Positions 1-58,596 are shown, numbered from the stretch's first letter. The stretch: DNA of 58,596 bases from Bugula neritina (GCA_964035545.1 CAXIUT010000243.1:1-58596), one strand, 5' to 3'. Numbers and translations: made by a program. Notes: generated from the letters alone by a model not told the origin.

Positions 1-77
1 CCCAACCCCAACCCCAACCCCAACCCCAACCCCAACCCCAACCCCAACCCCAACCCCAACCCCAACCCCAACCCCAA
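1..77 (+). repeat. Left telomere, (CCCCAA)n
   Basis: Perfect CCCCAA hexamer array at the window start; Tetrahymena-type C4A2 repeat. Confidence 0.98.
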
Positions 78-103
78 ATACATATCATCAATACAAATAA
101 AGA

Positions 104-2602
104 TCATGAATTTTATATCTAACTATATTGGTTAACTTTCTGTTTTTAGTAGTATAGTGATGTTCCAACAACAAGAAACAAAGTTGTCAGAGTAATCAAA
201 CTAACAAGAACAAGCACGGGCACACAAACAACAGTAAACAATATTTTTTAGTTGTTATACATAGTAGTCCATATACTAGATATCAGACCCAACAGCAACA
301 CTCCCAAATATCTCATATTATTACTCTACAAATGATTCACATACTCTTTACTAAACGCCTTAGACTATATATTCTAGTCATCTCCATTCAGATCAGTCAA
401 ATTCACATGACTACCATACGAACTGTCTGACAACTTGACCTCAAGTCGACTCCTCTGCTGGATCATCCTGCAATTAAGCATAGTAAAAGTCATAATAAAT
501 GGAGCATTCAAATACACCATCAAACTAACACCATTCAGTACGATTGCGTAACTCTAAGAATATACATAGGTTTTAAGAATATCAACTCCAGAATATTCAT
601 AGCGATTGCCTAGCCACCACCAAATACACTTAGATAGCAAACTCATCATGATTGCGTAGTTATAGCAATGACAAAAATATCTTTAAATGTAAAAACATAT
701 TCCGAATATTATAGGAAAGTATAAACCCATGAATAATGATAAAAAATTTATTACTAAAAATTTTATATCACCCGCTAAATCTCTCTACCGACGCGTACCT
801 TCAGTCATCTTCAAAGCAACCAAATAACATACAATTGCAGTCGTTTGAAGAATACTAACCTGATATATAGGATTTTTGACCAAATGAGTAAAGAAGTAGT
901 TAGTATAACTCAAAGTACAGATAACTGTTCTTGCATAAAGAAATTGTAGTTATTGATTTGATGTTTTTTTCTTTAACATTTTAAATTAAAAAAAAGAATA
1001 TTTCAGATATAATATAAATTGGATCGTACCTACCAATATTTGAAACCATTTGTTGGTTATTATGGAATTAGCAGTTTATAGTCTCAAAATACTTGGTTTG
1101 TAGTCATTGGATTTATCAGGTTAAATTTGAGATAGCAAATAAACAGCAATAAATATTTATAGAATTGCATATGTTTTTTATTTGATAGCACTGTTTAATA
1201 GTATACCGAAGATGATGGCAATAGAAAAGCCCATAAGAAGAGCATTAGATAGATTTTGCATGATTCCCCAACTAAAATAAGCAATGAATAAAGTAAACAT
1301 CGGAAATCCTTAACAAAATATCAATAAAAACAATCTAGCCTAGCACAGAGAAAAAGCTCTTATTATTTAAACAGAAAATACATAAAGAATAATCCCAAAA
1401 GCCAATAGAGTCAACACACATGAAATAGTCAATACGCTAGTAGTATCAGGAGAAGAATATTTCAAAAAAGTCAATTTCTGACCAACAAATTACAAAGTTA
1501 TCTCTTGGTCATCGACCAGTACCTCCTCCTTGATCTTATTCTAGAACTTACTAGATTAGTCACTAGACAACGGATAATTGTAGAAGTTAAGCATCGTGTT
1601 GAAATGTCGATAGAGTTGTCGGTTGATATCTGTTATTTCTTTCTTAGATATCATCGATGCAGGCAGCATGTTTAATATTGGGTATCCTGTTGCGTCATTT
1701 GGCAAAGGAATATCTAACAGTAAAGCTAGAGTTGTTGTTATATCGCTGTGAGTGACTACACTCTTTCGTTTCTATGTGTATAGATCTTGAGCTTTAAGAT
1801 AACCAAAAATAAAGGTTTATATTTATTATTGACTACTTCCTCCGTGATTACCATCTGCTCTCATGCCATGATCTCCAGTAACCAAAAAGATAGTATTATC
1901 ATCGGCACTATCAAAAACTGTCTGCAAAAAATGTGAAAACTATTTGATTTTAACTTCCATGTGAGAATCAGTGATAGAACTAGTAGAATGTCCAACATGA
2001 TCAATTCCCAATAGATGTGCTACAATAAATTTTTATCCAATATGATGACTTTCTTTAGAATTAAGTGCTTGAGGTAAATTTTAATAGACAACTTTATCAC
2101 AAGTATCAAGATCATGTACGTCAAAAGTATTAATACAAACTTACTAACGTGTAAAATCAAATAATTTAGTCCATGTATTATCCCCTAAAATAAGTGATGT
2201 TTTATTGATTCTATTCAATTGCGATATTATGTTATCAGAATCGACTTTAGAAGCCAAAAAGGTCTTAAGAATATTCCCAGATGAAAATATCTATGATCCA
2301 GTCATCAATGACTCAATACGTTGAGTTGTCATTGTGGGATTGCCCACTCGAGATTTAGCCAAAAAAGTTTTATTAGGATAAATCTATCTTAGACTTTTTA
2401 TTATTGGAAAACGGTCCATGTAACTGTAACGAAGGGAGTCGATTATTATGAGAACTACTTGGCTGGGAACTCCTTTTGGATTTTATAGAAGTTTATTGTT
2501 TGATTGAGATGGTAGATGAGGATAAACTGAGAATTATACTTTGAAGAAGATGAAGAGGAAAAGTAAGAAGAGAACGAAAAAGATTTTTATCAATGAAATC
2601 AT
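104..2602 (-). CDS. PIGO: GPI ethanolamine-phosphate transferase, PIG-O/GPI13 family (~832 aa)
   Basis: With TAR=Glu: N-terminal TM, then VVLIIIDSLRY, GNPTMTTQRIESLMTGS, LGDNTW, TFDVHDLDTCD, AHLLGIDHVGH, GDHGM..GNHGGSSQEEIETFIFGY, and a hydrophobic C-terminal half. Length 2499 nt is a multiple of 3, ATG to TGA. Confidence 0.88.
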
Positions 2603-2766
2603 AGTTTATAATATCAATATCCAAGTAAAATAATATAATATTAAAGAAGCTAATAATAAAGATAAAACTATTGACTAATAAGCCAATCATATTTGATCTT
2701 CATTTACTTAAAAGTATAAAGAATGATTCATAATACTGAAATAATAGATATAAATAACATTCTAGA

Positions 2767-3805
2767 TCATTTATTTTTGAAAAGAACAGCATAAATACTT
2801 CCCAAAACCAACAACGCCCCAGCAAACATATCAGATTGACTTATTAATGATACCTAATCGTACTATAAAAATATCCAATCAGCACATTCAACTGAATCAT
2901 TATAGTAGATACTCCAGAATTAGTACCAATCAGCAACCCGAAATTAAACGTCAAATTGGCAAAAGCAATCACAGATCCACTATAAATATAAAGATATATA
3001 TCGAATTACTAAGATCTAGTAAACAAAGGTATCTTATTGTCATTAACATTAGATAGTGTCATACTCATGCATGAAAAAAAGAAATATCCTATAAGCGTAT
3101 TAACTAGCAACAACTAAGTAACAGAAGAATGGTGTTTGCTAGTAATAACAACTCCATAAGCAAATATTAAATTCAACACTATCACTCCCAAACAATTGGC
3201 CACAAACACAACCAACTAGTCAGAACTGTAGTCAAAAGTACTAGTAAAAGATGAAGTTCCCTCGATCAAACTATAGACATATCGACCATTAATCACAAGA
3301 ACCAGTCCAACGATAGCAACGGCAACAGCTTTAGCCTGTCCAGCAGTCACAGGCGTATGATATAGATAATGATTAAACATAAAAACAAATATGATGGAGC
3401 TGCTTGACAGGGTATAGAAGACAGGGAGAGGAAGATACATTTGAAAGAAAGCAACAAATAAACCATTAATCGATGATATCATTGCCCTTACCACCAGTAT
3501 TTTAAAATCTTTAGAATGAGTTAAATTAAATGATCGAGTACTTAGCATTATTATCGTTGTCTGGATAAATATTTGAGAAGTATAGCGAGAATAGTTCATC
3601 TATATCGGACTCGTCTTCTGCTCATTTGCATATATGTAACCTGATACCCATAGCAAACAAGATATTGGCATGCAAATAAAATTTGATAAATTTGTATTTG
3701 ATATAAATGGCAACACCTGAGCCGCTTGTATTGGTCCTGGTTCTTCTAGGACGAAAGAGGAAGGAATTTGTCTTTTTTAGGCATTTAAATCTATTATTTG
3801 CTCAT
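2767..3805 (-). CDS. EamA/DMT-family multi-pass membrane transporter
   Basis: Typical DMT helices (LVVRAMISS, YLPLPVFYTLSSSSIIFVFMFNHYL, VGLVLVI, GALLVLGS). Needs two 1-nt corrections in homopolymers (3773-3778, 2817-2820), so both ends are uncertain. Confidence 0.7.
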
Positions 3806-3845
3806 TATTTTTATATTATTAAATCAATACGCTAATTATATTGAA

Positions 3846-6329
3846 TCATGTAAATTTTTTAAAAGTAAAAACGTTGAATAGATAGCCTTTTCCTTCATAA
3901 AATTTGTTTTGAAACTAGACCCAATGCAACCTCAAAGAATGCAAAAAACATTCCAAACTGTCCATGCAAATCAATACTCCAAAAGTAACCATCAAATAGA
4001 AAGGAAACACCAAAAACAACTACATAAACATACACTTACACTAATAAGACCAGAATATCCTTTCTCCAATTGTTTCAAAACAGTCAACTGAAAGATAACC
4101 GATGATAGCTGGGCATGGGCAAGCGAAAGAGCCCACAAACGAAGATAAGAAGCCGTATTAGATACACTTCCCAGCACAAATTCAATAGTTTCTATAAACT
4201 GATGGACTACTATCTACTTGAACTATTCTTCTTAGTGCTATTCAGCTATATTATCAAATATTTACGTAACTTTCTATCATCATATTTTTTTAGTTACTAA
4301 CTAGAGTATTTGTCTTCTTTTATTTCTTACATTTCTATCTAATCATTCTATTCAGCCAACTATGATGACTGAACACGTTCTCTTCTTTTCTATTGCTCGC
4401 CTCTTTGAAAGTAAATGATGAGAGGTTTGGCTGCCAGCATGAGGAATACACAATAGGGCAACTAGGATAACAGTTCTTTATAGACTTCTTTCAGCAGGCC
4501 AGAAAAGTAGTTAATTTTATTTATCTTTAGCCATATTGACATAGATAGCAATCATAGTGGATATGATGGATGGAGCTTGATCAGTTTTTCCAGTATAATC
4601 AGTATTCCACTTATAGACAATAATAAAATCCATATAGACAAAAGTACAAGACATGAATATAATTTGCGGGATGGCAAGAGTAAACAAATCGACCCATTTA
4701 GACTGTCTAAAATTGTTATATATTTTCAAAAACAACCCCAACATCATATGAACCACCCCGAATATCACAGCCAACTTCATCTTAAGACTATTAGTAAACG
4801 ACATCTCATTGAATGCCACCTTCCAAATAGAGTCAATTCCGATAGGAAAGATACAGTTATCAAATTGCTACACAAATGATTTCTCTCCCTCTACTATAGT
4901 ATAGCAACTACTAAACACTCCAAGGTTTAATCCAAAAAACTAATTATAGATCAACCCGCAATATCCCATAAAAAATATAACAGTCCAAAACCATAGATTA
5001 GCCTTCAGTATTATCAACATAGGTATCGCCAGTAACATATGACCGATATCTCCAAACATAACTCCAATAAAAAAACCAAATGTCACGATATAAAACGGAG
5101 CAGGATTTATCTACGTATAAGATGGCACTCCATACGTGTTGACTATCTCCTGAGGAACCATCATCATGCAATTTGTATCAAATTTACTCGGAGGCATCTT
5201 CGGACTCTACAGCACATTCAAAGTCAAAGGAGGCAGGTTCTTTTTTGTTGAATTATCAGTGGCAACTACTTGGTAGGTATATATAGTCTAAAACGGGCGA
5301 GGGTCTTTGTTACTTATGTTGTCGATAGGGCACGATATATCTATCTTTCCTTTTTGGTGTAGAGTTCGATCTAAGAGAGCCAACTAGTGGCCGATCCCTA
5401 TCTTACTTCTGTCATTTTGAAGATATGTTTTCTTATGCCTTAGAAAGTTAGATCTTACATAGATTAGATATCGCTTATTCTTTGTTCTTTTCTTTGAAGT
5501 TCTTGTTTGAAATTACTCTTTTTTTGAACCATAACCGTACAACTCAAACAAGATAGAAGTTTATCATTTTAGATATAATTACTCCTCTTTCTCCTTTAGG
5601 AAAAACTACCAAACAAGCAACCTGATCCTTCAAAGCCTACTCCGCCAAAGCACGATGCTTCCTAGAAGTAAAATATCTATTTATCTAATCAATAGATATA
5701 TCAAGTTCATGAACCCAACAATTGCCCCTTGTTATCCTGAATATACTTCTTTTAAGCATAAGTAACTCCTTCCTTTTTATACCTACACACTTACTCTCGA
5801 ACATTGCACTTTTGTCATGCTCATCAAAACTTTCATACAGAGGATTCGCATCTCCTTGCAATAGCTGGATATTATCATGTTTGTCAAGAGTCACCAATAG
5901 ACTCATCTAAAGAACCAAATCGCTTATTTTCTTAGTAAAGTTTTAAACCTAGTGCATCTGGCTAGACAAATAGGCATGAGTATTAAGAACCTCCTCTTCA
6001 ATATGGTTGATATATAGATATCCTTATATCTTATTTTAAGCTATTATCCTCCGAAATGATCTCCATACCGGTCTGGTATCTTAGACTCCTTTCAGTTAGA
6101 AATTGATCCAACTTTTGCACTGACCAAGAACCACCTTGATTGCATCAATTTTAGCTAATAACTACTCACAACGCCGATAGTTTTTGATGAAGGGGTTTTC
6201 GTAGTTGATTAGATTAGATTCAAAGGCGATCTTTTAATCTTAGCCGAGCTGGTTAAGAACATCCCATGCTATTTCAGTAGGAACCAAAGCTTCACAGTAC
6301 GTCATCTTCTAGGGAAAGAAATATGCCAT
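3846..6329 (-). CDS. ATP6V0A: V-type H+-ATPase V0 subunit a
   Basis: MAYFFPEKM start; [13 protein letters not shown]; [16 protein letters not shown]; [30 protein letters not shown]; [21 protein letters not shown]. One 20-nt intron plus probable indels around 5250-5560. Confidence 0.95.
4020..4039 (-). other. 20-nt spliceosomal intron (V-ATPase a)
   Basis: GTAAGTGTATGTTTATGTAG; removal restores the frame into [15 protein letters not shown]. Confidence 0.88.
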
Positions 6330-6439
6330 TTTGTTTTTAAATATTGAAATTACAGATTCAAAAATATCTATCTTAAAAGTTAACGATTAATACAAAACAA
6401 TAGCTGATTGATAATCAATTAAAAGATATTCACTTTCAG

Positions 6440-9435
6440 TCAAAACAAATTATAAAAGTAGTTGAAGACATCTTCACTCTATTTCTTTTCTTCCTAGTAT
6501 TTCTTTATTATCCCAGCCTTCTACTTCTTAATACTCTTTTATCTCTCTTGCCTTAGAACCTAAGAACCCTTAAATGCATAGTTCGATAATGAAAACCCAA
6601 GAGGTTTCTATTTAGAATCCACTAACTTCAGTTTCTTTTTTTGCTCAGAAGATTATGATGACTAAATACTCTCAAATCCAGGCTTCCAGTTGTATTGTTT
6701 AAGGTCCTTAAATCTACTGACTTCAACTTTATTTATTCTCTTCTTTATTAGCTAGTCATCATCCGAATCAGATGCCTCAATCTTTGATCTTCTTCTAAAT
6801 TTTTAAGGCAGAACTAATTGCTGACCTTTGTTACCTTTTTGAACTGGTTTAGTCAACTCTTGGTCTATTTACCAATTATTAGTTCCATTTTTATTTTGAT
6901 CCTTTAATTTTTTAATAGTAGTATCCTTTTTAGTTTATTTTTTCTTATTATTAGCTTGTTTGTTATCATAGTTTAGAGAAGTGCTTCTTGTTTTCTCAAA
7001 AGAAAGTTAAACTTGTTTCTTAGCTGGCTCTAAACTTTTCCTCTGGACATTATCTTTCAACCCACTAGGTTAAGTATCAAATTTAAACATCTTATCTCCC
7101 TTCAATTTATAAAACTAATCGAATCCAATAATACCTTCTTTGACAAGTCCTATCTTATACTCTTCATAATGATTTTTAGGAAAATAAACCATAATTTATC
7201 TACAATTCTGATGCATATACTTATAGTAATAAAGATAGTTCTTATGATCTCCAACACATACAGTCACACCCTTATACTTCTATGTAAAATTTTAAACTAC
7301 TATCACCTTCAAAATCACCTTCCCCGTCATACTGTCATGCTCAATACAAGTTCGAATACTATTTCGATATATCTACACATCTTTTTTGTTGTATTCATCT
7401 AACCACCTCGATGAAGCCAGTTCTACATCTCAATTGATTCTTGTAATGGCTAGACAGACCTAACTCCTTTTAAATTGGTTTATTTTGCATTACTATTGGA
7501 TTTTACAAGGTTTATGTCTTTTTATGAATATTACCATTGTTTATTTGCAAAATAGTTTTGATATTTAACTGCCCAATAATACAACCAAAAGTTTTTCAAC
7601 TAAAATCCTAAAGTCTTAACACAATTATTTAACCTTTTAAGAAGCACCAAAATATCTGAAGCTTGTCTTCTCATTTCCCAATACTCAATATGAAATTTCG
7701 ATAACTAAGCCTGAACCAATACAAAAGCCTTTCTCTATGCAGTTGAAATAGCCTCCTTTATAGCATACTTATTTCTCTAGTTAATTTGTTTTAAAGTTTT
7801 CCTCTCCTCTATCTTCGATGTATACTTTCCAATTTCTTCACATTTACATAGAGTCATTAGAAAATGTCTAGGTGATTCCATTTCTGCTATTTCAGATATG
7901 ATCAGAGATATCGATCTAACTTCTACTGCATTTTTGGATATACTAATAGAAAGAGGTCTAGGAGAAACTCTATTACTATCTTCTGTAAAATTGACAATAT
8001 TGAGATTTGAAAGTGTTCTAGCTGCTTTAAGGCAATTAATTTTGATAAACTGTTATATTTATCCAGTAATTCCATAAGTTTTAGGAGATTTTTTCATTCT
8101 AATATAGCAAAAACTATTAAAAAAGTAAGTCTAAATATCTTATAATGATAAAATAGAACCCAAAGATATTTAGGCATTGATGTGTTCAAGCATATGGTTG
8201 AATAGTTGAGATTAAAGATTCTAGAGTTAAAGTTTTGAATTATATCGATTGTAATTTGATTTTTGAGTCATTATTACCACTGTTCCTTACGTATCGAAAC
8301 GTGGTCGTCCTGCTCTTCCCATCATCTGCTCTATCTCTATTCTTGTATACTATTCATAGCCTTTAGCTGATCCTCGATAGCATTGAGTTGATTTGATAAT
8401 AACAAGTCGAGCTGGTAAGTTTATACCCATTGATAGTGTACTAGTTGTACAAAGAACCTTTATCTTCAATTAAAGAAATAGTTTTTATACAATATTGCGG
8501 TCCTGAAATGAAAGACCAGCATTGTGAAAGGCAACTCCTTGAGGAAGCATTGTTTGAAGTTTTGAATTAACGACATTTTTTGAAGCCTGAATCAAAGACA
8601 TCAACTGCTTGTCATTTTATATGAATTATCTCTATCGCATTTGAGTTATTATTTGTTCACAAGCTTGTTGAGTTCCTTTCTGAGTTGGACAAAACACTAA
8701 AGTTCCCTTCTTTTCACTGTATTGCCTCACTGCTTCAAGAAGTTTATAGTTAAGAAGTCTTTCAAAGGTAAATGGATTGCCTGAATGAGCAAATCCAGCA
8801 ATAACAGTTTTAATTTGAACTGGTCTATACTCCTAGCCAAAAGTACAAATCGTTGATTTTGGACATCTGAGCCATTGACCTACTTAATTGATATTAGGAA
8901 TAGTAGCTGATACAGCAATAATCCTCACTTAGGAATTCAAGCTCATAATTCTGCTGACAATTGCTTCAAGAGTAGCTCCTCTTTCTTCATAATTAAGCAT
9001 ATGAATTTAGTCAATCAGAAGTAATTTTATCTGTTTGAGATAATCCAAGTTCTGTCTCGAAAGGTAGTCTATCTTTTCAGGAGTTCCAACAGCAATGTGA
9101 CTGTAAAGAAACTTATCCATTCCATTTTCCAAAGAATCACCAGTCACTTCTGACACTGAAAGAGATTTTGAAAATTTAGAATTCCAATCTGTATATTTTT
9201 CATGACATAAACTTTTAATTGGAGCTAGATACAGGCATATAGGACTAGGCAACTCTTTGTATTTGAGAATAGACATCTAGAATATAGCTGTTTTTCCTGA
9301 TGAAGTAGGTGCTGAGACTATCATGTTGTAGTCTGTTTTCATAATTTTAGGAAGACATGCTTTTTGAATAGGATTGAAGTCTTGGAAGTCAAAGAAGCCC
9401 TGTAGTGAAGGATACTCTCTTAGAATACTTTGCAT
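6440..9435 (-). CDS. MER3: Meiotic DExH helicase MER3/HFM1
   Basis: FNPIQ; VSAPTSSGKT; LIDEIH; RGATLE; SATIPN; FGEEYRPV; FERLLNYKL; HNAGL; TSTLSMGINLPARLVIIKST; QMMGRAGRPRFD; then a Sec63-like region. Single helicase cassette of ~1000 aa. One frame break at about 7385. Confidence 0.85.
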
Positions 9436-9535
9436 TTAATTATAGAGTCAAACAGTCACAACTCTTTTGAGTCAGATTCAGCCAAACATTTATAATATTA
9501 ATTTTTAAGGTATGATAATTATAAGTTAATTGAGA

Positions 9536-10839
9536 TCACAGCCGAAGAAATATCTTAAATTTGAATAGAAGTCCTCCAGCTAAAGTCAAAACAACTCCAT
9601 AAAAGAAAGTATAAATCAAAGTACCCATATATGCTCCCATCCAAGAAAAAACAGCATCATATAGAGCAATAAAAGGAGTACGATCATCTCCCCATGATAT
9701 CCATCCATTAAGAATATCACCAGTTAGCTGGAGCAAAATAAATACTGCCAATGGATTGAGACCAAGCCAGTTGAATGGCTGAATAATTGTTTGAATTTTT
9801 CCTTTGGCTGAAGGATAAAGTTTAGGTAAAATATCGATGGTTATCATCAAAAAAGAAAGTATTACGGCACAAGAACCCAAAGTTATAAACACAAATGTTG
9901 TTGTGTATAATCTTTTGTTGAAAGGCATGACTAATGAACTTGGATATACGCATAGAAAACAGATAAAAGCAAAAACTAACCAATTTTTAACCAATTTTTA
10001 TGGTTATTTTTTCAACTTCATCACCATAATGCCAAATAAATATCCGATATAGGTAGTAAAAGCAGCTGTAATAGTTGAAATAAGACCCTAAGGATCAGTT
10101 TTTTACATAATATGATCTTCTGTAAAGACAGCCCGATCCACAAAACCAGCAAAATTACAAAAAGGTTAAAGATTATTTTATTTTTTGCAACCAATCGATT
10201 CGTCAGACCAAGTAAGCATCAAAACAACATAAAGAAGAACAAATGCTATCATAACTAAACCTGCTATCGTTCTTTTTGTAATATTAGTTCCATACTACGT
10301 AACCCAATGAATGAAAAGATTGATCCCGTAGCATAGAGCCAATCTCTGCAAAATACCTAATATTCTCACTAAATAACGATATTTTTACAATGAGGAAAAT
10401 CGAATGATTAAATGATATTAAGGACAAGTCCAATAGCAAATAAAGCAAATACTCTTATAACGTTTTTTCTTTGTATAGGTCTACCTTTACTCACAGCTAG
10501 CGGAATAGCCATACCCATAATAAACAAGAAAGCAGGAAAAACAAGATCAGCGCATGATAGACCATTCCAATCAGGATGAATCAACCACCACACAGCTCCA
10601 TCTATCCTATACGTCTGATCCGCCAGTATCATTCCAAATACAGTCAGACCTCTGTAGACGTCAAGAGACAGAAGTCTTTATTTTGTTGATGCTGATGGTT
10701 TCTTTTCTTCTTCGTTATTTTGTTCTATCTTTTAGGGATTTAAACTCGATTCAGGATTATTAATTTGATCTTCAAGCAGTTGAGAGTTTAGCTCTTTTAT
10801 TTTTTCACTCTACTATACCTATGAATCCTTATTTAGCAT
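9536..10839 (-). CDS. HGSNAT: Heparan-alpha-glucosaminide N-acetyltransferase-like membrane protein (~427 aa)
   Basis: RLLSLDVYRGLT; HPDWNGLSCADLVFPAFLFIMGMAI; RILGILQRLA; DPEGLIST; PFNKRLYT; WLGLNPL. Intron at 10369-10388. Confidence 0.9.
10369..10388 (-). other. 20-nt spliceosomal intron (HGSNAT)
   Basis: GTAAAAATATCGTTATTTAG; removal gives FPHLRILGILQR. Confidence 0.88.
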
Positions 10840-10933
10840 TTTTAACAATAATAAAATTATGTCGACTATTTAACAATAATAAATCTTAAAAGAATGCTAG
10901 ATTATTTATTTGTTGGAAATCAAGAAGGTTTTT

Positions 10934-12712
10934 TCAATTATTGTCTACTTTAATTGAACTTTCAAGTTTATAATTAGACTATTCTGCCTGAAGGTGTTTC
11001 TTCAATAATGAATCATTGTCTTTTAAATCAAAATTTCCACCTAACTCATTTAAAGCTTTCTTCTTTTATTTCGATCTTTCCTCTCTCTCCTGATAATTCC
11101 TCTCTTAAATACTTTCCTGATGTATGATTTTTGCATCTTGATGAGTTTTATAATGAGGATCTTCTTTTAGTGAAGCACTATTCGATAAACCAATCGATTT
11201 GTTATCTTATTTTGATTAATTTTATATTTTTCTACTCATTTGACTGGGATAGTTAGTCTGTATTTTATTTTTAGTGTCAGATATCAAATCAGAAAGAGTA
11301 TTTTTAGAGATAGCCTATGGATTTTAAGCCATATGAAATGGTTTTTTATGTCTCAGATCATTAATATTAGAATACCCAGTAATTCTATTTTTGAAGACAG
11401 ATGAAGTATCTTCAGCCTCTTTTAAATATTTACTAAATTGATTTTTATGATGATTATGTTCTATAGGTTTAAAATATCTATTATTAGCTTTAGAAGGCAA
11501 AATAGGTAAAGAACATTTTCTCCTCTGAAGTTGCTGTGATCTCTATTTAATCTTAACTTCTTTGGGTAAGACCTGACTCATGCTCTAAGAATTATAAACC
11601 TTTATCTTATCTTAATGAACTATTTTAGATTAATTAACAACAGACTAATTATTAAAATGAGGATTATTGAATAGAGATAACTTTCCATGACTAAGTTGTT
11701 TTTTATGAAGCGATTTATGAATGATATCTTTATAGCAATTATAGAAATCACTAGAACTATACTTGATTGCATGAGATTGCAATTTAGCTACAAATTAATG
11801 ATAATATTTAACATGCAAAGCATTAAGCAAAAGCTAAATATGAATCAAACTTCTAGGATCGATATTTTAATGTACTTTAATAGCAACATAAACCAATGCC
11901 AATAGAAATGATTAATAGTTCATGTATTTTTGTAAATATGATGTTTTCCTAAACACATTCAATAGTATGCTTTTGCTTATATTGTTATTATGCTAGGTTT
12001 TTCTTTTGAATTATACCATTTTTAGAAGATCAAAATCTCTACAAAATAACATAAATCTATTTAATGTCAATATGTCCAAAGATTGAGTTACATCGTCAAA
12101 TGTATTTGTTCTTTTATGCTAGTTTTATATCACAAATCTGCAATAGTGTTTATAAACTATTTTCAACTGGTTTTTATACATATGAACCATCTATAACGAC
12201 TTTTTCATTACGTTTTATTGCTATTATAATGACAATTCTCCAAACACTTTTTTACCTTTATTGCTTATCTATGGCTTTTTGACTTATGCCAAAGAAGTAC
12301 CTTTAGCTAACTAAAATTAGTTAATATTCTAATACTATTAGTTTGGGTGTTAATTGACTCTTGATGATGACATATCTTCATTGATCCATCTCCAGATTTC
12401 AAGACAATCAGAAAGATCAAAGGATTTTTGTTATTAATGAATAAAAGGTATTTAACCTTTAGATAGACTTCCTAGCTATTTCTGTTGAATATATTTAAGA
12501 ACAAAGCTATGAATTTTTTATTTGAATTCTTTAGTATTAGTTTGAAGAGTTTATTGATTTGAGTATGGCTTTAGTTTTTCATTTTTTTGAGCTACAAGCA
12601 ATACAAATTATTTAGTTTTAGGCAGTGATATTTTCAATTCGTTATTAGGATTGACAATTTGCCAACTTTTATCCACAATAAAAGAATTCTATGAGTAAAG
12701 ACTATCCTTCAT
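10934..12712 (-). CDS. Hypothetical protein (~592 aa)
   Basis: ATG-TGA frame is consistent at every point checked; contains VYKHYCRF...TFDDVTQSLDILTLNRFMLFCRDF. No family recognised. Confidence 0.6.
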
Positions 12713-12976
12713 AAATTTATTAACCTTCAAAAATATAATCAAATCAAATATCATATCAACCAATTAGTCATGAAATAAAATAATCACTAAATTGATCATT
12801 AAATCTATAAATATCTCAATCAATTGAATAAAACTCAAAAATACTATAAATAATATAAAATACTATAAAATATGATAATAATCAAATAAGTTAATATTGG
12901 TATGATTAGAAGAAAAAGAGGAAAAGATGTGTTAAAAGAATGATAAAATAGTAAACTAGATCATTATTCTAGATAA

Positions 12977-15900
12977 TCAAGGTTAAAGTAGTACTCTCAA
13001 AGTAGGTGCATGTTTGATCAAATTGTCTCCAACTCCCATCACTAAAGTAAAATCAATAAACTGGCATCCCTATTCTCCTATCTCCTCTGCTATCAATGAA
13101 TGAATAGTCTTCTTAAACAACTTCTGCTTCTCCTCTTTCTTACTCTACAAACTCATCACAAAATCAGAATATATCTGAGGACCCTAAGATAACGTTAAAC
13201 CCTTCACCTTTATCTCGTATTTCTACTCTATACCATCAATCAACTCTCCAATCATCTTATCTTTAGCCAAAGGACCTATACTCCATCTCTACCATATATT
13301 AGTATCCAACTTATCATGAACTTTTATCTTCTAAACAGGACCAGGTTCACCCATAGTCAAAGACGGGACAGCTAAATTAAGAAAAGCATTTCTTAGTTAT
13401 TCTAAAGGACATCCTCTCAGATATTTTACCAGTTAAATAGTTTGAAGAGCAGCAACACAACTAGTAGTAGTAGATAATGCTGGAGTAATTCTACCTGCTT
13501 TCAGTTTGACAGTGATCCAATCCATTTAATCAAGTTTATAATTACGAGCTCTTAGGTTTGCCATTGAGTATATCAAATCGATGTGACCATTTTGATCCTA
13601 ATCTTTTTAGAATTATTCAGGTTTTGATTCAATATGTTAGCTATTTTCTTTAATTTATTCGATCATCTTTATGAATTTATGGTATAAATTATGTTCATTT
13701 TCATCTTAGTTAGGTTAAGTCATCAATTCAGCAAGCTATGATTTTTACTTTTTTTAAACCTCCTTTTAAGTCTACTTTCCTGTTGCTTAATTATCAACTT
13801 CACTAGCCAATTATTTAGCCAATTTATCAGAAGGCTCAAATGGTTCTACTTTCATTGAACTAGCAGTTAAAGTGATTTCCTCTCTACGATTATTTTATCT
13901 AAAATCTTTAGGATAAGGAATTCCATATATTTTACTAATAAGCACTGCATAAGATGAGATAAAGGTAGAATGTAGGGGATCTTTGGGTAGAATTTATGAT
14001 ATAGGAACAGGAGGTCTTTTAGGTAACTTCCAAAATGGTTTTCCATCTTTAGTTTGAGCATCAAGGGGATAAGTATAAAGAAGTTGCATTACATCATTTC
14101 TAAACAACTGATAAAAGATCTTGGTAGCTATATAAATAGAATCTTAAAAGTTAGTCGGTCTAGCATCAACAAGTTTAATACAATCCTTCAACATCAAAAT
14201 ATCAGATGGTCCCACTACATACTTACCACTTTCATCTAATAACTTTTTAAGAGCCTTAGGATTCAAAGTAAATTCTTTGCCAAATAGATCTCTAGCCCAT
14301 TCAACACAGTGCAAAGTCTATTAAGGAAACATTTTCAATGTACAATGAGGAATATCGCCTTGAGCGTCATTGGGATCCTGCATATTGCCATAAGTTTAAG
14401 TTTTAAATGGAACTATCACCTGCACATGACCTTTAGAACTAAGAGTACCACTCTATAATAGTGGCCTTTTAGTTTATACGCATCGACTATCCACATATCT
14501 CCTGGCCTATACATTGTCTAAAGCATTTGTAACGATTGTCAACTCCTAGAAAAACTCATTATTGAATACATCCTTTGATGATTATGACACCTTGTCCAGT
14601 CGAGGTTTTATATGACCCTTTAATCTAGGATTCATCTGGGTCACTGCTGCCGATGCTGTTGCACTTTTAGGTTTACGTAGATGTTTTTATCTGAATAAAA
14701 ATTGTCTATTTAAATTTGAATTTTATATATGATCTGGATCAGTTACAGTAATATTGCCATTTCCTGTACCAATTTCTAACATAGCAAAATTTTTCAATAG
14801 CTCACAACCAATAGCACCAGAACCAATCATAAATACCTTTGCATCTTCAAGTTTACCCAGCATATCAGCACCAATAATCTTTCTAAAACCATCTGTACGA
14901 TTATCAACAGGAGCTCTCTTCAAAATATATTCCTTCCATGCCTCTTATTAATCTGGAATAGTTTAGATAATTTATGAAAATTCAGCTATAAAGTACTGAT
15001 TGATAGGAGTATATTTGCCAGTAATAGCTTTGAATGCTTATTGAGCAGTTATTCCTCCATAGAAAGCACAAATAGATCCAAAAGTACCTGAACAAGTATA
15101 ACTAAATGCTTTACAATATTTTATCTATTACTAACTTAGTTATGTCCTTCTTTTCTTGACTAGTTAAATCAATTTATCTGCATCTTTTTTATCCCATGAA
15201 CAAGGCATCTTATGATTTTATTTAGTAAAATCACTTAGAGATAAGAATAGTTGATGTAAAAGTTTTAATTTGTTCATTTTTGACCAGTCATAGATCTATA
15301 AATTGGAATCAATGTTTTGAAGTTAAATGCATTCTTCTAACGACTTGAAATCAATATATTTAGGTGTTTTTATATTACAAACAGTGCCTTATCCTTCATA
15401 AGGAGCATAATCTTAAGTATTACCTATCTCAAAACTAGCACTATTTATCACTTTTATTTTATGTAAAGTATTATTTATGCTCTTATCACTATTTAATGAC
15501 TTCATTCCCTTAACTCCTGTTATTCTGACAGTATCTCCATCTTAGTAAGGATGCCTGAGACCTTTCACAACTCGAACTACTCCTTTCTCACCTATACTGA
15601 TATCCTATATCAAGACATCAACTGTATCTTCTCCATCTTTGTCAATCACTTAAAATTTCTATCCAAAATCATTGAATATTTGACCATAAGGACCATAACA
15701 ATCAACTGATAAGAAATATATTTTGTTTGCTCTACAAAAAGAATTGATTTTGATTTGTTCTTCGAGTGATCTTTCAGTTGTTATGACTACTTGGTAGTTT
15801 TTCAGGTTTTAAAGATCATTATGTTTATATTAGAATTTAGTCATTTTCACATAATGATTTAACTACTGTAATTTAAAGAAAGAACTTTATAATCTTGATT

Positions 15901-18900
15901 TTCCCACATCTGATTCTGATAAAAAGAACTGACCACTAAGATCAGAATAAGACACATTTTTATCATCCCAAACAGCAAACTATCTACACCCACTCAGCAC
16001 AATGTTCTTAGCTATTTCTACGCCCAGAGATCCAAGTCCTAACAACACTATTCCAGCCTTACTTTGTTTAGTTACAGCCTAGACTCCCATAGCTCCAATA
16101 TATCGACTCCACCTATCTTTAACCTTCTCATCATTGATATCTAACTACAACAACTAACCTTTTTATCCATAACTAACATCAATTTCTTATATTTGCAATT
16201 ATTATTTAATAACTTATGACTTTTAAACCTTCTTTTTAGCTTTTTTAGAAGAATTATCTTTTTTAAAATCTCCTTGAGTGGGTGGAGGAAGTTTATTTAG
16301 TTCAGTTTATAGTTATTGAATACATTTAGCCATCATTGTTTTATATTATGTCTTTGATTTCTTAAATGTATTGCACCAGTTGTAGTTATGATCGCTGACT
16401 AAACCATTATATGATGCCTCTCTTTTCTAGGCCAACTTTAACCATCTATTGCATTCATGTAAAATTTATTATTTCTTCAAATAAAAATGCCTTCTAATGA
16501 CTGATTAGAAACCTTTTGGGGGATTCTTTATGTTCTCAAGCATTGCATATTTTACGTTAGAATATCTTACAATATTAGCATAGGCTTCATTCTTTTTCTC
16601 GCCTTCAGGAGTACCTTGTTCATGTTCGAATCCAGGTTCGTTAAAGTAGATATCTTCACTCATAATAATTGATTGAATCGATACTAGAACTTGAAGAAGA
16701 GTTGATACCTTTGCATCCCAGTTTTACATAGCCTGACCTCTCCATGTTCCCAGCAAACTTAAACATACCTTACCACATGCATATAAATTAGGATTAAATC
16801 TGACTTGACCACTACCTGTTGTCATCAAGTTAACTTTTGGAGGACTATTAGGATAAGTATCCTCGAAATAGACATCAAAAAGGAAAGCTCCATGACCATA
16901 AGGAGTACCATTAGATCCCATAATCAATGCCTGCATAAAATCAACTCTTTCCTTATCACATCGAACATAGATAGCATTAGTATGATCTATTGGCAAAGCA
17001 TGAGATATATCTGCCAACTCTTGAGCTAATCTTATTGTTTTATCAACTGGAGGTTTATGTCCTGTTTGGTAATTGCTTGCATAGTGATGTTTACTTATCT
17101 TGTTGGAGGAGTCCTTCATATCGATGTAGTCAAATCTAAGATCTTTCATAAGTAGGGGATATTTCTTGAGCAAAGGAAGTTATAATATTTTTTTATCTTA
17201 TTTATCATCTTGATGATGAGTTGTTTCATATTAAGAAACAGTTTATTCAACTAGTTAGTATGTAGAAATGATTTTTTTGGCAATTTATTCTGAAACTTTT
17301 TCAGAAGCAGAGCCAGTAAGACATGATATGAATATTTTTGAAGTGCTAGCTAAAGTTTTCAAAAGAGAAAGCAAAGATTCAGATTGTTTGGGTTAATAAC
17401 ACTTAGGAATAGACATAAGAATTGATGTAAGACTCTTACATCTAGTTATTACTTGAATGAAATCTAGTTCTCCTTGGAATAACTCTGCATATTTAGATAT
17501 TTAGAGTAGAGATCCTCCTCTGAGAGATGATTATATGATAGGAAGAAGAGAACTTTCAAGTGTTTGATTCAATATCTCAGGAGGGTAGTTGAAGTCGCTG
17601 CAATCGAAAAATTGTTAAAGAATTTTAAGAAGACTTAGTATCTGTTAAGATGTTTACTTTCTAGCTTATTATTGACCAGTAACATCCCACTTTTGATTAG
17701 CTGAACTATCAGTTCCATATCCAACTCCTTGTTTTTTAACCAATTTTGTTTTGAAGTCTTACTCTGATGATTTCTTTTGAAGCATAGCAGGAACCAGTTC
17801 ATCTTATTCGATACTTTATTCTTATATTTTAAATCTTTTAGGTTCCTTAGTGATCATGAATAGTCTTTCTAGCATGATTTTATAAAATCCACTTTTGATG
17901 GCATAATTTCTAACAATTTTAGCTTGTTCTCCTTTAACAGCAAAAACATCTTTGATAATTTAATATAATTCTTTTACTGAAGACTTTTATTTTAGAAGCC
18001 ATTTTTTGTTATCTTGCTTATCTGGTAAACTCAACAATAAATCAAAAAGAAGTAGAACATTTCCTTGCTTATTAATATAGAGAGAACTAAAAACAGGAAA
18101 ACATGAATAACTCTACAACTATTTAAGATATTGACCCCATATGTTAGATTGTTATCGATTCGACCAGTTCTTAACACTGCCAGCAAGAACAGTTATCATT
18201 TTTTATAACCCTTTTTTCTATTCAAAAGCCTTAAAAATAGTTTATTGAGAAATAAAAGAATCAACACTTACATTTTATTTTGAAAGAGTTTCAATACTAC
18301 TACTAGCAAATATTTATGAGGCCTCAATTTATAATTTAATAAAAGGTTATTTTTGTTCAAGAAGTACTTATTTAAGATTGACATTTAGAGAAAGTTTTTT
18401 ATCAGTAAGATAATTTTTAACATTGATTTTTTATAGATCTGCAGAATTGACTTTAAATCCTCCAATATTGATTTGTTTAAGTAATTAATTGATTTTCATT
18501 TATTGAGGTATAAAATAACATCTTTATGTGGTTGATTATTTAATAGGTAAAACTCCTCTATATTTTTAATCTAATATCCAAGGATTATCTAGATTAAGTA
18601 AAGTAGTATTAGTTAATAAATTTTTCTACCATTAGTTCTACTAATAAACCTTATATTATTCAGGCAACACACTGATAGTTTATGTATTTGATACTGATAT
18701 TTTTATTTTTCCATCTTTGAATTCATGCTTTCTTTATTTTTTTGCAACTATGTCCCATAAAATACCTTTACATAACTTATATTTTTTAACATCAGTTGTT
18801 TTTTCAATAAATAGCAAGTTATGTTTCAAGTTAAACTCATCTATACTATCTATCGGTTAATAATGTTGGTTTTAATAGGTAATAACTTTAAGACTACTTT

Positions 18901-21900
18901 TGATAGGTTTGATTTCCAAGATATCAGTAACTTGTTTAAGATATTAATGATTATTTTTCCAAACAAAGAGTAATGGTATTCCATTGAAAGCATTAATCAA
19001 TGGGAAAAAGAAGCTATGAATGAAGAAGTTATGATGTACTGGATTAAAATCATTAATACTGGTCATTAACTGAATTAATATCTAACTGAATTCATCTTGA
19101 CAGGAAGTATCAATACATGTAGTTTGGAAAAAGTTTATAAACAGTTTCATTGTATCATTATTATATTTTATTAAAATACTTGTTGTACTTTTAAGTAATT
19201 ATGCTATTTTAATTGGTGCTCTTTTCTCTATCAATTGTTATTTAGCATTTTTATTCAATATAAAAGTACATAATAGTTTCAAATGATGTAAAGGTTAGTT
19301 AGATATCGTATTTGCGTTTTGATTTTATGATAAAATCTATAGTAGTTCTTAGAATATTTATACAACATAATTTTTAGATGAACAGTTTTATAATTAAACA
19401 GCATAATAAGGTAAAACAGCAGCCAAAATAGAATAAAATTTACTTCTTTCCGACTTATTCATGATTTAAGTGATTAATTTTCGAATATCATAACGATATA
19501 TAGTAGGAACAGTTAATAAAGAGTTAATCAATGAAAGATAGAGTTATTGTGTATTATTTTTTGAAGTTTAATACTTTTGAAGAAGCATTTTAATATTCTA
19601 AAAGTCAGCAAAACCTTCCTGCATTTTATTTTACACAGAATAACTACATAATCTTAAACTTAATGTGACAATATCAATAAATTCTGAAGAAATACTATTT
19701 AATGTATGAGCTAATAGCTTATTTATATTTTATTTAGTAAGTTTACTCAGAACAAGACTTTTTACTAATTTGGAATTAGTTCCTTTAGATTTAAGTAAAT
19801 GCTATAAAATATTTTATCCTTATTGATTCAAAGCTAACAATAACTCCTAAATCTGTTCATTGGGTAAAAGGTCATTTAATACTTGAATAATCAATTCTAG
19901 TTTTTGGTCAAAATAAGGTGAACTAAGGACTGCTCTCAAGTCTTTTCTATATTTCTTTTGACCCAAAAATCCTAAAAGAGTCAAGTATATTGATGTATAG
20001 TCAGGATCATCAGTAGGAAGAGTATCATATCCATTGATACTGATAAATGAAATGCTATACATTGCTCCTTTTTTACTCTTTTGACTATTTTAAAGGATCT
20101 AACTTGCTGAATTTAATAGTGGATCACTTAATCTGAACTATAAATTTTTTAAAGGAGATAAACCAATAGAAGATAGTTAATTCAGATTCAATCCAAAGAG
20201 CTTTACACCATAAGATAGGTAAAATTGGTCTTCTAAAGGAACCATCTCACCTATTTTCAGTTGTATTTTTTAATTACCTCCAAAAAGATCAACTCTAGAT
20301 GGTAAAATAGCAGTCTTATTTTAAACATGATCATTTAGACAAAAACCAATGACAAATTTAGTTGGAGATTGAGCTGTCTAGCAACTTATTTTGATGTTTT
20401 TGTGGGTAATTGGGACTTTAAAAGCTGGATTTTTACTTCCTCCCTTACCTGTTTGAAGATCTTTGACAGAGGAAACATCTTTAACTTCAAAATGTTCTGA
20501 TAACTAAACTTATTTAGTTGGATTCCATTTATTAGACTTCAATGGTCTTTTGAGTGTACTTGCTTTAAGATCATTGATAATAGTTGAAATAAGAGGATGC
20601 TATCCTCCAACAAGGACAGGAGATAGAGACCCTGGAGTTAAAGTTTGCGAAAGCAAAATTGTAGCTCCATGATGAAGTTGATTAAAAAGAAGATGTCTTT
20701 TAGTCAATGATATTCTTTTGGATTGTTTGATTGATTTTAATGCCTATGAGTATTTACTAAGGACTGAGGCAGGATCAGAATGTTTGACTAGTCTAAGAAT
20801 TTGGTCTATGAGTTGTTTGATAAGGTAGTAGTTAGGAGATTTGTTTGCTGGATTGACTGATATCAGTTAGTAATCATTATTATTGAGATACCAGTTAATA
20901 AAAAGATCTTCATTGGGCAGTTCTGCTCCTTCTGGAAGAATCTATACTACTTTAAGCATTTCAACAGCTGCTTGTAAATTATATAAATTTGAATCATTTG
21001 TCATTTTTGCTCCTTCTATTCCTCCATAATTACATAATTCAGTTATGAATTTTCCTATTGTTTAAAGAAAATCATAATGTAGAGTAGTACACTTATCTCC
21101 CAGAGTTAAAAACAATTTAGCCAGAATATTTTTATTTTTCATGTAGATCTGATCCAAAAAAACAGCAAATTATTCAGAATATTTAGGCTTAGCTGCAGTT
21201 ATAAAGAGAATGCTATGCTGTTGTGCTAGGACCTAAGGAATATCACTATGTAAAAATTGATGCATTATCATGTCAGTAGCTTCAGTACATGAACTAATTA
21301 CTCTTTATAGTTGCTACCAAATCACTTCTTATTGCTGGAATATAATACTCACTACATCAAGATCTACAGGATTACTATCAGAGGCTCTTTCAACTATCTA
21401 CTAGATAAGAATCTACAAGCGAGGTTTAGCACTGGGATCAAGTACAAGTTTGCTGAGGTTTTTGTATGATATAGAGTTCAGGAAATGATGATAGAGATCA
21501 TCAGTAAGAGAGGTAATATAATTAAGAATAACTTTGTTATTTATCCATTTTTATTCTTTGATAAAGTATTCAATGATCTATTTATGACTTTAAGTGAGAG
21601 GAGACATTTTAATAAGAAGTTCTACCCATTTTTATTAATATGGTACTCCTCTTAAAATCAATCTAGTCAAAGATCTACATAAATCACTGTTATTTAAGTC
21701 AAGAACGTTAATTAGCTGTTCATAGGAAAATTAGATATGACCTAGTGATGACATTTCATATTAGATATATGGCAAGCTTTTGATTAAAAGACTTATTTTG
21801 TGAGAAATAGCTTTAAATGCTAAAATTTTAATTGGTCCTTTAGCTACTTCCAAAATAGTGCTAAAAATCGTTTAACAAGTACTATCTTCTACATTAACTT

Positions 21901-24900
21901 TTAAATTTTGAAGTTGTGTTAGAGTCAGAGCTATTACTGTATAGAGATAATCTAGAGTTATTTTAGAACTAAATACTTTATTTTTGAGAAGCTTTTTTTG
22001 AATATTAACGATAGAATCAAGATCATTTCTGTTTATTTTATCTTAAAGAGATGCTTGTAGTATTTTGATATCTTACTTATAGGGTGTATAATAGATATAT
22101 TCAATATTTTTTCCTTTAGAAATTGAATATTTTTTCATATGACTTGATGACAAAGAAGTCAATGATAAGAAAAACATATCTTCAGGATTAAATCCAAATA
22201 ACTCATCAATATAATGTATATTCTAACCTTTTCCAATCGAATACCCATAAATTTAAGGTAAAATATCAACTTGAGACACTTTATTATCACTAATAGAACT
22301 AATAATGCCAGTTTAACTAAAATGTAGTTCTACTTATAGGTATTCAGCTTATATTTGATCAGTATCTAATCCAAACATATTTAGAGATTTATTTATTGAG
22401 CTACTATCTTCTTGATAAGAAATTTTAGCTAGCTGAATCCATTGGTGTTAGTGGATAGTTCCAGAACTTACCAGTTTTTTTCCTTGAGCCTGCAATCGAT
22501 AGATACTATAGTAAACTTTGGATGAATACTATGATTTCTATATTTTAAGAGTAGCATTAGTTATTTGATACTTTGATGGCAATTTCATGATTATTCTTCT
22601 GCTATAGTCACTTTTAAATACAGCTATTTCGCATTTAATCAGTTCCTATTCGAATATTTTATGGCTTTATTCTTTGTTATTCTAGACCAAGTTAAAATAG
22701 TAGTTACTATAGAATTATTTTTCAAAGTAAAGATAAGAATTTTAACTCCCAAGATTTCTATATTATTTAGATCTTTTAGTATTTACTGTTTCAAGAGCTA
22801 ATTTCAAAATCTATTGGAGGATCTAAGGAGATAGCTTTTGAATAGTTTGCTATAAAAACTGGAAAGGTAGAATTGGTACTGAATTAATTGATTTTATAAA
22901 TTAAGTAAGATACTACTGTCCATGTTTATTACTCCATATTTTTTACATTATCGATTTATAGTATTATTTCCCTTAGATATTTTGAGAAATAAAGACCACC
23001 ATATCAATGAACTGTCTCATATATTTTTGTTAATAATTATCCAAAGAAAAAGAACAAGAACGAGATATATATTTCAAAAAAGGCTACATATTTTTACTAG
23101 CATAGTTCGATGATAGATATTTTATGAGTATATTTGGTTTCTTACATTCCATTTACTAGAATATATTGATTTTAGTTGATAAAGATAACTAAGTAGAATT
23201 TAGAATTTAGAATTTATCTGATATATTTAGAGATAAATCTCCTTTCTATGATATTTGAATTGTGTATTATAGCTATATTGTATTAGTTGAGATAGGTTTA
23301 AAAGATAAAACAAAAACTCTTTGTTTTGATGATTAATTTATTAAATTAGATAGTTTTTGAGAATATTCTCTATGATATACTTATTGCGATACTGATGCTC
23401 CATAAATAGTAACTGAACCTAACTAAAATGGTAATTTCTTAATATTAGTATACTTTGGTTCTACAACAATTTCCTTCCAATAAGATTTACTATTAATATC
23501 TATAACAGCTTCTTCTTTATCCTCTTCAAATTTAAAATTATATTTTTGACTTTTATTTCCCCAGCTATCTCTAAAATATATATAACCTTCTTTTATATAG
23601 TTAACATTCTTTCTATTGAGACATCGTTTTAAATTCACTTTCTTTGTCTGAACCAATAGTCCATAGAGATGCTTCAGCCTTATTCCATGAGGATAGTTGC
23701 CTAGAAATGATCCATTAGGTGAAAAAATAGATGAAATTGAATAATTTTTATTAACTCCTGGCGGACCGTGCTAGATAGTAAGAGGAATCACCTCAGAGCA
23801 GTTATTAGGTTGTTCAAGAAGAGATAGATCTATTTTTATGGTTATTTTTTGAACTTGAGATGTCGATGATGAATTTTTATCATTTTTATCAACATTTGAT
23901 GGGATAATTTATCCTTTAATAGATCTAAAAACATCTTTCAATTGAAAAGGAAGCTATCTAGGAGGTTATTTGATCAACAATGATGACTATTTTAAGTATA
24001 AATTGTCTAGTAAGTAGTTAATTTATTGAGAAAAAGGTTTATTATTTTTAAGATAAATGAAATACATATTTTTATTAGATTTTGACAAGAATTATATCTT
24101 TTATTTAACTTCCAAAGAATCTAAAATACTCAAAGAAGGATGATTACTCTAATTATACCATTTTTAATAATCAATATACTCCATCGAAGGTTCATGCTTA
24201 AAAGAATTCAAATCAACAAACTAATTCTTTCCATAATAAACATATTTTCTCAACTACGATGGCACTACACCCAAAACCAATAAAGTATTATTAATTGACA
24301 CCAACAATCTGGTATAAATCGTATTCATTTCTACCATTGACACCAACTCACCACATATTTGAGTTTATTCCTTATTATTCTATTTTTTCTTCAACTCTTT
24401 TCTTTCACTATATATCCATACTAAAGCTTCTTCTATATTACCAGTATTTTAGAGAGCTCTAATAGCTATTTCTTCTTCAATGCTAAAGACTTTGACCAAC
24501 TCTTGTATATCATTTTTACTAGCTACATAATTTTACTCTTCCTTTCTTTTTTGTTAAAGAGATGATGTTAGAATTTTATACAAACAAGATCCATCATTTT
24601 GTAAATACCTCAAATCAGCTTATTGATAGGATTATACCAATACTCTTTTATTTATACTTTTGCTATTTATAGTCTCTCTGAATATCTACCTTATCTATCT
24701 GCCTAGATGATAAATGATAATGGTATTATCTTTTTTAGATAGAAGATAGTTTTAAGTTATTTATTTTATATCTCCTTAAATATTTACTTGATTTGAACCA
24801 CATTGAAGTTACAAAAGTTATTTTTTTATATTTTTGTAGCCTTCAAAATATTAAAGAGCCTATCTATATCTTCCTATATCTAGCTCACAATGCAAACTCG

Positions 24901-25981
24901 GATTAGGAATAGTTACCCCAATCTAATACAAATAAGGTCGAATAATAAATAATTTTAGTAAAAGCAAACGATAAAGGTCAACTCTATCTGACTACTATTC
25001 ATCTAGCTGGCATAGTAAATATCGAATCCATTCGAAACAATTCTGCAAACTAATAAGATGACATAATTAAAATAAACTTTTCTATCCTCTCCAACTTTTT
25101 AGTTGTAAATACTATTCTTTTGAAAATAAATTTAAGACTCCAGATTTATGAACAGCTGTCTGAGGAAAATAAAATTAATAAGTTGAAGGGTTTCTCCTTA
25201 TGAGTTTAATTTTATTATTTTACCAAACCAGTAACATTTTATCTTAAGAAACTTGAATTAATTTGGTTAAAATAGGATCTTTTGGAAGTTACTATTTGAT
25301 TTATTGAACTTTATTTGGTTATTTTAAGTGAAGAAAACCGAAGGGATTGAATGACGATAGTTAGTTGATTTTGGTAGTTAGAAATGGACTGAAAATAAGA
25401 GTATTTCCTTTTTTTTTGATAGAGGCACAAGGAAATATTTTATATTTTTTTATTTAGTTGCTAATATCAACACTATTCTGTTTATTTGGTTTAGTTCCAT
25501 TAATCCAGGCTTCCATCTTATTGTCTTTAATTGTAAAAGAAATGGTTCTAGCAGTTGAAGAATTGAAATTCATGAGTTGATATGACATTATCTGGTTGTC
25601 ATTCATAGTACAGATTCCCAATTCAATTGAAGAAAGAGATTGAGGAGAATACCATTACCAAAATGAACCAGTCTGCACTTCACTACAACTTCGTATTATC
25701 GCCTATTAACTACTCACTGCTGCAATATTGCTCTGCACATTCCGAAGTACCTCACCCTCTATAGTCACCAAATGACCCATCAAGGGAGGACGAGGATCCG
25801 TACTTGACAAATGAATCGACACCTTTTGTTATTCACTGCCAGTAGACTGAACTCTAAGACTCCCATCGCGAAGGAAATAAGTGCGCTGATGACAAGAGTC
25901 AAAGAAGTAGGCCTCCGAGTTGAGTTGAACAGGAAGAGTGGCTTACGGACGGAGCATAGATACGAAATAATTATCAATCAT
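12977..25981 (-). CDS. Giant ubiquitin E2-E1 fusion protein (~4334 aa): N-terminal scaffold with UBA-like domain + BIRC6/UBE2Z-type UBC + complete UBA1/UBA6-type E1
   Basis: A manual scan found no in-frame TGA across 13,005 nt, and supplied ORFs 14723-14923, 16724-17173, 19847-20062 and 23423-23656 share this frame. UBC: GTPYGHGAFLFD, RFNPNLYACGKVCLSLLGTW, LQVLVSIQS, YFNEPGFE. E1: DRWSRYIG, GLGSLGVEIAKNIVLSG, IGSGAIGCELLKN, SNLNRQFLF, NALDNV, PLLESGT, IPHCTLKMFP, FEKDEDQNGHID, AGRITPALSTTT, RNAFLNLAVP. An alternative in-frame ATG lies at 26035. Confidence 0.9.
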
Positions 25982-26034
25982 CCAACTATAATCAAAATAT
26001 AGCTCTTCATACAATAAATCAGAATCAATTACCA

Positions 26035-26906
26035 TCACTTAGTCTAGTCCACCTTCACCTCTTCAACCTCGTTCACTGTATTACCCACGATGATTTCCAT
26101 AGCTTTACTAGCAGAGATAAGTAGTGAATCATCTTCTTTGTATTAGTTTTACACCTAGGTGTTCTCTTTATCTTCTTCTTTCTACTTGGAGTCTAAGGCG
26201 ATAGTTTCCTTCTTTTTTGAACCTAGAATAGAAAATTTGTTGTGAATACTTGGCCTCAAAAATCTTTTGTATGATTCTTCAATAGTTAAAGGAGTCTATA
26301 ATTTTTATAAAGGTTTAGTTGGTTTCTTACAACTTTCTAACACCTCAATAGTCAATTCTTAAGGAGCCTTTTTGACTATTTCTTTCGGTTAATCTTTTTT
26401 TTGTTTCATTTGTTCGATAGGTTTATACTTTTTTTTCATTGGGTCTTATTTGATTGATTCTTTGTTTTTTTATTTAACTTGTGAAACAGACCTCCCAGTA
26501 CTTTTTTATCTACTTACTTTATTAGTGAACTGCAGGTTGTAAAGAAAGGTAGCAAGATGAAAGTTGTCCTGATACTTCATCTGTGCTAGTTTATCAATCT
26601 AGATAGCATTTTATGTACTTCAATTGGATAAGAAATGTTCTATTTTTGTAAAGCAGAAGCTAGCATCATCAAATTATTTCTCCTAGCAAACTCATTGTTA
26701 GCTTTAAGGTTTATTTTTTGAGGTCTAATACTGTTCGGCAGAATTTTGTTCAAAATGAAAAGATAGGCTATTCCATTACCTAACTCTCCAAGGTCTTTCA
26801 CTTTAGCCATAGAGCTGGGAAGGGCATCGTTTACCCATGTGATAAGTTATGATTTGGTGGGGTTCTTTTTGGATGGAATAAGAGTGCTTCTCGAGGTGGG
26901 TCGCAT
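26035..26906 (-). CDS. EB1: EB1/RP-family microtubule end-binding protein (calponin-homology domain; ~283 aa)
   Basis: KSELITWVNDAL...ELGNGIAYLFILNKILP...NNLMMLASALQKE..PIE/IDKLAQMKYQDNF matches the EB1 CH domain. Intron at 26599-26618. Confidence 0.8.
26599..26618 (-). other. 20-nt spliceosomal intron (EB1)
   Basis: GTACATAAAATGCTATCTAG; removal restores the EB1 frame. Confidence 0.85.
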
Positions 26907-26985
26907 ATTCAAATAATTAGATATAACTTTAGCCGGTTTATGTAGTAGTCCATGCTGGAAAGAGTCATAAGATGTGTATATTAAA

Positions 26986-27222
26986 TCATAAAGTATCAGA
27001 ATACTGTTGGAGAACAGCTTATAGATCATTCTGCGAAAGATGAAGAGAAGATTTAAGTTTGTCAAAAAGAGCTAACTTCAAAGATGCTGCTACCTTTTTT
27101 TAACTTATCTCCATGTCTATATTTTTGCTGATCTCCTTCCAAGTGTTGCCCAACTTAATTTGTCTTCCCTGATACTCGATTCCATAGTTAGTAACATTGT
27201 TTCTATCTGATGTACCTCGCAT
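26986..27222 (-). CDS. Possible small ORF or gene fragment (78 aa) next to the internal telomere
   Basis: MRGTSDRNNVTNYGIEYQGRQIKLGNTW...QQYSDTL*. No family recognised, and open frames arise easily when only TGA is a stop. Confidence 0.3.
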
Positions 27223-27290
27223 CAATCAACACTTGATTATATTCATACTTTTATCAATGAAGATATTCATATCATCTGTAGCTAAATTCA

Positions 27291-27365
27291 GGGGTTGGGG
27301 TTGGGGTTGGGGTTGGGGTTGGGGTTGGGGTTGGGGTTGGGGTTGGGGTTGGGGTTGGGGTTGGG
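27291..27365 (+). repeat. Internal (GGGGTT)n telomere tract in right-end orientation
   Basis: 75-nt perfect array, similar in length to the terminal arrays (77 and 69 nt). Confidence 0.97.
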
Positions 27366-28682
27366 AATCTGCCCTTATGAAGTACAGGATTATAGTAGAA
27401 TCACAATGGCTTCTCCATATGCTCGAAAAAGGAATCATCAAAGAATAGCCTTCTGCTCCTATATCAATAATTAAACCTCAGCTAGATTGTTTAGTAAATA
27501 ATTTTAATTTGGCTTCAGCATAACAAGTCAAAAAAATTGAAGCAACAACCAATCACGATCTCAAATCCGTTGAATACTACATTAAAAAACAACATATAAC
27601 ACTACAAATAATCTATTCACTTCTGCTGTACGAGCTAAGATATCAATAATCTCTCATATGCACTTATGCTAAAATAATCTCTAAATTCTATTGTTATTCC
27701 TAAAACAAATAAAGTACTCAATACTCTTATCGATGCCAGTCAAAGATGGGCTAAATATCCCATGTTAGCACATACTCATGGACAACCAGCCTCTCCCACA
27801 ACTCTTGGCAAATAGTATGCCAACTTTTCATACCGATTAGCCAAACAAGTACTCAGACTCAAGTAAACACAGATATAAGGTAAATTCAATGGCGCAGTAG
27901 GCAACTACAATGCTCACTACTTTGTCTATCCAGATCACAATTGGAGATAAATATCTCAATCATTTGTATAGTAAAGATTAGGTCTAACTTTCAATCCCTA
28001 CACAACTCAAATATAACCTCATGATAGTCTATGTAGAGCTTTTACTTAGATTGGAGCCTTCAATACTATTCTTTTAGGTTTGTGTAGAGATACATGGTAA
28101 TATATATCGAAAGGCTACATGCAACAAAGAACAAAATAAGGAGAAGTAGGTTCAAGTACAATGCCTCATAAAGTAAATCCAATAGATTTTTAAAACTGCT
28201 AAGGAAATCTAGGTGTAGCCAATTCTTTGATAGATCATTTTAGAAATAAACTACCCATCAGCAGACAACAAAGAGATCTCTCTGATTCTACTGTACTTAG
28301 AAATCAAGGCACTATCCTTGGATATTCATTAATAGCATATGACAGTTTGACTAAAGGTTTAGGAAAAGTAGATGCCAATCATCAGTTTATGAGATAGGAA
28401 TTGAGACAACATTTGGAAGTGATCACTTAAGCCATTCAAACATAATTGAGAAAAGTTTAATATCCTGAACCATATTAACTATTGAAGAAATTAAGTAGAG
28501 GAAAACAATTTGATTAGTAAGTTCGTAACAATTTACTCAAATAACTAAAAGGTAAAATACCTGACTAATCTCTATCTAAAATAAAATAAATAACAGCTTA
28601 AAATTACTTGGGTTAGGCTGTTAATCTTGCTCTTTAAATAGGAAATATTTGTTAAAAAATGTTTAAAAATGACATAAAATGA
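27365..28682 (+). CDS. purB: Adenylosuccinate lyase (PurB type), 5'-truncated at the telomere tract
   Basis: ESALMKYRIIVE; TTNHDLKSVEY; IHFCCTSEDINN; HTHGQPASPTTLGKE; GKFNGAVGNYNAH; TTQIEPHD; signature [37 protein letters not shown]. The usual N-terminal SPxDGRY segment is missing, and there is a frame break at A6 27584-27589. Confidence 0.93.
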
Positions 28683-28768
28683 TATAAAAAATGATATTGT
28701 AAATTGATATTTGAATTAATATTAGTTGATATAATATTCAATTAATTTGAGAATTACAATCATTTGTT

Positions 28769-31700
28769 ATGTCAGAACCCGCCAAACAATCTCTCTTCTC
28801 TCCAGTCTAAAACAACAAATAAACCAACAAACAGCCTCCTATGCCCCCTCCTAAAGTTCCAAACAACCTACTAGGAGTGCCATCAAAATAAACTTAAATG
28901 CTTAAAAGTGTGACAGTGCCAAGTACTTTAGGCAGCAAAAAGACAGGCACATTCAATATGTCCTAACAAAAAAAATAAAACAAACTAGAACAATCACAAT
29001 TACTAAATAGTCCTTCATCAACTACTAAAGTAGATAAATAACCAGATACAATAGCAAAATCAAGAATCGCATAAATAAATCCACAATAAATGAGCAAAAA
29101 ACCATAATAGATCAAAAGATAGCCAAAAGATTTATAAATTTTAATGCAAAAGATGTTTTTTAGTGAAAAGATAAAAAATAATGAAGAAATCAAGGATAAA
29201 TAAATATAATATTTTGTTAAAATATTTGCATAAATGACTTCAACATAAACTAAATGTAAATAACATTTAAAAAAACTATCAACTCCTTAAGGGAAAAATA
29301 AAGTGTTAAAAATAAGATATTTTGCCAACTAAAACGACTAAAATATTAAACAATAAATATATTCAGATATAATAAAAGTTGTTGAAGAAATAATAAAAAG
29401 GTGTGGATATCTAAGAGTTTAATATTGTCTTAAATTAATCTAATAATATATTTCTATCAATTAATCTACTTTCTACAATGGTAAAATTATCTACAAAGCT
29501 TTCAAGTAACCTGATACTCTCTTTGAAAATTCTCAAATATTTGCTAAAATGGTTAGATAAATCGTCTACTTGCAACAAAATATCTTTTTGGCCTTCTAGA
29601 CCTCTCTTGATCTGCTGTATAAAAAAAAATTAGATCAATAAAGCAATCCTTTTATGGAAAAAATAGTTAAATTTGATACTTTAAGTGCTAATCTTGGTAT
29701 GGGCATCTGGAAATGTTTCTAAAATGTAGCATAAGCCTAACTATCTCAAGAAAAACGGTCAAAAAACGTTAAATACAGTTTTTAAATCAACATTCTTAGC
29801 AACTGTCTCAACTTGGTATACAACCTAAATCGTTCATTCTTCACTATTTAAAACACTAAAAAGCAAATCCTCCCCATCATATCAACTATAATACCAAAAC
29901 TATAAACAGACGACACTGTTTCCCTATCAGCAATCGATAGCCTGGTTCTCAACCTCCTCCTGAAGCATCCATTTAGCATCTCAACCATTGGAGCCAATTC
30001 ATAGATCAAACAACTCTTTCGCTATCAAGGAATGGCCTCAAGATACTAATATATTCAATTATTATTCACTAACTTGGATTTAAGTATTATACCGCCTTTA
30101 CAAGGAATCCAATAAGCTCTATTTTTATAAAATTACATAAAACTAAATGACCAAATCTCAACCTACTAGCCGTAGAAACATAAATTCATCTTCAATTCCA
30201 TCTGCTCCATCTTCACTCTTCCGGCATCCTACCTTAAAATAAAAAGAAACACCTATCCACATATCTACAGATACATCGACTTCACCACCTAATCGATCAT
30301 GGATGATCAAAATGAATCTTTTAGACAACATTAATACAATAGCAATCAATAAATTCTAAAATGTCTACCCATTTGCCGTCTAACAAAGCTGATCTCATCA
30401 ACCTGTCTATCTTCTAACGAACAACTCAGTGCCCTTCGATTCAGATAGCTGATAAAAAACGATAACTAAGTTGTTAGTATGTTATTCAGAAAGAGTCTAG
30501 AAGTAATCAGTTCTAATTATATGAGTTAGTAATAGCTATAAATATACGATCTTAGTACAGAATATGTTTATTAGTTCTTTTTGAGACTAATAATATCAAA
30601 CGGATGTTACTTCTAATCAAAATAGCATTTGATAAGACAATACTTCCATTCCATGTAGCAGTTCTATGTAGCCCTCTTCACCTCACACATCTTGAAATAC
30701 ATCAATACAGCCAATTATCTACATCTGAATCTACTTGCACTGTCATCCATGATAGAATCATCAGGATGTTTTAGCATATGCCAGTAGATAATATAATAGA
30801 TATCAAAATGGAACAATCAAACTATAGATGTCATCGACTGGTAATACAAATAATCAACTAAAAATAAATTATAATTTGCTGTTTAAATGATCCTCAACTT
30901 CAAATAAAACAAATTCAGTTCACTCACTGCTGCCAACCATCTTCTGTTGACCATTTTGCATAACAACCCTTATTTTTTATAAAACTAATTTATCAAAACA
31001 ATCACTTACCTAATAAAAAAAACAGTAGACAGCTATCATAGTTCAGTCCTATAACCATACGCAAAAACACTAATCCACACCTTAAACTTCCTATACAAAC
31101 ATCCCTCATCACTGAGGATAGTATAACCATACTTCAACTTCAAATTTATAACAATATATCTCACAAATATCCTCTCTTTTGAACAAGTAAATGAGACTCC
31201 TAAAATAATAAATAAATATATGCGGGGAAGAAGGTATGGGTAGATAAGTACAGCCGTTAGATTAATAAAATATATGACTTTGAACTATTTGGAATAAAAA
31301 GATGATGGAAAATAAAGAATACCTTTATAAGTTAAAAGATTAATATAGATGGAAAATAGAGGAGGTAGCTTTCAACTCGTATTCAAAAAATAAGCCACTT
31401 CCTATACTGTAGGACTACTCATTATACTACTCAGCAGATAGTTCAATCTAGATTAAAAACTAAGACTACAACACACAAAACTAAAATAATAAATATACCA
31501 AGTACTAACCAATCTAAATATCATAAACACAAAACTACAACACGACCCCACCCTAAAGATCCATCATCTCTACAACCGCCATCTCTAGATCTAACTGAAC
31601 GACAACTTAAAACTAAAATAGCATACTCTATAGCAGATAAAATACAACCCATCCCACCAAAACCTATAATATCTCATGAGTTGGAACGAATACAGGCCAT

Positions 31701-33853
31701 ATCTTAAGAAATAACTCTTTTATAAATTAAAAAATAAATAACTATCACTAGACACCCTCAAAACTAAAACACATTTCATAAATATCTTCTGGATGAACTA
31801 TCATAACAAACACATCAAAATGAATATCTAAGAGTGCTGGAGCTATACCGATTGGTACATGAAATCCATAGATTTTGCCATCTTAAGTCTAGATCTCTAA
31901 GACAGCTACTAAGTAGTTGAAGATGTGTTTAGAAATTTGGTTAAATTGAGTATCAATATCAAAAAAACATGCATTAAAACCTATCTTAAGTTTATTATCA
32001 ACTATTATTATATATTCTTTTAGTTTGGGTTATACAAAAATATCAAATAAACATCCAACTTCTGGTAATACTACTAATAAGCCATCCTTTACTTTTTCAA
32101 GATAAAATCAATAGTAAGTAGATAATAATTTTCCTTAATGATAAAATAATAAAAAATAGCAAAAACACTCAAACTCTTCCTCATCACCATCATCAACTAA
32201 ATATAAAAAATAAAAAGAACCAAACATTCAGAACTAGCACTCTAAATAGTTGTTTAACATGGCATCTGTCTATTGATTGATCTCAGTTCTAATCAACCCG
32301 TACAACTCAACAACTGGCTAGAATAAATCTTAATAGATTTTATGAATTCTAATATAGAAGGTTAAAATATGACAACAAACTAGATCATTATTGTGATTTT
32401 ATTGCATTCTAAATTAGACAGATAGTTGCCTCATAACTACCTCACCTATTCCAATCCTAATTGGTACCTTCTGTCGAATATAATATAAACCAGTAGCACT
32501 CTTTCTTAACTTCTTTTATACTCTCTACCTTAATCCTATGAAGGACACGCAGTCTTCTTCATCAGTTTGTGTCACTACTTCCTCTCAGCAACCAAAAATA
32601 ACCAGCTAGCCCTCATCTAAAACAAACACCCAAAATTGAAAAAGAATTATATCGAAGTCTTGAATACGTTATTACATAAAGCCATTAAAGACAACAGATC
32701 GTATCATGTTATTTGGATAGTTGAACTTTTATCATAGTTAGTTAGCAACTAAAATTTATAATTAAAATAAAATGTATTTTTTGATATAAAAAATATGATC
32801 TTTTCAAGTTCTGTTCTACATATGAGAATCACAACGCTTATGAACCAACTTGGAGTCAAAGTAGGTTTCAACATGAAATAAACTCTAGGATGCTGGAATA
32901 GCAATCATAATTAGACTAACAGCATAACAATGGCTGCAAAACAGGAACTACTTGCCTTGTTGAGATTACTAACTCTTATTTCATTTAATGGAAATTACCA
33001 AGACATAAATACTTTTAGCCAATCAATACAAGATAACAACAACCCATCTCTAGAACAAGTATAAACATCAATACTATACTCAATGTTGAGCATTGTCCCT
33101 CTTTTATAAAAAATAATAAACCACAAATAAAGCACATTGATAGCAACCACATAAACATAACAAATCATCAACAAAATATCACTTGACACTCTCTACAACA
33201 AAAACATCAACTCAAGTGGTGTCAACTAAATCTCAAAAATGTAAATCCACGAGATCTGGCCCAGAGACACCTCAGCGCTCGACCTCTTCAACGAAATAAC
33301 CAACTACGAACTCATCCACATCTGCTCTCTGTGGATCAGTCGCATAGTATAAACCAACACCCGACACCCTCTCAACCCCATCATCCACAAATACTAGTCT
33401 CTAGATAAAATGCTCAACCACTTGGTGATGTTGATGGTCGAGATAAGTTCAAAGTTATAGAATTATGACACTTTATAAAAAGTAATAAAACCTTTGTTTT
33501 AAAAATATGATAAAAATATTTATCATTCGCTAATAATAAGCAAATAAATGTTATTTACCAACTGTAATACACTCAACTCATGCATTGATTTTACTTTTGA
33601 TGAAGTAGTATAAAAATTAACTCAAACCACTTTCACCTTATATAAAACACTTGATAGGGTATTCAAAGAGTTAGAACATGCTTATATTAGAGTTAAATCA
33701 GCATCTACTTTTAACCAGAAAGTTAGAAATTTACAACCAATTTCAAAAAGATTAATGTCCCAAGATTAGGCCTTTAGCATCAGTGATAAAACAACTATGA
33801 AAAATAGAAGCTAGTTTTTCAGTAATAATCGAACCAGAACCATCCACTACTGA
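28769..33853 (+). CDS. Large hypothetical protein (~1694 aa): low-complexity N-terminus, then probably helical
   Basis: ATG 28769 and TGA 33851-33853 are in frame; spot checks at ~30.4, 31.2, 32.2 and 32.6 kb read as protein in that frame. No family recognised. Confidence 0.6.
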
Positions 33854-33981
33854 TACAATTAGCAATCGCATCTATTATTTATATTTAATTTATATCATTT
33901 TATATTAATCAATTCAAACATTTTATATTATTAATTCAAATGAGATCAAACATATTAATATAAAGATAGTTATAATAAGAA

Positions 33982-35299
33982 ATGTCAACGGTTTATAACG
34001 AATTCAGTCTAACAAACTACACCAATCATCGGTACCCCATAAATAACAAAGCCAACTATAATTCTAATTAGTAAAACAACAAGACTAAAACCAAACACTC
34101 CATCTCAAATTATAAAATATATAAAAACTATACAAAAATACCATCCTCCACTATCAATAACAATAACAACAATACAAATTATAAAATCATCAACTACAAA
34201 ACAACATTCAACATAAATAAAATACCATAGAACAAATCGTTCATGCTGTCTAAAAAATTAACAATTAGCTAGATAGCTTTGATAGAATGGGCATCGATCT
34301 TGGACTATCTAAATAATATCAATCTAGCTAAATGGACAATCAAGTGGTATCTTAGTTGTAAAATATATGGAATTGTATATTGATACTTAGTAATAAAAAT
34401 AGTGATCTTTTATTGAAATACGAGAGATAGAGATAGGTCTAGAAAGGTAGTGAAATGTTATACAAAAAGCTATAAAAATAGTTGAAGAATTAGATAGACT
34501 ATTTATCATAATAACTAACAAAATCATAAAAAATAAACTAATCATTAATAAACGAACTCAATCTCCTGAGAAGAGAATACAACGACCACAAAATCCATTA
34601 TTATGAATTATAACGTCAATAAAAACAACCAACTGACAACGAAATCATCGAAGACAATGATTTTACAGTTGATTTACTACACTACCAGAAATAACTATTA
34701 TAAAAGATATTTATAAGGTTGGTATAAAGTATATAAAACGAGAAAACTAATCGTATGCTAGAATAGCTATTTAGTAGTTACTAGAGTATCAGTTAGGTTT
34801 TTAGATAAAAATTACAAATTTAATATGATTTGTAAGATTTGTAAAAATAGTATAAAAAAGATAAAAATAGCAATATCAATTAAAAATTGTTAATCTAGCT
34901 GAGAAAACAAATAGAAGAGTTTAGAAATTAATTGCATAAACAAAAAGATACCCTAGGTATTTATCATCTTATGTAGCTAAAGAATAAATAGGATTATAAG
35001 AAATGTTTTTGTCTTTGAAAGCTTGTTAAAAAGAACAAGAACAAGTTAGAAATTATACAGTTGATATTCAAAAACAACTCAAAAATATTAATACTCAAAA
35101 ATAAACTATCAAATAAACTAAAATCAACAGATAAATCAAAAGAAATTCAGAAGATAGTTCAATAATTAGATAAAGCAGTCAAATTCGATTCAAAGTATCA
35201 AGAAATGGATAAGAAATGATAAAAGAAGTCGTCATGAAAGATAGGTAAAATATTTAGAAAATGTTCAAATAAACTCGATAAAAATACATGCACAACTGA
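33982..35299 (+). CDS. Hypothetical coiled-coil protein
   Basis: E/K-rich coding-like sequence; the frame changes internally, so the gene structure is uncertain. Confidence 0.45.
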
Positions 35300-35404
35300 T
35301 ATTTTCATTATTATTGAAATAATTATAAATTACGATAAAGATAATAAATAATATTAAAAACTAATCAATCATAATGATTATTAGTTAGTCAAGATAATGA
35401 ACAA

Positions 35405-38400
35405 TCAGTTGATTCTATACTCCTATCCGTTACTCATATCAACCATAAAGATAATACACCCATTATACTGACTTTCCATTCTATTTTGATAAGAAGCCAC
35501 ATCGTGTCCCAATATAATCTTCCTCTCAATATTATCATCTTTATTGTACTCATCTTCATCATTCACTTCTCTGACTTTATCCGCCGGCATAACATACATC
35601 TGGAAAGGACCTGCACTATGCTTCACTATATACTCTATTGTATCAGGCTACAACTCCTCTTCCTACAACTACACCTACTTCTACACCTACTTCTTAGAAA
35701 TGTATTGGATATTCTATCGACTTCGAGGTGATTCCTGTCTGATCTAGGTAAATCTCTGCATCTAGATACTCTTTGGACTGTTATTTATACTTCTGTACTC
35801 TGTTATCGATTTATGAGAAGTGTTCAACTGGTTATTGTTGTTAGTAGTTCTCACCTATTGCTTGTAAGATGATACATATTTATTTGCTTGACCTTAAATA
35901 TGCTTTTCACTCTCTTTTGAGTCCATTGGCTTTGTTGCCTTGCTCTGAAGAAGAAGAATGTTGCTGTTGGATGCGATTGGAGCTTTTACATCTGCTGACC
36001 TGCGATTGTCTTCTACTGTTCTCTCTATTCTGTGTGTGTTAGTTGTGTAAAGGTTGTTTTGTGGGCTTTGTGGACTTTGAATATTTAGGGTGTTATTTGG
36101 AGGATTGTACATTCTAGTGACTCCTTGTCCTTGTCCATGAGATTATCTGATGTTCTGAACAACAACATTCTGACCTATATTTTGATTTAGCCCTTGAACA
36201 TCACTTTGCCTGATAGTTTGGACAACATTCTATCCTATTCTTTGGCCTTGTCCCTGTCCTAGATATTGTCCATGTCCTACACTTTGATTGATATTTTGGA
36301 TTATTCCCTGTCCAATAGCCTGTCCAACATTATTTCCTCTACTATTTCCTAATCCACTTCTAAAATGATTTCCAACAATTTGTCTAATTTGATCTTAGCT
36401 TTTATTAACTTTTCTCAAAAGCTAATCTTAATTTTGTCTTTTGATAATATTAAATTAATTCTAGCTGACAGTTTTTCTGTTAGAACTATTTCCATTATCA
36501 ACAAGTAGCACTTGCCCTCCACCCATATTTTGCACATTATAATCTCTACTATTCAAATTAACTCTATTATTAAAACTATCCAAAAATGCCCTCAAATAAT
36601 CTTCCTAGCTAAACTTCTAGATCTTACGGCTACCAGTATTGTACATCCTCACCAGATCTCCATCCTCACCGATATTTATATACTCGCTATCTCCAGTCTT
36701 TATCTTCCTGTTCTTCTCAAAGACCACATTATTGTTCCTTATCTCAGGAGATATCTCGCCCTAACTATACACAACTGTCTAACCAATATTAGGCTTGTTT
36801 ATTATCAATGCACGCTATGATTACTATATACTTCGCATCGATGTTGTTAACTCATTGGGATTGACCACTTTTGTCTACTTTGTTCGAAGGTTTCTCAGTA
36901 TTATTCTGTTGTTTTCATCCTCGCCTACCTTCTAATACTACTATCCATTCAAATTATAACGATGAATTACCATCACCTATGTATCTTTTTATGATGGCCT
37001 AAAAGGCAAAAAAGGTTGTGACTTCTCAGGACTACTAGGTTGCTAACTAATTATCACTTGCCTTGGTTAGTTATTCACTCGATATATGTTATTCTAGGAC
37101 TAAATAGAAGTTTGACTTGGCCTGATGTTAGGTTTAGGATAATATTATTGCTATTTACTCGAAATTACATGAATAGCAGCTGGTGATGGTGGCTCAACAT
37201 GCTGGGTAGGCGGGCCTCTATACATAAGCACAAGTCTTCCTTCAGGATCGGTTATTTATCCACTATCGTTAACATACACTCTTGGATATCCTGATATGAA
37301 TTTTCCCTGTTCCTAGTCGAATTCATAAGGTCTTTGTGCATTTTCAGACACATACAGATAATTTCCATTATTTTGAACACGATTGAATAATATTCTATCA
37401 CGACTATCCTCATCACCATTTTGTTCTCTTCTAATATACAATCTATTTTAAGAATCAATAGGATCTTCTTCTTCAGGTCGATTGTTATCCATCTGATCAT
37501 GATGTCCGAAATTACTAGCTATATTAGTTCCAGCTCTCTTAGTCATCAATTTTGATTTATTTGTCCTTTCTCGCATCGACTTCAACCTCTAAGCCTACTG
37601 ATTATCATTATTATTTAATTTCCTATCAGCTAAATTTTATATTACTGGTCTATCCTTACAAAAATAGGAATAAATATTGAAACTAGTAAACCAAACCAAG
37701 TATAAACTAGCTATCAAACTAAGAACTACCAAAGCATAAAGAAAACCTATACCCAAATAACCCAATCCTTACATTCCACATGGTGTAGTCGATACAGTCG
37801 AGCCCAAAGCAGCCAATAAGAACAAGAAAGCCAGAAGTAATACTGAAAACAAGACAAAGAATATTTTAATGATTGTGCTATCAAATTGGCTATTAACTAA
37901 GGCAAAGAAACCAAAAAGAGTGGTAATAAGGATCAAACCTGTTAGTTGCCATGCAAAATTGTTATAGAAGAATGAGGTAAAAAATCCATAAAAAATAGCC
38001 AAATAGAAGACAGAAGCAGCAAATCCATATGATACAGTTTTATCTGATTTTTGAGTCCATAAAGGATCAGTATGAAAACCTCTATTATTACTTAAAGGCT
38101 ACGATGCCAACATCTGCTTGAATACTAGTATCAACTGACTCCCAGAATTAAATTTTGTCTACTTATTGGTCTATTTGTAATAGATATAGGCCAATAACAA
38201 CAAAGGAATCGAACAAGTCAAAAAGAAAGCCAAATATGACATAGCAGTATTGAAAATAGGATACGATTAATTAAATTTAGTATCATTAAGTTGAGCAAAG
38301 AAGAAGAAGCTGACAGGTAAAGCCTGCACCAAAGTATATGCTCCAATCAGTAGAGGTAGTCTTGGTTGTAAATATTAACTGATAATCGGAATATCTTTTT

Positions 38401-41174
38401 TCAAGCATTTATTCATGAGCATATTGAAGCCAACTATCAACAGGTAGAGAATGAATGCCAAGAAAGGAACAAAGAAGAACTGAAAACAATTTTTCATGAA
38501 ATCAATTCCTCTATCGAATCGATTGAAAGCAGGTATATTTCTATATATTTATTTATGATTGACTACATCATTATCCAGATTTCTTCTTTGAGGGTTATAC
38601 AAAATAGATGGATTTCTAAAATCTTAAAAACTAGCCAAGAAAAGATTCAAATTAAGTGGTCTTTGAGCATCTATGTAATTAAGACTCATTATAAATTGAA
38701 GAGTGTACATTAAAGGCATAAACATCCACCCAAAACCAATAAACAAAGGATACTTACCCAGTCCCCACAAAACCTGAACGATTATTGAATTACTATCATA
38801 CAAACTATTAGCATTATTCACATCACTAGCTATATTACATACGTATATCGATATTGGAGCAGAGACAGCCACCACCTGGCTAGCAGTCTAGTTCGATCTC
38901 ACCAACCCAGGATTCTTTAAAGTTAAAGTAGCTGTCTAGTCATAGTATGAACGATCCAGAGCAGCACTCATAAAGAACTGAGTACCTGCTGAATTCGCTT
39001 GATTAGCTGTCATTTTATATGGAATTACATCATCACCTATCTTCAATTATAGATTTCTGGATAAAGCATCGACATAGTTCTGATTGGCTACTGGCCTATC
39101 AACTGATATATTGACTTTTCCATAGGGAATACCATATTGATCTGTATACTGAACAGTTCTCCCTGTCCTTCTTTGCTCTCTATAATACGCCAAATAGTAA
39201 TAATATTGCTAGCTCAATCCCAAATATGAGCCGTTGATATGCTGTATTTTTACCTGAGAAAAATCAAATGACTGTTGAGCACTTTGAGCACCTTCACTCT
39301 AGTTGAGAAGTAAAGCTACTATTGGAACATTTGGAGTCACTTGTTGAACACTTGAGGCTGAATATCCTGATAGAGCTGCATCTCCATCATCATAATAGAA
39401 TTGAGATGACTGACTATCAGATTGACTTTGCTGGCTACTTGACTATTCAAAGCTATAGCCAGTTTAGTTTTAGAAATAATAAAATCTCACATCAGATTGT
39501 GAGAAGGTAAGAGTATAGTTGATAACGCTTTAACTAGTTTAATATTCCCAATCAAATCCTAATCGTCCTTCTTGATCAAAAAGAGAGCTACTAGAAGCAA
39601 GACAAGCTCCAGCCTAGTAAGCCTGATTGCTATTACAGACAGTAAAACATTGTCCATCAGTCAAATAGGTATCAAGATCACAAGCAAGGCAAAAAGTCTA
39701 ATTAAGACATAACAAACAATTAACAGAACATTACAAACAAGGTACAGTGTTATTATATTGTTGAGTTTCATTAACAATAATATAATTAGGATAAAATCCT
39801 AATGTACACTAGCATATTGATAGCACTGAATTTAAGATCATATTCATAGATTTATGACAGGTCAAACACACCTCATTACGAGAGACACAAGTCTCACAAG
39901 GAAAACAACTCTAACACAGAGAGCTGTTCTGAAAAGGATCGAAATATCCAGAAGAACATTCGCATAACTTATTATTTTAGTTTAGTTATCGAGTTACGTT
40001 ACAGGTATCGCAAATCGACGATGAGGTAGAACAAGTTAAACAAGAATAATGGCAAAATTGACATATACCATTAAGAATAAAATTAGGTCTTGGACTTGTT
40101 GTACAGTCACTGTTGTTACAATTGTTACCAGGAAGAGTACATTTTAGACTCTGATACTGGATGTAGTCGTAGTTAGCAAAAGAAACAAAAGTCAACTTCC
40201 AAGTCTCAGAATTAAGAACAAATTGGTTGACATTCGAGTTATCGAAAAAGGTAGGATAAGCCGATATAGATATACTGGCACCTCTCGAACAATCAATTCC
40301 AGATATTCCATAAAATATAACACTATTCTAAAAATCTCCATTCTCTGGCAGAGGCAACAGAGTCTCAGCTTGCGTTGAAGGAGAAGAAGTCCCTCCGAAT
40401 TGGTTGAACTGAGCCACTCCAGAATTCATCAAGTACCTGGCCCATCCATTTTGATTTTCCATCAATGTAACATCGAAATAAACAATAGTGTATTCTACTT
40501 GTGCAATAGTTATATCTCCGAACATACTTTGTACTTGCACTTTAATCGTATAGAAAGGAAGTTCTTCTTTGGTGGCAAACATGTTGAAAAACGTACGATT
40601 GACTGCATATCCATTAAGAGTCAACTCTGAAGTAGCACTGATACCAGTTAGATACACTGACACCCGAATATCCTTGACAACGCTTGCAGTTGATATGATT
40701 TATTTGTAGTTGAACCTGAAACTTTGCTAATTATTTTGAAGACGACGATTCAACTGATCAGTAACTAAATTATCCAAGAGATACTTAAAGGCGGTGGCAT
40801 AAAAATACCCAAGAAGTTATGATCAGTTGCCATATAGATCAAATACAGTCTGTTATTTTGATTGACATTGATGGTGCTTACCTGTAAAACAGTAGATGTG
40901 ATAGTTGTAGCATTTGTCACCTTACAACTAAAGGTCGGACTATACTCGAAGTCCATAGTATAGACTGCTAGTCCTATTCGAGGAATGCTGGAAAAAGAAC
41001 GTTGGAATGATAGACTAAATGATGCAGTTGAGGTATTGAACACCATAGCATTAGAGGTTCCAAATGCTATACGTTCTAGATAAAGGTTAAAGTACTTGTT
41101 TAGATGATACCTGAAACTTGCTGGGCATTTATGGAAGCCAAAAGAAGAAGGAGAATAACCGTCGGTAGAAACAT
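35405..41174 (-). CDS. Large secretory multi-pass membrane protein (~1909 aa): signal peptide, beta-rich ectodomain, furin-like Cys-rich repeats, TM bundle, long Q/G/N-rich tail
   Basis: Signal MFLPTVILLLLLASINAQ; Cys repeats such as CHYSCLTCS and CFPCETC; hydrophobic helices at ~37.6-38.9 kb. Six supplied ORF fragments (35423-40663) share one frame, and two 20-nt introns link the 5' exons exactly. Confidence 0.8.
40765..40784 (-). other. 20-nt spliceosomal intron
   Basis: GTATCTCTTGGATAATTTAG; joins the frames of ORFs 40765-41046 and 40328-40663. Confidence 0.8.
41076..41095 (-). other. 20-nt spliceosomal intron
   Basis: GTACTTTAACCTTTATCTAG; joins the signal-peptide exon to the next frame. 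Confidence 0.8.
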
Positions 41175-41288
41175 AATTTAAATATAAATATATACTGACT
41201 ATTAGAAGTCGTTATTTATTGCAGCTATAGATACTTATACTCTCTCTTTAATATCGATTAATCAATTAAACAACACATCTTTTAACTA

Positions 41289-41888
41289 TCATACAGGGTC
41301 ATCAACTGAAAAATTTCCACCAGCTTCTTATAGCTGCTCATTTATCAAATATTCTTCCTCCTATTCTTAAGTAACCCAGCTCTAATCATCATCTTCTTCT
41401 TCTTATTCTGGTTTAGCTTATTTATTTTTGATAGAAAAAAAAGGAATCTATGATTTTTGTGTTTTTTTAGGATTGTCGATATATCTTTATGCCAGAACTT
41501 GCTTAATTTATTCAGGCATATACTGAGCATTTACTTTTACATTTTCCAAATTATTATAAAAAGGTGACAGATCTTCATTGTAATATTGTTCAAACATGCC
41601 ATCATCTTATGAGTCCTCTTCCTACTCATCTTCCCCATAAGGTCTCCACTACTATTGAGGTATTCCTCCCTAATATTAGTATTCTTATTAATCAAAATCA
41701 TGCTATTTTTATTGCAAATGATGATTTTTCATAAATTGTTGAAGTGTTTGAGGAATATAAGTTCTTATCAATTTTTGATGAATAACTAGCTATCCATCTT
41801 TAGTATCATAGGGGTGTTTACATTGTACTTTTTTATTTTTGTATGATCCAAATAGCACAGTCTAAGCATCTAAATAATTTGACTCCAT
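41289..41888 (-). CDS. Small acidic hypothetical protein
   Basis: D/E-rich frame (WRPYGEDEEEEDSEDDGMFEQY...) ending at TGA. The start requires a 1-nt correction at 41772-41776. Confidence 0.45.
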
Positions 41889-42004
41889 AATTAATATTTT
41901 ACAATAGTTAGATAAGTTAATTTATGTGTTTGATCTATAAAATTGTTAATTTAAAATGAATATATGATAGTACTTAATTGAGCTTAAATAATAAATATCA
42001 AAAA

Positions 42005-45000
42005 ATGAGCAGAGATAATTCCGACTGGCCCAGTTTAGGTATAAAAGTCCCCCATTCAGATGTTTCTCTAAAAGATGTTGCCCATATTCTTCAAAGTGGA
42101 GGCAGAATAACCCGCAGCAAAAGAAACGTGCCGTCAAAATAAAAGTAATCTAAAATAAAATAAAAAAGTAAAGTACTTATAAAATACGATGGATAGCCAT
42201 CATTTTATAACTACCTTAAATGTTCAAATATCAACTATAATGATTTCATTTGTAATGAATACTTTTTAAATAAGAAGATGAAAAGACTCAATAGAAACAA
42301 TTTGCCATAAAGTTGCATTTTATACTAAAAAAATTATGGAAATAGCTATATAGTAAAATAGGTGCGTTTGATATCAAAAAAATTAAAAGCAACTGATTTC
42401 ATAATCTAGTACATCTAATATAAAATAGATAAAGAGATCAAAATACCAAAATGCCACAAGTTAGAAGTATAAATAGTATAGATCAAGGCATACTAGCTGT
42501 AGCTCAAACCTTAGTCTTATCAATAATAGATTATGAATAATTTGTGAAAGAGTATCAGAATATATTAGTAGAATTAAAAAAGAAATATCGGGTATTAAAG
42601 TTATAAGAAATAGCACAGCAACAACAACTGCTATAGTAGAAATAAAAAATATCACAAAGCTAAATAATGATAGATTAAAATATAATAAACAACTAAAATG
42701 ATATTTAAAAATAAGATAAGAATAAGATAAATATAGATGTATAAGATAAGAATAAAATAGGATCTCTATCATAAATCAAATCAGAACAAGATATCAATAA
42801 TTAAATCAACCAACAATAATCTTTTTAAATCATATAAAAAATAAATAAATAACTAGCATAGTTTGATAAAAATATCTTCAATCGATTCAGTCAATTCAGA
42901 AATTACATCCTTTGGCCTTCTGTAGTATTGCAACCACTAAATGCCTAGAAGAATTAGTTTTAAAAAATTATAGTTAGATAAGAAGAAGTTAGATTTTAGG
43001 ATAAGAAAATTATTAAATATGATAATAGAACCATAAATAATGTCTTCCAAATAGCTTTAGAATAACTATTGAATTAAAAAGGATAAAATTCTGATAAAAA
43101 TATGTAAAATTAATTACTACCATAAAAGGTGTCAAATACTATCAATAACCTCAATAACTTTAGTCATCAAACATCAATAGTTTATTTAATCGGAACAAGT
43201 CAAACTAAATTATTGGAATCAGGTTTTTTGAAATGGTAGTAATTTCAACCTGAATAACTCCATCACTTCATCATGAAAAGTCCCCTAAAAGCACTAGTAT
43301 AAGAACTAAACATCTACACTGCTAGTCTAAACAAATTCAAATCCCTGGAATCAACTTCATTCGATGGAAAACATTCGTTCCATCGAGTCAGTAAATACTA
43401 AAACTAAAGAAATGATCTAGAATTATGTATTCCACTGAGATGCGATCAATCTAGATAAGATAAAAAAGTACTTATTAGATTACTAAATGATGATATCTAA
43501 GAGAGTGAAGAGTTATTGAAATGGATAGACCAAAACAAATTGAAAATCAACTTTACCATTCCAAGACAAACTTAGGAATAAAAAAAGTATTACTACCTCT
43601 TTGAAAAATATCTAACCATAGAAGAAGGAATCAACTACATCTACTCTGATTTCTACTACCAATCCTCAAATTTCATGAAGATCCTCCGCCATTTCTACCC
43701 ATAAAGAGAACTATCCCTCAACAACCCGAAAGTCCCAAAGATGCATTTCCTGCTACTACAGAATGGACAACCTCCCATACTTCAGATGCAAATTTTGCCT
43801 CAAATATTCACATCAAGAATGCACCTCAAACACGAAAATCAACCATTCTTAAGATACCTTTCTCACTGATATCTACCAGACAGACAATGATGATTGCGTA
43901 TGGTAGTGTGAATAATGTTCACCTTGCAATGAATGTCACATGGCTGTTGGCAAAGATTTTCTCAAATGTACGGGATGCGACCATCTTTTCCATCCTATTT
44001 GTGGACGGTTCAAAGGAATAGCTGATAGTTCTGCCTCCTAAAGTAAATATACTTGCTAAAACTGTTTGAAATGCCGCATGTGTTGTAACAAACTCAAAAA
44101 TCAAGAATTTGTAGTTGACCAGAAATACGTATTTTGTTTAAAATGCCACAAAGATTTCAAAAACGACTAGTACTGCGTCATATGCATGAAAGAAGTAAAC
44201 AATATCCGATGGGTGCAATGCGACAGAAAAGAATGCAAGAAATGGATCCACATAACTTGCGATAAATATTTCAAAGACAAATAATCAAAAGTGATAGTAG
44301 ATAAAGCCAATTACAACTGTCCCAACTGCCGCATGAAAGAACGTCGTAGAATATACAAATGGGTAATATAGTAGTTAAAAATGTTTGACTAGTATCAATA
44401 TTTTTACTAGGCATAATATTAATAAATAACAGGGTATTCAGATGTAATCAAACAATCTATGTGTATCTACCAAATGCGATAAAAATCAGTTGATGGGGCC
44501 TATGATTAAAATGGATATCAACTCATCAAAGCTGATCTAGATTTGTTGGTCTATAATGCCACCACCTTCAACATGCCCAAAGGACTAACCTCACTATCGG
44601 GCTAAGATCTTGCTTGTGATTGGGACTAAGTTTTTAGAGGAAATGAAGGATTTACTAGAATGTTCAGAATAGTTTCTTGTTAATGCTAATATATTATAAA
44701 AATTTACTATCAAAAAGAAATAGTTTTATAAATTGCTCTATGAAAAATATCTATTCTATCTGCTTAATTTCAGATCATAAAAAACTATTATAGAAGTCAA
44801 ACGATCGAACTTTGTTCCATGGAAAAAGATTCATAGTTTTTCAATTCAAGGTATATTCTCAATAACTCGTTCGCACATTCTTAGTTTAGACTAAAATTCA
44901 AAAAGAAATCACAAAAAATATAAAATCTCTTCAACATACCAAGACTAGCTGCATCAGGATGGCTACCCATCCGCAATATCGTCTGCTACTACCACCCCAA

Positions 45001-47594
45001 CAACCAAAACTAAATCATTTATGAGTGTCCCATCTGCAGAGAATCATATTGCTGCACTAAAATGTGTCTAAGACATTCTGTTTGCACTTTATGCGGAGTC
45101 AGAGGTTGCGGATGCGATAGGTATCAATGCGGTTGCCCAGCTGTCCGCTAGAAAGATAAAAAACAAATCTAGAATCGAATCAGCCAGGCCTTAAGTCAAA
45201 CAAAATTGGATAAAAAAGAATATACATAATACTATCGTTATTGTTTGAAATGTGTATCGTAAAATATAAAGCATAATTGGTGTTATCTTTGTAAAGAATA
45301 TTGTTTTCATAATTATTAAAAATGTATTTAATGTGGCAAAATATACCATTTGTAATGCTAGAAGAAAAAGAAATGGTAAGAAATGTCTATTTTTTATTAA
45401 AATAAATAATAAGCTAAAACCAATCATACTAATATTAAGTTATCAAATACTTGCAGTAATTGCTCTTTTACCTCTAAAAATTATCATAAATTGAAAGAAT
45501 AAATCATACAATAAATAAAAAGAAAAAGTTCTAAGTTAATTATCGCTAACAAATATGTCAGTGTTCTCAATTTTTTTTATTAAAAAAATGGAATAAAAAT
45601 AACTTCATAATAAATTATGAATCTCATCATTAGTAATTATTCCACTTTTATTAATATGGAATCTTATTTCAGTGATTTTCTTAGAAATTTTCCAATCATA
45701 ATATAAGCTTTAGGCAATAGCAAAATAATAAAATAGTAGTTAAAAATGCCTTTATGACTTAAGTAACAAGAAAAACAAATAATCATAATTTCCATCACTC
45801 ACAATAAAGATACGTCAGCTATGTCTAGAACAAATAAATAAAATAGCTAAAACAAAGTAAAAAATATTATAAAGTATACTCCAAATGGTTCAACAATCTC
45901 TACCTACCCCCTCAATACTTCAACGACAGCTAAATCAAGTACCATCTAGAATTACTCACATATAAAGTAACCAATAATATAGGATTACACTTTCTTAAAG
46001 AAGTCAGACCAGTGTCTCATCACAATGGCATCCATTTCAGCCATCTAACAACTAACCATCTCAAAGAAGAAAGTCATTTCTATCACAAAAGTTTATAAAA
46101 AATAAAAATATAAATAGTTACCTCCTACATTTCTCCTAAAAGTAAAAAAAATGTATATTACACTAGCAAAATATAAAAATTCAAAAACTATCTCAATTTC
46201 TGGGTGTGCTACTATGTATATCGAAACAACAGAAAAAAGCAAAATAAATAGATAAACTGCCTGACCTCAAGAGGCAAAAACTAGTATTAAATCTATCTCC
46301 GCTATCACGCAGATTACTAAAATATAAACTAATGCGTATACAAAGATTAAGGATCAAAATCATTACTAATCGAACGATCTTATCAATAACAATTTTGTCC
46401 ATTTATTTAATGTTGCCAAGTAGTTCGATATACAAGATTAGTCAATCATAAATAATAACATTTTAGCTATATCAATAGCAAAAGCGACGCATTATGTAAA
46501 TATTTATCATAGTATTGTTTAAAAATATTTTAAGAAAATAAAGTCGTATTAAGAAAAGGAAGTACTTGCATTTTAAAAGAGAATAATCATTAATGGAGAG
46601 TTCTTAAAAAATATCAAAAATAAAATATATAAATTAAATTATATAAAAAATAAAAAATTGGATCCTAGAAATTGATTAATAAAAAACCATTGTTAAATAA
46701 ATCAATGATATTATCAATAAACTAAAAATTATATCTCCTGATATCAATAATTTTGAAGATGTATCATAGTTTATGGGCTTTAATCTTAGATACTAAAGTT
46801 TTTACTAACCTAATCATTTTACTTTAATGCTACAAAATCCAATCGATGGGTTAAATAGAAGATAAAGAAAAAAAATAAGTTGGGGCCATTTTGATAAATA
46901 TAATTGGCAAAGAAATGGTATTTATAGTCTTAAAAAATAATAAAATAATGATAATAAATAGTTCAAATGCAATGTTACCAAAAAGTAAATATACTACCTT
47001 AAAAAAAGAAAATAAAAAGAAGAATAATAAATAATATAACCAAAAGTCATTCCATACATCACCTTCTAAGACATCAAAAAAGATCTAGAAGATACTCATC
47101 ATGTAGTCACAAAATAAAAAGATAACTTTGTTATCAAAGAACCAACCAATGATGTCTACGTCGCTCCGTCCAAAATAGATAGATTAGGTCTATTTATCAG
47201 TACTTTTACCAAAAAGAATACAATAGTTACCGAATACATCGGATAGATTATCAGCTAAGCTATGGCAGATGTTAGATAAAAGAAATTTCATTTTGGATGT
47301 TACATGTTTGGCCTGACCAAAAACAACACTCGTTTGTAAATAATCGATGCCACCTTTGTAGGCAATATGGGACGCTACCTCAATCACAGCTGTGATGTAC
47401 TTTTCTATCAAATATAGCCAAACTGCAAAGCCAGAATAGAAATGACAGGATAGAAGCCAAGAATATTGATATATACAATTCGAGATGTGGCAGCCAATGA
47501 AGAACTTACCTATGACTATCAGTTCAAAACTGATGTCAATGAAAGACTCATTTGTAGGTGCAAAGCTCCTAATTGTCAAGGAAGACTCACGTGA
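42005..47594 (+). CDS. MLL/Trithorax-like histone H3K4 methyltransferase (PHD fingers, bromodomain, SET, post-SET)
   Basis: PHD-type Cys/His clusters at 43740-44340 and 45000-45360; bromodomain ([10 protein letters not shown]...[14 protein letters not shown]); SET motifs [45 protein letters not shown]; post-[13 protein letters not shown]. Several frame breaks, so treating it as one gene is an inference. Confidence 0.8.
47397..47417 (+). other. 21-nt spliceosomal intron (SET domain)
   Basis: GTACTTTTCTATCAAATATAG interrupts the conserved NHSCD-PNC motif. Confidence 0.8.
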
Positions 47595-47695
47595 TTGGAT
47601 AGTTTAGATATTGTTTTATAAGTAGAATTCTTATCGATTCTAGTAAGTTCAGATTTAAATTTGAAATGAATGGTATAGGATATATCAATTAAATT

Positions 47696-48963
47696 ATGAA
47701 GGTTGGAATTCTACTTTGCTTCCTACTATGTCTTGCCATCTGTGACAAGTACGCCGTCCTCGTAGCTGGATCAAACACCTATGGAAACTACAGACATCAA
47801 GCCGATGTCTTCCATGCCTACCAGTTCCTCACTAAAAATGCTGGCTTCAAAACTGATAACATCATCACCATGGCCTATGATGATATCGCTTCCAACAGCA
47901 GAAACCCCTTCCCAGGCAAAGTCTACAACAAACCTACCTACAGCGATGCCGGAGTCGATGTCTATGAAGGTGTCAAGATCGACTATTCTGGAGCAAGTGT
48001 CACTCCTGAAAACTTTATGGCTGTACTCAAGGGAGATTCCACTGCGACACAAGGCAAGAAAGTGCTTGAAGCCACTTCAAAAGATAATGTATTTGTCTTT
48101 TTCTCTGATCATGGAGGAGTTGGACTCATTGCCTTCCCTTCAAAATATCTCTATGCTAACCAGCTTATTCAAACTTTCGAAGAAATGAAAGGCAAATACA
48201 GCAAGCTTGTCTTTTATCTTGAAGTAAATTTTTTGTTATTTAGACCTGTGAGTCAGGATCAATGTTCCAAAAATTGCCAAATGATACTGGAATTTATGGA
48301 CTTTCTGCTTCCAGCCCTTCAGAATCATCATGGGGAACTTACTGCAGTCCTGATGATGTCATCCAAGGAAAGCATGTTGGTTCATGTTTGGGTGATCTTT
48401 TCAGCGTTAACTTCATTGAAGATCTTGATAAAGGAAACTATAATCATGAGACTCTTGATGAACAATTTAAGATTGTTCAAAAATTAACTTCAAGAAGTAA
48501 AGTTATGCAATGGGGAGATCTCTCTTTCCAAGCTGATAACATTGGAGATTATGTTTCAGGATCAACTCCAAGAACTGGAAACTTCAGATGGATCCAACCT
48601 CCCAGAAAAGTGATTCCTCATGATAGATATGCTAAAATGAACAGCAGAACCATGAGATTACAATCCCTATCAGCAGTCTATGCCAGAGATCACTCCCCAT
48701 AAGTATTCCAAGAAATGGTTGAAGAAATGGAATCAATGAAAAAATTAGATTCTATTTTCGAAAGATTTGACAAAACTATGAGCATCAAGGGAGAATACAC
48801 AGTTGAAAACATCAGATTCGAATGCCTCCAAAAGACAGTTGAAGCCTATGAAAACAAATGCGGAAAATTCTCTGATTATGGCTTAAAATACGTAAAGAAC
48901 CTTGCTAGAGCCTGTGAAATTCATGTCTCCGAAGATGTTATCATTCCCAAAATTGAATGCTGA
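47696..48963 (+). CDS. LGMN: Legumain / asparaginyl endopeptidase (peptidase C13; 415 aa)
   Basis: Signal peptide; AVLVAGSN..GNYRHQADV; catalytic His in SDHGG; catalytic Cys in YLE/TCESGSMF; CLGDLFSVN; VMQWGD. Intron at 48224-48243. Confidence 0.96.
48224..48243 (+). other. 20-nt spliceosomal intron (legumain)
   Basis: GTAAATTTTTTGTTATTTAG; removal restores YLETCESGSM. Confidence 0.93.
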
Positions 48964-49067
48964 TCATCATGAAAATTATCAATTTATAAATAACTATATC
49001 AAGACGAATAAATCATCAAAAAGGATAGATTTAATAGAATATTATATGTAGTTTATTAATTTTATTC

Positions 49068-50036
49068 ATGTCTATACTTTTGATAGGAGAACGAAATCGA
49101 CATTACTATCCTCAGAGACAAAAAATAACCTTAATGGACAATGATTAGCAATACCAAAAATAAAAGAAAATAACACAGGAACATTATAGACAAGAATTAC
49201 TTGAACAAATGAAAGAACAATATTAACGTAAAAGAAAACAAAAATAGAAATAAATATAATTAGATAGAAAACATTAAAGATAATTTTCATAATTAATACT
49301 CTCACAACAAAACCAACTAGAAAACTAAGATAGAAATCATCAATATAATTCAAAAAGACATCGATATGATCCTCAATTATCATTCTCTACTCCAAAAAAA
49401 TAGTACAAATAGTAACAAACCAGTCAAATACTTCCTCCTATCGATGGATCAAAGTATAAATTTAAAAAACATCATAGATATGATACAGAACCTGCCAATT
49501 ATGATAATTATCATCATAAAAATAATTCGAGAATGAAAACTTAAAATACTTGGGATAGTAATAACTACTAACTCCCTAAAGGACATTTTTATTCACCAGG
49601 ATATTAGGCTTAAAATTTAGAATAAAAACATTAAAAAATGCAAAAATAACTCTATGATAAACTCAACTAAGTCTATACGTTAATGAATTCATCTGTAAAC
49701 ACTTTAAAAAATAATGAAGATCTTAAAATCATCCAGTCTAAATTAGAACCTATCCGTCTACACTTTGATAAAGGCTATAAAGTAAAATATCCTTAAAATG
49801 TATAATCTTCATATTTGAATCCTTAAAACACTCAAGACTACTTTAAATTGCCTAAAATCAGTAAAAGTTTTAACCAGTTATCCAGTAAGTAGATATAAGA
49901 TGATTGGAGAGATTGGTATGCCAAGTAAAAGTTTAGATAGGCATAAAATAGATACAGGAGAGAACTTGATTTAGATGCGAGTGACATAAAATTGAATTTT
50001 CTATCAAAAACACCAAAATTCAATTCTTATTAATGA
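49068..50036 (+). CDS. Hypothetical protein (~322 aa) with N-terminal coiled coil
   Basis: In-frame ATG-TGA; YRQELLEQMKEQYERKRKQKE segment. Confidence 0.55.
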
Positions 50037-50102
50037 TTATGATAAATATGATTGAAACGAAATTAAATTCTATAATATTTCTATTTTTAAACACTCAAAA
50101 CC

Positions 50103-51016
50103 ATGAACATTCACCTCAACGAGTTAAACAGTGAATCAGTCGAGTACCTTTCCTTCGACAGATTAAAAATTCAAAGAAAAGAGTAATATTTTATTAATAC
50201 CAGATGGAACATTTATTAGAAATCATCAAAGATCTAACTTTCAAAAATAAAGAACTTAACAAACTAAATATACAACTAAAACAATAAATCGAAGACGATA
50301 AACATCAAAGACATCTTTATTAAGAAATAAACTCATAAAGAAAATTACTGATAGAAAAGAACATCATGCTTTCGAATTAACTCAGCCAATATAGAGAAAC
50401 TTCTCTTCATCAAGAAATGCTAATAAATTCTTTAAAAGAAGAAATCAATACTTTATGTATATCAGGTAAATATCAAAATGAAAACTATCGTTCTGTTCCA
50501 CAATTTAGTTTTAAACCATAGAACATCAAAGAAAAATAAATAATCTTTTCACAAGAATTTTAAATATTAAAACTACAATATTCAGAACTACAAAGATAAT
50601 ATAGTATTCTATATCAAGAAAAATATTCTCAAAATAAATAAAATAAATAAAATAAAGCTGGACACCTTTATTCTCCTAAAAAAAATATTATTAATAGCAA
50701 ATCACAACAACTCTTCAAACAAAGGTATAATCAAATTGATATTGACGCTTAATAATTCAATTAATAAACCATAAACGTGAATAGAATTAGATAAAAATAT
50801 GTTAAATCTAAAAAAGCTAAGAAATAACTGTCAAAACAAGTAAAAGTATTGGAAGGGGAGCTCATGAGCTGTCAGCTTAGAGAAGAAACTTTAATGCAAT
50901 TAGTAGAGTTGCTTAAAGAGAAGAAAACTAAGATTTGTTCTTGTCATATCAATAAGATAGAAAAACAATTGGAATTAAAATCTACACTCCTTGAACATAC
51001 TCATGCTGATCTTTGA
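50103..51016 (+). CDS. Hypothetical coiled-coil protein
   Basis: Coding-like frame MEHLLEIIKDLTFKNKEL...; probable intron near 50183-50203 with unclear phase. Confidence 0.5.
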
Positions 51017-51331
51017 CCCTTATATTTTCATAATTAATAATTTATTTAATTTATCAATTAAATCTCGTGAAAATTTTGTAAATTTATCAATATTTAAGGT
51101 GAAAAGTACAAATTAAATCATATTAGATCTTTTACAATGTAAACTATTTCATTTTAGTGAAAAAAGAGATCATAAGAAAAAGAATATTTGAAGTTTGATT
51201 TTACAATTTTGATTCCTTTTAGCTGATTTTAAATTGTATAAATATTTCTATATGGTTGTTTAATTGATAAATTTAAAACTAATGCTTTTAATGCTGCATA
51301 TATCTTAGGCGCTAAATTCATTTTTAATTAA

Positions 51332-54268
51332 ATGCAGGCACTATTATCTCTTCCCATTCAAGTTTCTTCAGATTAAGAGGATGAAGAAGCTCTTGCCCTC
51401 TTCAACAACTTACAAGCTTAAATGCCATCTCATTCTTAATAACTATAAAAAATACCCTCAGATCATGCTTAATAATCTGATTAACCTACTCCTCGCTTAA
51501 ACAGACTTTCTAAGCTGAAAAAAGAAAGCAAACAAGACAGAAAAAAGAAAAAAATTAAAGAAAAGAACAAAAGCAAGAAATCTAAACATAGGAATTTTCT
51601 TGAATCTCCTCTCCCTCGAAAGAAAATCAAAAGATAAGTCAGTACTAAAAGAAAAAGTTCTCTTAAAGAAGATAACTAAAATGAAAACAATGATAAAGGC
51701 TCCTCTTAATATAGTAGTTAGAGTGCTGATTTGAATAGTGAACTTAAAAATTTACATCCTGATTTTTCTAATAGTTAAGAAGCAAAAAGACCAAAAAATA
51801 GATTGATAAAATCAGCAAGAAAGAGTAAGATTCAAAAACGTGAAGGTTTTCTCTTAAAATAACTTGGAAATGACCCTTAAGTAGATTTTTCAAAACAAGA
51901 TGATAAGTCATATTCTGGAGATGTCAAGAGAAAAAGTTTAAAGAAAAAGAAGATAAAGTTACCAGTTCTAACAAATCAAGAAATAATGAATGAATTCAAG
52001 TAACATGGAGTTGTAGAATCTTAAGGTTAAGAATAAGGAAATATCAGATAATATGATAGAGGATTAGATATTCTCAACTCAATGAAAAGCAAATCAAAAA
52101 ATAGTATTAAAATTAATAACCGTCTTTTTGGAGATCTAGAAGCTGATTTGCAAAAATAAGAAGCTCAAGTAGAGATGCCTTAAAATTTTGAATTATAACT
52201 TAGACCTAAAAACTCAATCATGTCATCTCAAAGACATTCTTTTCTTTCTAAAGCTTAAAATATAAAGAAACAAAGAGGTTTATAGGCTGAAGTGAATATT
52301 GAATAGTTTGAGAAGAAAGCTGAGCAAAAGGCTAAATAATCAATGGCTAAAATGGTTTCTTCAATGGCAAGTCAAAATTTTCATGATGATTTAGAATTGT
52401 AGATAAAAGTTCCAACAATCGCAAGAGGTAAATCAGCAGATCTTATAAACAATACAGTCTATCTAAGAAAATTTATAGATAAAAAAGAACCTTAATAAAT
52501 TCAATAAAAAGTCCCTCTGAAACAAACTAAATCTTTTACTTTTATTCCTCAATCAAAAAAAGATATTAAATCTCGATAAGAACTATTTAAAGAAATACAA
52601 TAAGAAACAAGAATGAGAAGATCAAAATATATATCAAATGAACAGTTAAAAAATAGTTTTAAGAAGACAGATTTACAGTAGTTAGAAGATACTAGGAAAA
52701 GGTTAATTGAAAAAAGAAGAAAATAAGCTTTATCTGAAGATTAATAAGAAGATGAAGATTTTGGTGACTAAAAAATAGATTAATTGAATTAGATGTTACT
52801 GAAAGAAGAAATGATTTGTGGAGATATTGAAAAGGAATAAGAAGAAGAAGATAAATAGGAATAGCCAAAATAAAAAATTAATTCATAGTAACCTTTATCA
52901 TAGAAGCAAGGAAGTGAAGAAAAAGATTAAAATAAATAATAAGGTTAAAATAATGAAGAATAAAATATCTAAAATTAATAACTTAATGAGTATAACTAAA
53001 TATTAGATTATCAAGCTGATGTTTCTGATTAATAAGAACCAAATAATTAAGAAAATGAAAATGCTGAATAAGTGTAAGACGATTAAAATAACAGTATTTA
53101 ATAGCAAATTGAAGAAAGTCCATTATAAAATTAAAGCAAATAAGTTTTACCTGATGAATAAATAGATTAATAAAAGTAACAATAAAGAAGAGAACTTTAA
53201 GATGAAGGAATAATGATGAAAAGAAAAAGAAAAAATATCGATAGTTTTGAAAATGAATAGTAAAAACCAATAAAAAACAATGAATTTGAAATGAACAATG
53301 AATAATTTTAAAAATAAAAAGAATAAGTGATCAATGAAGAACTTCAATAACTTCAAAGATAAAGAATGGTTGAATAAAATGGCTAATAATTTAAAAATTT
53401 CAGAAAGCTGAGAAAGATAGCTCAAGTGATAGCAATTAAGAAGAAATAAAGATAAGCAGGTAGACAATTTGCTTCCCAATTTGTTGAAAATTAAGCTGAA
53501 TAAGGATCAGATAACGAAGAACATGATGATTTAGTTAAAAATATAGATGATTAGGCTGAAAACAAGCAATATGAAGGTTTAGATCTTGATGCAGATCTAG
53601 TTTAATTAATTGATAATGCAGTAGATATAAATGAAGAAAATGAACATGAAGCATTTAGAAAATATTTATAAGATGTTAGGATTAAAGATAAATAGGAGAT
53701 AAAAAAGATAGTAAGAGGATAATTTTGGAAAAAACATTAAGATCTTGAAATATAAATGGAATAAGATTAAAGAAATAGACAATAAAGAATGAACTAAGTT
53801 ATGGAATGGATGAAAAAAAGATAAGAATAGTAAGGTTAAGGTATCTACATGAAATCTCCTTAACATTCATAACATGATAGTGATTCTTAATACTAAGCTA
53901 AAAAGAAAGATAAAAAAGAAGAGTCTTAATCCTAAAGCGAATAAATTCCTCATTAGTAATAGATGGCAAAGCTAGCTAGATTTTTATAGGATACAATGCC
54001 TGTAGCAAAGAAAGAGAGTAGGCCAATAGTCTAATTAAATTTGATTCCTTTACCTGAAAACATAAAGAAGGCAAAGACAAAAGGTATCCAGAAGACAATA
54101 TCAATGTCGAAATTCGGTCGTAAAGAGATCACATAAGTCAATCATATAAATCTAAATAATGGTAGAAATACAAGTTCATTGGTAAATCAGATATTAAACA
54201 AAAATAATATAAAACAAAAGAAAATACCAAATACATATTTTAATAAGATGGCATCTAAAAAGAAATGA
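51332..54268 (+). CDS. Acidic low-complexity protein with Mrc1/Claspin-like domain (~978 aa)
   Basis: In-frame ATG-TGA; FVENEAEEGSDNEE...LVELIDNAVD...YLEDVRIKDKEEIKKIVRG resembles the MRC1-like domain. Confidence 0.6.
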
Positions 54269-54342
54269 TATCTAATGACTAAATTTATCAATTCATTATT
54301 TTTATAATATTTATATCTTAGTATTAATTTTAAATAATATCG

Positions 54343-55202
54343 ATGAAAATCAATAAAAAGAGGAAAGTTTATTTAGTTGAAGATATTCTAGATATGAAAA
54401 TAAAAAGAGGTCAATAATAATGTTTAGTATGGTGGGAAGGATTTCCTAAATAATAAGCTACTTGGTAACCTATCTAAAATATGAAATTTAGAAATTAAAT
54501 GTTAGATAAATATAAATAACTCAAAAAAAATATCTTATTAAACATAATATTGAAGAAGATGTTGTTTCAGAATAAGAAATTATTTAATAAGAAATCGATT
54601 CTGAAGAATAAAATACACCTAATAATAAAATAATCAACTAAATCAAATTAAATAGTCAATCCAAAAATAGTTAAATAGTTAAAGGTACAGCATCATTAAC
54701 AAGAAGTGCAGTAAAATATTCAGCTAATAATTCAGATGAAGATAAATCAGTTAAATTAAATAATACTAATAAGTTATCGAATAATAAAGGTTTTCAACTT
54801 CATAAGTTGAGAGATAAAAGTCATAAAAACTCTTTTTTATATCAAACAATAAAACATAAATAACAATCAAGATAACAATCAGAAGATGAATAAAAAATGA
54901 TAAATAAAAAGAAAAAGCAAATATTTAAGAACTAAAAGACTTAATATGCAATTTTACGAGGTAAAAAGATATAACTGAATCCAGTTCGAGTAGATATAAC
55001 AATAAATCAAGGTAAAAGTTTACCTTTTCTCGATAGATAATTACTATAGATAAAGAGATCTTTTTAAATAAAAGGATAAAAAATGTATTAAGTTTCACTT
55101 GAATCAAATACAATAAGAGATAATGTAATACTTCATCATAGATATTTACAATTATTATGGCCTCGAAAATTATCTGATTATTTATAAAAAACTAAATAAT
55201 GA
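54343..55202 (+). CDS. HP1-like chromodomain protein
   Basis: N-terminal chromodomain YLVEDILD..KRGQEECLVWWEGFPKEEATWEPIEN; C-terminal LWPRKLSDYLE resembles a chromo-shadow end. One unlocated intron or indel. Confidence 0.75.
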
Positions 55203-55226
55203 TATGATTACCCTATTTATAATTAA

Positions 55227-55415
55227 ATGAAATTTTACTATAGCAAAAGATTATTTTGGGGAACTCTTATCGGCATCTACTATGGATAAAAAAGACTACC
55301 TTTTCCCATACAATATATCCACAAATAAAATCAAATTGGTGACTTTAAATTGGATCTTTCTGTCATCAATTCAGTAATCAAAGATCTGATAAATCTCATG
55401 CCTAAATCAAAGTGA
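55227..55415 (+). CDS. Small (62 aa) protein, possibly single-TM
   Basis: MKFYYSKRLFWGTLIGIYYGEKRLPFP...KSK*; clean ATG-TGA filling the gap between two genes. Confidence 0.45.
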
Positions 55416-55530
55416 TATGTCTAGCATCTATCTATCTATCTACTATCTATCGTAATTTTAATTATATGAAAATAAATAATTATCAAATGATGATGAATGA
55501 GTGAATAATAGCTAATTACAGACAATAATA

Positions 55531-58408
55531 TCACTGTGTATATTTGTCATTAAGTCTAACTAACCTCTCCCTATTCTTCTGTTAGATCAAATTAATGATA
55601 TTCGGGCAATTATCGTTCAAAAACTTAAAAGTATTCAGCAACTCCTTTTCCTCATCCATTTCAATATCTTTTTGCTGCTTTTCAAATTACTTGAACACCA
55701 TCAATTTCTTATAAGTCGATTCTTTTCTTTCTTTCTGATCGTTATCATTCGCTTGCGTAGTAATATTTCTTATATTATACCTTTCTGATGTATTTATAAC
55801 CAAACAGTTCATGATAGTTCCCAATAGCTAAATATTTTGGAAATAACTAAATAAAAATAAAATACTTCAAATATATTGACTTGCAAATCGCAGCAAATAG
55901 ATACTTTCGATCACCTCGCACAGAAAGTGTCTTTACTATATCCAAATTAGCTTATAACAAGTGGTCGAAATACTGTGGACTACACTGATTGATCTAAATA
56001 ACACAACATATACCAATTGAAGAGCATTAACAGTGTCATAGTAAATGATCATTTTACAAACAAACAATAAAGAAGCTTTTCTTCCTTGTATACTTTTATT
56101 TGATATAACTTATCCTCCCTTTACAGCTATATTCATATAACCACGTTTGTAAAACTACTAAAGCGATGTATGATTCATTATAGCCTCAATAAAACGATAG
56201 AACAATGAAATATGATCGATTTCTATTATTTTTGATAATATCTATTCAATGGCACCTTTGTCATCAGTTAATCGATCGGTATGTTTCGATATGAAGGAGA
56301 TAAGGAATTGAATATATGAACTCATAAGCGATTCACTCTATTACTTCCAATTTTATGGCATCAACAAAGAAACATAGATATTTTTGTACTATGAATTGAT
56401 GTTGTTTTATAGCTGCAAGAATATAGCAAGGATCTGTAAACAAAAATTAACCAAATCACTTTTTCTTCTTAATGATTACATAAAAAATTACATTATATCT
56501 TTCTATAAAGTTCCTCTATTTCCACTATTTATTCTAATCAAATGGAAAGTTATTACCCCAATCGTCTCAAACACAAAATGAACACTAGCAAAATCAAATA
56601 CCCCTGTTTTCTTCAACATCTCTCTAATAATTTAAATCTAGTATTTGAAAAACTAGTCATTACTACCTCCCAAAGATTTACTCAAATTATAAAACATCTT
56701 TGCTAAACTTTATTGCAAACTGTTCTATTTTACTGTTCCCTAGTATATCATCTTCAATATATCTACAGCTAAAGGTCTCAGTCTTTATTAGTTAAAATAT
56801 TGAACTAAATTTTTGAAAAGATGATAATCTCCATGTTTCATAATTATAAATCCATTTATAGTCAAATATATTACTTTCAGTAGTGATTTATTTTATGTCT
56901 TTATTGATGTGAAAAAGCTTAGAATAGAATTAAGTTATTATCTTGGTAAAAATATCCTGAAATAGAATAAAAATCTTAGAATAGTTGACACATGAATAGC
57001 ATTAAATTCACTTTCAATATTCTTATCTTTATTTTTTTATATCCAAATTACCATATTATAGATAGACTTCTTCACAATTTATTCATAAGTATATTGAATT
57101 ATGCTTTCTCTGACGAATAGTTGAGTGCAACCATCAACATCTCTGAATCCTTTGCTTGAACCGTCTATTGTTAAACTCAAAATCATGCATTAAGCTTGAA
57201 CATTTCCTTCCATTCCTTTGAAATTACTAAGCTGATTCTCAAGAAAAGGTTCAAAAGCAGTATAATGTCTACAGATAACTCTTAGAAGTTCAAGTGCTGC
57301 AGCTCTTCTAGTTTGAATATCAGTATTTCTAAAGTAGAAGTCAATATAGAGGTCAACTTCATCTTCAAATAGACTTATAAGATTCTTTGTTATGCCAATA
57401 TTCGGCACAATCAAGTTTTGAAAGAGATCGTTCATATGTTCTTGAAAGAAAACTTTCATATCAGGCCAAAGAATCAAACTTTTAAAAAACTTCAAACAAT
57501 TAAACACGATTGAGTCATACTAGGGGTCGTCTGAAGCTCCAGAACATAACTGCCATATTTCAGAACAAAAACCTTGAATTGATGTTTCAACATCTTCTTT
57601 ATATTTACTGGCATAAAGTAAAATAGCATCCAAAGCAGCTCCTTTACATTTGAATGTATTTTAATTAGTATTAGGAATATTCATCAACACTTTTTAGTAT
57701 ATTCATCCATTTGGGTAAACTATCTTCAAACTTAGGATGAAGATCTTGATAGTTCAAATTATAAAACACCTTCATGCAAACTTCAAGTATAACCACCTCA
57801 TCGATGTTATTTGGATTTAAAGTTACTCTCTAAAGCAAACCCGAAGTCAGTTAAAGAAGATAATCATGAACTTCATCACACACCATGATGATTTATTCAT
57901 ATAGGTCATCACTTCTACTCATATAAGTGTATTTATGTGAGATACTTTGGATAAGTTTAAGGACTGCTGTGGTACCACTGGGAACTTGAAGTACATAGGC
58001 TAGTAGATTACTTATAAGATCAGTCCAGTTTTTAGGAAATAGTACTTCAGTCAACCACACTATACCAGGTCTTAAAGTTTTTGATAGCTTTATTGGAAAA
58101 GATAAGTAAGCAAGAAGTGCTCCTTTTTTGATATCTCCAATACTTTGTTCATAATACCCCTTTTAAAACTCTTCAATATTCTAAATAACTAAAACAAGTA
58201 CTTTAAAGTATTAACACCATCGCTTGAATTCGATAGTAGCTCTTAGTTTGTTAGTTTACTGAGTGTTCACATTGTTAATATATTGTAGAAGAGTAATGGG
58301 ATAGAGGTTACTTTTGTTGAGGTGCTGCAGAAGGGCCTATCCCTACTTGATGGCTTGGTTGGTTCCCTGGGAAATAAGATAAAATGATCTATCGAGCTAT
58401 GACTCCAT
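55531..58408 (-). CDS. CSE1: Exportin-2 / CSE1 (importin-alpha re-exporter)
   Basis: FPKNWTDL; SRSDDLYEEI; FYNLNYQDLHPKFED; LYASKYKED; LFEDEVDLYIDFYFRNTDIQTRRAAALELLR. Possible 21-nt intron at 58181-58201 and a frame break at 57691-57695. Confidence 0.88.
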
Positions 58409-58527
58409 TTGTTTGCTTAAAGATTGAGAATTATATCAATTAGATGACTCCATTTAGTTAATTACTAATATTTACCGCTTAAAAATCAATCAATATCAAA
58501 TCATAATTATTAAGTTAACAAAATGAT

Positions 58528-58596
58528 GGGGTTGGGGTTGGGGTTGGGGTTGGGGTTGGGGTTGGGGTTGGGGTTGGGGTTGGGGATTGGGGTTGG
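58528..58596 (+). repeat. Right telomere, (GGGGTT)n
   Basis: Terminal array with one GGGGATT variant unit. Confidence 0.98.

What the first reader, a model, noticed from the sequence alone, without database searches (positions are those of the whole stretch)
12977..17173. E2 and E1 fused in one polypeptide: candidate self-contained ubiquitination cascade
Seen in sequence: translated codon by codon (TAR=Glu), the UBC domain (catalytic Cys codon 16763-16765, NPNLYACGKVCLSLLGTW) runs through a ~100-aa linker straight into a full-length E1. That E1 has the inactive and active adenylation domains (IGSGAIG, SNLNRQFLF), the catalytic Cys (14342-14344, IPHCTLK) and a C-terminal ubiquitin-fold region, with no stop or intron between the two enzymes. 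Established: E1 and E2 are normally separate proteins; this UBC subtype (BIRC6/UBE2Z-like) is the class charged by UBA6 in animals; bacterial CBASS Cap2 is an unrelated fusion with the same E2-then-E1 order. Inference: the protein activates ubiquitin or a Ubl and passes it to its own E2 (in cis or across a dimer), forming a channelled pathway insulated from the housekeeping E1. From memory, very long E1-annotated proteins exist in other ciliate proteomes, so the architecture may not be unique, but I know of no functional description.
Basis: partly seen in the sequence, partly recalled or inferred. Interest (0 to 1): 0.9.

Follow-up and report, generated by a model that had tools for sequence, protein, structure and literature searches.

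The report
Giant ciliate E2-E1 ubiquitin enzyme fusion
A ciliate chromosome encodes one roughly 4,350-residue protein that joins a BIRC6-type ubiquitin-conjugating domain to a complete UBA6-like ubiquitin-activating enzyme; the fusion is real and conserved in many ciliates, already sits unstudied in databases, and physically links two enzymes that work as a dedicated pair in animals.

Summary
On the minus strand, 12977-17173 is one frame with 78 TAA/TAG codons (shown here to mean Glu) and a single TGA at its end.

Three corrections:
- The frame runs on without a TGA to 26062. The gene is about 4,350 codons, and UBC-E1 is only its C-terminal third.
- The "100-aa linker" is mostly the BIRC6-type C-terminal UBC extension. 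The real K/E-rich connector is about 35 aa.
- The fusion is not unique. More than 140 database proteins share it, including Tetrahymena thermophila XP_976852.2 (7,545 aa, labelled "ubiquitin-activating enzyme E1"), which is colinear with this protein. Others come from Paramecium, Ichthyophthirius, Platyophrya transcripts, telomere-capped single-gene rumen-ciliate nanochromosomes and one GC-rich non-ciliate contig.

The UBC is BIRC6-type (138 bits against about 70 for UBE2Z and UBE2O). The E1 clade is sister to free UBA6 (SH-aLRT 98), but an AU test does not reject a UBA1 affinity. The spacing from the E2 Cys to the E1 start is 190-233 aa in 142 fusions.

Likely function: a self-charging E1-E2(-E3-like) ligase. 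No RNA or biochemical evidence exists for this organism, and I found no paper describing the fusion.

The parts
12977..26035 (-). Whole coding sequence of the giant protein. It starts at the first in-frame ATG (residue 10 of the open frame, 26033-26035); the alternative start is Met28 at 25979-25981. The stop is TGA at 12977-12979.
   Evidence: The frame is TGA-free for 4,361 codons. It is colinear from the N-terminus to the C-terminus with T. thermophila P0342 and with P0354. The C-terminal length matches the orthologue.
25172..25741 (-). Conserved N-terminal beta-rich domain (aa 108-297), possibly SPRY-like and a candidate substrate-binding module.
   Evidence: BLAST to P0354 82-279 (1e-9) and to P0342 179-296 (1e-9). 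The ESM Atlas features point to SPRY/Neuralized clusters at 0.85, which is a lead only. Pfam SPRY reaches E=0.033 on the homologue, below cut-off. The AF2 model was too poor to use.
24377..24505 (-). UBA-like stretch (aa 520-562), recognised by sequence pattern only.
   Evidence: Seen by eye. Homologous giants carry Pfam UBA_7. The six-frame UBA_7 search did not hit the window, and BLAST to the homologue's UBA found nothing. Unconfirmed.
17183..18517 (-). Conserved pre-UBC region (aa 2516-2960), shared with all fused homologues and with unfused BIRC6-type giants.
   Evidence: BLAST gives 1e-43 to 1e-15 against many fused proteins and 8.6e-9 against the Thecamonas 4,129-aa UBC giant P0033. It gives 3e-25 against P0342.
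17030..17173 (-). BIRC6-type N-terminal extension of the UBC domain (aa 2964-3011).
   Evidence: It aligns with human BIRC6 UBC constructs from their residue 27 onward, as part of the 138-bit match.
16493..17029 (-). UBC core (aa 3012-3190). The catalytic Cys3100 is codon 16763-16765, in the motif FNPNLYACGKVCLSLLGTW.
   Evidence: Pfam UQ_con. PDB scores: BIRC6 138 bits, UBE2Z 72, UBE2O 71.
16244..16492 (-). BIRC6-type C-terminal helical extension of the UBC (aa 3191-3273).
   Evidence: Window aa 3100-3273 align to the post-Cys tail of animal BIRC6 P0137 at 37% identity, 1e-41.
16142..16243 (-). Short Lys/Glu-rich connector (aa 3274-3307) between the E2 module and the E1.
   Evidence: Sequence. 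The Cys-to-E1-start distance is 208 aa here and 190-233 aa (median 209) in 142 fused proteins. The X3 strain contig crosses it without gaps.
15623..16141 (-). E1 inactive adenylation domain (aa 3308-3480), with the clade signature WSRYIGAMG.
   Evidence: ThiF at 15674-16096, 68 bits. Alignment.
15368..15589 (-). E1 first catalytic cysteine half-domain (FCCH).
   Evidence: PF16190, 64 bits.
15152..15367 (-). E1 four-helix bundle.
   Evidence: PF16191, 54.7 bits.
14327..14878 (-). E1 active adenylation domain. It carries GSGAIGCE, TDPDHIENSNLNRQFLFR and ALDNVEARRYVD, and the catalytic Cys3907 (codon 14342-14344, IPHCTLK) at its end.
   Evidence: ThiF, 148 bits. Motif alignment.
13505..14326 (-). 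E1 second catalytic cysteine half-domain (SCCH). It contains an acidic insert with a 12-nt in-frame length polymorphism at 13751/13763.
   Evidence: PF10585, 190 bits over profile positions 1-254.
12986..13315 (-). E1 ubiquitin-fold domain (aa 4250-4359), the E2-docking domain.
   Evidence: A custom HMM built from homologues gives E=5.5e-15. The domain carries the UBA6-type motif (QFIDFTLVM, compare KYVDLTVSF) and lacks the UBA1 insertion.
1..77 (.). Left telomere, (C4A2)n.
58528..58596 (.). Right telomere, (G4T2)n.

Best explanation
What it is. The window is a complete, telomere-capped macronuclear chromosome of a ciliate that reads TAA/TAG as Glu. On its minus strand it carries one gene of about 13 kb (12977-26035) for a single protein of about 4,350 residues. 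In order, the protein has:
- an N-terminal beta-rich, possibly SPRY-like, domain;
- a long, poorly conserved arm;
- a conserved pre-UBC region;
- a BIRC6-type UBC domain with both BIRC6-specific extensions (Cys3100);
- a Lys/Glu connector of about 35 residues;
- a complete canonical ubiquitin E1 of the UBA6 lineage (IAD, FCCH, 4HB, AAD, SCCH with Cys3907, UFD).

Proposed mechanism (inferred from the known chemistry of these families, not shown here):
1. The E1 module binds ATP and ubiquitin, adenylates ubiquitin and loads it on Cys3907.
2. The tethered UBC docks on the UFD and SCCH, as BIRC6 does on UBA6, and receives ubiquitin on Cys3100. This could happen within one chain or between chains of an oligomer.
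3. The giant N-terminal arm selects substrates, so the protein works as an E3-independent E2/E3 hybrid like BIRC6 that carries its own E1.

It is the orthologue of T. thermophila XP_976852.2 and belongs to a conserved but uncharacterised family.
For: Shown:
- Single frame. There is no TGA in 4,361 codons, in DNA of about 30% G+C.
- No hidden introns. The E1 has no window-specific insertion relative to 58 homologues, and the family-typical 208-aa spacing leaves no room for one.
- Purifying selection. Of the strain differences listed across the E1, the tail end of the UBC domain and the downstream half of the gene, 31 are synonymous and 9 are not. An indel there is 12 nt and in frame.
- Every E1 and E2 domain and catalytic motif is present.
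- The same fusion appears in more than 140 proteins.
- In rumen ciliates it is the only ORF (1,968 aa, standard code) on complete 6.3-kb nanochromosomes with telomeres at both ends.
- RNA-derived ORFs span the junction in relatives: Platyophrya MMETSP0127 P0315 and P0268, Trinity P0308 (4,094 aa, ORF complete), and TSA GILK01004046 P0225.
- The whole protein is colinear with the 7,545-aa T. thermophila protein and with the litostome gene split by two introns.
- The UBC is BIRC6-type.
- E1 affinity. All best unfused hits carry UBA6 labels. PDB scores are UBA6 649 bits against UBA1 624. The tree puts the fused clade (100) as sister to free UBA6 (98). The UFD indel and motif are shared with UBA6.
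- Published work shows that the BIRC6 UBC binds the UBA6 UFD tightly and is charged only by UBA6 (PMC12999496).
Against: - No RNA or protein data exist for this organism, so an internal promoter or proteolytic processing cannot be excluded.
- The AU test does not reject grouping the fused E1s with UBA1 (delta lnL 21.9, p=0.19). UBA1 sampling was thin: two sequences and no ciliate UBA1.
- The first 2,450 residues match relatives only in short patches. They carry no BIR or Pfam BIRC6 domain, so the E3-like substrate arm is an analogy.
- Complex prediction of the UBC with the E1 C-terminal half gave no verdict.
- Low-depth contigs of run X3 (depth about 2) show 1-nt deletions at 15359 and 17132 in short homopolymers. 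These are most likely assembly errors, but this was not verified.
Confidence: 0.72

Rival explanations
1. The fused E1 is the cell's general UBA6-type E1. The tethered BIRC6-type UBC is only one of several clients. The E1 module also charges free E2s, so the pathway is privileged rather than insulated.
For: - The UFD, SCCH and all docking elements of a canonical E1 are retained.
- No free UBA6-type gene from a ciliate appeared among the hits. The five unfused rows inside the fused clade are near-identical truncated models.
- Human UBA6 serves several E2s, with BIRC6 taking priority (PMC12999496).
Against: - A tethered E2 with a fixed short connector would compete strongly with free E2s for the single UFD site (inference).
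- The near-invariant spacing argues for a dedicated geometry.
- Whether ciliates have USE1/UBE2Z-like E2s was not examined.
Confidence: 0.3
2. Two products from one locus. The giant E2 arm and the E1 are made as separate proteins, through an internal promoter, alternative polyadenylation or proteolytic cleavage in the K/E connector. The shared frame then only reflects gene fusion at the DNA level.
For: - No transcript data exist for this organism.
- The connector is Lys/Glu-rich and probably exposed.
- Several database models begin near the UBC, although at least some of these are truncated by introns or contig ends.
Against: - In a TGA-only stop code, an upstream product cannot terminate without a TGA, and there is none in 4,361 codons.
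- RNA-derived ORFs in relatives span both halves.
- The rumen-ciliate nanochromosomes carry a single ORF.
- The fusion and its spacing are conserved across more than 140 proteins.
Confidence: 0.1
3. One half is a pseudoenzyme. The E1 or the UBC is kept as a scaffold or regulatory domain and no longer carries ubiquitin.
For: - The HPN triad reads NPN.
- The IAD N-terminal motif is WSRYIxAMG instead of YSRQxYVLG.
Against: - NPN is the normal BIRC6 state (alignment).
- Both catalytic cysteines, the ATP-binding glycine loop, NLNRQFLFR and the Mg-binding Asp motif are invariant across 44-45 fused homologues.
- Strain variation is mostly synonymous.
Confidence: 0.05
4. Assembly chimera or contamination artefact. 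The UBC and the E1 come from different molecules that were joined by the assembler.
For: The contig sits in an assembly dominated by an animal host.
Against: - The contig is telomere to telomere.
- An independent 5.4-kb contig of X1 covers 13814-18800 with no difference.
- Contigs from two other studies cross the junction.
- Orthologues elsewhere have the same order and spacing.
Confidence: 0.02

Closest known systems
Animal UBA6 plus BIRC6 (BRUCE/Apollon), two separate proteins
   Same: - The UBC is BIRC6-type, including the N- and C-terminal extensions and the NPN motif.
- The E1 has the full canonical architecture, is closest to UBA6 and has a UBA6-type UFD.
- In animals this E1 is the exclusive charger of this E2, and the BIRC6 UBC binds the UBA6 UFD tightly (PMC12999496).
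- Like BIRC6, it is a giant protein with the UBC far from the N-terminus.
   Different: - Here the two enzymes are one polypeptide, joined by a connector of about 35 aa.
- There is no BIR domain, no Pfam BIRC6 domain and no detectable similarity to the BIRC6 arm upstream of the pre-UBC region.
- The UBC is internal rather than C-terminal.
- The sister position to UBA6 is favoured but not statistically secured.
Tetrahymena thermophila SB210 XP_976852.2 / EAR86388.2 / UniRef100_Q22N18, 'ubiquitin-activating enzyme E1', 7,545 aa (database entry only)
   Same: - It is colinear from the N-terminal domain through the pre-UBC region, UBC and E1, with 47.7% identity over UBC-E1.
- Domain order is the same, including E1_UFD.
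- It groups with the window and Ichthyophthirius in the E1 tree at support 99.
   Different: - The arm is about 3,200 residues longer.
- It uses the TAR=Gln code.
- I found no paper about it.
CBASS Cap2 and related bacterial E1-E2 fusions
   Same: The E2-like domain lies N-terminal to an adenylating E1 in one chain, and the cargo passes from the E1 to the fused E2 (PMC12355090).
   Different: - Cap2 has a minimal ATG7/ThiF-like homodimeric E1 without FCCH, SCCH or UFD.
- Its cargo is a CD-NTase, not ubiquitin.
- It shares no homology with this protein beyond the superfamily level, so the fusion arose independently.
- Membership was not tested against PADLOC.
UBE2O (E2/E3 hybrid)
   Same: A large E3-independent E2 with substrate-binding regions N-terminal to a related UBC.
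   Different: The UBC scores only 71 bits against 138 for BIRC6. UBE2O has no fused E1.

Membership tests
Canonical UBA1/UBA6-class ubiquitin E1 | Two ThiF-type adenylation domains, one inactive and one active, in a single chain | tested here: met
   PF00899 at 15674-16096 (68 bits) and at 14327-14878 (148 bits).
Canonical UBA1/UBA6-class ubiquitin E1 | FCCH, four-helix bundle, and SCCH with the catalytic Cys | tested here: met
   PF16190 64 bits. PF16191 54.7 bits. PF10585 190 bits over the full length. Cys3907 lies in IPHCTLK and aligns with the catalytic Cys of UBA1 and UBA6.
Canonical UBA1/UBA6-class ubiquitin E1 | C-terminal ubiquitin-fold domain | tested here: met
   Pfam PF09358 did not hit the window in the six-frame search. 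An HMM of the UFD columns of 58 homologues, built without the window, hits aa 4250-4359 at E=5.5e-15. The orthologue P0342 hits PF09358 at 6e-12.
Canonical UBA1/UBA6-class ubiquitin E1 | ATP/Mg-binding motifs (GxGxxGCE, NLNRQFLFR, ALDN...D) | tested here: met
   Alignment. The motifs are invariant in 44 fused homologues.
UBA6 subfamily | Phylogenetic placement with UBA6 to the exclusion of UBA1 | tested here: inconclusive
   The ML tree places the fused clade as sister to free UBA6 with SH-aLRT 98. The AU test does not reject fused+UBA1 (p=0.19). Only 2 UBA1 and 4 divergent stramenopile E1 sequences were sampled, and no ciliate UBA1.
UBA6 subfamily | UBA6-type UFD: no UBA1 insertion, and the K-Y-V-D-L-x-V motif | tested here: met
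   Alignment, with few UBA1 rows. It is consistent with the shorter UFD helices of UBA6 reported in PMC12999496.
UBA6 subfamily | Dual activation of ubiquitin and FAT10, and charging of USE1/BIRC6 | not testable with these tools
   Requires biochemistry.
UBC (E2) superfamily | UQ_con fold with the catalytic Cys downstream of the HPN-type motif | tested here: met
   PF00179 75 bits and 5e-17. The motif is FNPNLYACGKVC, and the Cys is invariant in 45 homologues.
BIRC6 (BRUCE/Apollon) | BIRC6-type UBC with N- and C-terminal extensions | tested here: met
   138 bits to human BIRC6 UBC, starting at the N-terminal extension. The post-Cys tail aligns at 1e-41 to animal BIRC6.
BIRC6 (BRUCE/Apollon) | BIR domain, and the Pfam BIRC6 domain in the arm | tested here: not met
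   PF12356 hits only the host gene on C3. Window aa 1-2450 give no BLAST match to the BIR- and BIRC6-domain-bearing P0137. PF00653 was not run directly on the window. The window protein is therefore not filed as a BIRC6 orthologue; only its UBC module is BIRC6-type.
CBASS Cap2-type E1-E2 fusion | Minimal ThiF/ATG7-like E1 fused to an E2-like domain, encoded in a CD-NTase operon | tested here: not met
   The E1 here is the full eukaryotic UBA1/UBA6 type with FCCH, SCCH and UFD. The context is a eukaryotic chromosome whose neighbours are V-ATPase a, a C13 peptidase and Cse1. The PADLOC library was not searched.

The most novel reading that the evidence does not exclude
The protein is an all-in-one E1-E2-E3-like ubiquitin ligase that charges its own UBC in cis. 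The near-invariant spacing of about 209 residues between the E2 Cys and the E1 start is the geometric signature of that intramolecular hand-off. Ciliates, and at least one GC-rich non-ciliate lineage, keep UBA6 only in this fused form. On this reading the UBA6-BIRC6 partnership is much older than opisthokonts, and UBA6's original job was to serve a BIRC6-type E2.
Probability: 0.4. Interest if true: 0.75.

Novelty: new variant of a known kind. Interest (0 to 1): 0.6.

Why it matters
Why specialists would care:
- Eukaryotic E1 and E2 enzymes are textbook separate proteins. The only fusions described in the papers I could search are bacterial (Cap2 and relatives).
- Work from 2025-2026 dissects why BIRC6 is charged only by UBA6. 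This protein is a natural "Rosetta-stone" fusion of those two partners.
- The fusion is conserved across ciliate classes with a fixed spacing, and it has a genetically tractable orthologue in Tetrahymena. Cis against trans thioester transfer, E1-E2 specificity and E3-independent ligation can therefore be tested in a single polypeptide.
- It suggests that the UBA6 lineage and its pairing with BIRC6-type E2s predate opisthokonts. [quoted passage not shown]

What limits the novelty:
- The sequences have been public for years under generic names.
- This window adds one more member, a peritrich-code ciliate riding in an animal genome assembly.
- I could not read Burroughs et al. 2008 and 2009, which may already list the architecture.

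Tried and rejected
- RNA evidence. No run on record as RNA holds the locus. Only DNA contigs could be laid on it.
- Earlier findings. The search of earlier findings returned nothing for this place.
- Complex prediction. I submitted the T. thermophila UBC (P0342:6069-6330) with the E1 C-terminal half (6869-7545). The score was 0.46, but a control scored 0.43. The verdict was "no answer", so I do not use it either way.
- AF2 model of the N-terminal domain. With a 4-sequence alignment the mean pLDDT was 49, too poor for a fold search. SPRY therefore stays a lead.
- Modelling the whole UBC-connector-E1 module. It needs about 1,250-1,300 contiguous residues, above the 1,200 limit, so it was not done.
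- Pfam BIRC6 (PF12356), E1_UFD (PF09358) and UBA_7 (PF22562) six-frame searches hit only host genes.
- The ciliate's own UBA1, wanted for the tree. C246 and C234 are other ThiF proteins. C109 holds only an E1 N-terminal-half-like ORF. A UBA1 was not found in this assembly.
- Hidden in-frame introns. None are indicated.
- Two genes sharing one frame. Rejected, because there is no TGA between them.
- The 680-codon TGA-free continuation below 12977. It begins with about 100 residues of AT-rich, non-protein-like sequence and looks like the 3' UTR followed by a separate downstream gene. The E1 C-terminus also matches the orthologue in length.
- Literature. Six full-text searches found no description of a eukaryotic E2-E1 fusion. 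A seventh search only traced the two Burroughs/Aravind papers. PMC2732565 and PMC2701696 are not held.
- Operators' notes.

Full report
**1. The observation**

The minus-strand frame of 12977-17173 has 1,399 codons with 54 TAA, 24 TAG and one TGA, which is the last codon.

TAA and TAG encode Glu here:
- In 11 of the 13 well-conserved alignment columns that fall on window TAR codons, the homologues have Glu.
- Strain differences include TAA>GAA at 13657 and 13813 and GAG>TAG at 13882.

The window is the whole contig C252 of a 216-Mb, 321-contig assembly. It carries (C4A2)n at 1-77 and (G4T2)n at 58528-58596, so it is a complete ciliate macronuclear chromosome. The multi-megabase contigs of the assembly give exon-wise hits without TAR codons, so they belong to an animal host.

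All E1 and E2 domains are found:

| Domain | Window position | Score |
|---|---|---|
| UQ_con | 16655-17029 | 75 bits |
| ThiF (inactive) | 15674-16096 | 68 bits |
| ThiF (active) | 14327-14878 | 148 bits |
| E1_FCCH | 15368-15589 | 64 bits |
| E1_4HB | 15152-15367 | 54.7 bits |
| UBA_E1_SCCH | 13505-14326 | 190 bits, full profile |
| UFD | aa 4250-4359 | E=5.5e-15, homologue HMM |

Pfam's own UFD model missed the window. The nucleotide-binding and catalytic motifs are intact.

**2. The feature is larger than reported**

The same frame stays free of TGA up to 26062, which makes 4,361 codons in DNA of about 30% G+C. UBC-E1 is residues 2964-4361 of this ORF. The probable start is Met10 (26033-26035) or Met28.

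Evidence that the upstream part belongs to the same protein:
- The N-terminal domain (aa 108-297) matches the N-terminal domain of two relatives at the same distance from their starts: P0354 82-279 and T. thermophila P0342 179-296, both at 1e-9.
- Further colinear patches follow at aa 1669-1758 and 1902-1960.
- The pre-UBC region (aa 2516-2915) matches at 3e-25.
- UBC-E1 is 47.7% identical.

The C-terminus matches the orthologue in length, so the TGA at 12977 is the true stop. The TGA-free stretch beyond it looks like UTR followed by another gene.

**3. The "linker"**

Residues 3100-3273 align with the post-Cys tail of an animal BIRC6 (P0137, which carries BIR and BIRC6 Pfam domains) at 37% identity, 1e-41.

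Only about 35 Lys/Glu-rich residues (16142-16243) connect it to the E1, whose first conserved motif is WSRYIGAMG.

**4. Is it one gene?**

- In this genetic code a product cannot terminate without a TGA, and there is none.
- An independent contig of run X1 covers 13814-18800 with no difference. A strain 1-2% diverged, from another study and organism label (X3), spans 16083-16849 without gaps.
- Of the 40 strain differences that were listed, 31 are synonymous. A length difference is 12 nt and in frame.
- Two 1-nt deletions in X3, at word depth about 2, lie in short homopolymers and are probably assembly errors.
- There are no window-specific insertions in the E1 relative to 58 homologues, so no hidden in-frame introns are indicated.
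- No RNA run holds the locus, so direct transcript evidence is missing for this organism.

**5. Relatives**

A phmmer search with the 151-aa stop-free UBC piece against 1.84 billion representatives found proteins in which the UBC is followed by about 1,250 further residues. Pfam shows that these residues are a full E1.

Two wider searches listed about 100 clusters with the same architecture. Named members:
- T. thermophila XP_976852.2, "ubiquitin-activating enzyme E1", 7,545 aa. Its Pfam domains run UQ_con, FCCH, 4HB, two ThiF, SCCH, UFD.
- T. malaccensis and T. utriculariae.
- Several Paramecium species, with several paralogues each, labelled "UBC core domain-containing protein".
- Ichthyophthirius, labelled "UBA6, putative, partial".

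RNA-derived ORFs span both halves in three cases: Platyophrya MMETSP0127, a 4,094-aa Trinity ORF marked complete (it also has a ZZ finger), and TSA GILK01004046.

The cleanest proof comes from sheep-rumen metagenomes. Four independent 6.3-kb contigs have (CCCCAAT)n telomeres at both ends and a single 1,968-aa ORF in the standard code, which is UBC followed by E1.

In another group (L018-L021, one with a GGGGATT telomere) a same-strand ORF of more than 4,000 aa with a UBA domain is followed, after two short frame-changing gaps that look like introns, by the UBC-E1 ORF. These loci are colinear with window aa 2590-4360.

A 58% G+C contig (L027) carries an intron-less 4,621-aa version. Its protein cluster includes a "Picozoa" SAG entry, so the fusion is probably not confined to ciliates.

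**6. A constrained geometry**

In 142 fused proteins the N-terminal arm before the E2 Cys varies from about 90 to 6,200 residues. The distance from the E2 Cys to the first E1 residue is 190-233 (median 209; window 208). This is hard to explain for a passive tether. It fits a defined spatial relation between the two active sites; that last step is inference.

**7. What kind of E2 and E1**

E2. Against solved structures the UBC piece scores 138 bits with human BIRC6, and the match includes BIRC6's N-terminal extension. UBE2Z scores 72 bits and UBE2O 71.

The arm is not BIRC6-like. The Pfam BIRC6 domain does not hit, and aa 1-2450 give no BLAST match to BIRC6. I therefore call the UBC module BIRC6-type and do not call the protein a BIRC6 orthologue.

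E1. The evidence for a UBA6 affinity is:
- The best unfused hits among 5.8 billion proteins are all labelled UBA6 (Balamuthia, Branchiostoma, Lineus, Patella, Biomphalaria). The first UBA1 appears only at rank 120 (the UBA1 identity of P0304 was checked).
- Human UBA6 aligns end to end at 649 bits. UBA1 scores 624 and UBA7 447.
- An LG+C20 tree of 59 E1s (1,002 columns) recovers all fused E1s as one clade (support 100) that is sister to free UBA6 (98), with UBA1 and stramenopile E1s outside. The window groups with Tetrahymena and Ichthyophthirius (99).
- The UFD of the fused proteins shares the UBA6 motif and lacks the UBA1 insertion.

An AU test does not reject fused+UBA1 (p=0.19), and UBA1 sampling was thin. 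I rate the UBA6 affinity as likely, at about 0.7, and not as established.

**8. Mechanism**

Published work shows that BIRC6 is charged only by UBA6. It also shows that the BIRC6 UBC binds the UBA6 UFD tightly and needs both the UFD and the SCCH (PMC12999496).

The ciliate protein carries every element of that reaction in one chain. The most economical reading has three steps:
1. The E1 module activates ubiquitin on Cys3907.
2. The tethered UBC takes it on Cys3100.
3. The N-terminal arm selects substrates, as in the E2/E3 hybrids BIRC6 and UBE2O. The arm has a possibly SPRY-like domain (lead only) and a UBA-like stretch.

Open questions:
- whether transfer is in cis or in trans;
- whether free E2s are also served;
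- what the substrates are.

A complex prediction gave no verdict.

**9. Context**

The neighbours I sampled on the chromosome are ordinary housekeeping genes: the V-ATPase a subunit, a C13 peptidase and Cse1. There is no functional cluster around the gene.

**10. Novelty**

Full-text searches found E1-E2 fusions only in bacteria (Cap2 and relatives). A 2025 E1 review treats such fusions as prokaryotic. The recent UBA6-BIRC6 papers take a metazoan view, and a 2024 review dates UBA6 to the fungal-animal ancestor. No paper cites the Tetrahymena entry.

Two comparative papers that might list the architecture could not be read.

The sequences themselves have been public under generic names for years. 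This window adds a new member from a peritrich-code ciliate. The architecture is best described as an unstudied fused variant of the known UBA6-BIRC6 cascade.

Noticed in passing
window 1-58596 (G000:C252); G000 contigs C1-C7 compared with the small contigs: The window is a complete 58.6-kb telomere-to-telomere ciliate macronuclear chromosome that uses TAR=Glu. It sits inside a 216-Mb assembly whose multi-megabase contigs are an animal genome. Many small contigs show the same in-frame TAA/TAG, so a ciliate (epibiont or contaminant) was co-assembled with the host.
   Followed up: partly
L027 (JGI 3300060420, Ga0591019_0000873) 43-13908: An intron-less 4,621-aa UBC-E1 fusion in the standard code lies on a 58% G+C contig next to an ankyrin-repeat gene. 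Its protein cluster includes a 'Picozoa sp. COSAG06' EukProt entry. The fusion therefore seems to exist outside ciliates, or the SAG is contaminated.
   Followed up: partly
L014-L017 (ENA sheep-rumen metagenomes): These are complete 6.3-kb gene-sized chromosomes with (CCCCAAT)n telomeres and 23% G+C. They were recovered almost identically from four samples, and each carries only the 1,968-aa fusion gene.
   Followed up: yes
G000:C109:4332-5330 (L028): A 332-codon TGA-free ORF on another telomere-bearing ciliate contig resembles only the N-terminal half of a UBA1/UBA6-type E1 (IAD-FCCH-4HB, about 26% identity, E1_FCCH 58 bits). It has no active adenylation domain nearby in the 10 kb I read.
   Followed up: partly
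window 13751 / 13763: There is a 12-nt in-frame insertion polymorphism (TTTTAAACCTCC/T on the + strand) in the acidic insert of the SCCH domain. It appears in runs X3 and X5 at slightly different positions and looks like a four-codon repeat-unit gain.
   Followed up: no
window 47543-48702 (+) and 4352-9447 (-): The C13 peptidase gene and the V-ATPase a-subunit gene each continue across overlapping TGA-free ORFs in different frames. This organism therefore has short frame-changing introns, which makes the intron-free 13-kb giant gene stand out.
   Followed up: no
P0331 (ENA, 1,612 aa): This is a UBA1/UBA6-type E1 that also carries a UCH deubiquitinase domain (PF00443) according to precomputed Pfam. 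It is another unusual E1 fusion and sits on a very long branch in the tree.
   Followed up: no
P0308, P0306, P0307, P0309, P0310 (about 4,000-4,094 aa): A subgroup of the fused giants carries a ZZ zinc finger around residue 600 of the arm. The window protein shows none.
   Followed up: no
L023 (G000:C4:18316000-18325999) and L025 (G000:C5:17421000-17430000): The host animal has two multi-exon UBA1/UBA6-type E1 genes and a BIRC6 gene (C3:13663771-13663980). It therefore probably keeps both UBA1 and UBA6.
   Followed up: no
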